Shown piece by piece: positions 1 through 64,000 of a stretch of 64,000 bases of DNA (the stretch's first letter is position 1; the number at the start of each line of letters is the position of its first letter). Below the pieces are notes generated by a model that searched no databases, was not told the origin of the DNA, and was given only the letters and a program-made list of their open reading frames with translations. The translations under genes and the position numbers were made by a program. The stretch covers positions 421,117 to 485,116 of the forward strand of contig JACQZE010000003.1 in NCBI GenBank assembly GCA_016207885.1. Reading direction: 5' to 3'. The stretch is from Nitrospirota bacterium (GTDB taxonomy: Bacteria; Nitrospirota; Thermodesulfovibrionia; UBA6902).

Positions 1-304
1 TGTAAGGGTCTCCTACATCCTGCTGAAGCGGCAAAAGTATCCCGCTGGTAGTTCCATAACAGCAGAAGTTCTTGTACCAGTTCTCATAAGCTATCTTCCC
101 CGCCCTGGCAGGGTCTATCTTTTTGTAGCCCCACGGGAATTCGGTATTTTTAGCTTGAGCTTCGGATAAGAGGCCCAACCCTCCTGCTGATACTATGCCG
201 ATCCCTGCAGCACCGGCAGCGATCTTCCCTGCTCCCGTCAGCAGCTCTCTTCTTGACAGGCTCTCTTTTTTAATATGCTTTACAAATGACCTGATAAATT
301 TCAT
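1..304 (-). CDS. Tat-signal redox protein, N-terminal fragment (gene continues beyond window start)
   Basis: The reverse-complement ORF starts at the ATG that is the reverse complement of 302-304, with GGAGG 9 nt upstream. The N-terminus MKFIRSFVKHIKKESLSRRELLTGAGKIAAGAAG is a twin-arginine signal, followed by ...NFCCYGTTSG. It runs off the window end. Confidence 0.45.
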   Translation of the reverse strand, partial: MKFIRSFVKHIKKESLSRRELLTGAGKIAAGAAGIGIVSAGGLGLLSEAQAKNTEFPWGYKKIDPARAGKIAYENWYKNFCCYGTTSGILLPLQQDVGDPY

Positions 305-349
305 AATTCTGCCTCCAACGCTGTCATTGATGAATAATAAAACAATTTT

Positions 350-697
350 TCATTGTCGAACAGGCGGCGGGGAATATGCCGTTACTTCCGGGTCATATGT
401 CCTGCCCTGATGTTCAAGGTGGCAATCAAAACACCTTATTTTATCTTTGTAGGCTTCTGCTATATCGTCATAATAGTGTTTGTTGTCAACATGGCATTTT
501 ATACACGAAGCGTCCTTGACCCCTTCCCATGGCACATGGCATGCGTTGCAGTCCTTCTTCAGGTATGAATGTTTGTATGATATCTCTCCGTTCATAAATA
601 CTGCGTAACTGCGCGGGTACCCGTATAAAAAAATAAAGACGATCACAAAAATAGAGAGGTACATGCCCGCGATTATCTTTATATCCATATTTTTCAT
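350..697 (-). CDS. membrane-anchored multiheme (three CxxCH) cytochrome c
   Basis: 115-aa ORF with an N-terminal TM helix and three heme-binding motifs (CNACH, CIKCH, CFDCH). It is immediately upstream of, and likely co-transcribed with, the Tat-signal gene. Confidence 0.7.
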   Translation of the reverse strand: MKNMDIKIIAGMYLSIFVIVFIFLYGYPRSYAVFMNGEISYKHSYLKKDCNACHVPWEGVKDASCIKCHVDNKHYYDDIAEAYKDKIRCFDCHLEHQGRTYDPEVTAYSPPPVRQ

Positions 698-1504
698 TTA
701 ATAATATAGAATGACGGCTATATGAATTATGACGCAGGTGAGCAGAGCCAGGGTCAAAGGCATATGCAGTCCCAGCCAGGCCTCCTGTATCTTCATCTTG
801 GCCAATACAAAAGAGGTTTTTTCTGATTCTATAAAAATGGTGCTTAGCGTGTTCAGGTCATGAATATCCTGGCTCAGAACACTTGCCTTAAATCCCTCGA
901 TCTCCCCCCTGCGTTTATCAAGCAGGTCCCTTTCTTCCATGAATAAATATTCCCACTTGGTCCTGTTTAGTTCTATAGACGGCCTTATTTTCTCTTCATA
1001 GATCTTCTTCAGCTCATTCGAGGTCTTTGAAACCAGAGAGTCCGCCTCTTCCAGAAAATTCTTCAGGTTGCCGATCAACTCTTCTTCAGATTTTGTTTTT
1101 CTGCCGAACTTCACCAAGGAAAGAGGGACAGACCTGTAGATCAATGCCCCCGCTATCCCGCTGATAAAGGTAAGACAATATATGATCGCAAGAAAAATAC
1201 TGAAAGTCCCGGTAAGCCGGAAGCCGGAATGCATGAGCAGGAGCGACAGGCTTATGATGCCTATATAAATGTGTGACTGCAGCCATGCCTGCTGGGAACC
1301 GACCCTGTAACTGTAAATACTTTTTCTGAAGATATACAAGGTGAGCGCCAGTAACAGTAATAAGCAAAGAAAACCGTAACCCAGCACAAAATAAGACCTG
1401 TTGACCGGGTATATGACGCGAGTGTATAAATAATAACTTATGGAAAGCAATGTCATTATTATCAGGAATACAAGCGGCCATCTGCTTCTCAGATTATTTT
1501 TCAT
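698..1504 (-). CDS. hypothetical polytopic membrane protein with C-terminal charged/coiled-coil region
   Basis: 268-aa ORF with about five hydrophobic helices in the first 120 aa and a K/E-rich middle. It abuts the cytochrome gene. Confidence 0.45.
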   Translation of the reverse strand: MKNNLRSRWPLVFLIIMTLLSISYYLYTRVIYPVNRSYFVLGYGFLCLLLLLALTLYIFRKSIYSYRVGSQQAWLQSHIYIGIISLSLLLMHSGFRLTGTFSIFLAIIYCLTFISGIAGALIYRSVPLSLVKFGRKTKSEEELIGNLKNFLEEADSLVSKTSNELKKIYEEKIRPSIELNRTKWEYLFMEERDLLDKRRGEIEGFKASVLSQDIHDLNTLSTIFIESEKTSFVLAKMKIQEAWLGLHMPLTLALLTCVIIHIAVILYY

Positions 1505-1507
1505 ATC

Positions 1508-2917
1508 TTAATTCAGGGTTATGACATCCGTAAAGAAATTTAAAGTATTTATCTTCCGCGCCGCGCCGGTCGGGCAGTTGTAAACACATCCCATGAAAGG
1601 ATGTTCACGGCACATGTCGCATTTAACGACCATTCTTTTTGGTTTTCGTTTCTTATCAGGTTCCTGCTCTATCTGCCCGTTGTCCCTTCTCCTGAAATAA
1701 CGGCTGAGGAATCCTTCATCATGCCTGTTTCTACCGGTATCCGGCAAAGTTACGACGGATATGTTCCCGTACGGGCAGTTTCTGGCACATATCCCGCATG
1801 CGATACAGGACTTATTGTGATATATCTCACCCTCAAAACCTCTGTTGATAGCGCCTGTCGGGCATTTGATCATGCATGAGGGATTTTCACAATGCCTGCA
1901 TGATGAGGCTATAAGCAGGTTGTTGTTAAGTGGTATCCCCTTTCTTACCAGCCGTGTATGGCCGTTGTGAAGCACGCCGCATGCCTTGAGGCAATTGTCA
2001 CAATTAATACATTTTGTGATATCAATAACCAGTATCTCTTTCGACTGAACAATTCCCATGTCGATAACAGAGCGCAAGGTGTTCTCCATATGTTCATCCT
2101 CGCGCATCTGCACATTCTTCTGTTTTATCTTTTCAATGCTGGCTTCCAGACTTGTTTTAACCCTTGGATGCAGTTCAATTATGTGTTGAAAATCAGCCCG
2201 CGATACCTTGATAAGTTCAGTCCGGCTGATAGCAGTAATGGTAGCCATCCTCTTCTCATTCTCATTTACCAGGGCCATTTCACCGAGATAATGCCCTGCC
2301 TTGAGATAGGCCAGCACCCTTTTTCTTCCGTCAGTCCCCGTCTCCGTGATCTTGACCAATCCATACCTGACGACATAAAAGGCATCTGCTTCATCTCCCT
2401 GATGAAAAACAGCCTCACCGCTGTTATAGGTATGAAGAGTTGCTTTATCGATCAGCTCTTCAATTATGTCTTTGGGCAATCCCATAAAGATCGGAATAGA
2501 GGGAAGCTGGGAAGCAAGAACACGCTCACAATATAGAGCATCTATCCTGCTTTTGATCAGAGGGAATTTATCAAAAAGATTTAATAACGTCTCTTTAGGG
2601 ATTACAAGAACCTCCGTACGTTTTAAAGGCACAACATCAGCTGTTCTGACATATCCGGAAAGTGCGGCTATCTCTCCAAAGATATCCCCTTCCTTTAATA
2701 TTATTTCACCAAAAGTATTGGCAGGACTTAACTCAACCCTTACCTGGCCTGAGAGAATGACACAGCAATCTTCACCATAATCTCCGTAGTTATAGATCTT
2801 TTCTCCATGCTTGAAAACCTCTACGGTGCAGGTATTCAGTAAAGGCAGGAGTTCGTCGTTATTGACCCCTGAAAACAGAGGGGTCTCCGAGATATGCTCT
2901 TTCAGGATTATTTCCAC
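1508..2917 (-). CDS. tandem cyclic-nucleotide-binding domain protein fused to a 4x Cys-cluster ferredoxin-like domain
   Basis: 469 aa. Two cNMP-binding-like segments (GDIFGEIAAL, GHYLGEMALV). Four Cys clusters: CINCDNCLKAC, CRHCENPSCMIKCP, CIACGICARNCP, CDMCREHPFMGCVYNCP. Confidence 0.6.
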   Translation of the reverse strand: MEIILKEHISETPLFSGVNNDELLPLLNTCTVEVFKHGEKIYNYGDYGEDCCVILSGQVRVELSPANTFGEIILKEGDIFGEIAALSGYVRTADVVPLKRTEVLVIPKETLLNLFDKFPLIKSRIDALYCERVLASQLPSIPIFMGLPKDIIEELIDKATLHTYNSGEAVFHQGDEADAFYVVRYGLVKITETGTDGRKRVLAYLKAGHYLGEMALVNENEKRMATITAISRTELIKVSRADFQHIIELHPRVKTSLEASIEKIKQKNVQMREDEHMENTLRSVIDMGIVQSKEILVIDITKCINCDNCLKACGVLHNGHTRLVRKGIPLNNNLLIASSCRHCENPSCMIKCPTGAINRGFEGEIYHNKSCIACGICARNCPYGNISVVTLPDTGRNRHDEGFLSRYFRRRDNGQIEQEPDKKRKPKRMVVKCDMCREHPFMGCVYNCPTGAARKINTLNFFTDVITLN

Positions 2918-3106
2918 TTGACTATGCCTCTAATGATATATTCTTCATAGATAATAAAGAATACAATTATAAATAATTAACCCCAAAAAAGTATATCCCG
3001 GCAACCATAAGATATATGTCCGGATCTCAGGATTTTCTCACATGAATATTCTGTTGCCGATATGGATTCTTCTCCCGAAGCAACAAGCGGGACGGGGGAA
3101 AAAGGA

Positions 3107-3787
3107 CTAAATACTATTTATATACTCCAGGCAGACATCTTTATCTGCGAGATTCTCAAGAAACAGGTCAGCCCCCGCCTCTTCCAGATCAGCTTTGCTG
3201 TACGGCCCTGTAGCGACTCCGATCGAATGAGCATTGTATATCTTGGCGCACATCACATCACGCGGGGTATCGCCGATGACAACGCATTTTTCATATGTGG
3301 TATTTATCCCGATCTGTGAGAACTTTTTAACGGCTATCGGCAGGAGCATATTGCGGTCTTCATGGTCGCTGCCGAACGCGCCGTCAGAGAAATACTTCCT
3401 GAGGTCAAACGAGGCTAACTTTATATCCGCGCCTGCCTCAAGGTTTCCTGTCAGAAGCCCGATAGGAACCGCATCCCAGGTAAGCGTATCAAGTATCTCA
3501 AGCACACCGGGCTTTACATGCTTCCACGGGTTATTGATCTCAAGGGAAAGGTGATCGAGGTATTTATACATAAGCACCTCAACCTCTCCGCTGTCGCTTA
3601 AGAGCCCGTGCGTCATCAGCCCTTCTTTCATTATCTGGATATCGGTCATGCCCGCCATCTTCATATCCCTGAAGGCGTCCCTGATTCCGAAGAGCTCATG
3701 GAACGCGCTGTTAAGCGCCCTGCTCCCGGCCTTGCCGGAATCTATAAGCGTCTCGTCAATGTCAAAGAGGACAAGTTTATTGCTCAT
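3107..3787 (-). CDS. HAD-superfamily hydrolase (phosphatase-like)
   Basis: N-terminal DxDxT motif (LFDIDETLID) and a later GDTPRD motif, in a 226-aa ORF. Confidence 0.7.
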   Translation of the reverse strand: MSNKLVLFDIDETLIDSGKAGSRALNSAFHELFGIRDAFRDMKMAGMTDIQIMKEGLMTHGLLSDSGEVEVLMYKYLDHLSLEINNPWKHVKPGVLEILDTLTWDAVPIGLLTGNLEAGADIKLASFDLRKYFSDGAFGSDHEDRNMLLPIAVKKFSQIGINTTYEKCVVIGDTPRDVMCAKIYNAHSIGVATGPYSKADLEEAGADLFLENLADKDVCLEYINSI

Positions 3788-3885
3788 TGTTTTTTATATT
3801 AGAACAGACCTTAATTAACATGCAATTATTGAAGAATTTCAATTAGAAAGTCTATAATCAAAAAACCATTTCAAAGGAGCTATAA

Positions 3886-4650
3886 ATGATCAAGGTCGGA
3901 ATCATCGGAGGCTCGGGGCTTGATAACCCTGATATCCTCAAAGACGCAAAAGAGATAAAGGTTGCAACACCATACGGCGCGCCGACATCTCCTCTCACTA
4001 TCGGCTCGATAAGCGGGATTGATGTGGCTATCATCGCAAGGCACGGCAAAGACCACTCGATATACCCGTCAAAGGTAAATTTCAGGGCGAATATCTGGGC
4101 GCTCAAAGAACAGGAATGCACGCATATACTCGCGTCCACGGCGGTCGGCTCTTTAAGAAAAGAGATCGCGCCGGGGCATCTTGTATTCCCGAGCCAGTTC
4201 ATAGACCATACCAGAAAGAGAGAGGCCACATTCTTTGATGAGGATGTTGTGGTGCATACCCCGATGGCAGAGCCTTTCTGCCAAAACCTCATCAACCTGC
4301 TCTCTTCATCTGCAAAAGAGATGGGGCTTCCCTTTCATGCCAACAAGACGGTCATAACGATCGAAGGGCCGAGGTTCTCCACAAAGGCTGAAAGCCATAT
4401 GTTCAGAAGCTGGAACGCTGATGTGATAAACATGAGCACAGTGCCTGAGGCCAATCTCGCGAGGGAGAAGAAGATGCATTACGCTGCCATCGCAATGTCC
4501 ACCGATTATGACTGCTGGCACGAAGAAGAAGAGCCGGTCACATGGGAGATGATACTTGAAACGATGAAGAAGAACGCGGGCAATGTAATAAAACTGTTTC
4601 TTAAGGCCATACCAAAGATCACTGAATACGATGATACCTGCCATCAATAA
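3886..4650 (+). CDS. mtnP: 5'-methylthioadenosine/purine nucleoside phosphorylase
   Basis: MIKVGIIGGSGLD...ATPYG...IIARHGKDH has the MTAP/PNP family signature. RBS AAAGGAG lies upstream. Confidence 0.8.
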   Translation: MIKVGIIGGSGLDNPDILKDAKEIKVATPYGAPTSPLTIGSISGIDVAIIARHGKDHSIYPSKVNFRANIWALKEQECTHILASTAVGSLRKEIAPGHLVFPSQFIDHTRKREATFFDEDVVVHTPMAEPFCQNLINLLSSSAKEMGLPFHANKTVITIEGPRFSTKAESHMFRSWNADVINMSTVPEANLAREKKMHYAAIAMSTDYDCWHEEEEPVTWEMILETMKKNAGNVIKLFLKAIPKITEYDDTCHQ

Positions 4651-4672
4651 TTAAAATATAAAGGAGATCATT

Positions 4673-5206
4673 ATGCCAATCAAATCAAAGATCAGGACCA
4701 TACCGGACCATCCCAAAAAAGGAATAATGTTCAGGGACATCACCACCCTTATCAAAGATCCGGTCGGCTTCAGGCTGGTCATCGATGCCCTGACCCAGAG
4801 ATACATTACAAAAGATATGGATTTCGACGTTATTGTCGGCATCGAGGCAAGGGGTTTTATTATCGGGGGGGCATTATCATATACGCTCGGGAAAGGCTTT
4901 GTGCCTGTCAGAAAGATCGGCAAGCTTCCGGCTGAAGTAGTCAGGCATGAATACGAGCTTGAGTACGGCACAGACACTGTTGAGATACATAAAGACGCAA
5001 TAGTGAAAGGCGCAAAGGTGATTCTGGTCGACGACCTCCTTGCAACAGGCGGGACAGCGCTGGCTGCCGCAACCCTTATAGAAAAGCTCGGAGGCATAGT
5101 GTCTGAGATGGCGTTTATCGTGAACCTTCCTGATGTTGGCGGCGAAAAGAGGCTGACAGGCAAGGGGTATAAAGTGCACTGTCTTACTGAGTTTGAAGGG
5201 GACTAA
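4673..5206 (+). CDS. apt: adenine phosphoribosyltransferase
   Basis: 177 aa. FRDITTL, VGIEARGF and the PRPP-binding motif VILVDDLLATGGT. RBS AAAGGAG. Confidence 0.85.
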   Translation: MPIKSKIRTIPDHPKKGIMFRDITTLIKDPVGFRLVIDALTQRYITKDMDFDVIVGIEARGFIIGGALSYTLGKGFVPVRKIGKLPAEVVRHEYELEYGTDTVEIHKDAIVKGAKVILVDDLLATGGTALAAATLIEKLGGIVSEMAFIVNLPDVGGEKRLTGKGYKVHCLTEFEGD

Positions 5207-5288
5207 AACACCCGTCATTCCGCGTCCGGACGGTTCATTTATTTACATATTTATCAATGTCCTATGTATAATATTGTCAAATATCATC

Positions 5289-5639
5289 ATGGGTATCATT
5301 ACTGAAAACAGGCGTTCAAAAAGAGTCAATTTAAGCCTTTTTGCCGAGCTTACACTTGCTGAAAAAAGCTTAAACGGCTTTATTGAAAACATCTCTGAGC
5401 ACGGCATCATGCAAAGGGTCTTTTCCGATGTGGAAGTGCATGGGTTTACTCCGGGGAACGATGTCAATGTGAATTTCATGCTCCCGTCAGATGATACCAT
5501 TGACCTGAAATGCAGCATAAAGTGGTTGAATATGAATTCTCAGCAATTTTCAGAGATCATATACAATGTAGGAATGGAGATCATTGAACCTCCGAACGCG
5601 TATCTGAAATTTGTTCATGATCTGTATAAGCATTGCTAA
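5289..5639 (+). CDS. PilZ-domain (c-di-GMP-binding) protein
   Basis: RRSKR followed about 25 aa later by NISEHG matches the PilZ RxxxR...(D/N)xSxxG signature. The start was trimmed from ORF 5193 (which overlaps apt) to the internal Met; the true start is uncertain. Confidence 0.5.
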   Translation: MGIITENRRSKRVNLSLFAELTLAEKSLNGFIENISEHGIMQRVFSDVEVHGFTPGNDVNVNFMLPSDDTIDLKCSIKWLNMNSQQFSEIIYNVGMEIIEPPNAYLKFVHDLYKHC

Positions 5640-5759
5640 GGCCTGATCTCTTTATCCATTAATAATTACCACTCTTCCCATTAGTATCTGTAATTTCTCC
5701 CAAGACTTAAGACCGCAGATATCCCGTTAAATCAATACTACTATTTTGTTTTGTGACTT

Positions 5760-6762
<1,003 letters not shown>

Positions 6763-6829
6763 AAGAAGCGTTCAGCGGTCAGCACTCAGAAATGAACCGC
6801 TTTTACTGATAGCTATAAAGGAGGAAACA

Positions 6830-8257
6830 TTGAGCACAGCGATTAAAGATACACAAAAGATGATAGAGGAAGTCCTTGATGCATATCCGGAGAAATCAAA
6901 GAAGGACCGGGCAAAGCATCTCGCGGCGAACGATCCCTCGGGACAGTGCACCACTTGCCAGGTGAAGTCCAATGTTAAATCACGTCCCGGCGTCATGACC
7001 GTGCGCGGCTGTGCCTATGCAGGCGCCAAGGGCGTTGTATGGGGGCCGGTGAAAGACCAGTTAACGATCAGCCACGGCCCGGTCGGATGCGGCCAGTACT
7101 CATGGTGGTCGCGGCGCAACTACTATAACGGACAGACCGGCATCGATACCTTCGGCACCATGCATATCACCACAGACTTTCAGGAAAAGAATATCGTTTA
7201 CGGCGGCGACAAAGGCCTTGACCTTGCACTGCATGAACTCAAGGGGCTCTTCCCGCTTGCAAACGGGATCGGCATACTTTCCGAATGTCCGGTCGGCCTT
7301 ATCGGAGACGATATCGAGGCTGTGTCAAAGCGTGTGGAAAAGGAATTTAAATATCCGATCGTTCCGGTGCGGTGCGAGGGTTTCAGGGGAGTGAGCCAGT
7401 CCCTCGGCCATCATATCGCAAACGATACCATCAAGGATTATGTGCTTGGCAAGGGCAAGCTTGAAACCTCAACGCCCTATGATGTAGCCCTCATCGGGGA
7501 CTATAACATCGGCGGCGACGCATGGGCCTCGCGCAAAATTCTCGAAGAGATGGGCCTTCGCGTGATCTCGCAGTACACGGGAGATGCAACGATCAACGAG
7601 ATCGGCATCGCGACCAAGGCGAAGCTGAACCTGATCCACTGTTACCGGTCAATGAACTACATCTGCCGGCACATGGAGGAGGAGTACGGCATTCCCTGGA
7701 TGGAGTTTAATTTCTTCGGCCCTACAAAGACCTATGACAGCATCAGGAAGATTGCGGCGAAGTTCGACGAAACGATACAGCAGAAGGCGGAAGCGGTCAT
7801 CGCAAAGTACAAGCCGGTCATGGACAAGATCATTGAACAGTACAGGGCAAAGCTCGAAGGCAAGAAGGTGATGCTCTACGTTGGCGGCCTTCGTCCGCGC
7901 CACACTATCGGCGCTTACGAGGACCTCGGCATGGAAGTGGTTGCTTCAGGATACGAGTTCGGCCACAGCGACGATTATAAGCGCACCTATCCTGAGATGA
8001 AGGAAGGGGCTGTGATCATGGATGACGCTACTTTATATGAACTGGAAGAGTTCACTCGCAGGCTGAAGCCGGACATGGTCGGCTCGGGAATCAAGGAAAA
8101 ATATTCTTACCACAAACTCGGAGTGCCGTTCCGGCAGATGCATTCATGGGACTATTCCGGCCCCTACCACGGCTTTGACGGCTTCCCGGTATTTGCTCGT
8201 GACATGGACATGACGGTAAACAGCCCCACATGGGATTTGATACGGAGGAAAAGATGA
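6830..8257 (+). CDS. nifD: nitrogenase MoFe protein alpha chain
   Basis: TTG start after AAAGGAGGA. Hallmark segments include ...[19 protein letters not shown]...[18 protein letters not shown]... The stop overlaps the nifK start (ATGA). Confidence 0.92.
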
Positions 8258-9768
8258 GCACGATAAAGATAAAAGACCACTGCGACCTGTTTCTTGAGCC
8301 GGAGTATCAGGCCCAGTTTGAGCGCAAGAAAGAATTCGAAAACCCATGGCCTGCGGAGAAGGTGAAAGAGGTTTCGGAATGGACCAAGACTGAAGAATAT
8401 AAGGAACTTAACTTTGCAAGGCAGAACATCAAGATCAATCCTGCAAAGGCCTGTCAGCCGCTCGGCGCGGTCTTCTGCGCCTCAGGTTTTGAAGGCTCAA
8501 TGCCCTTTGTGCAGGGCGCTCAGGGCTGCGTGGCGTATTTCAGAAGCCATCTAAGCAGGCACTTTAAAGAACCCTTTGCAGCGATCTCTACATCCATGAC
8601 CGAGGATGCGGCGGTGTTCGGCGGACTGAACAACATGCTTGAAGGGCTGGAGAACACCTATGCCCTTTACAAGCCGAAGATGATCGCGGTCTCGACGACA
8701 TGCATGGCAGAGGTTATCGGCGATGATCTGAACGCCTACATAAAGACAGCGAAAGAAAAAGGCGTAATACCCCAGGACCTGCCTGTGCCGTTTGCTCACA
8801 CACCCAGCTTTGTCGGCTCGCACATCGTTGGCTATGACAATATGCTGAAGGGCATTCTGAAGACGCTTTCAGAAGGCAGGAAAGGCGAGTCGAATAATAA
8901 GGTCAATATCATTATGGGTTTCGACACCTATACCGGAAACTACCACGAGATCAAACGGCTGATGGCGATGATGGGAATTGAATTTACACTGCTGGCGGAT
9001 GTGAGCGAGACCTTTGATTCGCCGAACACAGGTGAATACAAGCTATATCCCGGCGGAACTCCGATTCCCGAAGCCATGGATGCGGTGAATGCTATAGGGA
9101 CTGTCGCGCTGCAGAAGTACTCGACCGTAAAGACAATCGAGTACATTCATAAGGAATGGGGACAGAAAGCCTTTACAGCCGCGCCGATAGGCATCAGGAA
9201 CACAGACACATTCTTTGAAGAGCTAAGCAAGCTCACGGGCAAGCCGGTTCCGGCTGCTATCGAAGCTGAGCGCGGGCGCGCGGTAGATGCCATGGTGGAT
9301 TCGCACCCTTACGTTCACGGCAAACGATTTGCCCTTGTCGGCGACCCTGACATCCTGCTTGGGATGATGAGTCTCATTATGGAGATGGGAGGCGAGCCGG
9401 TGCATATCATCTGCACCAACGGGGACAAGCACTTCGAAGCGGAGGCCAACAAACTGCTCGCGTCAAGCCCATTTGGCGTAAACGGCAAGGTATACATTGG
9501 AAAAGATATGTGGCATATGCGCTCTCTATTATTCACCGAACCGGTTGATATCCTTATCGGAAATTCCTATGCAAAGTTTCTAACACGCGACACCGGGACA
9601 CCGCTTATCAGAATAGGCTTCCCGCTCTTCGACCGGCATCATCTCCACCGGTATCCGGTAATCGGCTATCAGGGAGCGCTGAACCTTGTGACCATGATCG
9701 TCAATAATGTGCTTGATGAGATGGACAGAAAGACGATGGATACAACGAGCTTTGATGTTATCAGGTAG
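8254..9768 (+). CDS. nifK: nitrogenase MoFe protein beta chain
   Basis: [13 protein letters not shown]...[32 protein letters not shown]... The ATG at 8254 is preceded by GGAGGAA. Confidence 0.92.
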
Positions 9769-9771
9769 AGG

Positions 9772-9855
9772 ATAACTCCCCCTTCCCCCTCTTAACCTAA
9801 GAGGGGGGTAAGACTTATTCCTCCCCTTAAGATAAGGGGAGGCGAGGAGGGGTTA
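9772..9855. repeat. composite C/G-rich palindromic element, intergenic copy between nifK and nifEN
   Basis: ataactcccccttcCCCCTCTTAacctAAGAGGGGGG...CCTCCCCTTAAGATAAGGGGAGG. Its first 23 nt are identical to the copy inside nifEN at 10408. Confidence 0.8.
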
Positions 9856-9876
9856 TGAAATAAAAAAGGACCGACA

Positions 9877-12561
9877 ATGTTAACTAACATAGACAAATTA
9901 ACAGAAAGCGGCTGCTCTTCCGAAAAGCAGGACAAGGTATGCCGTTCGCGGGGCGGAGAGTCATGCGCCTTTGACGGAGCTATGATCGTACTCCAGCCTA
10001 TTGCGGATACGGCGCATATCGTCCACGGGCCGATTGCGTGCTGCGGCAACACATGGGAAGGAAGAGGCACGTTATCTTTAAATGGCAACCTGCACAGAAT
10101 GGGCTTCACAACCGACATGAATGAGATAGATATTGTCTATGGCTCTGAGGAAAAATTGTATGCGGCAATAATTAAGACATTTGAAGCTGTAAAACCAAAA
10201 GCTATTTTTGTCTATGCAACATGCGTAAGCGGTTTAATCGGCGAGGATATCGAGTCCGTATGCAAAAAAGCGGAAACCGAAATCGGAGTTCGTGTCATTC
10301 CGGTAAACGCACCGGGCTTTGTCGGCCCGAAGAATTTAGGGAATAGGATAGCAGGGGAAGTGCTGCTGGATCATGTGATAGGGACAGGGGAATTGCCTTC
10401 CAAAATCATAACTCCCCCTTCCCCCTCTTATCTTAAGAGGGGGGCAGACATCAATCTCATCGGAGAGTATAACATCGCAGGAGATTTGTGGCTTGTGGAG
10501 CCGGTGTTAAAAAAAGCTGGAATGCAAATCCTTTCACGCATCACAGGCGATTCGACTTTTGAGGAGATAACTTACGCGCATCATGCAAAGCTGAATGTAG
10601 TGGTTTGCAGCCGCGCATTGATAAATGTTGCGAAGGAGATGGAGAAGCGGTACGGCATTCCTTATATTGAAGTTTCGTTCTTTGGCAAGACAGAGATGAC
10701 AAAGGCCTTGAGGCTGATTGCAAGCAAGCTGTCATCTAATTACAAAATCCCCCTTAATCCCCCTTTTTCAAAGGGGGAGATTGGATTCCCCTCTTTGGAA
10801 AAGAGGGGTCAGGGGAGATTTTTTCAAATAGAGTCAATAATTGCAAGAGAAGAAGAACGTCTTGAAGAAAAACTGAAAATATATTCTCACCTCAAAGGCA
10901 AAAAGGCTGTTCTCTACACCGGCGGGGTGAAGAGCTGGTCATTCATCTCCGCGCTTCTTGATCTGGGAATTGAGATAGTTGCTGTCGGAACAAAGAAGAG
11001 CACATTTGAAGATGAAGAGAAGATGAAAGAGATACTTGGAGAGAATGCTCCGCTTGTTGAAGATGTGATGCCTAAGAATCTCCTGAGGCTCATGAAAGAG
11101 AAAAACGCCGACATACTTGTTGCGGGCGGGAGAAATCAGTATCTCGCGATTAAGGAAGGCTTTCCTTTTGTTGATGTGAATCAGGAGAGGCATACGGCAT
11201 ACGCGGGATATGAAGGGCTGGTGAATTTGGCTGAGCAGATAAGCAACAGCATACGGTTTTATAACCCGAAGGCAAAAGTCGGAAGCCGGAAGTCTGAAGT
11301 AAGAACGAAATCCGAAATTGTTATCAATCCGTTGAAGCACTCACAGTCCATCGGGGCTGCGATCGCGTTTCAGGGGATCAATAATTCAATTCCGGTCATT
11401 CACGGGGCGCAGGGGTGTAACTTCCTTGCAAAGGTTTTATTGACAAAGCATTTCAGAGAGCCCATCGCTCTTCAAAGCACAAAGCTCTTTACCGAGGACG
11501 TGGTGATGGGAAGTGAGGATAAGTTAACCGGCACATTGGACAGCATCATAGACAAGAATGCTCCTGATGTTATCGGAGTTCTGACGTCAGGGCTGTCAGA
11601 GGCAAAGGGAGATGATCTTGAAGGGACATTGAAGGTAAGCGGTCATAGGCCAGGGGTCAGGATTATCCATGTCCCGACTCCTGATTATGAAGGCGGGCTT
11701 GAAAGCGGTTACGCAAGGGCGGTAGAGAACATCATTGAGTCTGTGGTGCCTAAAAATATTGCTGATGCCAGACCCTTGACCGATGACCGTCTTGTCAATG
11801 TCCTTGTCGGCTCGCATCTGACCCCTGCTGATTTTACAGAGTTAAGAGAGATTATTGAAGCCTTCGGCTTAAAGCCGGTCATATTTCCAGACCTTTCCTC
11901 GCTTGACGGCAGCAGGCAGGGCTTTTCACCACTTGCCGCAGGCGGGACAGATGTTAAGGACATAAAAAGAATGGCAGAGGCATCGTTCACAATTGCTATA
12001 GGAAAAAGCATGGAACCGGGCGCGAGGTTGTTGAACGAAATATGCGGCATTGAGTATACGGTGTTTGAAAGCCTTTCCGGGCTCAGGGATGTGGAAGTCT
12101 TCATGCAGATGCTTTCATTCCTGAGCGGCAATCCGGTTCCTGCCAGATACGACAGACAGAGGAGAATCCTGATCGACGGGATGAGGGACGCGCATTTTTA
12201 TTTCGGAAACAAAAAGGTTTGCATCGCGCTTGAGCCTGATATGGCTGTTCAGACTTCAAGATGGATCAGTGAGATGGGCGCGGAGGCAACGCTTGCGGTC
12301 ATTCCTCAGAATACGGAGAGCTCAGGAAATATTATTGCGAAAGAGGTGGTTGTCTCTGACCTGTTTTCGATAGCGGGTGATTATGACCTGCTAATTTCAA
12401 ACTCACACGCTGAAGATACGGCAAAGAGGCTGGGTGTTCCATTGTATCAGGCGGGATTCCCTGTTTATAAAGTTATAGGTAACAGTTCAAGGATCACCAT
12501 TGGATACAGAGGCACGCTTGCGATGATCAATGAAGCGGCAAATCTGCTGCCAAAGGAGTGA
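9877..12561 (+). CDS. nifEN: fused NifE-NifN FeMo-cofactor biosynthesis scaffold
   Basis: 894 aa. The N-terminal half is NifE-like (CAFDGAMIVLQPIADTAHIVHGPIACCGN). The C-terminal half is NifN-like (IGAAIAFQGINNSIPVIHGAQGCNFL). It contains two in-frame repeat insertions. Confidence 0.85.
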   Translation: MLTNIDKLTESGCSSEKQDKVCRSRGGESCAFDGAMIVLQPIADTAHIVHGPIACCGNTWEGRGTLSLNGNLHRMGFTTDMNEIDIVYGSEEKLYAAIIKTFEAVKPKAIFVYATCVSGLIGEDIESVCKKAETEIGVRVIPVNAPGFVGPKNLGNRIAGEVLLDHVIGTGELPSKIITPPSPSYLKRGADINLIGEYNIAGDLWLVEPVLKKAGMQILSRITGDSTFEEITYAHHAKLNVVVCSRALINVAKEMEKRYGIPYIEVSFFGKTEMTKALRLIASKLSSNYKIPLNPPFSKGEIGFPSLEKRGQGRFFQIESIIAREEERLEEKLKIYSHLKGKKAVLYTGGVKSWSFISALLDLGIEIVAVGTKKSTFEDEEKMKEILGENAPLVEDVMPKNLLRLMKEKNADILVAGGRNQYLAIKEGFPFVDVNQERHTAYAGYEGLVNLAEQISNSIRFYNPKAKVGSRKSEVRTKSEIVINPLKHSQSIGAAIAFQGINNSIPVIHGAQGCNFLAKVLLTKHFREPIALQSTKLFTEDVVMGSEDKLTGTLDSIIDKNAPDVIGVLTSGLSEAKGDDLEGTLKVSGHRPGVRIIHVPTPDYEGGLESGYARAVENIIESVVPKNIADARPLTDDRLVNVLVGSHLTPADFTELREIIEAFGLKPVIFPDLSSLDGSRQGFSPLAAGGTDVKDIKRMAEASFTIAIGKSMEPGARLLNEICGIEYTVFESLSGLRDVEVFMQMLSFLSGNPVPARYDRQRRILIDGMRDAHFYFGNKKVCIALEPDMAVQTSRWISEMGAEATLAVIPQNTESSGNIIAKEVVVSDLFSIAGDYDLLISNSHAEDTAKRLGVPLYQAGFPVYKVIGNSSRITIGYRGTLAMINEAANLLPKE
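10408..10448. repeat. palindromic element copy inserted in-frame in nifEN
   Basis: ataactcccccttCCCCCTCTTAtctTAAGAGGGGGGcagac is translated as ITPPSPSYLKRGAD within the NifE domain. Confidence 0.8.
10746..10825. repeat. palindromic element (two hairpins) inserted in-frame in nifEN
   Basis: aatCCCCCttaatCCCCCtttttcaaaGGGGGagattggattCCCCTCTTtggaAAAGAGGGGtcaGGGGagatttttt is translated as KIPLNPPFSKGEIGFPSLEKRGQGRFFQ. Its 3' half is nearly identical to the copy at 41893. Confidence 0.8.
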
Positions 12562-12672
12562 GATGTGAGAAAGTTTAAGAAAGGCATGAAACGTTTGGCT
12601 GTATTCTTGTCAGAGGTCATTTTGGAGACAGCGCGCTATTGCGAAAACAATCAAATATTTTGAGGTGACGTC

Positions 12673-13071
12673 ATGAAAGTGGCATTTGCGACAACAGATG
12701 AAATTAATGTGGATGAACATTTCGGCAGGGCCGGGATGTTTGTCATATACGAATTAATGAAGGATGGTTACAAATTCCTTGAGACGAGAAGGTTCGCTGA
12801 AGGCAGGGATGCGGAGATAGAAGGGACAAAAGGGCTGGGACAGATCCATGATGACAGGGTTCAGGCGAAAGTCGATAAGCTTGCTGATTGCAAGATCATC
12901 TATCTCACGGAAATTGGCGGGCCTTCGGCAGCGAGGCTTGTAAAAAAGGGCATAATGCCGATAAAGATAAAAGAGGCAGCATCTATTGAGGAATCAATGA
13001 ATAGACTATTTGAGACAGTAAAAGGGTCTCCGCCGCCGTGGCTGAGAAAGGCGATGAATAATCATTCGTAG
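12673..13071 (+). CDS. nifX: dinitrogenase FeMo-cofactor-binding (NifX/NafY/NifB-C family) protein
   Basis: MKVAFATTDEINVDEHFGRAGMFVIYEL matches the N-terminal signature of the Nitro_FeMo-Co domain. RBS GAGGTGA. Confidence 0.7.
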   Translation: MKVAFATTDEINVDEHFGRAGMFVIYELMKDGYKFLETRRFAEGRDAEIEGTKGLGQIHDDRVQAKVDKLADCKIIYLTEIGGPSAARLVKKGIMPIKIKEAASIEESMNRLFETVKGSPPPWLRKAMNNHS

Positions 13072-13118
13072 AGGCAGGTTTTAAACTTGCCCCGACAATA
13101 AAAAAGGAGGATTTACAG

Positions 13119-13436
13119 ATGAAGATGATCAGGGCGTTTATAAGGCCGGAAAAAGAGCAGGAGGTAGTTTTGGCATTGGAGGGAGCCGGATTTCCGTCAC
13201 TCACAAAGATGCCGGTATTCGGAAGGGGAAAACAGAAGGGGCTTCAGGTGGGGCCGGTGCATTATGACGAACTTCCCAAAACCCTCATCATGACCGTTGT
13301 TGACACTGAAGATGTCGGGAAAGTGATCGGGATAATAGAGGGCAAGGCAAAGACCGGTTTTATCGGTGACGGGAAGATATTCGTCAGCCCGGTTGATGCT
13401 GTTTACACCGTCAGGACCGGGGAGGCTGTGCTATGA
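13119..13436 (+). CDS. nifI1: nitrogenase-associated PII-like regulator NifI1
   Basis: 105-aa PII-fold ORF (MKMIRAFIRPEK...GRGKQKG...GDGKIFVSPV), paired and overlapping (ATGA) with a longer PII-like ORF. Confidence 0.75.
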   Translation: MKMIRAFIRPEKEQEVVLALEGAGFPSLTKMPVFGRGKQKGLQVGPVHYDELPKTLIMTVVDTEDVGKVIGIIEGKAKTGFIGDGKIFVSPVDAVYTVRTGEAVL

Positions 13437-13849
13437 AGGAGATCACCGCGATCATCAGAAGGGACAAGCTCCCTGAGACCAAAAAGGCGCTTGATGAACT
13501 GGGTTATCCCGCGATGACAATTCAGAGCGTAGACGGGAGAGGAAAACAAAAAGGCGCGATGTGCGCGGAGATGGATTCTGAAATGCCCGAGAGCTTCTGC
13601 ACGGCAGCGAAATTAAAACCGACTCCATCCACATATGCGCTTGAACATACATTGCCGAAGGCCGCCCTCTATGTGCCAAAGAGGATGCTTACTGTTGTTG
13701 TGCCTGATGATGTTGTGATCAAGCTTGTGAAATCAATTATTAAGGTCAACCAGTCAGGCAAGCGCGGAGACGGAAAGATATTTGTTTCGCCCATTGAAGG
13801 CGCTGTCAGGGTAAGGACAGGAGAGATGGACGGCGAGGCGATCTCATAA
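13433..13849 (+). CDS. nifI2: nitrogenase-associated PII-like regulator NifI2 (extended T-loop)
   Basis: 138-aa PII-fold ORF with a long insertion between GRGKQKG and GDGKIFVSPI. Confidence 0.75.
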   Translation: MKEITAIIRRDKLPETKKALDELGYPAMTIQSVDGRGKQKGAMCAEMDSEMPESFCTAAKLKPTPSTYALEHTLPKAALYVPKRMLTVVVPDDVVIKLVKSIIKVNQSGKRGDGKIFVSPIEGAVRVRTGEMDGEAIS

Positions 13850-13859
13850 AGGAGGCATT

Positions 13860-14135
13860 ATGTCAATTACAGGGTACACAAGAGGCGGGCAGGAATGGAC
13901 GCCGAAGTTTATAGAATCCATAGATGCTGACAAGTGCATCGGCTGCGGACGCTGTTACAAGGCCTGCAGCCGGGATGTGCTTGAGCTGATCGAGAAGCCC
14001 TTTGAAGGTGAAGACGAGTACGGAGATGACATGGGCAACAAGGTGATGTCTGTCGCAAATCCAGGGAACTGCATCGGCTGCGAGGCTTGCTCAAAGATCT
14101 GCACAAAGAGATGCCATGTGCATACAGAGGTTTAA
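13860..14135 (+). CDS. 2x[4Fe-4S] ferredoxin
   Basis: Two clusters: CIGCGRCYKACS and CIGCEACSKICT. 91 aa. Confidence 0.75.
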   Translation: MSITGYTRGGQEWTPKFIESIDADKCIGCGRCYKACSRDVLELIEKPFEGEDEYGDDMGNKVMSVANPGNCIGCEACSKICTKRCHVHTEV

Positions 14136-14136
14136 G

Positions 14137-15033
14137 ATGAAAACAATTCTTAAGAGCAGCGACAAAAAACATATCATAAGCACGCACCCGTGTTTCTCTA
14201 AGGAGGCGCACAACAGGTTCGGAAGAATTCATCTGCCTGTAGCGCCTGCCTGCAACATTCAGTGCAAATACTGCGTAAGGAAGTATGACTGCGCCAATGA
14301 ATCAAGGCCCGGCATAACAAGCAGGGTGCTGACCCCGTATGAGGCATTGGAAAGGGTCAGGTCATTGGTTGAACGGAATGAGCGCCTGACCGTTATAGGC
14401 ATTGCAGGGCCGGGAGACCCGCTGGCAAATGACGCGACATTTGAGACATTCAGCGCGATCCACAGGGAATATCCCGAACTGACGCTCTGCGTCTCAACAA
14501 ACGGGCTGCTGCTTTCCGACAGGCTTGATGATCTTATCGGGGCAGGAGTGAGCAGCCTGACGGTTACAATAAATGCTGTCATTCCAGAGATAGCTGAAAA
14601 GATATATTCATGGGTGTCGTACAACGGCAGGCTTTATAAAGAGAGAGAAGCCGCCGAATGCCTTCTGCTGAATCAGTGGGAAGGGCTCGGAGCGGCTGTT
14701 GAGGCTGGGCTTATCGTAAAAGTTAACACGGTTTTTATCCCGGGAGTTAATGACGAAGAGATCCCATTTATCGCCAGGTTTGCCGGCCACAAGGGTGCGG
14801 AACTGATGAATATCATGCCGTTGATCCCAAAAGGTGAGTTTGAAGATCTTCATAGGCCGTCTCGTGAAGCCGTCCATGTAATGCGCGAGAAATGCGGAAA
14901 GCACATTTCGCAAATGACTCATTGCAAACAGTGCCGGGCGGATGCCTGCGGAACTCTTGATGAAGATAAAGATATGGAACTTGAAGTTCTGCATTCGAGG
15001 ATCGGGGAAGATTATTGTGAAATTATTAATTGA
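14137..15033 (+). CDS. nifB: FeMo-cofactor biosynthesis radical-SAM protein NifB (SAM domain only, no NifX-like C-terminal domain)
   Basis: PACNIQCKYCVRKYDC is the CxxxCxxC radical-SAM motif. NifB-like GPGDPLAN and TNGLLL segments are present. The start was trimmed to MKTILK. Confidence 0.8.
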   Translation: MKTILKSSDKKHIISTHPCFSKEAHNRFGRIHLPVAPACNIQCKYCVRKYDCANESRPGITSRVLTPYEALERVRSLVERNERLTVIGIAGPGDPLANDATFETFSAIHREYPELTLCVSTNGLLLSDRLDDLIGAGVSSLTVTINAVIPEIAEKIYSWVSYNGRLYKEREAAECLLLNQWEGLGAAVEAGLIVKVNTVFIPGVNDEEIPFIARFAGHKGAELMNIMPLIPKGEFEDLHRPSREAVHVMREKCGKHISQMTHCKQCRADACGTLDEDKDMELEVLHSRIGEDYCEIIN

Positions 15034-15061
15034 AAGAAGCGGTCAGCTGTCTGAAATAGAA

Positions 15062-15787
15062 ATGGAGCGTTACCGCAGGCAACTGATGCTTCACGGGTTC
15101 ACTGAAGAACATCAGCGTAAGCTGAAGGATTCAACCGCGCTGATAGCGGGCATCGGCGGCCTTGGAGGGACTGCCGCAATATATCTCGCTGTTGCCGGGA
15201 TAGGAAAGATGGTCTTCGCCCATTACGGAAATCTCACGCTCTCCAACATGAACAGGCAGATTCTGATGCGGCATGACCGGATCGGGGGAAGCAGGGTTGA
15301 GCAGGCCATGAGGACAATTGAAGAGATAAATCCCGATGTGGAGGTTGAGGCCTTTAATGAAAGGACATCAGAAGGCAATGTTGGGAATCTTCTCGACGGA
15401 ATTCAGATAGCGCTTTCTGCCAGGCCCAATTTCCGCGAGCGGAGAATCTTAAACAATGCCTGTGTCAGAAGAAATATTCCCATGGTTGAGGCTGCCATGA
15501 ACGGCATGGAGGGGTATCTTTTTAATGTAATTCCCGGAATAACTCCCTGCCTAAATTGCCTGTATCCTGAAGATAACCCGGAGTGGGAAGAGCTTGGTTT
15601 TCCCGTGCTTGGCGCAGTCTCCGGCGTACTCGGCTGCCTGATGAGCATAGAGACGATAAAGCTCCTGACAGGTTATGGGAAACCCCTGCGTTCTCAAATG
15701 CTGGTATTCAATACTATGGATCTGGATTTCAGAAAAATGAATACGAGAAGAGATATCAAGTGCATGGTATGCGGGAATTTGAATTAA
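15062..15787 (+). CDS. hesA: HesA/MoeB/ThiF-family E1-like protein
   Basis: YRRQLMLHGF...LIAGIGGLGGTAAIYLAVAGIGKM is the Rossmann segment, with a C-terminal CLNC...CMVC pair. The start is uncertain (ATG 15062 or GTG 15017). Confidence 0.65.
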   Translation: MERYRRQLMLHGFTEEHQRKLKDSTALIAGIGGLGGTAAIYLAVAGIGKMVFAHYGNLTLSNMNRQILMRHDRIGGSRVEQAMRTIEEINPDVEVEAFNERTSEGNVGNLLDGIQIALSARPNFRERRILNNACVRRNIPMVEAAMNGMEGYLFNVIPGITPCLNCLYPEDNPEWEELGFPVLGAVSGVLGCLMSIETIKLLTGYGKPLRSQMLVFNTMDLDFRKMNTRRDIKCMVCGNLN

Positions 15788-15830
15788 CCTGACAGGGATA
15801 TTAATAAAACAGCAATCACATACTACAACC

Positions 15831-15908
15831 CGTCATTCCGGCTTGTCCGGAATCTTTCTTTGTTTTAAGCAGGATAAGCCTTCGGATTCCCGACAAGCGG
15901 GAATGACA
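15831..15908. repeat. long inverted repeat (23-bp arms, GTCATTCCGG-type) between hesA and nifV
   Basis: cgtcattccggcttgtccggaat ...32 nt... attcccgacaagcgggaatgacag. Related half-sites occur at 5209-5232 and 24136-24147. Confidence 0.6.
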
Positions 15909-15920
15909 GCAATAATAAGG

Positions 15921-17069
15921 ATGAAACTCATGGCAAGAAAAAATAAAATAGAAATTCTCGACACAACCCTGCGGGAGGGAGAACAATCAAGAGGCATTCT
16001 CTTTACCACAGCGCAAAAAATAAAGCTCGCTGAAAAGCTTGACTGCTTCGGAGTGGATTTTATCGAACTGGGGCATCCGGCTGCGTCACCGTCCATACGG
16101 AAGTCTGTTGCCGTAATTTCCTCACTCGGGCTAAAGGCGCAGACAGTTGCCCATGCACGGGCAAAAAAAGAAGATATAGACATTATCCGGAGCTGTAAAA
16201 CAGCATGGGCCGGGATATTTTCCGGTATCAATTCGCTCAGCCTTGACTATCGGCTGCGCTCAGACAGAAAAACGGTTGCCGCCAATATCCTGAATGCCAT
16301 TAAGCATGCGAAAGACTGCGGCCTCAAGGTGCGTTTCACCTGCGAGGATGCTTCAAGGACTGACAGGAAGGAATTAATTGACCTGTACGCAATGGCGGTT
16401 GATGCCGGAGCAGACAGGATATGCGTTGCCGATACTGTCGGGATACTGACTCCGTCAAAGACAAAGGCGTTGATAGCTTATATTAAGAAACACGTCACAG
16501 CAGATATGCATGTCCATCTTCACAATGATTTTGGATTAGCCTCTGCCAATGCGCTTGCAGCTTATGAAGCCGGGGCGAGCGCGATAGATGTTTCTATCAA
16601 CGGCTTGGGAGAACGCTCGGGAGTGGCGGCGCTTGCCGAGGTATGTATGGCGCTCAAGCAGTTGTATACTGTGAATAACATCTGGGATCTGAAGCTGCTG
16701 CCGGAACTTTCAGCAATGGTATCAAGCTTCACAAGGTCGCCCATTGAATATTCACGGCCGATTGTAGGCAGAAATGTATTCTCCCATAAAGGCGGCATCC
16801 ACAGCGCCTCTGTTATGAAAAATCCTGAAACGTATGAACCCTTCCCTCCGGAAATCCTCGGGATAGGCCGCACTATCGTCATCAGCAGATTGATCGGCAG
16901 GCAAGGACTTGAAGGCGTATTGAAACCAGCACGACAGCTCTCACATAAGGATATCGAACATATCATCGGCAGAATCAAAAACAACGGCAATATAGAATTT
17001 ACAGACAAAGATGTAGCCCGTGTGATGAGAAACTTCAAAAGAGAAGACAATGCCCGCATATTGTCATAG
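15921..17069 (+). CDS. nifV: homocitrate synthase (HMGL-like, 2-isopropylmalate synthase family)
   Basis: ILDTTLREGEQS...GVDFIELGHPAA...HLHNDFGLA, in nif context. The start is ambiguous (ATG 15903, 15921 or 15930). Confidence 0.7.
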   Translation: MKLMARKNKIEILDTTLREGEQSRGILFTTAQKIKLAEKLDCFGVDFIELGHPAASPSIRKSVAVISSLGLKAQTVAHARAKKEDIDIIRSCKTAWAGIFSGINSLSLDYRLRSDRKTVAANILNAIKHAKDCGLKVRFTCEDASRTDRKELIDLYAMAVDAGADRICVADTVGILTPSKTKALIAYIKKHVTADMHVHLHNDFGLASANALAAYEAGASAIDVSINGLGERSGVAALAEVCMALKQLYTVNNIWDLKLLPELSAMVSSFTRSPIEYSRPIVGRNVFSHKGGIHSASVMKNPETYEPFPPEILGIGRTIVISRLIGRQGLEGVLKPARQLSHKDIEHIIGRIKNNGNIEFTDKDVARVMRNFKREDNARILS

Positions 17070-17083
17070 CCCACAAAGCTGTC

Positions 17084-17103
17084 CTACAATTACATAATTG
17101 TAG
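17084..17103. promoter_or_regulatory. 20-bp palindrome CTACAATTACATAATTGTAG after nifV, preceded by GCTGTCCTACA motif
   Basis: Near-perfect dyad symmetry. The GCTGTCCTACA motif is shared with the hairpin at 21479. Confidence 0.35.
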
Positions 17104-17146
17104 TTTGATCTAATATGAGAACCTTTTAAATGCAAAGGGTTTGATC

Positions 17147-17164
17147 CTGGCATGCTTTTAGCAT
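17147..17164 (+). promoter_or_regulatory. sigma-54 promoter nearly identical to the nifH promoter
   Basis: cTGGCATgctttTAGCAt versus nifH cTGGCATactttTAGCAt. The -12 GC lies about 15 nt before the annotated ATG. Confidence 0.55.
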
Positions 17165-17176
17165 AATAGATAAGTT

Positions 17177-18667
17177 ATGAATCCGCTTTCCAGTCAGGAA
17201 CTTTATCATGAGATCTTCGGCTCTATCCTTGATAGAACCGAAATGACCCCTTATTTATTGCTGCAGGCAACAAATTATGAGGCCGCCCTGAGACAGGCAA
17301 CCAGGATGATGGGCAACCGCGGTTTTGATACGTCAGACAGCAATGAGCTGAATGAAAGCGAGAAAAAAAGGGCGCAGCAATATATAGAGCAGGCCTATTG
17401 TTACTGTTTTGATTTTATGTTCCCGTTTTTAAAAGAACAGCTTGAAGGGCTCAAGGCTTTAAATACCAAAAATCAGTATCTGTACACTAACTCTTTGCAG
17501 GTCATAGATGAAATAGCGGCTATATTGCTTGATCCGGAGTTTAAAGAAATAGTTGCCGAAGACCCGCGGCATCTCTTTCTTCTGGCATCATCAAAAAAGT
17601 ATCCTCACGTCTTCTACGGCTACAAGGGGCTAAATATGCATGTTCCGCCCGGCTGGCAGCGCATGGCATGTTCGATCCTGAAAGTGGCGCATCTGATCAA
17701 GTCAATCGAGGAGGAGAGCCAGGATGTTAACGACTTCGCCCAGTTGGGCTTGTTCTTTGAAAGTAAGGGGCAGAGCCTTCACGACATATTTAATTATGAC
17801 TGGGAGAACCCCGGAGAACTTCCGGAAAGCGAGGCAGCTCAAAGGGCATTCGTAAAGATCTCTGCTTTTTTTCATAAACTGAAAGAATTTGTTCAATATA
17901 ATACTGAACAAAAGCGCCTGATCTTCAATAGCGGAGACGGGGTTGAAGTCGATATCGTTGAGATAAAGGCAAGGCTGAAGAGCCCGGAAAGCATGTTTAC
18001 CAAGCTGGGCAAGAATCTTGAGGGAGAGGCCTACAATATCAGAGACCTTCTGGCGATCACCTTTATACTGAAGAACAAGGATGATACTTTAAAACTCTTT
18101 CATGCGCTGCAGAAACGGGGCGTTATACTTCAGGAAAATACGATCTCACAGTCCATAACCCAGACATTATTTGATATGCCTGAAGATATGACAGACGCGG
18201 TAGGAAGCCTCATGGCATCTCTCTCTATGAGCAAAGGGAAAGATGAGCCGGATGACAAGGATGAGGTTTTGGTTAACGCAAACAATTTTTATAATGCCCT
18301 CGGGGTCAATACTGCCAATAACCCTTATTCTTCATTGGGCCATAAGAAATTCCAGTGCAAGATAAACTTCTTTGTGCCCATTCACCGGATAGCCGGAACA
18401 GGCAAGATCATTATTCCCGGCACTGCTGAATATAAAATGAGGGACCGGCTTAATTTAAAAACGGAACAGCATACACTTGCGTTAGAGCTTCGCATATCAG
18501 ACGAGAAAAGCTGGCAACGGTCGGAATACAGCGGAGAGTCTCATCACAATGCCTATAAATTCCGTCAGTTGATCTCTGTAATGAACAGGGTATTCAAAAA
18601 TATCTTTAATCTGCCGGAGAAGTCTTTTTCCCAGGTCAGAAGCGACCAGGATATACTCTTCTCATAA
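17177..18667 (+). CDS. RelA/SpoT-like nucleotidyltransferase-domain protein (possible small alarmone synthetase-like) with unknown N-terminal domain
   Basis: The C-terminal half carries an RxKxxxSxxxK motif (ARLKSPESMFTKLGKN), D-containing IRDLLAITFIL, and an ExQxR-like ALELRISDEKSWQRSE...SHHNAYKF segment. Their order matches the NT_RelA_SpoT fold. 496 aa. The start may be an internal Met. Confidence 0.55.
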   Translation: MNPLSSQELYHEIFGSILDRTEMTPYLLLQATNYEAALRQATRMMGNRGFDTSDSNELNESEKKRAQQYIEQAYCYCFDFMFPFLKEQLEGLKALNTKNQYLYTNSLQVIDEIAAILLDPEFKEIVAEDPRHLFLLASSKKYPHVFYGYKGLNMHVPPGWQRMACSILKVAHLIKSIEEESQDVNDFAQLGLFFESKGQSLHDIFNYDWENPGELPESEAAQRAFVKISAFFHKLKEFVQYNTEQKRLIFNSGDGVEVDIVEIKARLKSPESMFTKLGKNLEGEAYNIRDLLAITFILKNKDDTLKLFHALQKRGVILQENTISQSITQTLFDMPEDMTDAVGSLMASLSMSKGKDEPDDKDEVLVNANNFYNALGVNTANNPYSSLGHKKFQCKINFFVPIHRIAGTGKIIIPGTAEYKMRDRLNLKTEQHTLALELRISDEKSWQRSEYSGESHHNAYKFRQLISVMNRVFKNIFNLPEKSFSQVRSDQDILFS

Positions 18668-18778
18668 CATTTTAACTTTCCCTACCAAATTGTCATATAC
18701 CTTCTTTTTTTGTCAGTAAAGATACTTTATTGTAGCTTTAACGCCATAATGTTTCCTTTAAAATCAAAGTGTTATAAA

Positions 18779-18796
18779 CTGGCACGCTTCTCGCAA
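18779..18796 (+). promoter_or_regulatory. sigma-54 promoter (TGGCAC-N5-TCGCA)
   Basis: aCTGGCACgcttcTCGCAa is a strong -24/-12 match. It shares an extended upstream block (CCTTTAAAATCA..GTGTT..AAACTGGCA) with the nifH promoter. Confidence 0.6.
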
Positions 18797-18806
18797 TAAG
18801 CTACGT

Positions 18807-18998
18807 ATGGTTTCACTAAAAAATAAGATAGAGAGCTACGAAAAGAGTTCAATAATTCATGCGCTTGTTGAATGCGACTGGGTGATGGCAAAGGCGGCGA
18901 GACAGTTAGGCATCACTGAGAGGATGATCGGTTACAAGATTAAAAAATACGGAATAAGGAGGGAGGAAGGAAAAGACAGGGTTTCAGGCAGTACATAA
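18807..18998 (+). CDS. stand-alone Fis/NtrC/NifA-type HTH (HTH_8) mini-protein, or remnant of an activator C-terminus
   Basis: IESYEKSSIIHALVECDWVMAKAARQLGITERMIGYKIKKYGI closely matches the C-terminal DNA-binding helix-turn-helix of sigma-54 activators and Fis. The ATG is about 12 nt downstream of the -12 element, so the transcript would be leaderless. Confidence 0.45.
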   Translation: MVSLKNKIESYEKSSIIHALVECDWVMAKAARQLGITERMIGYKIKKYGIRREEGKDRVSGST

Positions 18999-19070
18999 GG
19001 GCACATTGTAATACGCCCGTCAAAAATAAGCGCAGGCGTTAGCCTGCGGCATAAAAATCAGGAGGATAAG

Positions 19071-19777
19071 ATGAAAATTTTCAGAGTTGTTGCAGTAAAA
19101 ATGATTTTACTTGTAATGTTTGCAGGCATCGCTTCTGCCACACCGTCAACACAGATATGGATACCATCGTCCGATATTCAGGCGTTTAAAATATCAAGAC
19201 AGAAAGCCAGGACGGCGTTAACGAAGCGACCGTCACAAATTTAGGTTTGACCGTTGGCGTGCTGCCTTTTGAGAAGGTTCAGGCTGAGGTCGGGGTGGAT
19301 TACAGGGATGCCAACGGTAATCATGAATACCCCCTTCTGTTCAATGTAAAGTTAGGCACACCCGAAGGCGTGTTATTTGAGGGTTCGCCTGCAATAGCGG
19401 TTGGAGGATATGATTTCGGAACAGAGAGCGATGTAAGCGACTATAACCTTGTCTACGGCATTGTGGCAAAGACCTTCGGGCCGGTTGGCAGGATCTCAGC
19501 CGGATATTACACCGGCAACAAAGACCTTTTGCTTGATATAGACGGCAATAAAGATAATACAGGCGTGCTCCTTTCATGGGACAGGACCATCTCTGAAATA
19601 TCGGACAAGCTCTGGGCCGCTGTCGATTATCAGGGAGGAAAGAACGGTTACGGAGCTTTGAGCTTTGGCGCGGCATGGAAATTCGCTCCGAACGTAGGCG
19701 TGATATTCGGTTATGATATTTATAATGAGAGCGTTCTTAAACCGACTGCGACCATACAGTTGGATGTAGACTTTTAA
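19071..19777 (+). pseudogene. small outer-membrane beta-barrel (porin-like) protein, signal peptide and barrel in different frames
   Basis: The ATG at 19071 encodes the signal peptide MKIFRVVAVKMILLVMFAGIASA TPSTQIWIPSSDIQAFK. The barrel ORF (from 19190 in the +2 frame) ends ...IQLDVDF with a C-terminal Phe. A 1-nt indel in the A-run near 19187-19192 would fuse the two frames. Confidence 0.5.
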
Positions 19778-19795
19778 TAGAAGGAGGGAAATGAA

Positions 19796-21103
19796 ATGAA
19801 ACGATTATCAAGTATTTTATTTGCTGCGCTGACACTATTGAGCATCGCGGGTTTTGCCTTTGCAGAAGGGGCTGCGCCCACGGTTGATACCGGCGATACG
19901 TCGTGGATGCTGATCTCAACCGCGCTTGTCATGCTGATGACGCCGGGGCTCGCGTTATTTTACGGCGGCATGGTGAGGCGGAAGAACGTGCTGGGAACGA
20001 TAATGCAGAGCTTTATCGCCCTCGGTGTCGTAACCATTATCTGGGTGCTTTACGGTTACAGCCTGTCGTTCGGGCCGGATGTCGGGCATGTCATAGGCAA
20101 TCTCGACTGGGCCTTCTTAAACGGCGTAGGGCTTGAGCCGAATACGGATTACGCGGCAACGATACCGCATCAGACCTTTATGATATTCCAGATGATGTTC
20201 GCCGTCATCACTCCCGCGCTTATAACAGGAGCGTTTGCCGAGCGGTTCAAGTTCAGCACGTATCTCGTCTTCATTGTGGTATGGGTAACGTTTGTATACT
20301 TCCCGCTTGCTCACTGGGTATGGGGAGTCGGAGGATGGATAAGGAATCTCGGCGCGCTTGATTTCGCAGGCGGCCTGGTAGTTCATATCAGTTCAGGTGT
20401 ATCGGCGCTGGCTGCGGCGATAGTTGTAGGCAAGAGAAAGGGTTACGGCAAGGAAGCGATGATGCCGCATAACGTCACAATGACGCTGCTCGGAGCCGGG
20501 TTATTGTGGTTCGGATGGTTCGGGTTTAACGGTGGAAGCGCGGTCGCGTCAGGAGCTCTTGCGACATCAGCCTTTGTTGTTACGCATATCGCAACGGCAG
20601 CGGCTGCATTATCATGGACGTTTGCTGAATGGAAGCACAGGGGCAAACCGACAGCACTCGGCGCAGCATCAGGCGCGGTTGCCGGGCTTGTCGCGATCAC
20701 CCCGGCCTCAGGTTTTGTCGGGCCTATGTCATCAATAGTTATCGGCCTTGTGGCAGGCGTCTTATGTTACTGGGCGGTAAATCTCAAGACAAAATTCGGC
20801 TACGATGACTCGCTGGATGCGGTGGGAGTTCACGGTGTAGGCGGCACATGGGGCGCGATAGCTACCGGCTTATTCGCTTCAAAGGCGATTAATGCGGCAG
20901 GCAATGACGGCCTGTTTTTTGGAAATTCGTCTCTCATGATGAATCAATTGATAAGCATCGGCGCCTGCTGGGTCTATTCCTTTGTGGCCACATTGATCAT
21001 ATTAAAGATTCTCGATGCAATGATGGGGCTGAGGGTTGACGAAGAGAGCGAAATGGCAGGATTAGACCATGCGCAGCATGGGGAAAGCGGATACACATTA
21101 TAA
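19796..21103 (+). CDS. amt: ammonium transporter
   Basis: 435 aa with an N-terminal signal. Contains the Amt signatures LALFYGGMVRRKN, FAERFKF and DFAGGLVVH. Confidence 0.9.
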   Translation: MKRLSSILFAALTLLSIAGFAFAEGAAPTVDTGDTSWMLISTALVMLMTPGLALFYGGMVRRKNVLGTIMQSFIALGVVTIIWVLYGYSLSFGPDVGHVIGNLDWAFLNGVGLEPNTDYAATIPHQTFMIFQMMFAVITPALITGAFAERFKFSTYLVFIVVWVTFVYFPLAHWVWGVGGWIRNLGALDFAGGLVVHISSGVSALAAAIVVGKRKGYGKEAMMPHNVTMTLLGAGLLWFGWFGFNGGSAVASGALATSAFVVTHIATAAAALSWTFAEWKHRGKPTALGAASGAVAGLVAITPASGFVGPMSSIVIGLVAGVLCYWAVNLKTKFGYDDSLDAVGVHGVGGTWGAIATGLFASKAINAAGNDGLFFGNSSLMMNQLISIGACWVYSFVATLIILKILDAMMGLRVDEESEMAGLDHAQHGESGYTL

Positions 21104-21469
<366 letters not shown>

Positions 21470-21478
21470 CAGGCGATA

Positions 21479-21521
21479 GCTGTCCTACATTTTTGTCGGA
21501 GCTACAAAAATGTAGGACAGC
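21479..21521 (+). terminator. long perfect hairpin after glnK (18-bp stem)
   Basis: GCTGTCCTACATTTTTGT cggagc TACAAAAATGTAGGACAGC, followed by ttgatttgt. Confidence 0.45.
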
Positions 21522-21557
21522 TTGATTTGTAACCCATTAACAATAAAGAGTTTTAAG

Positions 21558-21575
21558 CTGGTACGCTTCTTGATA
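21558..21575 (+). promoter_or_regulatory. degenerate sigma-54-like promoter (TGGTAC-N5-TTGAT)
   Basis: 14 of 17 positions are identical to the promoter at 18779, but the -12 GC is replaced by GA. Weak. Confidence 0.25.
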
Positions 21576-21600
21576 TATAGCATACGCTTATTGGCCTTAA

Positions 21601-23305
<1,705 letters not shown>

Positions 23306-23306
<1 letters not shown>

Positions 23307-23989
23307 TGTCAGTTCTTATCATAAAAAACATAAAGTCTGAGGGCCCCGGAACGATCGAGGGCTTTCTTAAGGCAAAAGGCATGGAATACAGCATTATTGA
23401 CCTGTCCGACTGCAAGGCCGAGATCCCTGACACAAGGGATTATTCCCATCTTGTAGTTATGGGCGGGCCCATGGCTGTATATGAAATGGACGACCATTCA
23501 TTTCTCAGTTATGAAGCCGCGATAATCAGGGCCTTTATTAAAAATGGAAAGCCTGTGCTGGGCATCTGCCTCGGCGCGCAGATGATAGCATACGCGCTTG
23601 GAGCAAGGGTCTACGCCGGCGCGGTAAAAGAGGTCGGATGGCATGAGGCCCGCATAACAGAAGAGGGCATGAAAGATCCCGCATTTGCAGCCCTGTCCGT
23701 AAACGGCGGGCCTTTCGCAGAGGTCTTTCAGTGGCATGGCGACACCTTCGACCTGCCGCAAAAAGCTGTGAGAACGGCCTTTTCAGACAAGTATGAAAAT
23801 CAGTCGTTCAGATACGGAGATAACATCCATGCGCTTCAGTTCCATATAGAGGTCACTCCTGAGATCATCAGGGAATGGTTCGCGGATCAAAAGGGAGAAG
23901 ATATCGACAATATGCTAAGGCATTCAGAGAACGTGTACCCTGAATATCACAAAAGGGCTCTGAAATTTTACGAGAAGTTTTTTGCTTAA
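23306..23989 (+). CDS. class I glutamine amidotransferase (GuaA N-domain-like)
   Basis: GPMAVYE, VLGICLGAQM (nucleophile Cys) and QFHIE (the His/Glu of the catalytic triad). Confidence 0.75.
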
Positions 23990-24000
23990 AGCCTTGTTGT

Positions 24001-24150
24001 TATTCCCCCTTATAAAAGCCAACAGTAGGCGCTTTAAGCGGGGGATACAGGGGGATGTTGAGATAAAACACACCCCCTAACCCCTCTTATTAGAGGGGAT
24101 GATTCCGGTCAAGCCAACAGTAGGCAAGACGAAGCCGCCGGAATGACATA
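24001..24150. repeat. composite palindromic element cluster, intergenic (GATase-glnA)
   Basis: tattCCCCCttataaaagccaacagtaggcgctttaagcGGGGGatacaGGGGGatg ... cacaCCCCCtaaCCCCTCTTATTAGAGGGGatgattccggtcaagccaacagtaggcaag...gccgccggaatgac. Confidence 0.75.
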
Positions 24151-24168
24151 AAAATATTAAACTAAAAC

Positions 24169-24187
24169 TGTCAACTTATAGCTGACA
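24169..24187 (+). promoter_or_regulatory. TGTCA-N9-TGACA palindrome 23 nt upstream of glnA
   Basis: tgtcaacttatagctgaca has perfect 5-bp arms. It resembles, but does not match in spacing, the GlnR/TnrA TGTNA-N7-TNACA box. Confidence 0.35.
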
Positions 24188-24209
24188 ATTAAATCCAAAG
24201 GAGGAAAAA

Positions 24210-25622
24210 ATGACACCAAAAGACGTACTGAAAATGGCTCAGGAGAACAAGGCCGTAATGGCCAACTTCAAGTTCCTTGATTTCCCGGGAATTTGGCAGC
24301 ATTTTGCCGTGCCTGTTGACGAACTCAAGGAGGAAATATTTGAGGAAGGCCTCGGATTCGACGGCTCATCCATCAGGGGATGGCAGGCGATAAACACATC
24401 GGACATGCTCATTATGCCCGATCCGAACACGGCATTCATGGATCCATTCATGAAGTACCCGACGATCAGCCTTATCTGCAACATCGTGGATCCGATTACA
24501 AAGGAGTTCTACACAAGAGACCCGAGATACATCGCGCAGAAGGCAGAGGCGTATCTTAAATCAACCGGCGTGGGAGACACCGCATACTTCGGGCCTGAGG
24601 CTGAGTTCTTCATCTTTGACGGCATAAGGTTCGATCAGAATTCCCACAGCGGCTACTACCATATCGACTCTGTAGAAGGCATCTGGAATTCCGGCAGGGA
24701 GGAGAATCCAAACCTCGGTTACAAACCCAGGCATAAAGAAGGATATTTCCCTGTCCCGCCGACAGACAGCCAGGTTGACATAAGGACAGAGATGGTCATG
24801 GAGATGATCAAGTGCGGCATCTATGTCGAAAGGGAACATCATGAGGTCGCAACAGCAGGACAGGCTGAGATTGACATGAGATTCGATTCGCTTGTCAACA
24901 TGGCTGACAAGAACATGCTCTTTAAATACATAGTCAAAAACGTGGCAAAGCGTAACGGCAAGACAGCGACATTTATGCCAAAGCCATTATTCGGCGACAA
25001 CGGCTCAGGCATGCACGTTCACCAGAGCATATGGAAAGGCGGAAAGCCGCTCTTCGCAGGCAATGGTTATGCCGGCTTAAGCGAGATGGCAATCTACTAC
25101 ATCGGCGGCGTATTGAAGCACGCAAAGTCGCTTGCAGCTCTGACCAATCCGACCACAAATTCATATAAGAGACTGACTCCGGGATTCGAAGCTCCGGTAA
25201 ATCTCGCATACTCAGCGAGAAACCGTTCAGCGTCAATAAGGATACCGACCTACTCGGCAAATCCGAAGGCAAAGAGGGTTGAGGTGAGGTTCCCTGACCC
25301 GTCATGCAACACATACCTCGCCTTTGCAGCTATGCTCATGGCAGGCCTTGACGGGATCGAGAACAAGATCAATCCGGGCGAACCGCTGGATAAGGATCTT
25401 TACGATCTGCCGGCAGAGGAGCTTAAGAACATCCCGCAGATGCCGGGCAGCCTTGACGAGGCGCTTGACGCTCTTGAGAAAGACCACGCATTCCTTCTGA
25501 AAGGCAATGTCTTCACGGAAGACGCCATTTCAAAATGGATAGACTACAAGAGGACAAATGAGGTAGACGCGCTCAGGCTCAGGCCGCATCCGTACGAGTT
25601 CTTCCTGTATTACGATATTTAA
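24210..25622 (+). CDS. glnA: glutamine synthetase type I
   Basis: 470 aa with ...[12 protein letters not shown]...[10 protein letters not shown]...GSGMHVHQS... RBS GGAGGA. Confidence 0.95.
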
Positions 25623-25639
25623 TAGATTCTCTTTGGATA

Positions 25640-25690
25640 GCAAAAAAAGGCTCAGGCTGATGATTCAGTCTGGGCCTTTCTTTTGCATTC
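25640..25690. terminator. bidirectional-looking terminator hairpin after glnA
   Basis: aaaaaaaGGCTCAGGCTGAtgatTCAGTCTGGGCCtttcttttg has an A-run upstream and a T-run downstream. Confidence 0.5.
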
Positions 25691-25725
25691 TTACCTGTTC
25701 TTATTCTAAAGTTATGGAATCTATC

Positions 25726-28441
25726 TTAATCGTCCTTATATCTCCTGAAATTCTTTACCAGCTTTTCAAAGGTATCCGGCTTATACTTTTCAAAGTCTCC
25801 TTCATCCACAAAGACAAAATTAAACCTGCATTTTTTCTGTGATGCATTGATGTCCGCGCACCAGTTTTTCAGCCGTTCCATTTTCAAAGGCACATCAAGG
25901 TCTTCAAGGCCTTTCGTCTCCACAATATATGTTTCCTTTTCATTGGCCTTGACTATAAAGTCCGGGTAGTAATTTGAGATGCTGCCGTCGGCAGTCACAT
26001 AGTCGAGCCTGAAATGAACGGCAAGGTAGTTCTTTGCGTAAGAAATAATATCTGGGCATTGCTCCAGGAATGATGCAAAGAGGAGTTCAAGGCGGCTGTC
26101 TCCGATGATTTTATTGAAGATGCTTTTTTGAGGAATGAGAAAGCCCTGATCCTTCACAACAAACGGCCTTGTCTGCCGCAATTTAATATAGTCCCGTATC
26201 TCGGCGCTTCCTTTATCAACCACTGTAAGCTCATTTATCTTTTTCTTGAATGTCTCAATTATAGTCTTGCTTGCCTCAAGCTCAGAGAGATTGCGGATTG
26301 TGTTCAGATCGTCAATATCCGCAATCCTGTCAAACAGATGTTCGGCTATAAAGGTTTTTACCTTTCCATAAAGCACATCATAACCGCTTATCAGGCGGAG
26401 GTCTTTCATAATGACCTGTGCAAAGTAGCCGATTACGCTCCGGCAATCGGCAGCCATTGCCGAATCAAGATATGTCGTGTGCGTAATCTCACCGGTTGTT
26501 ATATCTTTAAAAACAATCTCCCTTTTCTCCTCTTCGGAAAATTGCCTGTACTCCACCTTTCTTGTGCCGAACATTGAGGGCGCAAGCTCTTCAAGATTTT
26601 TGTATTCCCTGTATATCCTTGGGGAAAGCACAGGGATTTCTATATCAAGCCCGTCAATGTCCTTTTTCCTGTTTTCATTGTCTATCTCAATAATGATCGG
26701 CGCCTTTGCAGCAGTGCCTTCACCCATCGGCTTGCGCTCAAGCTCAACGCCCTCGCTCTGGATGGACTCAACAAAATCCATAAAGGCATTGGTCCCGACA
26801 ACGCTGACATACTCTGTCGTATCAGTTCCCGGATACATCCTTCTCAATCCCCGGCCGAGCGTCTGCTCCGGCAGGATATTGCTCTTTGCTGCATACGCCC
26901 TTAAGCCGACGATGGTAGTTACGTTCCTGACATCCCAGCCTTCCTTGAGCATGAGGACCGAGACAATTGCCTTATACTGGCTTTCCATTCCGTCAATCTT
27001 GTTGGACGCCTTTCTCAGCTTTTCAAGCTCATCTTTGGACTTCTTAGAATCAGCCTCGGAGATCTCACCGTTATTGTTCGTATGAATAACAAGCACGGCG
27101 TCTTTAAATTCAGGATAAGTATTCTCAAGATGTTCTGCCACATCATCACAGTTTTTTGTGTCATCCGTCATTATGAAAAGCACAGCCTTTTTACTCATCT
27201 TCTCATGTTCGGCATATGCCTTGCGCCATTCTTCCACGCCAAGCGCAATATAGTCAGCGTATTTTTCCGTATAGCGTGAGCTTTGACGCTCCTGAAGTTT
27301 TGTCCGGCTTGCCGCATCCGGCAATACGGGATGCTTGACCACGTTCTGCGTAATTGCCTCAACAAGCGGATAATCCGAGACCGTCTGCACAAAGATCGCC
27401 CCGTTATTGTGCTTGGGAGTTGCCGTTACATCTATTTGCAGAGAGAGGAAATGGTCCTTCTGCTTCAGGCGGTTGTGGATGTCTTCAATGGATTTAAACC
27501 ACGCCAGACGGTTGTCATGGATGTGGTGAGCCTCATCATTAATGACAATAAGCTCGTCAATTTCACGGACAATGACACCGAGGTCAACCTTTGAGTCAGT
27601 GGTTTTACCCGTGGGCCTTTTACCGAGAAAGTAGTCCGTCAAATCATCATCGTCAAAGTTCGGCTCAATGTCATCTCCGGCATATACGCGATGGATATTT
27701 GTGAGAAAGATATTGCCGGTCTTTCGGATAATGGACACATCATCCTGAATATGCAAGGTCAGTTGAAAATCGTCCTGCCAATTCCTGCCCTCATAGCCAT
27801 TATCCGGCAAGAGCGGGTCATCAAAGAAAACCCGAAGCCCGTCAAAGTCAGCACGAAGACGGTCAAGGACAATAATATTAGGCGCAATGATAAGGAAGTT
27901 TGTTGACAGCTTTGAATCAGGCTCATAGAGCTTGTGGAAATAACACCATGTAACTACGAGGCTCATAACCTTTGTCTTGCCGCTTCCGGTTGCCATTTTT
28001 ATGACAAGACGAAGCCAGTCTTCATAAAACATCCCTGCGGATACCGCTCCTGATGAGTCATAACGTATCAGGTCGTATTTGTCTTTGACCTTAACAACTT
28101 CATAGAGATAAATAACCGTTTCAATAGCCTCGCGCTGGGCAAAATAATAACGAAACTCATACCCCCCTTTATTTCCCCCCTTATCAAGGGGGGATTGAGG
28201 GGGGGTAAGGAATAATGTGTTCCGTTTTGAACCACCAGTTAATCAGGGCTTTGCTTGTTTCAGTTGCGCCATCATAACCGGAATCACGCCATTGTTTAAC
28301 ATCCCTTCGTATTTTATTGACCAGCGGAGGCAGGAGTTTGCCATAACTTGATTCCCACAAAGCCTCATCAGCCGGAAACCAGCGGATATCGGGATGAAGT
28401 ATTTCATAGGAGGAATTTGGGAATGAAGGATGAATTGCCAT
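25726..28441 (-). CDS. res: type III restriction enzyme Res subunit (helicase), split by a frame change inside a palindromic-repeat insertion
   Basis: The 768-aa ORF 25726..28032 starts at Walker A (TGSGKT) and carries the DEAH box (IVINDEAHH) plus a C-terminal endonuclease region. The N-terminal 85 aa (28184..28441, ...ALINWWFKTEHIIPYPPSIPP) are in another frame. The helicase frame reads through the repeat as ...SLPPLNPPLDKGGNKGGYEF... back to a stop at 28240. Confidence 0.6.
28156..28210. repeat. palindromic element copy inside res (at the frame break)
   Basis: ataCCCCCCtttatttCCCCCCTTATCAAGGGGGGattgaGGGGGGGtaagg contains C6-7 and G6-7 homopolymers. Confidence 0.75.
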
Positions 28442-28672
28442 AGTCTTTAAATGAATTTTAGATTTAGTTTACATTTCATAACTTATTAATTTTTAAGGGC
28501 TTTCAACTTATGCTAAAGCTGTTCTAAATCAATTATAGATTTAATTAACAAGCGTCCAATACGTTACATCCCTTGTACCCACTTCAGATTTTGCGTCTAA
28601 ATAGCAACCCTCTGATTCTACAAGAAAATATCAGGGATCCTGCCTTTCTAAACCCTATCGTCTAAATAACGA

Positions 28673-30080
28673 TCAGGCCCAATATGGCACATACTTGGCA
28701 TAACGTTTTGACTTGCTATCTGGATCGTCCAGCTTTACCAGACCTTCATCAACTGCATCTGAAATAATACGTGATATTGTTTCTGCCTTGATCTCTGGCA
28801 ACTTGAAACGCTCTCGCAGGCTCTGGTTTGTCATTTTTTTGTTACTGACATACCGTAAACAACAGTGCTGATAACAAGCCCTGCTTCGCTCTTTTCTGTC
28901 CATCTCCTCAAATGCTTTGTGTGCAAACAAGATAACACTTGTATTACGCTCTCCAACGCGGAAATCAGGAGCTGGCAACTGCCATGCCTCAGCCAGCCCG
29001 ACCACTTTGTCAATGCCGCTGCTCTTTTCTTCGCATATTCCAAAACGCCGCATTAAATCGGCCAGTCGATCATTGCGAGCTTTATACTCATCAATAAAGC
29101 GGTCAGGAGGAATTAACGGTTTGCCGGGATTAGAAATCTCAATTCGATCAGAATATATTTCTACCATAACAAACGAGCCGAAATCCTCTACATCCTGATG
29201 GATGAGAGCATTTGCAACCAGTTCCCGAATAGCGAGTTCAGGATACATCCGCACATCGCTTCGAAGTGCCTGGCCAACCACTTCATTCGCGGGCAACTGG
29301 CTATTTATAAAATCGATAAGTCCCTCGAACCCGACTGCATACCCTTTAGTGCCCGGCTGATCCCGAACAGTCTCAAGTTTGTTTGAGCCACGATAAACAA
29401 TCACCCTTGGCTTTGCGTTGAAGTCCGTTGAAATCGCGCAGATCCTTGGCCAGTAAAATAGCTCCAAGATTTGTAATGTCCCAGCCATTGCTGTTTTTTA
29501 TAATAAGATGTTCGCTCTCACAACGAGCTAAGACTCCATCTCGATTAGCGGGATAAGGGAGTTTGAGCAATTCGAACAGGCTTTGTGTATCAAGAAGGCG
29601 TACAACCTTGTCAGCATCAGCGCCTTTTAAGGCAGGGCGTAAAAGGAATTCGGGCTTCCCCTCATCGAAAATCCGGCGGAGAAGGTCCTCGGTCATAGGC
29701 ACAAGGTCTTCACCCGCCCTCATGAGATATGCCCCTTCAAAGGCCAGAGCCGTTCCTGCCGGACGGGAAGGTACAATGAAAACGAGAACTCGCCCATCGG
29801 GATGAGAAACTTCTTCAATCTCTACCCTTATGCGCAGTGTTTCGGCAATACGTGCCTTGATGGCACCAAGGTCAGAAAAAGCAAGCGTTCCTACCACTCT
29901 CCGGGGCAGACGGTTTGACACTCCCAATACCAGTTGGCCGCCGCCTTCATTAGCAAGCGCTACGCAATAGCGCAACAGTTTCACTGTATCAAATTGCTGT
30001 TTGGCCTCTTTAAATTCCAGCCGCTCATGTTCTCGGGGAACGGTCAGTAATTGGTCAATGGCATCCGGTGTCCAGCTCAC
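28673..30080 (-). pseudogene. AlbA_2 (divergent AAA/Schlafen-like) + HATPase_c_4 domain protein, split into two overlapping ORFs
   Basis: ORF 29373..30080 carries the AlbA_2 N-domain (EHERLEFKE..., ...NLGAILLAKDLRDF). ORF 28673..29488 carries the ELVANALIHQD...IEISNPG HATPase_c_4 core. The frames switch within the microrepeat gaTTTCAACGgaCTTCAACGc (about 29420-29440). Confidence 0.55.
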
Positions 30081-32365
30081 ACCCCCACCTCCACAATTTT
30101 CATCGTATCATTTCCGAATATGTCCACAACCTTGACGGCAATTTTATAGCGTCCTTTCTGGCATTCATGAAACGGGGTTTTTAGTTCGAGCGTCCGGTCT
30201 TTTTTTGTGCGGAAGCTCTGCCATTCGTTTTCAAATACAAAGTCGCCTGTCCAGACTTCTTCTATTTCGTTGGTCTCATCTTTTTTTACTCTGACGATCT
30301 CGCGCCTGCTTTCAAAGTTGAAATCCACGCTCCAGTAATCTATCCAGTCTGTCCAGTTTTTGGTAAGAACTTCTTTGGTTACGATACCGTCCTTGTCCTT
30401 CATGACCTTTACGATCTTGCCCTGCTCGACAACGATTTTATTTGCGCCGTTTTTCAGGCTTGTGGCTGCATTGTCTATGCTGTCCTGTGAGTAGTAGACG
30501 GAGAAGTCGGTAAGCTCGACGGCCACCCCCCTCTTTCCCCCCTTACTAAGGGGGGATGAAAGGGGGGTCACATGCGGCTTTACCTCAATGAAAGACACAT
30601 CGTGAAAAACAACCTGGTTCTTCTCTACCGCACGTTTGTCAAAGACCTCGCGGGGGATGTATTTCATGGCAAGGTCAATGCCTTTTGACTTTGCCTCTTC
30701 CTGAATATTCGGGAACAGTCCCATCTCAAACTCAAAGGCGAGGACGTCCACACGGGAAATGCGTTTTGAGCGGCACTCAAGTATGACCTCTTCTACAAAG
30801 AGCCTTGTTACGGGCAGGTTGACTGGCCCCACGGCAACCATGCGTCCCGCCTTTTTGCCCTGAAAGCATCTGAAGTTCTCAATTGTCTCCGCGCGGTAGG
30901 CATGGAGGATAAGGTTGATAAAGTCTTTTTCCTTTTGCTCAAGCTGTTTCTGTTTCTCTTCTTCCCGAAGGTTTAGATTCACGCCGATATAGTGCGCCCG
31001 CTCGTACTTGCCGAGATTGAGGATTTCAAAAGCACGGAAGTCCTTGCCCTCTTCCTTCAACTGCCGCTGAACGCCGATCATGCGCTTGCGGGTTGTGTGA
31101 ATGGCGAACTTGCCGAGGTCTGAGCCGATCCACTTACGCCCCAGCTTTTCAGCAACGGCAAGCGTGGTGCCGGAGCCGCAGAAGAAGTCGGCCACGATGT
31201 CGTTTTCGTTGCTACTGGCTTTGATGATGCGATCGAGAAGTGCTTCGGGTTTTTGGGTGGGGTAGCCTGTACCTTGGGTTGAGGATGCGCCAAGCCCAGT
31301 GATATCATCCCACAAGGACTGAACAGAAACACCTAAACCATCATCCAAATATTGTTTCTTCTGAGGAACTGTTCCTGGTGAAGTCTGAACAATCAACTCG
31401 TTAGCCAGCAAGTCTTTCATAGTTGCCTCGCTGTAACGCCAGTATCGCGTAACGCCCATAATTTCATAGCTGGGGTTTCCCTTAGCCGCACCGCCCGGTC
31501 CGATCATGCTAACGAGTCTATATTTTCTTCCTGTGCCTGGATCGGTATATTTGAAGAATGAATCAATGTATTCCTGCGAGTACGGAAGAAACACATTATT
31601 GAAGACGTAGGCCTGAGATTTTGCGTAGGCAAATATAGTGTCCGTATTTGCCCCCATGTACTTGCTACCTTGTCCTATGTTGCCTTTTACTGTGTGCGCG
31701 CGTTTCCATGTAATTTCATTGATGAAGTTGTCTGTTCCGAAAACCTCATTCAACACAAGCCGAATATAAGCACTTACCCGCCAATCACAATGCACATAAA
31801 TACTCCCATCCTCTGCAAGCAAATCCCGCATGAGAGAAAGCCGTTCATAAATCATTGCAATGAAGCTGTCAGCGCCTTTGCCCCATGTATCGCGGTAGGC
31901 TAATTCTTCAAGCACATTAGGTTTCTTGGTGAAGGTCTCATCGCCGATCTCTATATCCATCGAGAAGTCCGCGCCAACGTCAAACGGCGGGTCTATGTAG
32001 ATCAGCTTGATGCCGCCCTGCTTTTCGACCTCATCACGGAGAGGGCCGTTCTTCAGGGAAGATAGAATGAGCTTGTTATCACCCCAGATAAGTTTGTTTG
32101 TCCAGCCGGACTTCTGCCGTCCCCTCGTATCGAAGAGCCCGAACTGAGCATTGGAATCATCCGGCTTCTCGGCACGCGGCTCATCCACCTGTTCAATCAC
32201 CTGAAAGGGCAGGACGATATTACAAACCTCGCTGGTCTTCCCGTTCCAGACCAGCTCCACTTCTCGCTTGTCGTCAAACAATAGAAAACGGTACTTGTCC
32301 GGCAGAGGCTTGCCGGACTCTATCAGCTTCAGTATCTCGCGCTTTTCGTTGTCAGTGAGTTTCAT
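30077..32365 (-). CDS. mod: type III restriction-modification Mod subunit (N6-adenine DNA methyltransferase)
   Basis: [14 protein letters not shown] (motif IV, DPPF) and [23 protein letters not shown] (motif I). 762 aa. Contains an in-frame repeat insertion. Confidence 0.8.
30524..30570. repeat. palindromic element copy inserted in-frame in mod
   Basis: ccaCCCCCtctttCCCCCCTTACTAAGGGGGGatgaaaGGGGGGtcac is translated (minus strand) as [15 protein letters not shown]. Confidence 0.75.
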
Positions 32366-32461
32366 GTGTTATGTTGGTGCAGATTCTTGGCATAGGTTTT
32401 TAGTATCTCCTGAATGATACTCGTTCCCCGATATTATATATAGATAAGCAGAAAGTTAGAA

Positions 32462-32544
32462 GCAAAAAAATGCGCGGACTTTTCAACCCGCGCACATGAT
32501 ATTCCAAGAACAGTAAATAAACTAAATCGCTACATCTCCCCTCT
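32462..32544. repeat. direct repeat copy 1 (degenerate glnB 3' end + terminator) flanking the Fic cassette
   Basis: About 85% identical over about 85 nt to 33828..33913. It contains the hairpin TGCGCGGacttttcaaCCCGCGCA preceded by A7 (an intrinsic terminator on the minus strand), and a degenerate remnant of the glnB last codons (..RGEM* versus ..RGEAAI*). Confidence 0.7.
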
Positions 32545-33668
32545 TATTTAAACAACTGCAAGTAGGCAGCGAACACATACATCTTGCCCCGCTTGCCGCC
32601 GGTGATTTCTTTAAGAATACCGAACTTTTCCAGATCAACGATCAGTTTGTACGCCGATGCCGGTGATATTTTCGTTACCTCGCCTACTTTGGCGGCATCA
32701 ATCATCGGGTGTTGATACAAGTAATTGAGAATCTTCTGTGCGTTTGCCGTTCTGCTGCCCAGTGATTGTATCTGGTTATCCACCTGCTTTTGCAGCTTGA
32801 GGATGTTGTCAAAAGTGGAAATGCTGCTTTTAGCGGTTTCGATAATTCCCACCAGAAAAAACTTGAACCATTGCAGCAGGTCGTTCTTCTCTCTCACCCG
32901 CATCAGGTTATCGTAATAATGCGTGCGGTTGCGCTCGAAGAAATCCGACAAGTACAATACGGGCTGCTTCAATATTCCCTTGCTTACAAGATACAAGGTA
33001 ATCATCAACCGCCCCACGCGGCCATTGCCGTCGAGGAAAGGATGAATGGTTTCAAACTGGTAATGCACCAGTGCAATTTTTAACAGTTCCGGGAAATACC
33101 GGGTATCGTTATGAACAAACTGCTCAATATCACCCATCAACTCGCCGATAGAGGTATGCACCGGCGGCACAAAAACAGCATCGTCAATGGTTGCCCCGCC
33201 TATCCAGTTCTGGCTTCGCCTGAATTCACCCGGCTGTTTATGTTTGCCGCGCACGCCCTTCATCAAGGTCTTATGTGTCTCCATAACCAGGCGAGAGGAA
33301 AAGGGAAGTTTCTGCAACTTCGCAATCGCCCCGTTCATGGCCGCTACATAGTTCTGCACCTCTTCCCAGTCGTCCCTTTTATCCGGGGCAACGTCCTCCC
33401 TTTCCAGAAGTGCCTCCTCCATATTCGTCTGCGTACCTTCGATCTTGCTGGATTGAGTGGCTTCTTTCAGCACATGCATTCTGATGAAGAGGTCAATATT
33501 GGGGATGTAGTCCGAATACATATCCAGCCGGCCCAATTCACGATCCGCCTGTCCAAGCAGCTGAATCAACTCCATGTTGTCCAGCACCCAGGCCCGGTTG
33601 ATAAAGTTGGGCTGAAAGCTCTTGTAATGCCCTTGCTGCACATAACGGCCAGACTGAAACTTTTTCAT
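32544..33668 (-). CDS. Fic-family protein (AMPylase-type fold)
   Basis: Fic motif HPFLDGNGRVGRLM. 374 aa. Confidence 0.8.
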   Translation of the reverse strand: MKKFQSGRYVQQGHYKSFQPNFINRAWVLDNMELIQLLGQADRELGRLDMYSDYIPNIDLFIRMHVLKEATQSSKIEGTQTNMEEALLEREDVAPDKRDDWEEVQNYVAAMNGAIAKLQKLPFSSRLVMETHKTLMKGVRGKHKQPGEFRRSQNWIGGATIDDAVFVPPVHTSIGELMGDIEQFVHNDTRYFPELLKIALVHYQFETIHPFLDGNGRVGRLMITLYLVSKGILKQPVLYLSDFFERNRTHYYDNLMRVREKNDLLQWFKFFLVGIIETAKSSISTFDNILKLQKQVDNQIQSLGSRTANAQKILNYLYQHPMIDAAKVGEVTKISPASAYKLIVDLEKFGILKEITGGKRGKMYVFAAYLQLFK

Positions 33669-33827
33669 CTGTGTGTCCTTACCTTATATGAAATTAAAAT
33701 AACCGGCATTGTTATTTTAGATTATACGTAAAAACTAAAATAATGCAACCCTTATTTTAGTTTTCGTACAAAACGTGCAACGTATTGGTTACGGATAAAG
33801 GATTTAGGTACGATTTATGTAACGACT

Positions 33828-34259
<432 letters not shown>

Positions 34260-34311
34260 TTATTCTATTACAAATCAAGATATCGGTTATATTAGCAAAA
34301 AATCATTAATT

Positions 34312-37110
34312 ATGCCTTTTAAACCATTAATAGAAATATCCACGGCTGCTCGCGACACTTCTGACCCGAAGAGGGCTGAAAGGAACCTCGCAAGGTTCTT
34401 TGAAGAGAATCATAAGGGCGGGCTTGCCCATGAACATTTAGAAATTACAGCCAGGCTCTTTGCGTCAAGCCAGTTTCTCGCGAATTTCTGCATCGCCAAT
34501 CCTGAAGAGCTATATTCTGCAATAGATGAGAGCAATAATGAGGTTACCAAAGAGCTTCTTCAGCTAAGGGCGGTTAGAGAACTCGTCTTCAGTGAAGGAG
34601 CTGATACAAATGATGTAATAAAGGCGCTCAGGATATTCAAGAAGCGTTATCTGCTGAGGATAACCTTGAGAGACCTTTCAGGCAAAGCGGGTATCCAGGC
34701 CATAATGCATGAACTCTCCCGTCTTGCGGAGGTTGTTATTTCCGAAGCGCTCTCCTTCTCTCTAAGATCCAATCAGTCAAGGTTCGGCGCGCCTTCTGAA
34801 AGCGCTGTCACTCTTATCGCCCTTGGAAAACTTGGAGGCGAGGAACTTAATTACAGCTCGGATGTTGACCTGATAGCTGTTTATGCCAATGATGAGGGAG
34901 AGACATCAGGCGTCGCAAACCCGTCAGGTGTGATCTTCAACAGGATAAGCAACCATGAGTTCTATTGCAAGGCCGTAGAGCTCTTCAGTAAATTGCTCTC
35001 CGCGCAGACTGAAGACGGGGTTGCATACAGGGTTGACCTGAGGTTAAGGCCGCAGGGGCAAAAGGGAGACATAGCCCTGCCTGTCAAGGCATATCAGACT
35101 TATTATGAGTCATGGGGCCGGACATGGGAGAGGATGGCGCTTATAAGGGCGAGGCCTGTAGCAGGCGATACAAAGTTGGGCGCGGCGTTCATGAAGACGG
35201 CAAATTCATTCGTCTGGAGAGAGACGCTTGACTTCACTGAGATAGAGGAGATCAAGGGGCTGAAGAAGAGCATAGACTCCGCATTCTCAAGAGATGATAT
35301 TAAACGCGGTTACGGCGGCATCAGGGAGGCTGAGTTCTTTGTCGAGACGTTTCAGCTTCTGTTTGCCGCAAAGAACAGCTCTTTAAAGACCTGCAGGATA
35401 CTTGACGCCATCAAGGCGCTCAAGGATATGAAGATGATCCCTGAGGAAGACCTTACGATACTTTGGGAAAACTACCTTTATTTAAGGCGCGTTGAGCACT
35501 ATCTTCAGATGAAGGAAGACCTTCAGACACACACTCTGCCTTCATCTGATGAAGAGATTGAAGCTCTCGCGAAGAATATGGGCTTTCCGTCCGGCGAGGA
35601 CTTTCTTGCAGGCCTGCGTGTGAGGAGGATGCAGGTCAAGTCCATGTACAACGGGCTGCTCGGCACCACTGAGGATGTCCATACTGAGGCGCTGAACCTG
35701 CTGGAAGGCGAGCTGAAAGACCATGAGCTCAGAAGCTACCTTTCATTCAGAAAGGTGAGAAAGCCTGATCAAAGTTTAATGAACCTCAACAAGATAAGAG
35801 AGCACATGCGCGTCTTCCGCACGATGCAGGAGCGTTCTCTGTCAAGAAAGGTCATGCCGCAGCTTCTTGAAAGCGCCCTGACCGCTGAGGATCCTGACAG
35901 CGCTATCGCCGGCATTGAAAGCCTGCTGACATCATTCGGCATAAAGACAGCCCACCTTACAGCCCTTATGGAGCAGAAGGAACTGATGGAAGGCATTATC
36001 AAGATATTTTCATTAAGCTCTTATCTCTCAAGGATATTCCTCAGCAGCCCGTACTATTTTAATATGCTGATCGAAGACTGGTTCATATATAAGACGCTCA
36101 AGTCCATAGAGGAAAAACTCCAAAAAACAACCAGTGAAAATGAAGATTTTAATTTTCAGGCCGCAAGGTTCAGGAGGCTTGAAGAGGTCCGTCTCGGAAT
36201 GCTCTTTCTTCAGAAGATACTTGATACTGAGACCCTTTTCAGGGACATGTCATATCTTGCGGAAGCGGTCATTAACGTGATAACGGATAAATATATTCAG
36301 AGCGGGCTTTCCGTTGTCGCACTCGGAAAACTCGGCGGAAGAGAGATGACCTTCGGATCCGACCTTGACATAATCTTTATTGCAGAGACATCTGAAGCAG
36401 CTTCAGCAGCTGAAAAGATCATGAAGTCGCTGACATCATATACCGACGCCGGGCTGCTCTACAGTGTTGATACAAGGCTGAGGCCCGACGGTTCAAAAGG
36501 CAGCCTTGTCAAGAATATAAAAGGATATAAAGATTACTATCTTGAGAAGGCGCATCCGTGGGAACTTCAGGCTCTGCTTCGGGCAAGGCCTGTGGCCGGC
36601 GACGCGGAGATAGGAGATGAGTTTTTGTCTATGGCTTCATATGTGATAAAAAAGAGAGGCATTGATGTGAAGAAGCAGGAGATAGCCGGCATGAGGAAGA
36701 GGATAGTGAAAGAGCTGTCGCGGGAATCCGACGGCATTGATATCAAGCTCGGCCCCGGAGGCATAGAGGAGATCGAATTTCATGTCCAGTATCTCCAGCT
36801 TCATAACGCGGAAAAGTATCCGGAGGTGCTTGTCCAGAATACGCCAGCCGCGATCAAAAGGCTTGCCAAATCCGGAATAATCTCAGAGACGGAAAAGACG
36901 ATATTGCTTGATGCGTATGAATACCTGCGAAAGATCGAGACGCTTATGAAGCTGAACAGCATAAATATTATCAACTCTGACCCTGACTTCATAGTGCCTG
37001 CGGCTCTCTTTATGAAGCATAAGAACAGCGATGAGTTCCTCGCACGCCTGAGGTCTGTGAGAGAGGGCGTGACCAAAGTTATCTTTGATGTTATAGAATA
37101 TAAACCATGA
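34312..37110 (+). CDS. glnE: bifunctional glutamine synthetase adenylyltransferase/adenylyl-removing enzyme
   Basis: Two nucleotidyltransferase motifs (LIALGKLGGEELNYSSDVDLIAVY and VVALGKLGGREMTFGSDLDIIFIA) in a 933-aa protein. The start was trimmed to the ATG at 34312. Confidence 0.85.
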   Translation: MPFKPLIEISTAARDTSDPKRAERNLARFFEENHKGGLAHEHLEITARLFASSQFLANFCIANPEELYSAIDESNNEVTKELLQLRAVRELVFSEGADTNDVIKALRIFKKRYLLRITLRDLSGKAGIQAIMHELSRLAEVVISEALSFSLRSNQSRFGAPSESAVTLIALGKLGGEELNYSSDVDLIAVYANDEGETSGVANPSGVIFNRISNHEFYCKAVELFSKLLSAQTEDGVAYRVDLRLRPQGQKGDIALPVKAYQTYYESWGRTWERMALIRARPVAGDTKLGAAFMKTANSFVWRETLDFTEIEEIKGLKKSIDSAFSRDDIKRGYGGIREAEFFVETFQLLFAAKNSSLKTCRILDAIKALKDMKMIPEEDLTILWENYLYLRRVEHYLQMKEDLQTHTLPSSDEEIEALAKNMGFPSGEDFLAGLRVRRMQVKSMYNGLLGTTEDVHTEALNLLEGELKDHELRSYLSFRKVRKPDQSLMNLNKIREHMRVFRTMQERSLSRKVMPQLLESALTAEDPDSAIAGIESLLTSFGIKTAHLTALMEQKELMEGIIKIFSLSSYLSRIFLSSPYYFNMLIEDWFIYKTLKSIEEKLQKTTSENEDFNFQAARFRRLEEVRLGMLFLQKILDTETLFRDMSYLAEAVINVITDKYIQSGLSVVALGKLGGREMTFGSDLDIIFIAETSEAASAAEKIMKSLTSYTDAGLLYSVDTRLRPDGSKGSLVKNIKGYKDYYLEKAHPWELQALLRARPVAGDAEIGDEFLSMASYVIKKRGIDVKKQEIAGMRKRIVKELSRESDGIDIKLGPGGIEEIEFHVQYLQLHNAEKYPEVLVQNTPAAIKRLAKSGIISETEKTILLDAYEYLRKIETLMKLNSINIINSDPDFIVPAALFMKHKNSDEFLARLRSVREGVTKVIFDVIEYKP

Positions 37111-38195
37111 TAATCCACAGACTGATATTCAAAGAGCTGCTCAGGAACTTTATGGTGGCGATATTCTCCCTCTCCGTGATCCTCTTCATGGAAAAGTTCG
37201 TCAGGCTCACAAAGCTTGTCATGGGCAAGGGCGCGGACCTCAAAGATATCATCAAGGTATTTCTCTACCTTCAGCCGTCGATACTCCTGCTCTCGATCCC
37301 GATGGCGATACTCATATCGATATTCCTTACATACGGAAGGATGTCCGCCGACAACGAGATAGTCATATTGAAAGGCAGCGGCATGAGCTTCGGCGGCATA
37401 GCCAGGTCATCTGTGACCATATCTATACTCGGTTTCGTCATTCTTCTCTTTGTCAGCCTTTATCTCTCACCGCTCAGTACGCGCTTATTCAAAGAGACGC
37501 TCCATGAGGCTATCACAAAAAAGGCATCCATGGCGCTTGAGGAAGAGTCCTTTTCAAAGGTATTTAAAGACACGGTGATCTATGTAAGGGATATGCCTTC
37601 AAGAAATGAATTCAACGGTATATTTTTATATAATGACTCCAAAAACCCGGTTCAAAATCCTGTAATTATCGTAGCTCAGAACGGGGCCATAAGCTCAAAC
37701 ATTGATGACGGCACGATAAAGCTGAGCATGAACAACGGCCTGATCCACACCTATAACAATGAGAACTCCTCAGAGATAAGGTTTTCCCAGTATGACTTTA
37801 TCCTTGCCTCAGGCATTAACACTGTGAACCAGTCAAAGCCGGCGGAGATGGAGACCACGGAACTGTGGAAAGGCAGAAATAAAAATCTTCCATGGAAGAT
37901 CGAGCTTAACAGGAGGCTCGCCATACCTTTCGCCTCTGTCATATTCGGCTTTCTCGGCCCTGCCCTTGCAAGCAGGATGGGCAAGATGGGCAGGATGGGC
38001 AGCTTCTCGTTCAGCCTCACGATACTTTTATTGTATTACCTCTTCCTTATAATGGGAGAAGGTTTTGCCAAGGCGGAAAAGATACCGGCATTCCTGAGCG
38101 GATGGGGGCCTAATATCTTTTTCGGGATCATTGCCGTATTCTTCTGTTATCTGGCTTATAAGGATAAACCTCTAAAAGCACACCGCCCGTTATGA
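37107..38195 (+). CDS. lptF: LPS export ABC permease LptF (YjgP/YjgQ family)
   Basis: The N-terminus IIHRLIFKELLRNFMVAIFSLSVILFMEKF and six TM segments are typical of the family. It is translationally coupled to lptG. Confidence 0.75.
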   Translation: MIIHRLIFKELLRNFMVAIFSLSVILFMEKFVRLTKLVMGKGADLKDIIKVFLYLQPSILLLSIPMAILISIFLTYGRMSADNEIVILKGSGMSFGGIARSSVTISILGFVILLFVSLYLSPLSTRLFKETLHEAITKKASMALEEESFSKVFKDTVIYVRDMPSRNEFNGIFLYNDSKNPVQNPVIIVAQNGAISSNIDDGTIKLSMNNGLIHTYNNENSSEIRFSQYDFILASGINTVNQSKPAEMETTELWKGRNKNLPWKIELNRRLAIPFASVIFGFLGPALASRMGKMGRMGSFSFSLTILLLYYLFLIMGEGFAKAEKIPAFLSGWGPNIFFGIIAVFFCYLAYKDKPLKAHRPL

Positions 38196-39262
38196 GCATA
38201 CTGCGCAGATATTTTTTAAAAGAGTTCTTCAAGTTCTTCCTGATATTCATATTAACCATTACCGCTATACTTGTTATCGCGGAGTTCTTTGACAAGGCCG
38301 ATGAATTCTATGCAAACAAAAGCCCTGTCTATCTCACATTCCAGTATCTCATATACAACTGCCCCAAATTCATTCTCTACGCATCGCCTATGGCGTCGCT
38401 TTTCTCCATACTCATTACGATCGGCATAGCTTCAAACCTGAGAGAGACTGTGGCGATCAAGGCGGGCGGGGGAAGCCTCAGAAAACTCTTCTCATCTTTC
38501 CTTGTGCTCGGCGCTGTCATAAGCGTCTTTACATTTATTGTCGGAGAGACGGTCGTGCCGGCTGCAACAAGAAAGGCGTCCTATGTCAGAAGCGTAAAAA
38601 TATTAAAAAAATCGCAGATAGTCACCTTCAGAGAAGAGGCGCTCTGGCTCAAAGGTCTGGATGGAAGCCTCATCCGCGTAAGGGACTTTGTCCAGGACAG
38701 CGACAAGATACTCCAGACGAGCATATTCAGCTTTGATCCGTCCTTTAAACTTCAGAAGAGGATCGAATCAGAAGAGGCTGAGTGGTCAGACGGGGCGTGG
38801 AAGCTGAAAAATTCAACCGTATTTGACCTTGATACCCAGGTAAGAGAGAAGCATGATTCCCTCGTCTCAAACGCCATGGACGAGCCCAAGATATTCAAGG
38901 AAGAGGTGAAGAAGCCTGATGAGATGAACTTCATCGAACTTCGCGATTATTACAACAGGCTGGAGAACGCGGGCTTCAAGAACCTCAAATACAAGGTCCA
39001 GCTATATGAAAAGCTGGCGTATCCCACGATTAATTTTGTCATGATAGTCTTTGGAGTAGCACTTGCGCTGAACACAAGATGGGGCGGAGGCGTCAGGGCT
39101 GCAGGGCTCGGCATCGTCGTGACCATCCTCTACTGGCTCGCCTACACAGTAAGCATCTCCCTCGGCAACACAGGAGCGATCGTCCCGTGGATAGCGCCAT
39201 GGATAGGCCCTGTAATATTCGGCGTTTCAGGGAGTTTGATGTATGTGAATATTAAGGAGTAG
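38192..39262 (+). CDS. lptG: LPS export ABC permease LptG
   Basis: MSILRRYFLKEFFKFFLIFILTITAILVIAEF and ...RETVAIKAGGGSL. Confidence 0.75.
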   Translation: MSILRRYFLKEFFKFFLIFILTITAILVIAEFFDKADEFYANKSPVYLTFQYLIYNCPKFILYASPMASLFSILITIGIASNLRETVAIKAGGGSLRKLFSSFLVLGAVISVFTFIVGETVVPAATRKASYVRSVKILKKSQIVTFREEALWLKGLDGSLIRVRDFVQDSDKILQTSIFSFDPSFKLQKRIESEEAEWSDGAWKLKNSTVFDLDTQVREKHDSLVSNAMDEPKIFKEEVKKPDEMNFIELRDYYNRLENAGFKNLKYKVQLYEKLAYPTINFVMIVFGVALALNTRWGGGVRAAGLGIVVTILYWLAYTVSISLGNTGAIVPWIAPWIGPVIFGVSGSLMYVNIKE

Positions 39263-39300
39263 GTTTGGATGCTCATTTTCGGTCGGTGTTAAACCGGTTG

Positions 39301-39573
39301 TTATCCTCTTTTTGCAATCAAATCACCTTCAATGTAACGATGGATTATTCCTGAAATAAGCGTTTGATAAGGCATACCCATTTCCATTGCTTTCTTCTGA
39401 ATGCCTTGATAGTCGTGGTCATAAAGACGTATGGTAATTCGCTTGTCTTTTATTATTGTCTTTCTTGCCGTAGCCTTAATAGCTGCAATTTCTTTTTTAG
39501 ATGGAGTGGAAAGTTTCATCTTCCCCTTCTCGTATGCCTCAACAATTGCTTTTTCTTCCTTGTCATATTTCAT
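39301..39573 (-). CDS. brnA: BrnA-family antitoxin (RHH)
   Basis: 90 aa with ...RITIRLYDHDYQGIQKKAMEMGMPYQTLISGIIHRYIEG. It lies downstream of, and 4 nt from, the toxin ORF. Confidence 0.7.
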   Translation of the reverse strand: MKYDKEEKAIVEAYEKGKMKLSTPSKKEIAAIKATARKTIIKDKRITIRLYDHDYQGIQKKAMEMGMPYQTLISGIIHRYIEGDLIAKRG

Positions 39574-39576
39574 TTG

Positions 39577-39855
39577 TTACACCTCCTTTTCATCTCTATA
39601 TATCTTGGTTGCTTTCCTACTTGGAATAATTGTTTTCAGGAAAATATAGTCTTTTTCAACAACGTGAGGAACAAGATAAATATAGTTGTCTACAACGACA
39701 AAGTATATTCTTTGTCCGGGGTAGCTGTCCTGGTCGGGATGGCCTGCAACTTTCCATACATCACCCCGCGCCAAATGGAAAACTATCTTCTCAAACGAAA
39801 TATTCCTTTCTCTTTTTAGCCACTCGTTCTTTTGCGGCTCCCATTCGTATTTCAC
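39577..39855 (-). CDS. brnT: BrnT-family toxin (DUF497 RNase)
   Basis: MKYEWEPQKNEWLKRERNISFEKIVFHLARGD ... IIPSRKATKIYRD has a BrnT-like N-terminus. Confidence 0.65.
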   Translation of the reverse strand: MKYEWEPQKNEWLKRERNISFEKIVFHLARGDVWKVAGHPDQDSYPGQRIYFVVVDNYIYLVPHVVEKDYIFLKTIIPSRKATKIYRDEKEV

Positions 39856-39863
39856 AATTTAAT

Positions 39864-39884
39864 TGTACATCATATGTCTGTACA
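39864..39884. promoter_or_regulatory. tandem TGTACA palindromes upstream of brnT (candidate BrnA operator)
   Basis: TGTACAtcatatgtcTGTACA within the brnTA promoter region. Confidence 0.3.
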
Positions 39885-39980
39885 GTTCAAGTTTGGATTG
39901 TGACAGTTTGTGACCCCATAAAGAGTCTAATATATATAATAATCATTGACACCCTGCCTTAATAGTTATATATAAATATC

Positions 39981-40820
39981 ATGGTCTACAAAAATATACT
40001 CGCGGCAGTGAATGAATTTTCAAACTCTGAGATAGCGGCGCGGTACGCGATCACACTTGCGAAGTCATCAGAGGCGAAGCTCTTCCTCGTCTTTATTGCA
40101 GATGAGAAGATCGAGAAGGAGAGGCTGCGGCATGCCGAGACTGCGCTTGAACGGCTCTTTATCGAGGCTGAAGAGACCGGCGTTGAGGTTGAGAGCATCA
40201 TCAAGAGCGGGGAACCAGCGGAGCAGATACTTGAGATCGTTAATGAACATGATATAGACATCGTCTTCACAGCCACAAGGAGGCAGGATGCAAAAGCGCG
40301 TTTCTTTGTGAAGACGCTCTCAAGGCAGCTCATGATAAAACTTCCATGCGCTGTTGCGATGGTGAGGGTTGTAAAGATGGGCGGCACGCATCTGAAGAAC
40401 ATTCTCGTGCCTCTGAGGGGCAGAACACCGGGGCTTAAAGAAAAGGCATACTTTGCCGCAAAGCTTGCCGAAGGCATGGGCTCAGGTGTAACTCTGCTGC
40501 ATACCCGCAAACCGGCTACGAAATTCTTTCACGGCGAGGTGCGCCTGAAACCGGTGCAGAGGGATGTTCAGATCCCGGAGGATATTAAAGAATTTTCAGA
40601 ATATCTGCATAAACATAACATCCCTGTTGAGAAGAAGATAGAATACGGCGGGGTTGCGAGAAGCATAACGGTAGAAGCAGCCTTCAGGAAGAATGACCTG
40701 ATCGTAATGGGGGCGAGTGAAAAGAGCCTGCTGAGTTCTATTGCAAGGGATAATCCTGTTGAACATGTTCTGCGGGAGACGCCTTGCAACCTGATAATAT
40801 TCAGAGGAAGAAAAAGCTGA
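39981..40820 (+). CDS. universal stress protein, tandem UspA domains
   Basis: 279 aa with two Usp-like halves (ILAAVNEF...LFLVFI...; ILVPLRG...LIVMGAS). Confidence 0.7.
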   Translation: MVYKNILAAVNEFSNSEIAARYAITLAKSSEAKLFLVFIADEKIEKERLRHAETALERLFIEAEETGVEVESIIKSGEPAEQILEIVNEHDIDIVFTATRRQDAKARFFVKTLSRQLMIKLPCAVAMVRVVKMGGTHLKNILVPLRGRTPGLKEKAYFAAKLAEGMGSGVTLLHTRKPATKFFHGEVRLKPVQRDVQIPEDIKEFSEYLHKHNIPVEKKIEYGGVARSITVEAAFRKNDLIVMGASEKSLLSSIARDNPVEHVLRETPCNLIIFRGRKS

Positions 40821-40829
40821 CGGCTGATC

Positions 40830-43568
40830 ATGCACATACACAACCTCTCAACAGATGCCGCGCTCAAGAGCCTTCTCACTTCTTCTAAAGGGCTCTCCGA
40901 AGCCGAGGCGTTAAAAAGGCTTAAGGAATACGGATCGAATGAGATAAAGGAAGTAAGGAGAACTCCGCTCTATAAAAAGTTCATTTCGCAGTTCACGCAT
41001 TTTCTTGCCATCCTCCTCTGGATCGCTGCCGTGCTCTGCTTCTTCTCAGAATTCATGCATCCGGGCGAAGGATTGCTCTCACTCGGCATAGCGATAACAG
41101 TGGTAATAATTATCAACGCGGTCTTTACATTCATACAGGAATACCGTGCGGAAAAGGCTGTGGAGGAGCTGAAGAAGCTCCTGCCGTTCAGGGTAAAGGT
41201 ATTGAGAGACGGCGCGGTAAAAGAGATAGAGTCCGGCAATGTGGTTCCCGGAGATATGATGCTCCTCAGCGAGGGCGACAAGGTGCCTGCGGACGCGAGG
41301 ATAATTGAATCAAACCGCCTGACGGTAAATAACGCGCCTCTCACAGGCGAATCTGATTCAAAGCAGAGAAGGCCTGACGAATCTATTGGCGAGTTTTTTG
41401 AGAGCCCGAATATCGTATTTGCCGGAACACTTGTTGTAAGCGGCAGCGGAAGGGCTGTGGCGTTCGCAACAGGCATGTCCACTGAGTTCGGCAAGATAGC
41501 CCATCTCACCGGCGGGGTACAGGAGTTACTGAGCCCTCTTCAGAAAGAGATCACCAGAGTAACAAAGATCGTAGCGGTCATCGCGATGATCACAGGGATA
41601 TCTTTTTTCACTCTGGGATTTTTTGTTGGAAAGGGGTTTTGGCAGAATTTCCTATTTGCTATCGGCATTATTATCGCGAATGTGCCTGAAGGCCTTTTGC
41701 CGACTGTCACGCTATCACTTGCAATGGGAAGCCAGAGAATGGCAAAGAAGAAGGCGTTGATAAAGACGCTCAATTCTGTTGAGACGCTCGGCTCTGTCAC
41801 AGTCATCTGCACTGACAAGACAGGCACGCTCACACAGAACAAGATGGAGGTTCAGAAGATTTGGAGATTGGAAAGGCAGGGGTTAGAAGATAGACAGCCC
41901 CTCTTTGGAAAAGAGGGGGAAGGGGAGATTTTAAAAAAAGATAATTCCTTCAGCATGCTTATGACAACCGCATCCTTCTGCAACAATGCTGAATTTGACG
42001 GGGAGAGATACAAAGGCGATCCAACAGAGGTTGCGATCCTTAAAGCCGCGAGAAAGGCTATCGGCGATCTTCATTCTGAAAGGGTTTACGAGATACCTTT
42101 TGATTCAGAGAGAAAGAGGATGACGACGGTAAATAAGACAGTTGTTTCTACCAAGGGCGCCATGGAGACTGTCTTTCCGCTATGCAATGCAATTCTTATA
42201 AACGGCAAAGCTGAGGCGATGAGCGAGGATAATAAAAAGACGATCACTCAGGCTTATCATTCAATGATGGATGAAGGATTAAGAGTTATCGCATTCGCGT
42301 ATAAGGAAATAGAAAATCCCCCCATCCCCCCTTTGACAAAGCCAACAGTAGGTGCCTTAAACAGGGGCGAGGGGGGATTAGCAGACTCATCACTTGAAAA
42401 AGACCTGATCTTCGCAGGCCTTATGGGGCTTCAAGACCCGCCACGATTGGAAGTGCCGGAAGCGATAAGAAAATGTAAGGCAGCAGGCATTAAGGTCATC
42501 ATGATAACAGGCGATGCGGGCAGGACAGCGGCTGCGATAGGAAGGCAGATCGGGCTTATAAAAAATGAACCGGTACTTATTGAAGGGCATGAGATGAACG
42601 CCATGACTGATAATGCGTTAAGAGAGAAGCTTTCATCAGAAGAGATCATCTTCGCGCGCATGACTCCTCTTCATAAGATGAGGATAGTCTCTGTTCTGCA
42701 GGATGAGGGCGAGCGTGTTGCCGTGACCGGCGACGGGGTCAATGACGCGCCCGCGCTGAAGAAGGCGAACATCGGCATTGCGATGGGAATCACGGGAACA
42801 GATGTCGCAAGAGAGGCTTCTGACATGATCCTTCTTGACGATAATTTCGCCTCGATCGTCAACGCGGTAGAAGAGGGAAGAAGCATTTTTTCTAATATCA
42901 GAAAATTCATCAGCTACATATTTGCATCCAACATACCTGAGGCTGTTCCGTATATCGGATATATAATTTTCAATATCCCTCTTCCTCTTACGATCATGCA
43001 GATACTTGTTATCGACCTTGGGACAGACCTGTTTCCCGCTCTTGCGCTTGGCGCCGAGAGGCCGACAAAAGATGTTATGAGCCAGCCTCCGAGAAGCCCG
43101 GAAGAGAGGCTCCTGAACTTCAACACGCTCGGCAGGGCATATTTATTCCTCGGCCCTATTGAGGCGCTCGCAGGCATATTCGGATTCTTCTATGTGCTCA
43201 ATGCCGGAGGATGGCAGTGGGGAACGATGCTCCCTGCGAATAATCTGCTTTATATGCAGGCAACAACAGCATGCCTTGCCGGAATTATCATCTCACAGAT
43301 AGGCAATGTCTTTGCGTGCCGATCATCTAAAGAATCCGTATTCAGCATCGGGGTCTTCTCTAACAGACTCATCATGTTCGGTATAATGTTAGAGATAATT
43401 CTTTCGGCATTTATCATCTACAATCCTATTGCAAATAAAATCTTCGGGACAGCGCCTCCCGGACAAAAGATATTGCTGGCCCTTATTCCTTTCGGCATCG
43501 GCCTGTTTTTAGCAGAGGAATTGAGGAAATTTTATGTCAGGAGGCTGGATAGAAAACATCATAATTGA
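40830..43568 (+). CDS. P-type cation-transporting ATPase (E1-E2, type II-like)
   Basis: ICTDKTGTLTQNKM (phosphorylation site), TGDGVNDAPALKKANIGIAMG and about 10 TM helices. 912 aa, with two in-frame repeat insertions. Confidence 0.85.
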   Translation: MHIHNLSTDAALKSLLTSSKGLSEAEALKRLKEYGSNEIKEVRRTPLYKKFISQFTHFLAILLWIAAVLCFFSEFMHPGEGLLSLGIAITVVIIINAVFTFIQEYRAEKAVEELKKLLPFRVKVLRDGAVKEIESGNVVPGDMMLLSEGDKVPADARIIESNRLTVNNAPLTGESDSKQRRPDESIGEFFESPNIVFAGTLVVSGSGRAVAFATGMSTEFGKIAHLTGGVQELLSPLQKEITRVTKIVAVIAMITGISFFTLGFFVGKGFWQNFLFAIGIIIANVPEGLLPTVTLSLAMGSQRMAKKKALIKTLNSVETLGSVTVICTDKTGTLTQNKMEVQKIWRLERQGLEDRQPLFGKEGEGEILKKDNSFSMLMTTASFCNNAEFDGERYKGDPTEVAILKAARKAIGDLHSERVYEIPFDSERKRMTTVNKTVVSTKGAMETVFPLCNAILINGKAEAMSEDNKKTITQAYHSMMDEGLRVIAFAYKEIENPPIPPLTKPTVGALNRGEGGLADSSLEKDLIFAGLMGLQDPPRLEVPEAIRKCKAAGIKVIMITGDAGRTAAAIGRQIGLIKNEPVLIEGHEMNAMTDNALREKLSSEEIIFARMTPLHKMRIVSVLQDEGERVAVTGDGVNDAPALKKANIGIAMGITGTDVAREASDMILLDDNFASIVNAVEEGRSIFSNIRKFISYIFASNIPEAVPYIGYIIFNIPLPLTIMQILVIDLGTDLFPALALGAERPTKDVMSQPPRSPEERLLNFNTLGRAYLFLGPIEALAGIFGFFYVLNAGGWQWGTMLPANNLLYMQATTACLAGIIISQIGNVFACRSSKESVFSIGVFSNRLIMFGIMLEIILSAFIIYNPIANKIFGTAPPGQKILLALIPFGIGLFLAEELRKFYVRRLDRKHHN
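41893..41932. repeat. palindromic element copy inserted in-frame in the P-type ATPase
   Basis: gacagCCCCTCTTtggaAAAGAGGGGGaaGGGGagatttt is translated as RQPLFGKEGEGEIL. It is nearly identical to the 3' half of the copy at 10746. Confidence 0.75.
42314..42383. repeat. palindromic element (long type with aagccaacagtagg core) inserted in-frame in the P-type ATPase
   Basis: aaaatCCCCCCatCCCCCCtttgacaaagccaacagtaggtgccttaaacaGGGGcgaGGGGGGattagc is translated as ENPPIPPLTKPTVGALNRGEGGLAD. It shares the core with the intergenic copy at 24001. Confidence 0.75.
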
Positions 43569-43593
43569 GATATTCACAGTCGTCAGTTAAGTA

Positions 43594-43622
43594 TTGACAA
43601 TTAATTTCGACAGGAGTAAATT
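43594..43622 (+). promoter_or_regulatory. sigma-70-like promoter for the riboswitch-kimA transcript
   Basis: TTGACA, a 17-nt spacer, then TAAATT. Confidence 0.45.
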
Positions 43623-43633
43623 AAAGTCACATA

Positions 43634-43762
43634 GCAGCCGAGGTTCTCTCAAAGAGAGGACGCGGGGGAACCAGTTTTTTGGGGCGTATTCCAGCAATGG
43701 ATAGGGCACTTCCAGGCCCGAGCCCGTCAGCTAACCTCGCAGGCATTTGGAAGGGCAATAGC
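43634..43762 (+). ncRNA. c-di-AMP riboswitch (ydaO/kimA class)
   Basis: ...cgcGGGGGAACCagtttttTGGGGcgtaTTCCagcaatggaTAGGGcacttccaggCCCGAGCCCGTCAGCTAACCTCGCAGGCatttggaaggg closely parallels the Thermoanaerobacter ydaO aptamer (GGAGGAACC...UUGGGGUUAAUC...CCCGCACCCGACAGCUAACUCCGGAGGC). Confidence 0.8.
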
Positions 43763-43763
43763 G

Positions 43764-43797
43764 AGAAAAACTAAACCGCTGCCCGGCGGTTTTTTTA
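43764..43797 (+). terminator. riboswitch expression-platform intrinsic terminator
   Basis: AAACCGCtgcccgGCGGTTTTTTTA. Confidence 0.7.
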
Positions 43798-43825
43798 TTT
43801 CCCCTTTTAGCCCTAAGGAGGAAAG

Positions 43826-45637
43826 ATGTCCATCAAGAATTTTCTCATCGGCAGTCCGATCGAGACCATCCGGGAAAAGCACGAACGTCTCAATAAAAAA
43901 ATGGGGCTCGCGGTATTCTCATCAGACCCGCTCTCGTCAGTAGCTTACGGAACTGAAGAGATCCTCTTTGCCCTCGTGGTCGGAGGCGCCGCCTTCATGA
44001 ACTATCTGATGCCCATAGCTGTCGCGATCGTCATCCTTGTTGCGATAGTGGCGACCTCATATTACCAGACCATCCACGCATATTCTTCCGGCGGCGGGGC
44101 GTATATCGTCGCGAAAGAAAATCTCGGGGATTATCCCGGCCTTGTCGCAGGAGCGGCGCTTCTTATCGATTATGTGCTTACGGTCACGGTCAGTGTTTCA
44201 GCAGGCATCGCTGCCATTACCTCTGCCTTTCCCGGAACGCGGGAATATACCGTTCTTTTCTGTCTCATGGCCATACTGTTTATCACAATGGTCAACCTGA
44301 GAGGGGTGAGAGAATCTGGCAAGGTATTTTCGTTTCCGGTCTATCTTTTTGTCGGAAGCCTGCTGCTTCTCATCGGGACGAGTTTTTGGAAATCATCTTC
44401 CCTGCCGCATCTTCCGTATAAAGACCTGAAGGATACGACATCAAGCATATTCCCCATCTTTATCATATTGAAGGCATTTGCCTCAGGGTGTGCTACGCTC
44501 ACCGGGATCGAAGCTGTATCAAACGGGGTGCGCGCATTCAAGGAACCGGAAGCGAAGAACGCCGGCATCACTCTTATATGGATGGCGGTTATCCTCGGCA
44601 TCCTCACAATAGGCATTGCATATTACGCGAACTATTTCGCTATCATGCCCAATGCGGATGAGACGGTCCTTTCCCAGCTTTCAAGAACGATATTTTCCAA
44701 GGGAATTATCTATTACACTATCCAGTTCGCCACAGCCCTGATCCTCATACTTGCAGCAAATACATCGTACGCTGACTTCCCAAGATTGTCTTCCATCATG
44801 GCAAATGACCGTTATCTGCCGAGGCAGTTGAGCAACCGCGGGGACAAGCTTGTATTCTCAAACGGCATCCTCATACTCGGTCTTCTTTCCGCCCTGCTGC
44901 TTGTGCTCTTCAGGGGCGACACCCACTCGCTTATCCCATTATATGCCGTAGGCGTCTTCACGGCCTTCACCTTATCACAGATCGGCATGGTCAGGCACTG
45001 GATGAAGGACAAGGGAAAGGGCTGGCTCAAAAGCGCCTTTATCAACGGCCTGGGCGGCCTTGTCACCGGCGTGGTACTGATAATAATAGCGGTAGAAAAA
45101 TTCTCACACGGCGCGTGGATGGTGCTCATAGCCATCCCGGTTCTGGTTTATCTGACGCAAAAGGTGCATGAGCATTATCTTTCCGTTGCCGGCCAGCTCT
45201 CTCTTGAAAAAGTTGAGCCTGCGAAGGAATATACTCACCATTCGGTGATCATACCTGTGTCAGGCCTTCAGACAGCTGTGTTGAACGCGATCAAGTACGC
45301 AAAGGCGCTTTCAGACGATGTGGCTGCGGTCTATGTCTGCCTCGATAACGTAGAGATGGAGCAGATGCAGGCGAAATGGAAGAGTTACGGAATGGGTGTC
45401 CCGCTTCTTATCCTGCACTCCCCCTACCGTTCGATCATTGAGCCGCTCATGGATTATATAGACGGAGTACGCGAGCAATATGAAGACGGCGTTATCACGG
45501 TCGTGCTGCCGGAGTTCGTGCCTCAGAAGTGGTGGCATCATCTCCTGCATAATCAAACAGCATTGTTCATCAAAGGTATGATCCTGTTCAAGAAAGGAGT
45601 TGTGTCCACAAGCGTGCCGCTGCATCTGAAGAGCTGA
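43826..45637 (+). CDS. kimA: KimA-like (APC-superfamily) high-affinity K+ importer
   Basis: 603 aa, 12 TM segments plus a cytoplasmic C-domain. The N-terminus is ...PLSSVAYGTEEIL... It lies directly downstream of the c-di-AMP riboswitch. RBS AAGGAGGA. Confidence 0.65.
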   Translation: MSIKNFLIGSPIETIREKHERLNKKMGLAVFSSDPLSSVAYGTEEILFALVVGGAAFMNYLMPIAVAIVILVAIVATSYYQTIHAYSSGGGAYIVAKENLGDYPGLVAGAALLIDYVLTVTVSVSAGIAAITSAFPGTREYTVLFCLMAILFITMVNLRGVRESGKVFSFPVYLFVGSLLLLIGTSFWKSSSLPHLPYKDLKDTTSSIFPIFIILKAFASGCATLTGIEAVSNGVRAFKEPEAKNAGITLIWMAVILGILTIGIAYYANYFAIMPNADETVLSQLSRTIFSKGIIYYTIQFATALILILAANTSYADFPRLSSIMANDRYLPRQLSNRGDKLVFSNGILILGLLSALLLVLFRGDTHSLIPLYAVGVFTAFTLSQIGMVRHWMKDKGKGWLKSAFINGLGGLVTGVVLIIIAVEKFSHGAWMVLIAIPVLVYLTQKVHEHYLSVAGQLSLEKVEPAKEYTHHSVIIPVSGLQTAVLNAIKYAKALSDDVAAVYVCLDNVEMEQMQAKWKSYGMGVPLLILHSPYRSIIEPLMDYIDGVREQYEDGVITVVLPEFVPQKWWHHLLHNQTALFIKGMILFKKGVVSTSVPLHLKS

Positions 45638-45724
45638 TCTCATTTGAATGCTCATGCAATGACTGCAAAACAAAAAGGGCCGGCAGGATAATCTGCCGGC
45701 CCCGGAAATAACAATATTGAAAAC

Positions 45725-46732
45725 TTAATTGATCGTAATTCCCCAGGGTGATCCGGCGTAAGAGCTGTCAGTCGCGGGCGCGAGCTTGATCGTCCCGACA
45801 ACTGTATTGTTTGTCGTATCAATGACCGATACTGAAACATCTCCGTGGTTTACGACATAAGCCCTGCTGCCTTCAGAATCCACCGCAACTCCTCTCGGCG
45901 CCTTGCCAACCTTGATCTCAGCCACAACCTTATCGCTGCCGGTATCAATAACAGTTACCGTGCCTTCTTCTCTTGTGACATATGCCCTGCCCTTTGCAGC
46001 GTCAACCCCAATGTACCAGGCGGTATCGCCGACCTTGATAAGGCCCTTGTCCTCCATCTTATCCGCGTCTATTACCATGACCGACCCTTTGCCGTGAATG
46101 GCTACAAAAACCTTCTTCTTCACATTATCAACAGCAAGGCCGAGCGGAGTATCAACGGTCTTTATCTTCTTGCTTACTTTATTAGTTGCAGTGTCAACGA
46201 CTGCAATCTCCCAATCAGTTGAGTTGCTGGCAAATACCTTGCCGTTTAATATATCCACATCAAAAGGGCCTACACCTACATCAATAGTACCTGTAACCTT
46301 ATTGGTCTTGAGGTCTATTATAGAGATGGTATGGCTGGCGTTCTTCCCGTCCACATAATTCTCGGTATCAGCTGCATACCCTATCCCGGCAGCTGTATCA
46401 AGCGCTATCGCCATCGGGCCTACACCAACTTTCACATTACCTACAACCGAATTGCTCTTAAGATCAACTACTGATACGCTGCTGTCGCCTGTGTTGGAAT
46501 TAACTACATACGCCTTGCCTGAAGCAGCATCCACTTCAATGCCCGCAGGCCAGGTACCGACTCTTATTGTGTTTATGACCTCATTTTTTGCGGGATCAAT
46601 GACCGATACTGTATTGTTGCCTGAGTTTGTGACATAGACAAGCTTGCCTGCCCCATTGGCCCAGACAGGGATGGCAAATACTGCAACTGCAATAATTGAA
46701 GCTAAGAATTTCCAAAAACTTTTCGATCTCAT
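45725..46732 (-). CDS. secreted YVTN-family beta-propeller repeat protein
   Basis: Signal peptide followed by repeated ...YVTNSGNNTVSVID.../...YVVNHGDVSVSVID... about 40-aa units. Confidence 0.7.
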   Translation of the reverse strand: MRSKSFWKFLASIIAVAVFAIPVWANGAGKLVYVTNSGNNTVSVIDPAKNEVINTIRVGTWPAGIEVDAASGKAYVVNSNTGDSSVSVVDLKSNSVVGNVKVGVGPMAIALDTAAGIGYAADTENYVDGKNASHTISIIDLKTNKVTGTIDVGVGPFDVDILNGKVFASNSTDWEIAVVDTATNKVSKKIKTVDTPLGLAVDNVKKKVFVAIHGKGSVMVIDADKMEDKGLIKVGDTAWYIGVDAAKGRAYVTREEGTVTVIDTGSDKVVAEIKVGKAPRGVAVDSEGSRAYVVNHGDVSVSVIDTTNNTVVGTIKLAPATDSSYAGSPWGITIN

Positions 46733-46793
46733 TTTCTCTCCTTTAAATTTGTTTATATTATTTCATACTGTTAAACAGCATCTTTAAACAATT

Positions 46794-47804
46794 CTAATCA
46801 ACAGCAACATCCCACGGCGAACCCGCATACGGGCTGCCCGGGGTAAGGCTCAGTTTTATAGTCTTAACGAGGACATTGTTTTCCGTGTCTATGACTGAAA
46901 CGCTGACGTCTTTGTGGTTCGTAACATAGGCCCGGTTATTTGCAGAATCAACAGCAATGCCAAGCGGGTCATTGCCGACCCTTATAGAGCCCGTGACCTT
47001 GTTTAAAGAGGCATCAATTATACTGACAGTATTAGCTGATCTGTTAGGGACATATAATCTGTTATGCACGGTATCAACCCCTATATACCACGGGTTCTTG
47101 CCGACTTTTATACTGGCAACAACCTTGTTGTTTTCAGGATCTATGGCTGAGATGCTGTTGCTGTTATGATTGGCTACATATACTCTGTCGCTTACAGAGC
47201 TGTATGCTGCGCCGAGAGGCACATTGCCGACAGGTATTGTTGCCATGACTGAATTCTTCTTCAGGTCAATTACAGAAACGCTGTCCTCGCCGGAATTAAC
47301 CACAAACAGCTTGTTCCTTCCGGGGTCGAGCGCCAACCCGAAAGGCTCTTTGCCGGCCTTTATATTGCCTGTTGAAGTATTATTGCCAAGATCCACAATC
47401 GATATTGTGTTGTTGCTGTTATCCGTATTGGTGACATAGGCCTTTTTTGACGCGGTGTCCAATGCAATGTGCATCGGGCCTGTCCCGACTTTTATCTTTC
47501 CGATAATAGAGTTGCTCTTAAGGTCTATTACCGCGACATTATTGTCAGAAGGGCCGGAGTTGACAATATAGGCCTTACGGGATTCATGGTCGATCGCGAT
47601 GCCTGACGGCCATACACCGACCCTGATCGTATTTACAACCTCTGCCTTTGAAGCATCAATGACCGATACGGTATTATTGCCCGCATTGGTAACATAGACC
47701 ATTTTTGCCGGAGCGGTGCTCTTGGCTATCGCAAAAAAAGGCGCTGCCATCATTAAAAACAGAAAAAAAGAAAATAAAAAGATCTTAATATTCCTTAAAA
47801 TCAT
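46794..47804 (-). CDS. secreted YVTN-family beta-propeller repeat protein (tandem paralog)
   Basis: Same repeat architecture. 336 aa. Confidence 0.7.
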   Translation of the reverse strand: MILRNIKIFLFSFFLFLMMAAPFFAIAKSTAPAKMVYVTNAGNNTVSVIDASKAEVVNTIRVGVWPSGIAIDHESRKAYIVNSGPSDNNVAVIDLKSNSIIGKIKVGTGPMHIALDTASKKAYVTNTDNSNNTISIVDLGNNTSTGNIKAGKEPFGLALDPGRNKLFVVNSGEDSVSVIDLKKNSVMATIPVGNVPLGAAYSSVSDRVYVANHNSNSISAIDPENNKVVASIKVGKNPWYIGVDTVHNRLYVPNRSANTVSIIDASLNKVTGSIRVGNDPLGIAVDSANNRAYVTNHKDVSVSVIDTENNVLVKTIKLSLTPGSPYAGSPWDVAVD

Positions 47805-47880
47805 TTCCCCTCCTGTTTTTTAAAAAATTAATAAGATACCGAGTTTATTTATATAGTTTTATGGCTTGACTTGTCAAGCG

Positions 47881-48744
47881 TTATGCATGCTGCCTTATAT
47901 ATTCAGCAACCTTTCTTTTATACTCCTGATGAATGGCCTTTGTTACTTTGCCCGGGCCGCTGCTTATCTTTATCTTGTCCACCATTGAAACAGGCATTAC
48001 CTCCATCGTTGTGTTTGATATAAAGACTTCACCGGCACAATAGATATGGGACGGCCTGAACTTTCCCTCGCGAACCTTTATACCAAGCTCTTCCGCAATT
48101 CCGATAATGGCCGTGCGCGTAATGCCGTTAAGGATGCCGACACTGATTTCAGGTGTGTAAAGTGTTCCGTTCTTTACAAAGAAGATGTTGCTTATCGTTC
48201 CCTCGGCAATATAGCCGCTGTAATTCAGCATCACCGCCTCATACGCGCCTCTCTCTTTCCCCTCTATCTTTGCGAGTATGTTGTTCAGAAAGTTAAGCGA
48301 CTTGATCGCAGGGTCAATAGACTTGTTGAAGTTCCGCCGGGTATTCACTATCGCAATATTGACGCCGCTCTTATAATAAGCAGAGAGGTATCCCTGAAAT
48401 GGATTCGCAATAATTACGAAGGTGGGTTTCGGACAGAGCTCCGGATCCAGCCCGATAGGCCCCCTGCCCCTTGATACTGTTATTCTTATATAGGCGTCAG
48501 ACAGCCTGTTCGCCTTAACGGTCTTGTTTACAGCCCTGATTATCGCTTCAGGAGTTTTGGATATATCTAATCTGATAAGAGCTGCGGAATTAAAGAGCCT
48601 TCCGATATGTTCTTCGATCTTAAAGGCCACACCATTATACGCCCTGAGAGTTTCATAAATGCCGTCGCCGTAGAGAAACCCGTGGTCAAAGACAGAGACA
48701 ACCGCCTTACTGTCGGGAACAAGCCTGTTATTCAGGTAGATCAT
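47881..48744 (-). CDS. ilvE: class IV aminotransferase (branched-chain / D-amino-acid aminotransferase family)
   Basis: FDHGFLYGDGIYETLRAYNG and ...EVFISNTTMEVMPV are class IV signatures. 287 aa. Confidence 0.65.
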   Translation of the reverse strand: MIYLNNRLVPDSKAVVSVFDHGFLYGDGIYETLRAYNGVAFKIEEHIGRLFNSAALIRLDISKTPEAIIRAVNKTVKANRLSDAYIRITVSRGRGPIGLDPELCPKPTFVIIANPFQGYLSAYYKSGVNIAIVNTRRNFNKSIDPAIKSLNFLNNILAKIEGKERGAYEAVMLNYSGYIAEGTISNIFFVKNGTLYTPEISVGILNGITRTAIIGIAEELGIKVREGKFRPSHIYCAGEVFISNTTMEVMPVSMVDKIKISSGPGKVTKAIHQEYKRKVAEYIRQHA

Positions 48745-48754
48745 ATGTTCCTGT

Positions 48755-49756
48755 TTACGTTCCGATCAGCTGTTCAAGTTCCTTAAGCTGTTTCTTTTCA
48801 CCCATGGCAATCAGCGTGTCACCTGTCTTTATAATGCTTGATGATGTGGGGTTGAACTCCATCTCTCCGGTCTCTCTCTTTATCGCCACAATGATGACCC
48901 TCAATGCCTTGCGCAGCCCGCATTCATCAAGCGTCCTGCCGGTAAAGTTTGATTCCTTCTTCACCTTTACCTCTTCTATCTGAAGCTCAAGGTTTCCGCT
49001 TCGTGTTGCAAACTCTAAAAAGTCTACAACTGACGGCTTGAGAAGCGTGTGCGCTATCCTGAGCCCGCCGATCTGATAAGGCGAGATGACGTTGTCAGCC
49101 CCTGCCCTGAGAAGTTTCTTGTCAGACCCTTCCTCGCCTGCCCTTGCAACTATCCTGAGTTTAGGGTTCAGGCCTCTGGCGGAAAGGACAACATACAGGT
49201 TGTCGGCATCTGACGGCAGCACCGATATCAGCCCCCTTGCCCTCTCAATACCAGCCTCCTTAAGGTCCGCATCCTGTGTCGCATCCCCTTTCAGCATGAG
49301 CACGCCGGGGCTTGCAAGCGCAGGGTTTTCGACTGAATTCTCAATCACTACAAATGGCGCCCCGTGCTGGAGCATCTCCTTGCAGATGATCTTTCCCATC
49401 CTCCCGTGTCCGCAGATAATATAGTGGTCTTTTATGCTCTGAATTTTCTTGTCCAATTTGCTCCTCCCGAAAACCTCTCTGATTTCTCCTTCAAAGATCA
49501 ACCTGGCGCCGACGCCAAGCGCGTAGAGCATCGCTCCCACGCCAAACATTATAAGAATGATGGTAAAAGACCTGCCTGCCTGTGAAAGCGGGTGGATCTC
49601 CCCGTACCCTACAGTTGTCAGGGTTATGATCGTCATGTAAAGGGAATCGAACAGATTCCATCCCTCTACAAAAAAATAGCCTGCTGTGCCAAACGATATA
49701 ACCCCGGCAATGACTAATATCGGGCTTATTATCCTTTCCCTTACATTCATGGTCAT
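48755..49756 (-). CDS. MthK-like K+ channel with RCK (TrkA-N/TrkA-C) gating ring
   Basis: Two TM helices with selectivity filter TTVGYGE, then a Rossmann motif (IICGHGRMGK) and a TrkA-C-like C-terminus. Confidence 0.8.
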   Translation of the reverse strand: MTMNVRERIISPILVIAGVISFGTAGYFFVEGWNLFDSLYMTIITLTTVGYGEIHPLSQAGRSFTIILIMFGVGAMLYALGVGARLIFEGEIREVFGRSKLDKKIQSIKDHYIICGHGRMGKIICKEMLQHGAPFVVIENSVENPALASPGVLMLKGDATQDADLKEAGIERARGLISVLPSDADNLYVVLSARGLNPKLRIVARAGEEGSDKKLLRAGADNVISPYQIGGLRIAHTLLKPSVVDFLEFATRSGNLELQIEEVKVKKESNFTGRTLDECGLRKALRVIIVAIKRETGEMEFNPTSSSIIKTGDTLIAMGEKKQLKELEQLIGT

Positions 49757-49789
49757 TAATTATAAAGAATTACAAATAGTTTTTTCGGT

Positions 49790-50713
49790 TTATTTTCTCT
49801 CAACAATAGCAAAACCAGGCATCACCGCGTTACAGACCAAATCTTCCAGCTGGCTATAATCATATTTCAATTGCGCCGCCCTTAAGCAAGCATAATATAT
49901 GTTTTTTTCTTCTTGCATGATCACCGCAGGCGCGATACTTTTTTTCAAAAGCATAGCTGTTAAAATCAACCTCCCGATGCGGCCATTGCCATCGGAAAAT
50001 GGATGTATCTGCTCAAATCTTGCGTGGATATTTGAAACATGCGCAATATTATCCTTTTGCCCTCTGCTTATGTCCTCGATAATACCCTGCATTAACGCCG
50101 GAACTTTGATATAGTTTGCCGTAGGCACATTAGAACCGACAATGCGCACGCCATGCCTGCGATAAAAACCGGCATCATCTTTGATCCCATTCATCAAAAT
50201 ACTATGCAATTTTAATATTAAATCTTCGTTGATTTTATTTTTGCCTTCAAGATACCCAAAAAGATATTGCAAAGCTGTTTGATGATTTTTAACCTCAAGC
50301 TGTTCGATCAGGCTTTTATCGGGTATTGATCTGTTATTGAAAATAATATCAGCCGTTTCATCTTCCGATAAGGTTGAACCCTCTATCTTGTTGGAATTAT
50401 ATGTAAGAGAAAGTAAAAACTGATCATAAATATCTGGGTTTTTTAAAATTATATTCAGGATATTCCGATTCTCATCGGATTTTTTTGCGATCAACTCTTT
50501 TTTTGCCGCCAAAACAGTTTCGGGTATTATTGTCTGCCCGGTATATGCTTTATATAACGCATCAATTGCATCTTCCTGTTTTTTTCTCGGTTTAGCTTTC
50601 TCATTCCACCAATTATTAAGCGCGACAAAAGAGACGCCGATTTTGGCGGCCATTTCAGTCTGCGTCAGTCCTGATATCTTCTGAATGATCTTAAGCTTCT
50701 CTTTGGTATTCAT
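49790..50713 (-). CDS. HTH(XRE)-Fic fusion protein
   Basis: N-terminal HTH (GLTQTEMAAKIGVSFVALNNW). Fic motif HPFSDGNGRIGRLIL. Confidence 0.75.
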   Translation of the reverse strand: MNTKEKLKIIQKISGLTQTEMAAKIGVSFVALNNWWNEKAKPRKKQEDAIDALYKAYTGQTIIPETVLAAKKELIAKKSDENRNILNIILKNPDIYDQFLLSLTYNSNKIEGSTLSEDETADIIFNNRSIPDKSLIEQLEVKNHQTALQYLFGYLEGKNKINEDLILKLHSILMNGIKDDAGFYRRHGVRIVGSNVPTANYIKVPALMQGIIEDISRGQKDNIAHVSNIHARFEQIHPFSDGNGRIGRLILTAMLLKKSIAPAVIMQEEKNIYYACLRAAQLKYDYSQLEDLVCNAVMPGFAIVERK

Positions 50714-50727
50714 AAAGCCATATTATC

Positions 50728-50774
50728 AAACTTTATAAAGTTTGTCTATATTTATGGATTTTATAAAGTTTCAC
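50728..50774. promoter_or_regulatory. perfect 16-bp palindrome AAACTTTATAAAGTTT plus half-site repeat upstream of HTH-Fic (candidate auto-operator)
   Basis: AAACTTTATAAAGTTT (50728-50743), and TTTTATAAAGTTTCAC at 50759-50774. Confidence 0.45.
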
Positions 50775-50863
50775 TATTTACAAAATCAATTTTTGATAGC
50801 AAGTCGCGGAGAATTGAATGGGAGTGAGAAATTATGCCCCAATAATTATATTGCAGAAAATAA

Positions 50864-50912
50864 AAGAGGGATGAGCCTGTTTGTATTGCACATGCAGGCT
50901 CATCCCTCTTGA
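50864..50912 (-). terminator. rpoC terminator hairpin
   Basis: AAGAGGGATGAGCCTG tttgtattgcacatg CAGGCTCATCCCTCTT lies immediately 3' of rpoC. Confidence 0.55.
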
Positions 50913-50916
50913 AAAT

Positions 50917-53900
50917 TTATTCTTGTTCTTCAGTGCTGATAAAAGTATCCCTGTATCTCGGCATGCCCGTGCCGGCAGGAATAAGCCTTCCCATGATCAC
51001 ATTCTCTTTAAGCCCTCTCAGTTCATCGGTCGCGCCGCCTATTGCCGCTTCTGTGAGCACCCTTGTGGTCTCCTGGAAAGAGGCTGCGGAGATAAAGCTG
51101 TATGTGCTCAAAGATGCCTTGGTGATACCAAGAAGTATAGGCTTCGCCTTTGCAGGCTGCCCCTTCTGCTTCAGGGCCTTCAGGTTCTCGGCCTCAAAGT
51201 CCGCCTTGTCAACCTGCTCGCCTTCGAGAAATCCTGTATCGCCTGAATCCTCGATCTTCACCTTCTTCATCATCTGCCTGGCAATGACTTCTATGTGCTT
51301 GTCGTTAATGGAGACGCCCTGAAGCCTGTAGACCTTCTGCACCTCTCCGACAAGATAACGCTGAAGCTCTTTGGGCCCGAGGATCTCCAATATGCTGTGC
51401 GGGTTCACAGAGCCGTCCATGAGCGGTTCGCCGGCCTTCACAAACTCGCCTTCGTTGACACTCAGGTGTTTACCCTTTGGTATGTTGTACTCCCTCGTAT
51501 CCGTGCCGCCTCTTACGTTTACTACTCTCATACCCTTGTGAAAGCCCTTGAATTCCACGATACCGTCGATCTCGCTGACGACAGCATGCTCTTTCGGCTT
51601 CCTTGCCTCAAAGAGTTCTGCAACACGCGGAAGTCCTCCGGTGATGTCCTTTGTCTTTGAGGTCTCTCTCGGGATCTTGGCTATTATGTCGCCGGGATGA
51701 ACGATATCACCCCTGTCAACAAGAAGATGAGAACCAAGTGAAAGCAGGTACCGCGCAATATTGTTCGTGCCCGGGATCTTTTGTGTGGCCCTTCCCTGTT
51801 CGTCCTTAATGGAAAGCCTCGGCCTTCTGTCAGGCGGGTACTCGATGACAACTTTATGCGAAAGCCCTGTAACTTCATCAACCTCTTCCTTGACCGTTAC
51901 GCCTTCTATGATATCTCCAAGCGCTATCTTGCCGCCGACCTGCGTGACGATCGGTATTGAGTACGGATCCCATTCCACGAGCAGGTCTCCCGCGTTTATC
52001 TTCTCATTGTCCTTGACCTTTATCTTTGCTCCATAAACTACGGAATATTTCTCCTTCTCTCTTCCTTTTGAATCCACGATCGCGATGCTTCCATTGCGGG
52101 TAAGCGCGACAAGAGAACCTTCCCTGTCCTTGACCGTTGAGAGGTCAATGAACTGGACTGATCCGTTATTCTTGGCCTTAAGCACACTCTGCTCGACCAT
52201 CCTTGTTGCGGTACCGCCGATATGGAAGGTTCTCATCGTAAGCTGTGTTCCGGGCTCACCTATGGACTGCGCGGCCACGATTCCAACTGCTGCGCCTATC
52301 TCTACAGGCTCGCCTTTCCCAAGATCCCTGCCGTAACACTGCCTGCAGACACCGTGTTTTGACTCACATGTAAGAACAGACCTGATCTTGACGTTGCTTA
52401 TGCCCGCCCCGACTATATCCTGTGAAAGCTGGCTGTTTATCTCAACGCCTCTCTTTGCGATCACCTTCCCGGTTATCGGGTCCTTGACCTCTTCCGCTGA
52501 TACTCTTCCGAATATCCTCTCTTCAAGCGGTTCAATGATCTCGCCGCTCTCTACGAGGCTTGCGACCTCGATCCCGTCACGGGTGCCGCAGTCATCTTCT
52601 GAAATTACAACATCCTGGGTGACATCAACCAGCCTTCTTGTCAGGTAACCTGAGTTAGCTGTCTTTAATGCCGTGTCTGCAAGTCCCTTTCTCGCGCCGT
52701 GTGTCGAGATGAAATATTGAAGCGGCGCCAGCCCTTCCCTGAAGTTAGCGGTTATCGGGGTCTCGATGATCTCACCCGAAGGCTTGGCCATAAGTCCTCT
52801 CATTCCTGCCAGCTGCCTTATCTGTGCGGCAGAGCCCCTTGCGCCGGAATCCGCCATCATGAAGATATTATTAAATGAACGGAGCTCTTTAAGTTCGTCG
52901 TCAGTAAGCTTTTCAACATGCTTTACGCCTTCAGCTCCCAGTTCCTTCATCATCGCCTCGGCGACCTTCTCTGTGACCTGCGCCCATATGTCCACAACCT
53001 TGTTATACCGCTCGCCGTTTGTGATAAGGCCGTCAGAATACTGGTTTTCCACATCAAGGACCTCATGTTCCGCCTTCTTTATGAACTCGGTCTTCTGGTG
53101 CGGGATATGCATGTCATCTATGCAGATCGAGGAGCCTGACCTGGTCGCGTATTTGAACCCTATCTTCTCGATATTATCAAGGAAAGCGACCGTCTCTTTT
53201 CTTCCAACCCTCTTGTAATAATAGCTGATGAGCTTTCCGACCTCTTTCTTGGTCATTACCTTGTTCACCATCTCATATGGTATCGCATCAATTACTATCT
53301 CATTAAGGATGATACGGCCGACTGTAGTGTCGACAAAAGAACCGTTCATCCTCACCTTGACAGCCGCATGCTCGCTCACTACTCCCGCGTCATAAGCAAT
53401 CCTCACTTCTTCAGGGCCGTAGAAGACCTTGCCTTCCCCTTTTGCCCCTGTCTTCTTCTTTGTGAGGTAATAAATACCAAGTACCATGTCCTGAGAAGGT
53501 ATCGTTATCGGCTCGCCGTTGGAAGGGTTGAGTATATTGTTAACAGACATCATAAGCACCCTTGCCTCTATCTGCGCCTCTATGGAAAGAGGAATATGTA
53601 TAGCCATCTGGTCGCCGTCAAAGTCAGCGTTAAATGCCGTACATACGAGCGGGTGAAGTTTTATGGCCTTGCCCTCTACAAGCACAGGGTCAAATGCCTG
53701 AATACCGAGCCTGTGAAGCGTCGGCGCCCTGTTAAGAAGGACCGGATGCTCCCTGATGACCTCGTCAAGACAGTCCCAGATGGCCTCATCTCCCCTCTCA
53801 ACCATCTTCTTTGCGGCCTTTATCGTAGTGACGTATCCCTTCTCTTCAAGCTTGCTGAATACAAAAGGGGTGAAGAGCTCAAGCGCCATGCTCTTTGGAA

Positions 53901-55002
53901 CACCGCATTGATGAAGTTTAAGGTCAGGCCCGACAACGATAACCGAACGGCCTGAATAGTCAACCCTCTTTCCAAGAAGGTTCTGCCTGAAACGCCCCTG
54001 CTTGCCCTTGAGCATATCACTGAGTGATTTGAGAGGCCTCTTTGTTGCTGCCTTCAGAACCTTGCTTCTCCTGCCGTTATCAAACAGCGCGTCAACAGCC
54101 TCCTGGAGCATCCTCTTTTCATTACGTATGATAACGCTTGGAGCCTTAAGCTCCATAAGCCTCTTGAGCCTGTTGTTTCTGTTAATGACCCTTCTGTAAA
54201 GGTCGTTAAGGTCAGATGTTGCGAATCTGCCGCCTTCAAGCGGAACCAGCGGGCGAAGGTCCGGCGGAAGCACCGGGATGACATCCATTATCATCCAGTC
54301 AGGCTTGTTGCCTGATTTCCTGAACGCCTCTACAACCCTCAGCCTCTTGGTAAGTTTTCTCTTGACCCCCAAAGAGGAGGATGCCTGGATCTTTTTCCTT
54401 AATTCCTTGCTAAGGGCGTCAAGGTCTATGGTCCTGAGCAGTTCCCTTACAGCCTCTGCGCCTATACCAGCCTTGAAAGTGTCGCCTAATTCCTGTGTCT
54501 TTTTTCTAAACTCCTCATCTGTCAGAAGGTCTTTCTCCTTCAGCTTCGTATCGCCGGGGTCAACAACAACATAGCTCTCAAAATAGAGCACCCTCTCAAG
54601 CTGCCTCATTGTCATATCAAGAAGAGTGCCTATCCTTGAAGGGATACCCTTTAAAAACCATATATGGGCAACAGGTGTCGCGAGTTCTATGTGGCCGAGC
54701 CTTTCCCGTCTTGCCTTTGCCTGAATGACCTCAACTCCGCACTTATCACAGACAACTCCCCTGTGTTTCATCCTCTTGTACTTGCCGCATATGCACTCCC
54801 AGTCCTTGACAGGGCCGAATATCTTGGCGCAGAAAAGGCCGTCCCTTTCAGGTTTAAAGGTACGGTAGTTTATCGTCTCAGGCTTTGTCACCTCTCCATA
54901 TGACCATGCCCTTATCTTTTCAGGAGAGGCAAGCTTTATCTTTATCACCTCAAACTCTGTCGGGTTCTTCGGCTTTTCAAAAATCGAATATATATCTTCC
55001 AC
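50917..55002 (-). CDS. rpoC: DNA-directed RNA polymerase subunit beta'
   Basis: 1361 aa with [12 protein letters not shown], Zn-finger CxxC pairs and the standard beta' architecture. Confidence 0.97.
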
Positions 55003-55005
55003 GTA

Positions 55006-58000
55006 TTAATTACCCCCCTTTCCCTTATCCGAGGCTGTATGTTTGAGCTTCTCAGAACCCTGATCTCCGCCGTTTGACAGCTTATCCTCCAGCAGTTCCA
55101 CATCAAGGCCAAGGCTCTGAAGCTCCTTGATAAGAACATGGAATGATTCAGGAACTCCGGGCTCAAGATTCGCATCGCCTTTGACTATCGCCTCATAAAC
55201 GCGAGACCTTCCTGCCACATCGTCACTCTTTACGGTAAGAAACTCCTGAAGTGTGGATGCAGCGCCGTATGCCTCAAGCGCCCAGACCTCCATCTCGCCG
55301 AGCCTCTGTCCGCCGAACTGTGCCTTGCCTCCGAGCGGCTGCTGCGTTACAAGTGAATAAGGCCCTATGGAACGCGCGTGCATCTTGTTCTCAACAAGGT
55401 GATGGAGCTTCATCATATACATGCAGCCTACCGTGACCGGGTTGCTGAAAGGCTCGCCGGTCTTTCCGTCATGCAGGATTATCTGTCCGCTTGCGGGCAG
55501 ATTTGCCGATCTTAAAAGCTCCTTTATCTCTGTCTCTTTAATGCTTTCAAAAACAGGAGTAGCAACAAAGAGCCCCAGCTCCTTTGCCGCCCAGCCCAGG
55601 TGGATCTCCAGGATCTGGCCCACATTCATACGGGAAGGAACGCCGAGAGGATTAAGGACTATGTCAATTGGCGTCCCGTCAGGCATATAAGGCATATCCT
55701 CTTCAGGAACTATGATAGAGATAACTCCTTTATTGCCGTGCCTTCCGGCCATCTTGTCGCCGACCTGGATTTTCCTCTTCATGGCTATATATACCTTTAC
55801 GGTTTTAAGCACCCCGGGAGGAAGCACATCGCCTTTCTTAAAGTTCTCCTTCTTCTCTTCGTAATAGCTTTCAAGCTTCTTTAGACCAGAGAGGATATCC
55901 TTTGCAATTGATACAACCTCTTCCATGATGTTCTCGTTTGCAATACCTATCTTTGAAAGGAGCCTGTCAGGAACCTCTTCAAGTATCTTTGCCGTAAGCT
56001 GTTTCCCTTTCGCACAAAGGATACTGCTTGTCTTTTGAGACTTTATCCCTTCAGTAAGCGTCTGATTCAGCAGAAGCTTTCTCATCCTGGCATAGTTGTT
56101 CTCTTTTAATACGGCCTCTTCATCTTCGTGGTCGCGTTCAAGGCGGGCTATCTCATCTTCTTCAATGCTCTTTGCCCTCTTGTCCTTCTGTGCGCTCTTT
56201 CTTGTGAATATCTTTACATCCAGCACAGTACCGTTGATCCCGGGCGGAACATAAAGGCAGTCCTCTCTGACCTCTTCAGCCTTTTCACCGAAGATAGCCC
56301 TGAGCAATTTTTCTTCAGGTGTAAGCTGTGTCTCGCTCTTTGGAGTGACCTTGCCGACAAGTATATCTCCGGGTTTGATCTTCGCCCCTATTCTGATTAT
56401 CCCGCTCTCATCAAGGTTCCTGAGGGCCTCTTCTCCGATATTCGGTATATCCCTTGTTATCTCTTCAGGCCCCAGCTTTGTCTCCCTGGCCTCTATAGAG
56501 AACTCTTCGATATGTACTGATGTATAAACATCCTCTTTTACGAGGCGTTTGCTGATAATAATGGCATCCTCAAAGTTGTACCCTCCCCAAGGCATGAAAG
56601 CAAGCATGACATTCTTGCCGAGAGCCAGTTCGCCCATATCGGTAGCAGGCCCGTCAGCTATTACCTGGCCTTTTTTTACATGATCCCCCAGCTTCACGAT
56701 AGGCTTCTGATTAACGCTCGTAGCCTGATTGGATCTGTAGAATTTTACGAGGGTATAAATATCCACCCCTCCGTCATCAGCCTTGATTATGATCCTTGAA
56801 CAATCAACAGACGCTATCTCTCCCGGCCGTTTTGCAGTTATAACAACTCCCGAACCCTTGGCTGCGACCACTTCCATTCCGGTTCCAACCCTCGGGGCTT
56901 CCGTATGGAGCAGCGGGACAGCCTGCCTCTGCATGTTTGAGCCCATGAGCGCCCTGTTTGCGTCATCATTTTCAAGAAAAGGAATGAGCGCGGTTGCAAC
57001 ACTGACGATCTGTTTTGGAGAAACATCCATATACTGAATATCATTGGGGTTCAGCATCTTGAAGTCCCCGCCTGACCGGCCTGCGACAGTCTCGCCTATG
57101 AGATTGCCGTCCTTATCCAGAGGAGTCGTTGACTGCGCAATGATATGCTTTTCACCGTCTATGGCAGACAGGTACTCGATCTCTTTTGCCGCGGTGCCGT
57201 CTTTCACTTTTCTGTAAGGCGTTTCTATAAAACCAAAATCATTGACCCTTGCATAAGTGGCCAGCGATGTTATCAGTCCTATGTTTGGCCCTTCAGGAGT
57301 TTCAACAGGACATATACGGCCGTAATGCGTCGGGTGAACGTCCCTGACCTCAAAACCTGCCCTCTCCCGTGTAAGGCCTCCGGGCCCGAGGGCGCTGAGC
57401 CTTCTCTTATGCGTTATCTCTGACAAGGGATTCGTCTGATCCATGAACTGGCTCAGCTGGCTCGATCCGAAGAACTCCTTGATCACGGCGATAACCGTCT
57501 TTGCGTTTATAAGGTCATGCGGCATTGCAGTCTCAAGTTCCGCAAGTATCATCTTTTCCTTGATAGCCCTCTCCATCCTCACAAGGCCTATCCTGAACTG
57601 ATTTTCCAGAAGCTCGCCGACAGCTCTTATCCTTCTGTTCCCCAGATGGTCGATATCATCGATCTCGCCCCGTCCGGCCCTCAGCTCCAACAGATATTTG
57701 AATATTTCGATAATATCTTCATTCGTCAGGATCCTCGTCTCAAGAGGAATGTTAAGACGCAGGCGCTTGTTAAGCTTCAGCCTTCCTACAGTTGAAAGAT
57801 CGTATCTCTTGGGGTCAAAGAAGAGCCCGTTAAAGAGCGCTTCAGCATCGGCAATAGAAGGCGGATCACCGGGCCTCAGTTTTTTATATATCTGCGTGAG
57901 AGCCTCTTCCTTGGTCTTTACCTTGTCCATGATCAATGTGTTTCTCAGGGAAGGAAGATACCTGATGCCGTCAATGAACAACAGCTGAAGTTCAACTTCT

Positions 58001-58995
58001 TTAAAAGAAGATATCTTGTTAAATATATCCTCGCTTATCTCTTCATTGCTTTCCAGGATGACCTCTCCGGTCTCAGGGTCAATGATGTCCTTCAGCGTAA
58101 CCCTGCCTATCAGGTCTTCTTTTAATAGAGGAATGCTCTCTATCCCCGCAGCCTGGATCTTCTTGTATATGGATTCGGAGATCTTGCCGTTCTCTTTTAC
58201 GATGACCTCTTTTGTCTTTGGAGCAATTATCTCGATAGCTGCCCTTAACCCCACCAGCACATCGCTTACCTTACGGGTAGCTGCGCCTTTTTTGATAGTT
58301 ACGATTTCAGTGGGATAATATTTTTTAAGGATATCTTCTTCTGAATGGTCAAGGGCCTTGAGTATTATCGTGGCAGGGAGTTTCTTCCTTCTGTCGATCC
58401 TTACATAAAGGATATCTTTTGAATCGAACTCAAAGTCAAACCATGACCCTCTTGCCGGAATTATCCGGGCAGAAAAAAGCGTTTTACCGCCTAAGCTCGT
58501 CTTTACCTTATCCGGGCTGAAAAAGACTCCGGGAGACCTGTGCAGCTGGCTTACAATGACCCTTTCGATGCCGTTAATAATAAAAGTGCCTGTATCCGTC
58601 ATCAACGGGAGCTCCCCTAAATAGACTTCCTGCTCCCTTGATTCTTTTATTATCTTTTTGCCGGAATCATCTTTTTCCCAGAGATTCAGCCTGACCTTTA
58701 TCTTTAAAGGGGTCGCGTAGTTCACGCCCCTCTCCAGGCATTCCCGTGCATCAAATTTAGGCTTGCCGACTATATATTCGACAAACTCCATGGATGCTGT
58801 TTCATTATAATCAAATATAGGGAACACGCTGCTGAAAGCCGCCTGTAAACCTATATCCTCTTTTTTGGAAGGCGGGATGTCCTGCTGTAAGAAACGGTAA
58901 TAAGATCGCTTTTGTATCTCAAGAAGATCAGGAATGGCAAGCACCTCTTCTGACGACTTCCCAAGATTTTTTCTAACCCTCGAACTACTGGCCAT
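55006..58995 (-). CDS. rpoB: DNA-directed RNA polymerase subunit beta
   Basis: 1329 aa, with the rifampicin-cluster region ...[26 protein letters not shown]... Confidence 0.97.
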
Positions 58996-59081
58996 ATTTC
59001 TCCTTTGGTAAACAGAAGTTTATCCATCGGGCACAGTCCGGCATCTAAACCGTCTGTGCCCGAAACTCGTATATCAATTAT

Positions 59082-59459
59082 TTACTTAACTTCTACAGAT
59101 GCGCCCTGCTCCACAAGCTTTGCCTTGATAGCCTCTGCTTCGTCCTTTGTCACACCGGTCTTAACGGGATTCGGCGCGCCGTCAACAAGGTCTTTTGCCT
59201 CTTTAAGTCCGAGGCTGGTTATCTCCCTGACAACCTTGATCACCTGTATCTTCTTGTCACCTGCGGCAGTAAGAACTACATCAAAGCTTGTCTTCTCTTC
59301 CACAGCCGCTGCTGCCGGAGCTGCCCCTGCTGCTGCTACCGCGACAGGCGCTGCCGCGCTGACGCCGTATCTTGTCTCAAACTCCTTAATGAACTCTGAT
59401 ATCTCCAGAATCGTCATCTTGTCAATAAATCCAAATACATCTTCCTTTGTTGCAGACAT
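59082..59459 (-). CDS. rplL: 50S ribosomal protein L7/L12
   Basis: 125 aa with an Ala-rich hinge and C-terminal ...[11 protein letters not shown]...[14 protein letters not shown]. Confidence 0.95.
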
Positions 59460-59500
59460 GTTCCCTCCTGATTTTTTTTAATATAAATTATAAATTTAGT

Positions 59501-60039
59501 TTATGAATCACGCTTAGTCTTAAGCGCTTCCATTGCGTAAATGATCTGAGCGACTGACGCATTCAGCAGCCTTGCAAGCTTGCTGACAGGCGACTGCATG
59601 GCTCCGATAAGCATTGACAGCTGGACTTCTCTTGACGGAAGCTCTGAGATGGTCTTGATCTGCGCGGCATTGCAGACCCCGCCTTCGACCATTCCTCCCT
59701 TGATCTGGAGCTTTTCATTCGCCTTGCTGAATTCAAGCATCTGCTTGGCAAGCATAACAGGATCACCATAGCCGAACGCTACCCCTACAGGGCCTTTGAA
59801 CATCTCTTTTGCGGCATTAACAGGCGTCTCAACTGCGGCTCTCTTGGCAAGCGTGTTCTTGACTACCCTGTATTCGAAGGAATGTTCCCTCAGCTTCTTC
59901 CTGAGATCGGATATTTCCTCAACAGTGAGTCCCCTATAATCGGTAAAGATAAGACCTGTTGCCTTGCTGAACTTTTCCTGGAGCTCTGTTATTACACGGA
60001 CTTTCTCTTCTTTTTTCAGCTTCTTTCCCCCCTTTCCAT
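59501..60039 (-). CDS. rplJ: 50S ribosomal protein L10 (start reached only through a 1-nt frame change in a G6 run)
   Basis: The ORF-frame translation ...GGKKLKKEEKVRVITELQEKF...RGLTVEEISDLRKKLRE... has no in-frame start. The ATG at 60037-60039 (minus strand) reads MERGGKKL... only if the G6 homopolymer (60027-60032) were G7. Confidence 0.7.
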
Positions 60040-60277
60040 ATAATCAGAGACCCCGGTTTGAGAGTTGAAAATTAAGAGTTGAGAGTTTAACGTTATTTAA
60101 AATAACTAACCTTAAACCTTTCACTTTCAGTTTTTAACTTTTTTCCGATCTGCGCAGGTCGATACGGCCCGTTTCCGGTCTCGTGTCTCTCTTGTTTAAG
60201 CCGCCCGTAAAAAGGGGCAGCGCCTGCGGTCTCCGACCTTTATATTTATCAGCCTTATAATGGCTGATTCCTGCAAT
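60040..60277 (-). promoter_or_regulatory. rplJ leader region (candidate L10-leader autoregulatory RNA)
   Basis: A 238-nt untranslated GC-rich structured segment lies between rplA and rplJ. This is the position of L10-leader elements in many bacteria. Its structure was not verified. Confidence 0.3.
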
Positions 60278-60967
60278 CTATGCCGGTACTGCCGTCTGGG
60301 TATCCACGGGCACACCCGCTCCCATTGTTGATGAAACAGATATCTTCTTTAAAAATTTCCCTTTGCTGGTAGAAGGCTTTGCCCTGACAATGGATTTAAT
60401 TACCGACTGGGCGTTATCAAAAAGCTTTTCGCTCTCAAATGAGACCTTCCCTATCGGGACATGGATAATAGCTCCCTTTTCTGTCTTGTACTCTACCTTT
60501 CCGGCCTTTGCCTCTTTAACGGCATTTGCCACGTCAAAAGTTACAGTGCCTGTCTTCGGGTTGGGCATAAGGCCTCTGGGGCCCAGCAGCTTGCCGATCT
60601 TGCCGACAACACCCATGATGTCAGGAGTTGCAATTACCCGGTCAAACTCAAACCAGCCCTTGCTTATCTTATCGGCAAGGTCCTCGGCGCCCACCTCATC
60701 AGCTCCGGCATCCATGGCCTCTTTGCCCTTATCGCCTTTTGCAAAAACCACGACCCGCACTTCCTTCCCAAGCCCGTGCGGCAGAACAACACTGCCCCTT
60801 ACAAGCTGGTCGGATTTCTTGGCGTCAATGCCGATATTAACGGCAAGGTCAACGGTTTCATCAAACTTCGTATGCGCAAGCCCCTTGACAAGGTCAATTG
60901 CCTCTTTCAGGTTATACTGATTTTCCCTGTTTATCTTTCCTTTTGCTTCATCATGTTTCTTGCTCAT
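60278..60967 (-). CDS. rplA: 50S ribosomal protein L1
   Basis: 229 aa, L1 signature throughout. Confidence 0.95.
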
Positions 60968-61005
60968 TGTTCCCCCAATAAAAAATCAAAATTGATATTG
61001 AATTT

Positions 61006-61437
61006 TTAACCTGTTATCTCTACGCCCATGCTCCTGGCAGTTCCTTTTATGGTCTGCATAGCCTTTTCAAGATCGAATGCATTTAAATCCGGCATCTTGG
61101 TCTTGGCTATCTCTTCCACCTGTGCCATGGATATCTTCCCGACTTTATCTTTGTTGGGAACACTGGAGCCTTTGATTATACCGGCTGCCTTCTTTATAAG
61201 CTGAGAGGCGGGCGGCGTCTTTAAGATAAAAGTAAATGACCTGTCCTTGTATATGGTAAGAAGAACCGGAACGATGGTATCTCCCATAGCCTTTGTCTGA
61301 GCATTAAAGGAGTTGCAGAAATCCATAATATTGATGCCGTGAGGCCCGAGCGCAGGCCCTATCGGCGGAGCCGGATTAGCCTTCCCTGCAGTTACCTGAA
61401 GTTTTACCATTGCTGTTACTTCTTTTTGTGGTGCCAT
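61006..61437 (-). CDS. rplK: 50S ribosomal protein L11
   Basis: ...[37 protein letters not shown]... Confidence 0.95.
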
Positions 61438-61465
61438 TTATTCCTCCAACAAATCCGATTTATTT

Positions 61466-61984
61466 TTATGTCTTTTCAACCTGTAAGAAATCCAGCTCAA
61501 CAGATGTCTGCCTGCCGAACACGCTGACCATGATCTTCAGCTTATTGTGAATGTCATCTATCTCATCAACAAAACCGTTGAAATTGGCAAAGGCGCCGTC
61601 AGTTATCCGTACATCATCACCCTTGTTGAACTGGGTCTTGACCCTTGATGAAGATCCGTCTTCCATCTGCCGTATAATAACGTCCACTTCATCCTGCTGA
61701 AGCGGGGCAGGTATTTCGCCGCCTACGAACCCTGTGACCCTCGGGGTGCTGCTGACAAGGTGCCACGTCTCGTTATTAAGTTCCATCTTTATCAGGATAT
61801 ATCCCGGATAGAACTTCCTTTCCAACTGCTTCTTTTTCCCGGCCTTCAACTCTACCACCTTTTCGGTAGGTATCATGATCTGCTCGATCTTTTCGGTCAG
61901 CCCCCGCCTGCGCGCGCCGTCCTCAATAGTTGCCTTTACCTTATCCTCAAAGCCGGAGTAAATATGCACAACATACCATTCCAT
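61466..61984 (-). CDS. nusG: transcription termination/antitermination factor NusG
   Basis: MEWYVVHIYSGFEDKV (NGN domain) and a C-terminal KOW domain (VRITDGAFANFNGFV). Confidence 0.93.
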   Translation of the reverse strand: MEWYVVHIYSGFEDKVKATIEDGARRRGLTEKIEQIMIPTEKVVELKAGKKKQLERKFYPGYILIKMELNNETWHLVSSTPRVTGFVGGEIPAPLQQDEVDVIIRQMEDGSSSRVKTQFNKGDDVRITDGAFANFNGFVDEIDDIHNKLKIMVSVFGRQTSVELDFLQVEKT

Positions 61985-61997
61985 AGTTATAATCCTT

Positions 61998-62183
61998 TTA
62001 CTTGATAACTAATTCTATTAGTTTGGAAAGCACCAGATCTATCACTCCAAGGAAAAATGCCGTAATAAATACCAGCACAAGCACGACCTTGGTCGAACCT
62101 ATCACTTCCTCCTTACCTGGGAAAACAACCTTCTTTAATTCTGTCTTTACTTCCGTAAAAAATAATTTTATCTTTTCGAACAC
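61998..62183 (-). CDS. secE: preprotein translocase subunit SecE
   Basis: 61 aa with a single C-terminal TM helix. It occupies the canonical position between rpmG and nusG. Confidence 0.85.
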   Translation of the reverse strand: MFEKIKLFFTEVKTELKKVVFPGKEEVIGSTKVVLVLVFITAFFLGVIDLVLSKLIELVIK

Positions 62184-62215
62184 TTTTTCCGCCTTCCCTT
62201 TAAAATAAAGTTAAA

Positions 62216-62291
62216 TGGCAGGCCAGGAGGGATTTGAACCCCCAGCCCTCGGATTTGGAGTCCGGCGCTCTACCGTTAGAGCTACTGGCCT
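62216..62291 (-). tRNA. tRNA-Trp (anticodon CCA), 3' CCA encoded
   Basis: The reverse complement AGGCCAGTAGCTCTAACGGTAGAGCGCCGGACTCCAAATCCGAGGGCTGGGGGTTCAAATCCCTCCTGGCCTGCCA has a 7-bp acceptor stem and a CU-CCA-AA anticodon loop. Confidence 0.9.
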
Positions 62292-62380
62292 ATACCAAAA
62301 TCAAAATAATAATTTTAAATTTAAATTAAGGTTATAAAAAATTACCTGCTTAATTTTGATCTTTAATCTTTGGGTTTTCT

Positions 62381-62533
62381 CTATGCCTTTGTCTCTTTAT
62401 GAATTACGTGCTGCCTGCAATGCTTGCAGTATTTCTTGAGATTAAGCTTCTCTTTTGTGTTCTTCTTGTTCTTTGTAGTGGAGTAGTTCTTATTCTTGCA
62501 GCTTGTACACTGTAAAAGTATTATATCCTGCAT
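62381..62533 (-). CDS. rpmG: 50S ribosomal protein L33
   Basis: [50 protein letters not shown] (50 aa, zinc-ribbon CxxC...CxxC). It is not in the supplied ORF track. Confidence 0.85.
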
Positions 62534-62573
62534 TTATCCCGTTTCCTTTTAGTGTTTTAGAATATGTTCGGTT

Positions 62574-63673
62574 CTATTCAATGACCTTTGCGACAACACC
62601 TGCTCCCACTGTCCTTCCGCCCTCTCTCACCGCAAACCTCAATCCCTCTTCCATCGCTATGTTGCTTATGAGCTCAACTTCTATATTGACGTTGTCTCCG
62701 GGCATTACCATCTCTACTCCCTCAGGCAGCTGCGCTATTCCCGTTACGTCCGTCGTCCTGAAGTAAAACTGCGGCCTGTATCCTTTAAAGAACGGCGTAT
62801 GCCTTCCGCCCTCTTCTTTTGTAAGTATGTATACTTCCGCATTGAACTTCTTGTGCGGGGTTATGCTCCCTGGCTTTGCCAATACCATGCCTCTTTCAAC
62901 TTCGTCTTTGGCCGTTCCCCTGAGAAGCCTACGTTCTCTCCTACTTTCAATATTCCTCTTTCTACTCTGCCTGTACAGACTGTCCCTCTTCCTGAGATGC
63001 TGAATACGTCTTCTATCGGCATAAGGAACGGCTTGTCTGTGTCTCTTACAGGTGTCGGTATGTAACTGTCCAAAGCGTCCATCAGCTCTTTCAGGCTCTT
63101 GTATTCTTCTGCGTTAGGGTCTGTGCTGGTGCTCTCTATTGCTTTGAGCGCGGATCCCTTGATTATTGGAACATCATCCCCAGGAAAGTCATATTTGCTT
63201 AAGAGCTCTCTTATCTCCATCTCTACAAGCTCTAACAGTTCAGGGTCATCTACCTGGTCTGTCTTGTTCATGTATACGATTATGTACGGAACTCCTACCT
63301 GTCTTGCAAGAAGGATATGCTCTCTCGTCTGCGGCATCGGCCCGTCTGCTGCCGACACTACAAGCACTGCTCCGTCCATCTGCGCCGCTCCTGTTATCAT
63401 GTTCTTTACGTAATCAGCATGCCCCGGACAGTCTACATGCGCGTAGTGCCTTGCCGCTGTCTGGTATTCTACATGCGCTGTTGCTATGGTTATTCCCCTT
63501 GCCTTCTCTTCAGGGGCATTGTCTATGGAATCATATGCGCGGTATGTCGCTCCGCCGCCAAATGCCAAATATTTAGTTATAGCTGCCGTTAATGTCGTCT
63601 TCCCATGGTCAACATGCCCTATTGTTCCTACGTTAACGTGCGGCTTCCCTCTGTCAAATTTCGCCTTTGCCAT
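62574..63673 (-). pseudogene. tuf: elongation factor Tu, disrupted (two ORFs in different frames; about 33 codons of domain 2 absent)
   Basis: The N-terminal ORF 62861..63673 ([15 protein letters not shown]...[14 protein letters not shown]) and the C-terminal ORF 62574..62888 ([14 protein letters not shown]...VVAKVIE) are both unmistakably EF-Tu. They join only with a +1/+4-nt correction in the ttcttctc tract near 62922. The segment between canonical KVGE(EVEIVG...RAGE)NVG is missing. Confidence 0.7.
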
Positions 63674-63730
63674 TACTCCCCTCCTTTATTCCCCTTTGCC
63701 AACTGAGCTACATGGGCGTCTCCTTTATAA

Positions 63731-63805
63731 TGGAGCGGGAAACGGGACTCGAACCCGCGACCCTCAGCTTGGAAGGCTGACGCTCTACCACTGAGCTACT
63801 CCCGC
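63731..63805 (-). tRNA. tRNA-Gly (anticodon UCC)
   Basis: The reverse complement GCGGGAGTAGCTCAGTGGTAGAGCGTCAGCCTTCCAAGCTGAGGGTCGCGGGTTCGAGTCCCGTTTCCCGCTCCA has anticodon loop CU-UCC-AA. CCA is encoded. Confidence 0.85.
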
Positions 63806-63910
63806 ACACAATAAAGTTAAAAGTGAAAAATTAAAAAACCTTTTGATCCTTTAACTCTTAACTTTTAATTCTCAACTTTCAAATACAAAGTCTGCAAAGC
63901 AAACTTTGCA

Positions 63911-63995
63911 TGGTGGAGAGGGGAGGATTCGAACCTCCGAAGGCGGAGCCGTCAGATTTACAGTCTGATCCCTTTGGCCACTCGGGAACCTCTCC
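63911..63995 (-). tRNA. tRNA-Tyr (anticodon GUA), long variable arm
   Basis: The reverse complement GGAGAGGTTCCCGAGTGGCCAAAGGGATCAGACTGTAAATCTGACGGCTCCGCCTTCGGAGGTTCGAATCCTCCCCTCTCCACCA is 85 nt. Confidence 0.88.
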
Positions 63996-64000
63996 TGATC

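Follow-up and report, generated by a model that had tools for sequence, protein, structure and literature searches.

The tuf locus and its surroundings

The window analysed here, a stretch of 64,000 nucleotides from a Nitrospirota (Thermodesulfovibrionia-like) MAG, contains a tuf gene, encoding EF-Tu, that is broken in the deposited sequence. The gene belongs to a locus with the order tRNAs-tuf-rpmG-tRNA-Trp-secE-nusG-rplKAJL-rpoBC, which is also found in two relatives (L053 and L056), and rpmG directly downstream of tuf identifies the locus as a classical tufB-type arrangement. The features around the broken gene are listed in Table 1. Elsewhere, the window includes a nif cluster, P-II genes, amtB, glnA, glnE, a type III restriction-modification island, lptFG, and other genes. 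The nif content consists of nifH, nifD, nifK, a nifE-N fusion, a nifB-like gene and a nifV-like gene, and there are several genes for P-II proteins.

The Pfam domain coverage was essentially complete for the other genes of the window, with two exceptions. One is an AlbA_2/HATPase_c_4 gene (28673..30080, minus strand), which is interrupted by a partly duplicated insertion of 10 nt (TTCAACGGAC followed by TTCAACGCAA) at 29432..29413. The other is the type III res gene, which is divided into an 85-aa N-terminal ORF (28441..28184) and a main ORF (28032..25726), the split falling at a nested C7/C6/G6/G6 palindrome (28210..28160). The rplJ gene, listed with 100 aa, has a CTG start at 60019, as it does in two relatives (L056 and L002). 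It was considered as a further lesion and rejected, because it is in frame and its CTG start is conserved in the relatives.

Table 1. Features of the tRNA-tuf-rpmG region (window coordinates; nt numbers of tuf count from its ATG)
Feature	Position	Strand	Basis
tRNA-Tyr(GUA), the first member of the tRNA-tuf unit that the window includes	63911..63995	-	ARAGORN, Rfam; same position in L052 and L053
tRNA-Gly(UCC)	63731..63805	-	ARAGORN, Rfam
tRNA-Thr(GGU), first 20 nt, GCCCATGTAGCTCAGTTGGC; other 56 nt and most of the spacer absent	63698..63717	-	Alignment with L052 and L053
Joint 1; kept block starts at exactly -24 relative to the tuf ATG	63697..63698	.	
24-nt leader, AAAGGGGAATAAAGGAGGGGAGTA	63674..63697	-	Compared with the L054 fusA-tuf junction and the L053 tRNA-Thr-tuf spacer
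tuf nt 1-745, G domain and first strands of domain 2, ending GAGAACGTAG	62929..63673	-	
Joint 2, tuf nt 746-845 absent	62928..62929	.	Alignment; downstream contig of the other locus starts at nt 846 ±1
tuf nt 846-1200, last residues of domain 2, whole domain 3 and stop codon	62574..62928	-	
rpmG (L33), directly 3' of tuf	62381..62533	-	Exact match to MBI4825272.1

A single gap in tuf

As deposited, tuf occupies 1100 nt on the minus strand (63673..62574), whereas the gene has 1200 nt in each of the four closest intact relatives (L052, L053, L054, and L055), which were used for the length comparison and the alignment; the intact EF-Tu proteins most similar to it have 398-400 aa. The N-terminal ORF (63673..62861, minus strand) comprises 270 aa, that is, EF-Tu sequence followed by 21 out-of-frame residues and a stop codon, and the C-terminal part of EF-Tu (ending in AKVIE, with its stop at 62574) sits in another frame. 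A first-pass annotation, made from the sequence of the window, had recognized both halves as EF-Tu in different frames, and the translation as well as the Pfam matches to the G domain and domain 3 confirmed this. The G domain (PF00009) is complete (1-188/188, E = 2.7e-64), with NKTD visible in the translation among its G1-G4 motifs, and domain 3 (PF03143) is also complete (1-105/106). Domain 2 (PF03144), however, was matched at positions 1-24 of 73 only, under the curated cut-off.

Alignment of the DNA with the relatives revealed a single clean 100-nt gap at the junction between 62929 and 62928. When a 100-nt pad was placed at this junction, the frame was restored and a full-length alignment of 399 codons was obtained. 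The missing segment, nt 746-845 of tuf, runs from the second base of codon 249 through codon 282 and thus amounts to 33 codons plus 1 nt in the alignment with the four relatives, in agreement with the loss of about 33 codons of domain 2 noted in the first-pass annotation. The frame change and the absent block of domain 2 are one lesion of 3n+1 nt. The first-pass annotation had instead placed the frame change in a TTCTTCTC tract and noted the loss of about 33 codons between two short repeats. A frame change in such a tract combined with a repeat-mediated loss of 33 codons is wrong in detail, since the tract is present on neither strand of 62574..63673 and the one 100-nt gap takes the place of both events. 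A repeat-mediated in-frame deletion of 96 nt combined with a separate deletion of 4 nt was also considered and was set aside as less parsimonious than one gap of 100 nt. The two GE-containing repeats of the first-pass annotation can be recognized only through the relatives, which carry GGAGAGAACGTAG and GGAGACAACGTAG, 96 nt apart, close to both ends of the gap. The left edge of the gap comes directly after this 13-nt motif, which the relatives repeat 96 nt downstream, but the gap and this imperfect direct repeat differ in register by 4 nt. The sequence at the junction is GAGAACGTAG on the left and GCTTCTCAGG on the right, the right-hand side being shown as GCTTCTCAGGGGA in the DNA alignment. 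Neither Ns nor microhomology were found at this joint or at the one upstream of tuf (63698/63697).

A second hole upstream of tuf

The upstream joint, some 750 nt away from the tuf gap, marks a further hole, which truncates tRNA-Thr(GGU) and was absent from the first-pass annotation. In two of the relatives (L052 and L053), the order is tRNA-Tyr, tRNA-Gly, tRNA-Thr(GGU), a spacer of 87-91 nt, and tuf. In the window, 20 nt of tRNA-Thr run straight into the last 24 nt before the ATG of tuf, and about 100-123 nt are absent compared with the relatives. No tRNA-Thr was detected at 63698..63717 by ARAGORN or Rfam. Across ten genes of the window, ACC and ACU account for 43% of the codons for Thr, and tRNA-Thr(GGU) is therefore needed.

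The 24-nt leader retained between this hole and tuf reads AAA GGG GAA TAA (K G E stop) followed by AGGAGGGGAGTA, and can be read as a relic of the 3' end of fusA together with a Shine-Dalgarno sequence. For comparison, the fusA-tuf junction of L054 reads AGA GGC GAA TAA AGGAGGGGATAT, and AAAGGGGAATAAAGGAG is likewise present at the tRNA-type locus of L053, where an unrelated T-rich spacer precedes it. Since the leader is common to fusA-type and tRNA-type loci, the two types of tuf locus in this clade become similar from about -24 onwards, irrespective of any deletion.

Absence of decay in the remaining tuf sequence

For the origin of the broken gene, the first-pass annotation had proposed two alternatives, namely the decay of a tufB paralogue and a mis-assembly to which a second copy of tuf had led. 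The dN/dS of the 1100-nt remnant against the four relatives was 0.033-0.043 (Nei-Gojobori), and that among the three distinct intact relatives, L055 being nearly identical to L052, was 0.039-0.057. When the remnant was compared with 121 homologues, 2 of 365 residues were unique to the window, one in a broadly variable column and the other in a column that has S/T in the two closest relatives; no unusual residues were found at conserved sites in this comparison. There are no further stops or indels in the surviving 1100 nt of tuf. The remnant thus shows no relaxed selection of the kind that a decaying paralogue would have, and the proposal of a decayed tufB paralogue is at odds with values of dN/dS (0.03-0.04) that are the same as among intact genes. 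The lack of signs of decay excludes an old pseudogene and leaves a very recent event or an artefact. Furthermore, two holes of ~100 nt without one small indel are not the usual spectrum for gene decay.

A second tuf copy in the same MAG

The L33, SecE, and RpoB proteins encoded in the window were exact matches to MBI4825272, MBI4825271, and MBI4825265, all of which are on a 514,766-nt contig of a Nitrospirota MAG. The same MAG contains two more EF-Tu fragments, both located at contig ends and both identical to the window. One of them, MBI4827047.1, is a partial EF-Tu of 117 aa (100% identical to the window) that starts with LLRG at codon 283 and extends to codon 399; it is encoded on a 16,901-nt contig that begins at tuf nt 846 ±1, matching the start of the right-hand block of the window. 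No L33, SecE, or RpoB of the species was found on this contig, the respective protein clusters having no further member, and the contig therefore represents a different tuf locus. The other fragment, MBI4825300.1 (HY807_02620, annotated as a hypothetical protein), is a partial protein of 39 aa that corresponds to tuf codons 1-39 and is cut off where a 244,515-nt contig ends (nt +117), its accession coming 28 after that of the window's L33. Its length had been predicted beforehand from k = 141 and the position -24, and among ten N-terminal peptides of 35-44 aa, the 39-mer alone was present. The sum of 117 and 24 is 141, which is the default largest k of MEGAHIT, and the blocks kept in the window begin at -24 and at 846. 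Between -24 and about nt 986, the sequence appears to be common to both copies. The organism has two tuf genes, one located after fusA, as implied by the 39-aa fragment, and the other at the tufB-type locus. The first-pass annotation had suggested looking for a second intact tuf, and a second copy is represented in the same MAG by the two contig-end fragments. Its suspicion of a mis-assembly caused by this copy gained support, because the contig ends (+117 and 846) match the joints within 1-2 nt.

Breakage of contigs in tuf is common in this kind of data: tuf breaks contigs in about 26 of 50 NusG-anchored MAG loci and in all three closest relatives, so that any scaffold running through tuf has been bridged. 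In a sister MAG of the same accession series, the end of a fusA-tuf contig and the start of a tuf-rpmG contig overlap by 141/141 nt. Exact look-up of 247-249 aa did not retrieve an N-terminal partial EF-Tu ending at nt 745, which neither a real deletion nor a faulty assembly requires. A scan of JGI metagenomes with the 30-mer to the left of the tuf junction gave no match, protein searches retrieved no sequence of the same species from JGI data, and a 93-aa query covering the left side found no EF-Tu fragment of the same species, the best match having 78% identity among proteins shorter than ~1.75 times the query length.

By its accession numbers, the MAG falls into the series of the Northern California groundwater MAGs, to which, for instance, MBI4844134.1 (JACQZG01, 'NC_groundwater_1561') belongs. 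Judging from this series and the taxon label, the MAG appears to belong to BioProject PRJNA640378, a project that used MEGAHIT and IDBA-UD. In the published procedure, Illumina reads were assembled with MEGAHIT 1.2.9 under default settings, and the contigs were then joined by IDBA-UD, used for its scaffolding function (He et al. 2021, PMC7906910). Prominent local assembly errors have been reported for IDBA-UD, together with the spread of the resulting broken genes into databases (Chen et al. 2020, PMC7111523).

Discussion

The broken tuf gene is real in the deposited sequence, but most likely it is not a new biological feature. It is very probable that the scaffold was joined wrongly at two points across a collapsed tuf repeat. 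MEGAHIT, a de Bruijn assembler for short reads (largest k = 141), would have collapsed the stretch shared by the two tuf copies into one repeat piece, and the four unique flanks would then end at shared 141-mers. The scaffolding function of IDBA-UD would have strung together three pieces, namely the rpmG-side piece, the repeat, and the tRNA-side piece, cutting the start of the appended piece ~100 nt too far at both joints and inserting no Ns. The resulting scaffold would lack tuf nt 746-845 as well as nt 21-76 of tRNA-Thr and most of the spacer, and no read would be expected to span either joint. In scaffold paths of IDBA, negative distances would cause the appended contig to be trimmed by the overlap, which may be overestimated. 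In the plus orientation, the piece before each joint is kept up to its true end (nt 846 and nt -24, respectively), and the piece after it has lost its start. The 20-nt remnant of tRNA-Thr is then the trimmed end of the tRNA-side piece, and both tuf and tRNA-Thr at the tufB-type locus are most likely intact in the cell.

The mis-assembly is favoured because the positions of the joints match the contig ends of the second copy within 1-2 nt and conform to the arithmetic of k = 141. The node at nt 846 is by itself neutral, since a real deletion in one copy would create the same node. The end of the upstream hole at -24, however, is required by faulty scaffolding, whereas a real deletion would need a coincidence of roughly 5 in 90. 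Also on the side of the artefact, an equal overshoot of 100 nt at both joints would give a spacer of 68 nt here, compared with 87-91 nt in the relatives. Some observations do not fit easily with an artefact. A positive gap normally gets Ns, and joints without Ns require a putative over-trimming by the program. The left edge of the gap beside the 13-nt motif is what slipped-strand deletion favours, although the gap is out of register by 4 nt, and the two other split genes in the window suggest that there may be real pseudogenes in this genome.

Alternatively, the gene could have been inactivated very recently by two real deletions, one of 100 nt in tuf and the other of ~100-120 nt in tRNA-Thr and the spacer. 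The cell would tolerate the deletions since its fusA-linked tuf, and presumably a further tRNA-Thr(GGU), are still intact; the presence of a second copy in the same MAG means that the tufB-type copy could be dispensable, and differential loss of tuf duplicates is well known, having reportedly been described by Lathe and Bork in 2001. A tufB-type gene and its co-transcribed tRNA-Thr(GGU) would then have been caught shortly after their loss in an uncultured nitrogen-fixing member of the Thermodesulfovibrionia, before any substitutions had accumulated and before gene conversion had either erased the deletions or copied them to the other gene. The clean joints without Ns, the imperfect direct repeat near both ends of the tuf gap, the other two split genes, and the node at nt 846, which such a deletion would likewise produce, are all consistent with this possibility. 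It is nevertheless unlikely, because the upstream hole stops exactly where the sequence common to both tuf loci starts (-24, with 117 + 24 = 141) and because the remaining 1100 nt show neither relaxed selection nor a small indel or stop, although a decaying gene normally has more small indels than 100-nt deletions. Furthermore, the loss would cost the cell the tRNA that reads 43% of the Thr codons counted, the gap does not keep the register of the repeat, and the start of the 16.9-kb contig at nt 846 would need an assembler that used the shared 3' segment twice.

Readings other than the artefact and a real recent double deletion have, even when taken jointly, a very low probability. Strain variants are usual in metagenomes, and if intact and deleted alleles coexisted in the population and the scaffold followed the deleted one, an indel bubble would break the contigs exactly at nt 745 and nt 846. 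This heterogeneity would, however, have to meet the same coincidence at -24 as a real deletion, and since the contig that starts at nt 846 lacks the genes downstream of the tufB-type locus, its node is explained by the second gene copy and not by an allele, which makes heterogeneity highly improbable. The least credible possibility, which the loss of coding sequence in effect refutes, is that EF-Tu is functionally split or recoded in this organism, either by programmed frameshifting or as a G-domain protein and a separate domain-3 protein. In its favour, there is perfect conservation of the two halves and an intact ribosome-binding site, but domain 2, which binds aminoacyl-tRNA, lacks 33 codons that could not be brought back by frameshifting, there is no slippery site at the junction, and the architecture occurs in none of the 120 homologues listed (all 398-400 aa). 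The coincidences with assembly nodes account fully for the structure.

Several technical explanations other than the two faulty joints were also rejected. The window is not a concatenation of contigs in which the 16.9-kb contig would end near 46,028, because the beta-propeller gene at that position is continuous and aligns end to end with a paralogue, and because the 16.9-kb contig does not contain L33, SecE, or RpoB. Stripping of Ns from the window is unlikely, since a gap in the record would yield a partial protein of 248 aa and none exists. Cloning toxicity and MDA chimeras were dropped because the source is a shotgun MAG.

The locus can be compared with the tuf genes of E. coli and Salmonella, in which tufA and tufB are kept near-identical by gene conversion and are found in the arrangements rpsL-rpsG-fusA-tufA and thrU-tyrU-glyT-thrT-tufB. 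As for tufB in these bacteria, one copy here follows a cluster of Tyr, Gly, and Thr tRNA genes and is located upstream of secE-nusG-rplKAJL-rpoBC, and as for tufA, the other copy is located behind fusA, which is seen in L054 and implied here by the 39-aa fragment. The two copies also appear to be identical over about 1 kb, like the pair in E. coli and Salmonella. In contrast to these bacteria, rpmG and tRNA-Trp are located between tuf and secE, and the shared sequence reaches 24 nt upstream, with a relic of the stop region of fusA. Genuine tuf pseudogenes, in which a disabled tuf is found beside an intact paralogue, look alike at first sight; unlike them, the gene described here shows no relaxed selection or further lesions, and the borders of its lesion coincide with assembly nodes.

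A further parallel is provided by the local assembly or scaffolding errors at collapsed repeats in MAGs assembled from short reads (Chen et al. 2020, PMC7111523), in which, as here, contigs from a de Bruijn assembly were joined by a paired-end scaffolder, a multi-copy gene was affected, and a broken coding gene entered the public record. The errors described in that study were unsupported consensus, Ns inserted despite an overlap, and a wrong number of repeats, whereas the two losses of ~100 nt found here contain no Ns and are of the opposite sign to the insertion of Ns despite an overlap. Most likely through a scaffolder joining overlapping unitigs across a repeat, the public record of this MAG holds an essential gene that is falsely 'frameshifted', and a tRNA has been lost. 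If this behaviour is systematic for the combination of MEGAHIT and IDBA-UD, silent holes of ~100 nt are to be expected at other repeat borders in the MAGs of the project, and such holes would raise pseudogene counts and reduce tRNA counts. A cheap in-silico test is available, because partial proteins at contig ends of the same assembly expose the nodes of the graph, and k-mer arithmetic ties them to a suspect junction. For the organism itself, the biological weight of the broken gene is small: the biology of the locus appears to be nothing unusual, and the cell most likely carries a pair of normal, intact tuf genes together with an intact tRNA-Thr(GGU).

The tRNA-Thr remnant and tuf as a contig breakpoint

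The key to explaining the broken tuf gene turned out to be a tRNA-Thr(GGU) remnant, which is located beyond the coordinates assigned to the tuf lesion in the first-pass annotation and ends at the joint 63697|63698. At the same position, relatives contain a complete tRNA followed by a spacer of 87-91 nt. Across loci L002-L051 and L056-L058, the contig begins within the 3' portion of tuf in about 26 of 50 nusG-anchored MAG contigs, and likewise in all three of the closest relatives. In short-read MAGs of these lineages, contigs break almost universally at the tRNA-linked tuf copy. The closest intact relative, L052 (a 5760-nt contig of JGI 3300059818), contains tRNA-Thr, tRNA-Tyr, tRNA-Gly, tRNA-Thr and tuf, directly followed by rpsJ-rplC-rplD, and pairs the tRNA-type flank upstream of tuf with an S10-operon flank downstream. 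This contig may be chimeric, crossing between tuf copies, or may represent a genuine single-copy arrangement.

Features of the window and of the compared leader region (window coordinates, except for the last line)
Feature	Position	Strand	Remarks
Compact nitrogen-fixation and nitrogen-regulation region	5770-17069 and 19247-25622		
Type III restriction res gene, split	25726-28441	minus	lesion 28160-28210
AlbA_2 (Schlafen-like) + HATPase_c_4 gene	28673-30080	minus	lesion 29413-29432; inside type III R-M island
glnE and another P-II gene	33891-37110		
rplJ (L10, 172 aa)	59501-60019	minus	CTG start
24-nt leader of tRNA-linked tuf	63674-63697	minus	AAA GGG GAA TAA + AGGAGG
tRNA-Thr(GGU), first 20 nt only	63698-63717	minus	between tRNA-Gly and tuf; joint 63697|63698
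Compared leader region in L054 (fusA-tuf locus of a close relative)	5977-6000		

Other genes in the window

Two genes of the type III R-M island are split. A partly duplicated insertion of 10 nt (TTCAACGGAC|TTCAACGCAA) divides the AlbA_2/HATPase_c_4 gene into ORFs of 235 and 271 aa that overlap; it could be a real frameshift or a further assembly blemish. The res gene consists of an N-terminal ORF of 85 aa (28184-28441) and a main ORF of 768 aa (25726-28032), and a nested G/C palindrome, TTACCCCCCCTCAATCCCCCCTTGATAAGGGGGGAAATAAAGGGGGGTA, is located at the split site; this split could come from phase variation in a homopolymer, from insertion of a small palindrome or from an error in sequencing.

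No ATG, GTG or TTG start was found for rplJ in the window. Its CTG codon, located 6 nt past a Shine-Dalgarno-like GGGGGGA run, is kept in two relatives (L056, 2746-3264; L002, about 2757), and L10 was shortened to 79-93 aa by gene callers on Logan contigs.

The nitrogen region encodes nifH, nifD, nifK, a fused nifE-N (894 aa) and a nifX-like gene, together with two nifI-like P-II genes, a ferredoxin, a radical-SAM nifB-like gene, ThiF and homocitrate synthase. All of these are followed by two amtB-P-II pairs, a GATase and glnA.

A fusA relic in the tuf leader

The leader of the window tuf reads as a remnant of the region around the fusA stop codon, with its Shine-Dalgarno sequence. This fusA-stop fossil is also found upstream of the tRNA-linked tuf in another species (L053, about 5974-5990). 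The tuf duplication or gene-conversion tract therefore takes in the last codons of fusA.
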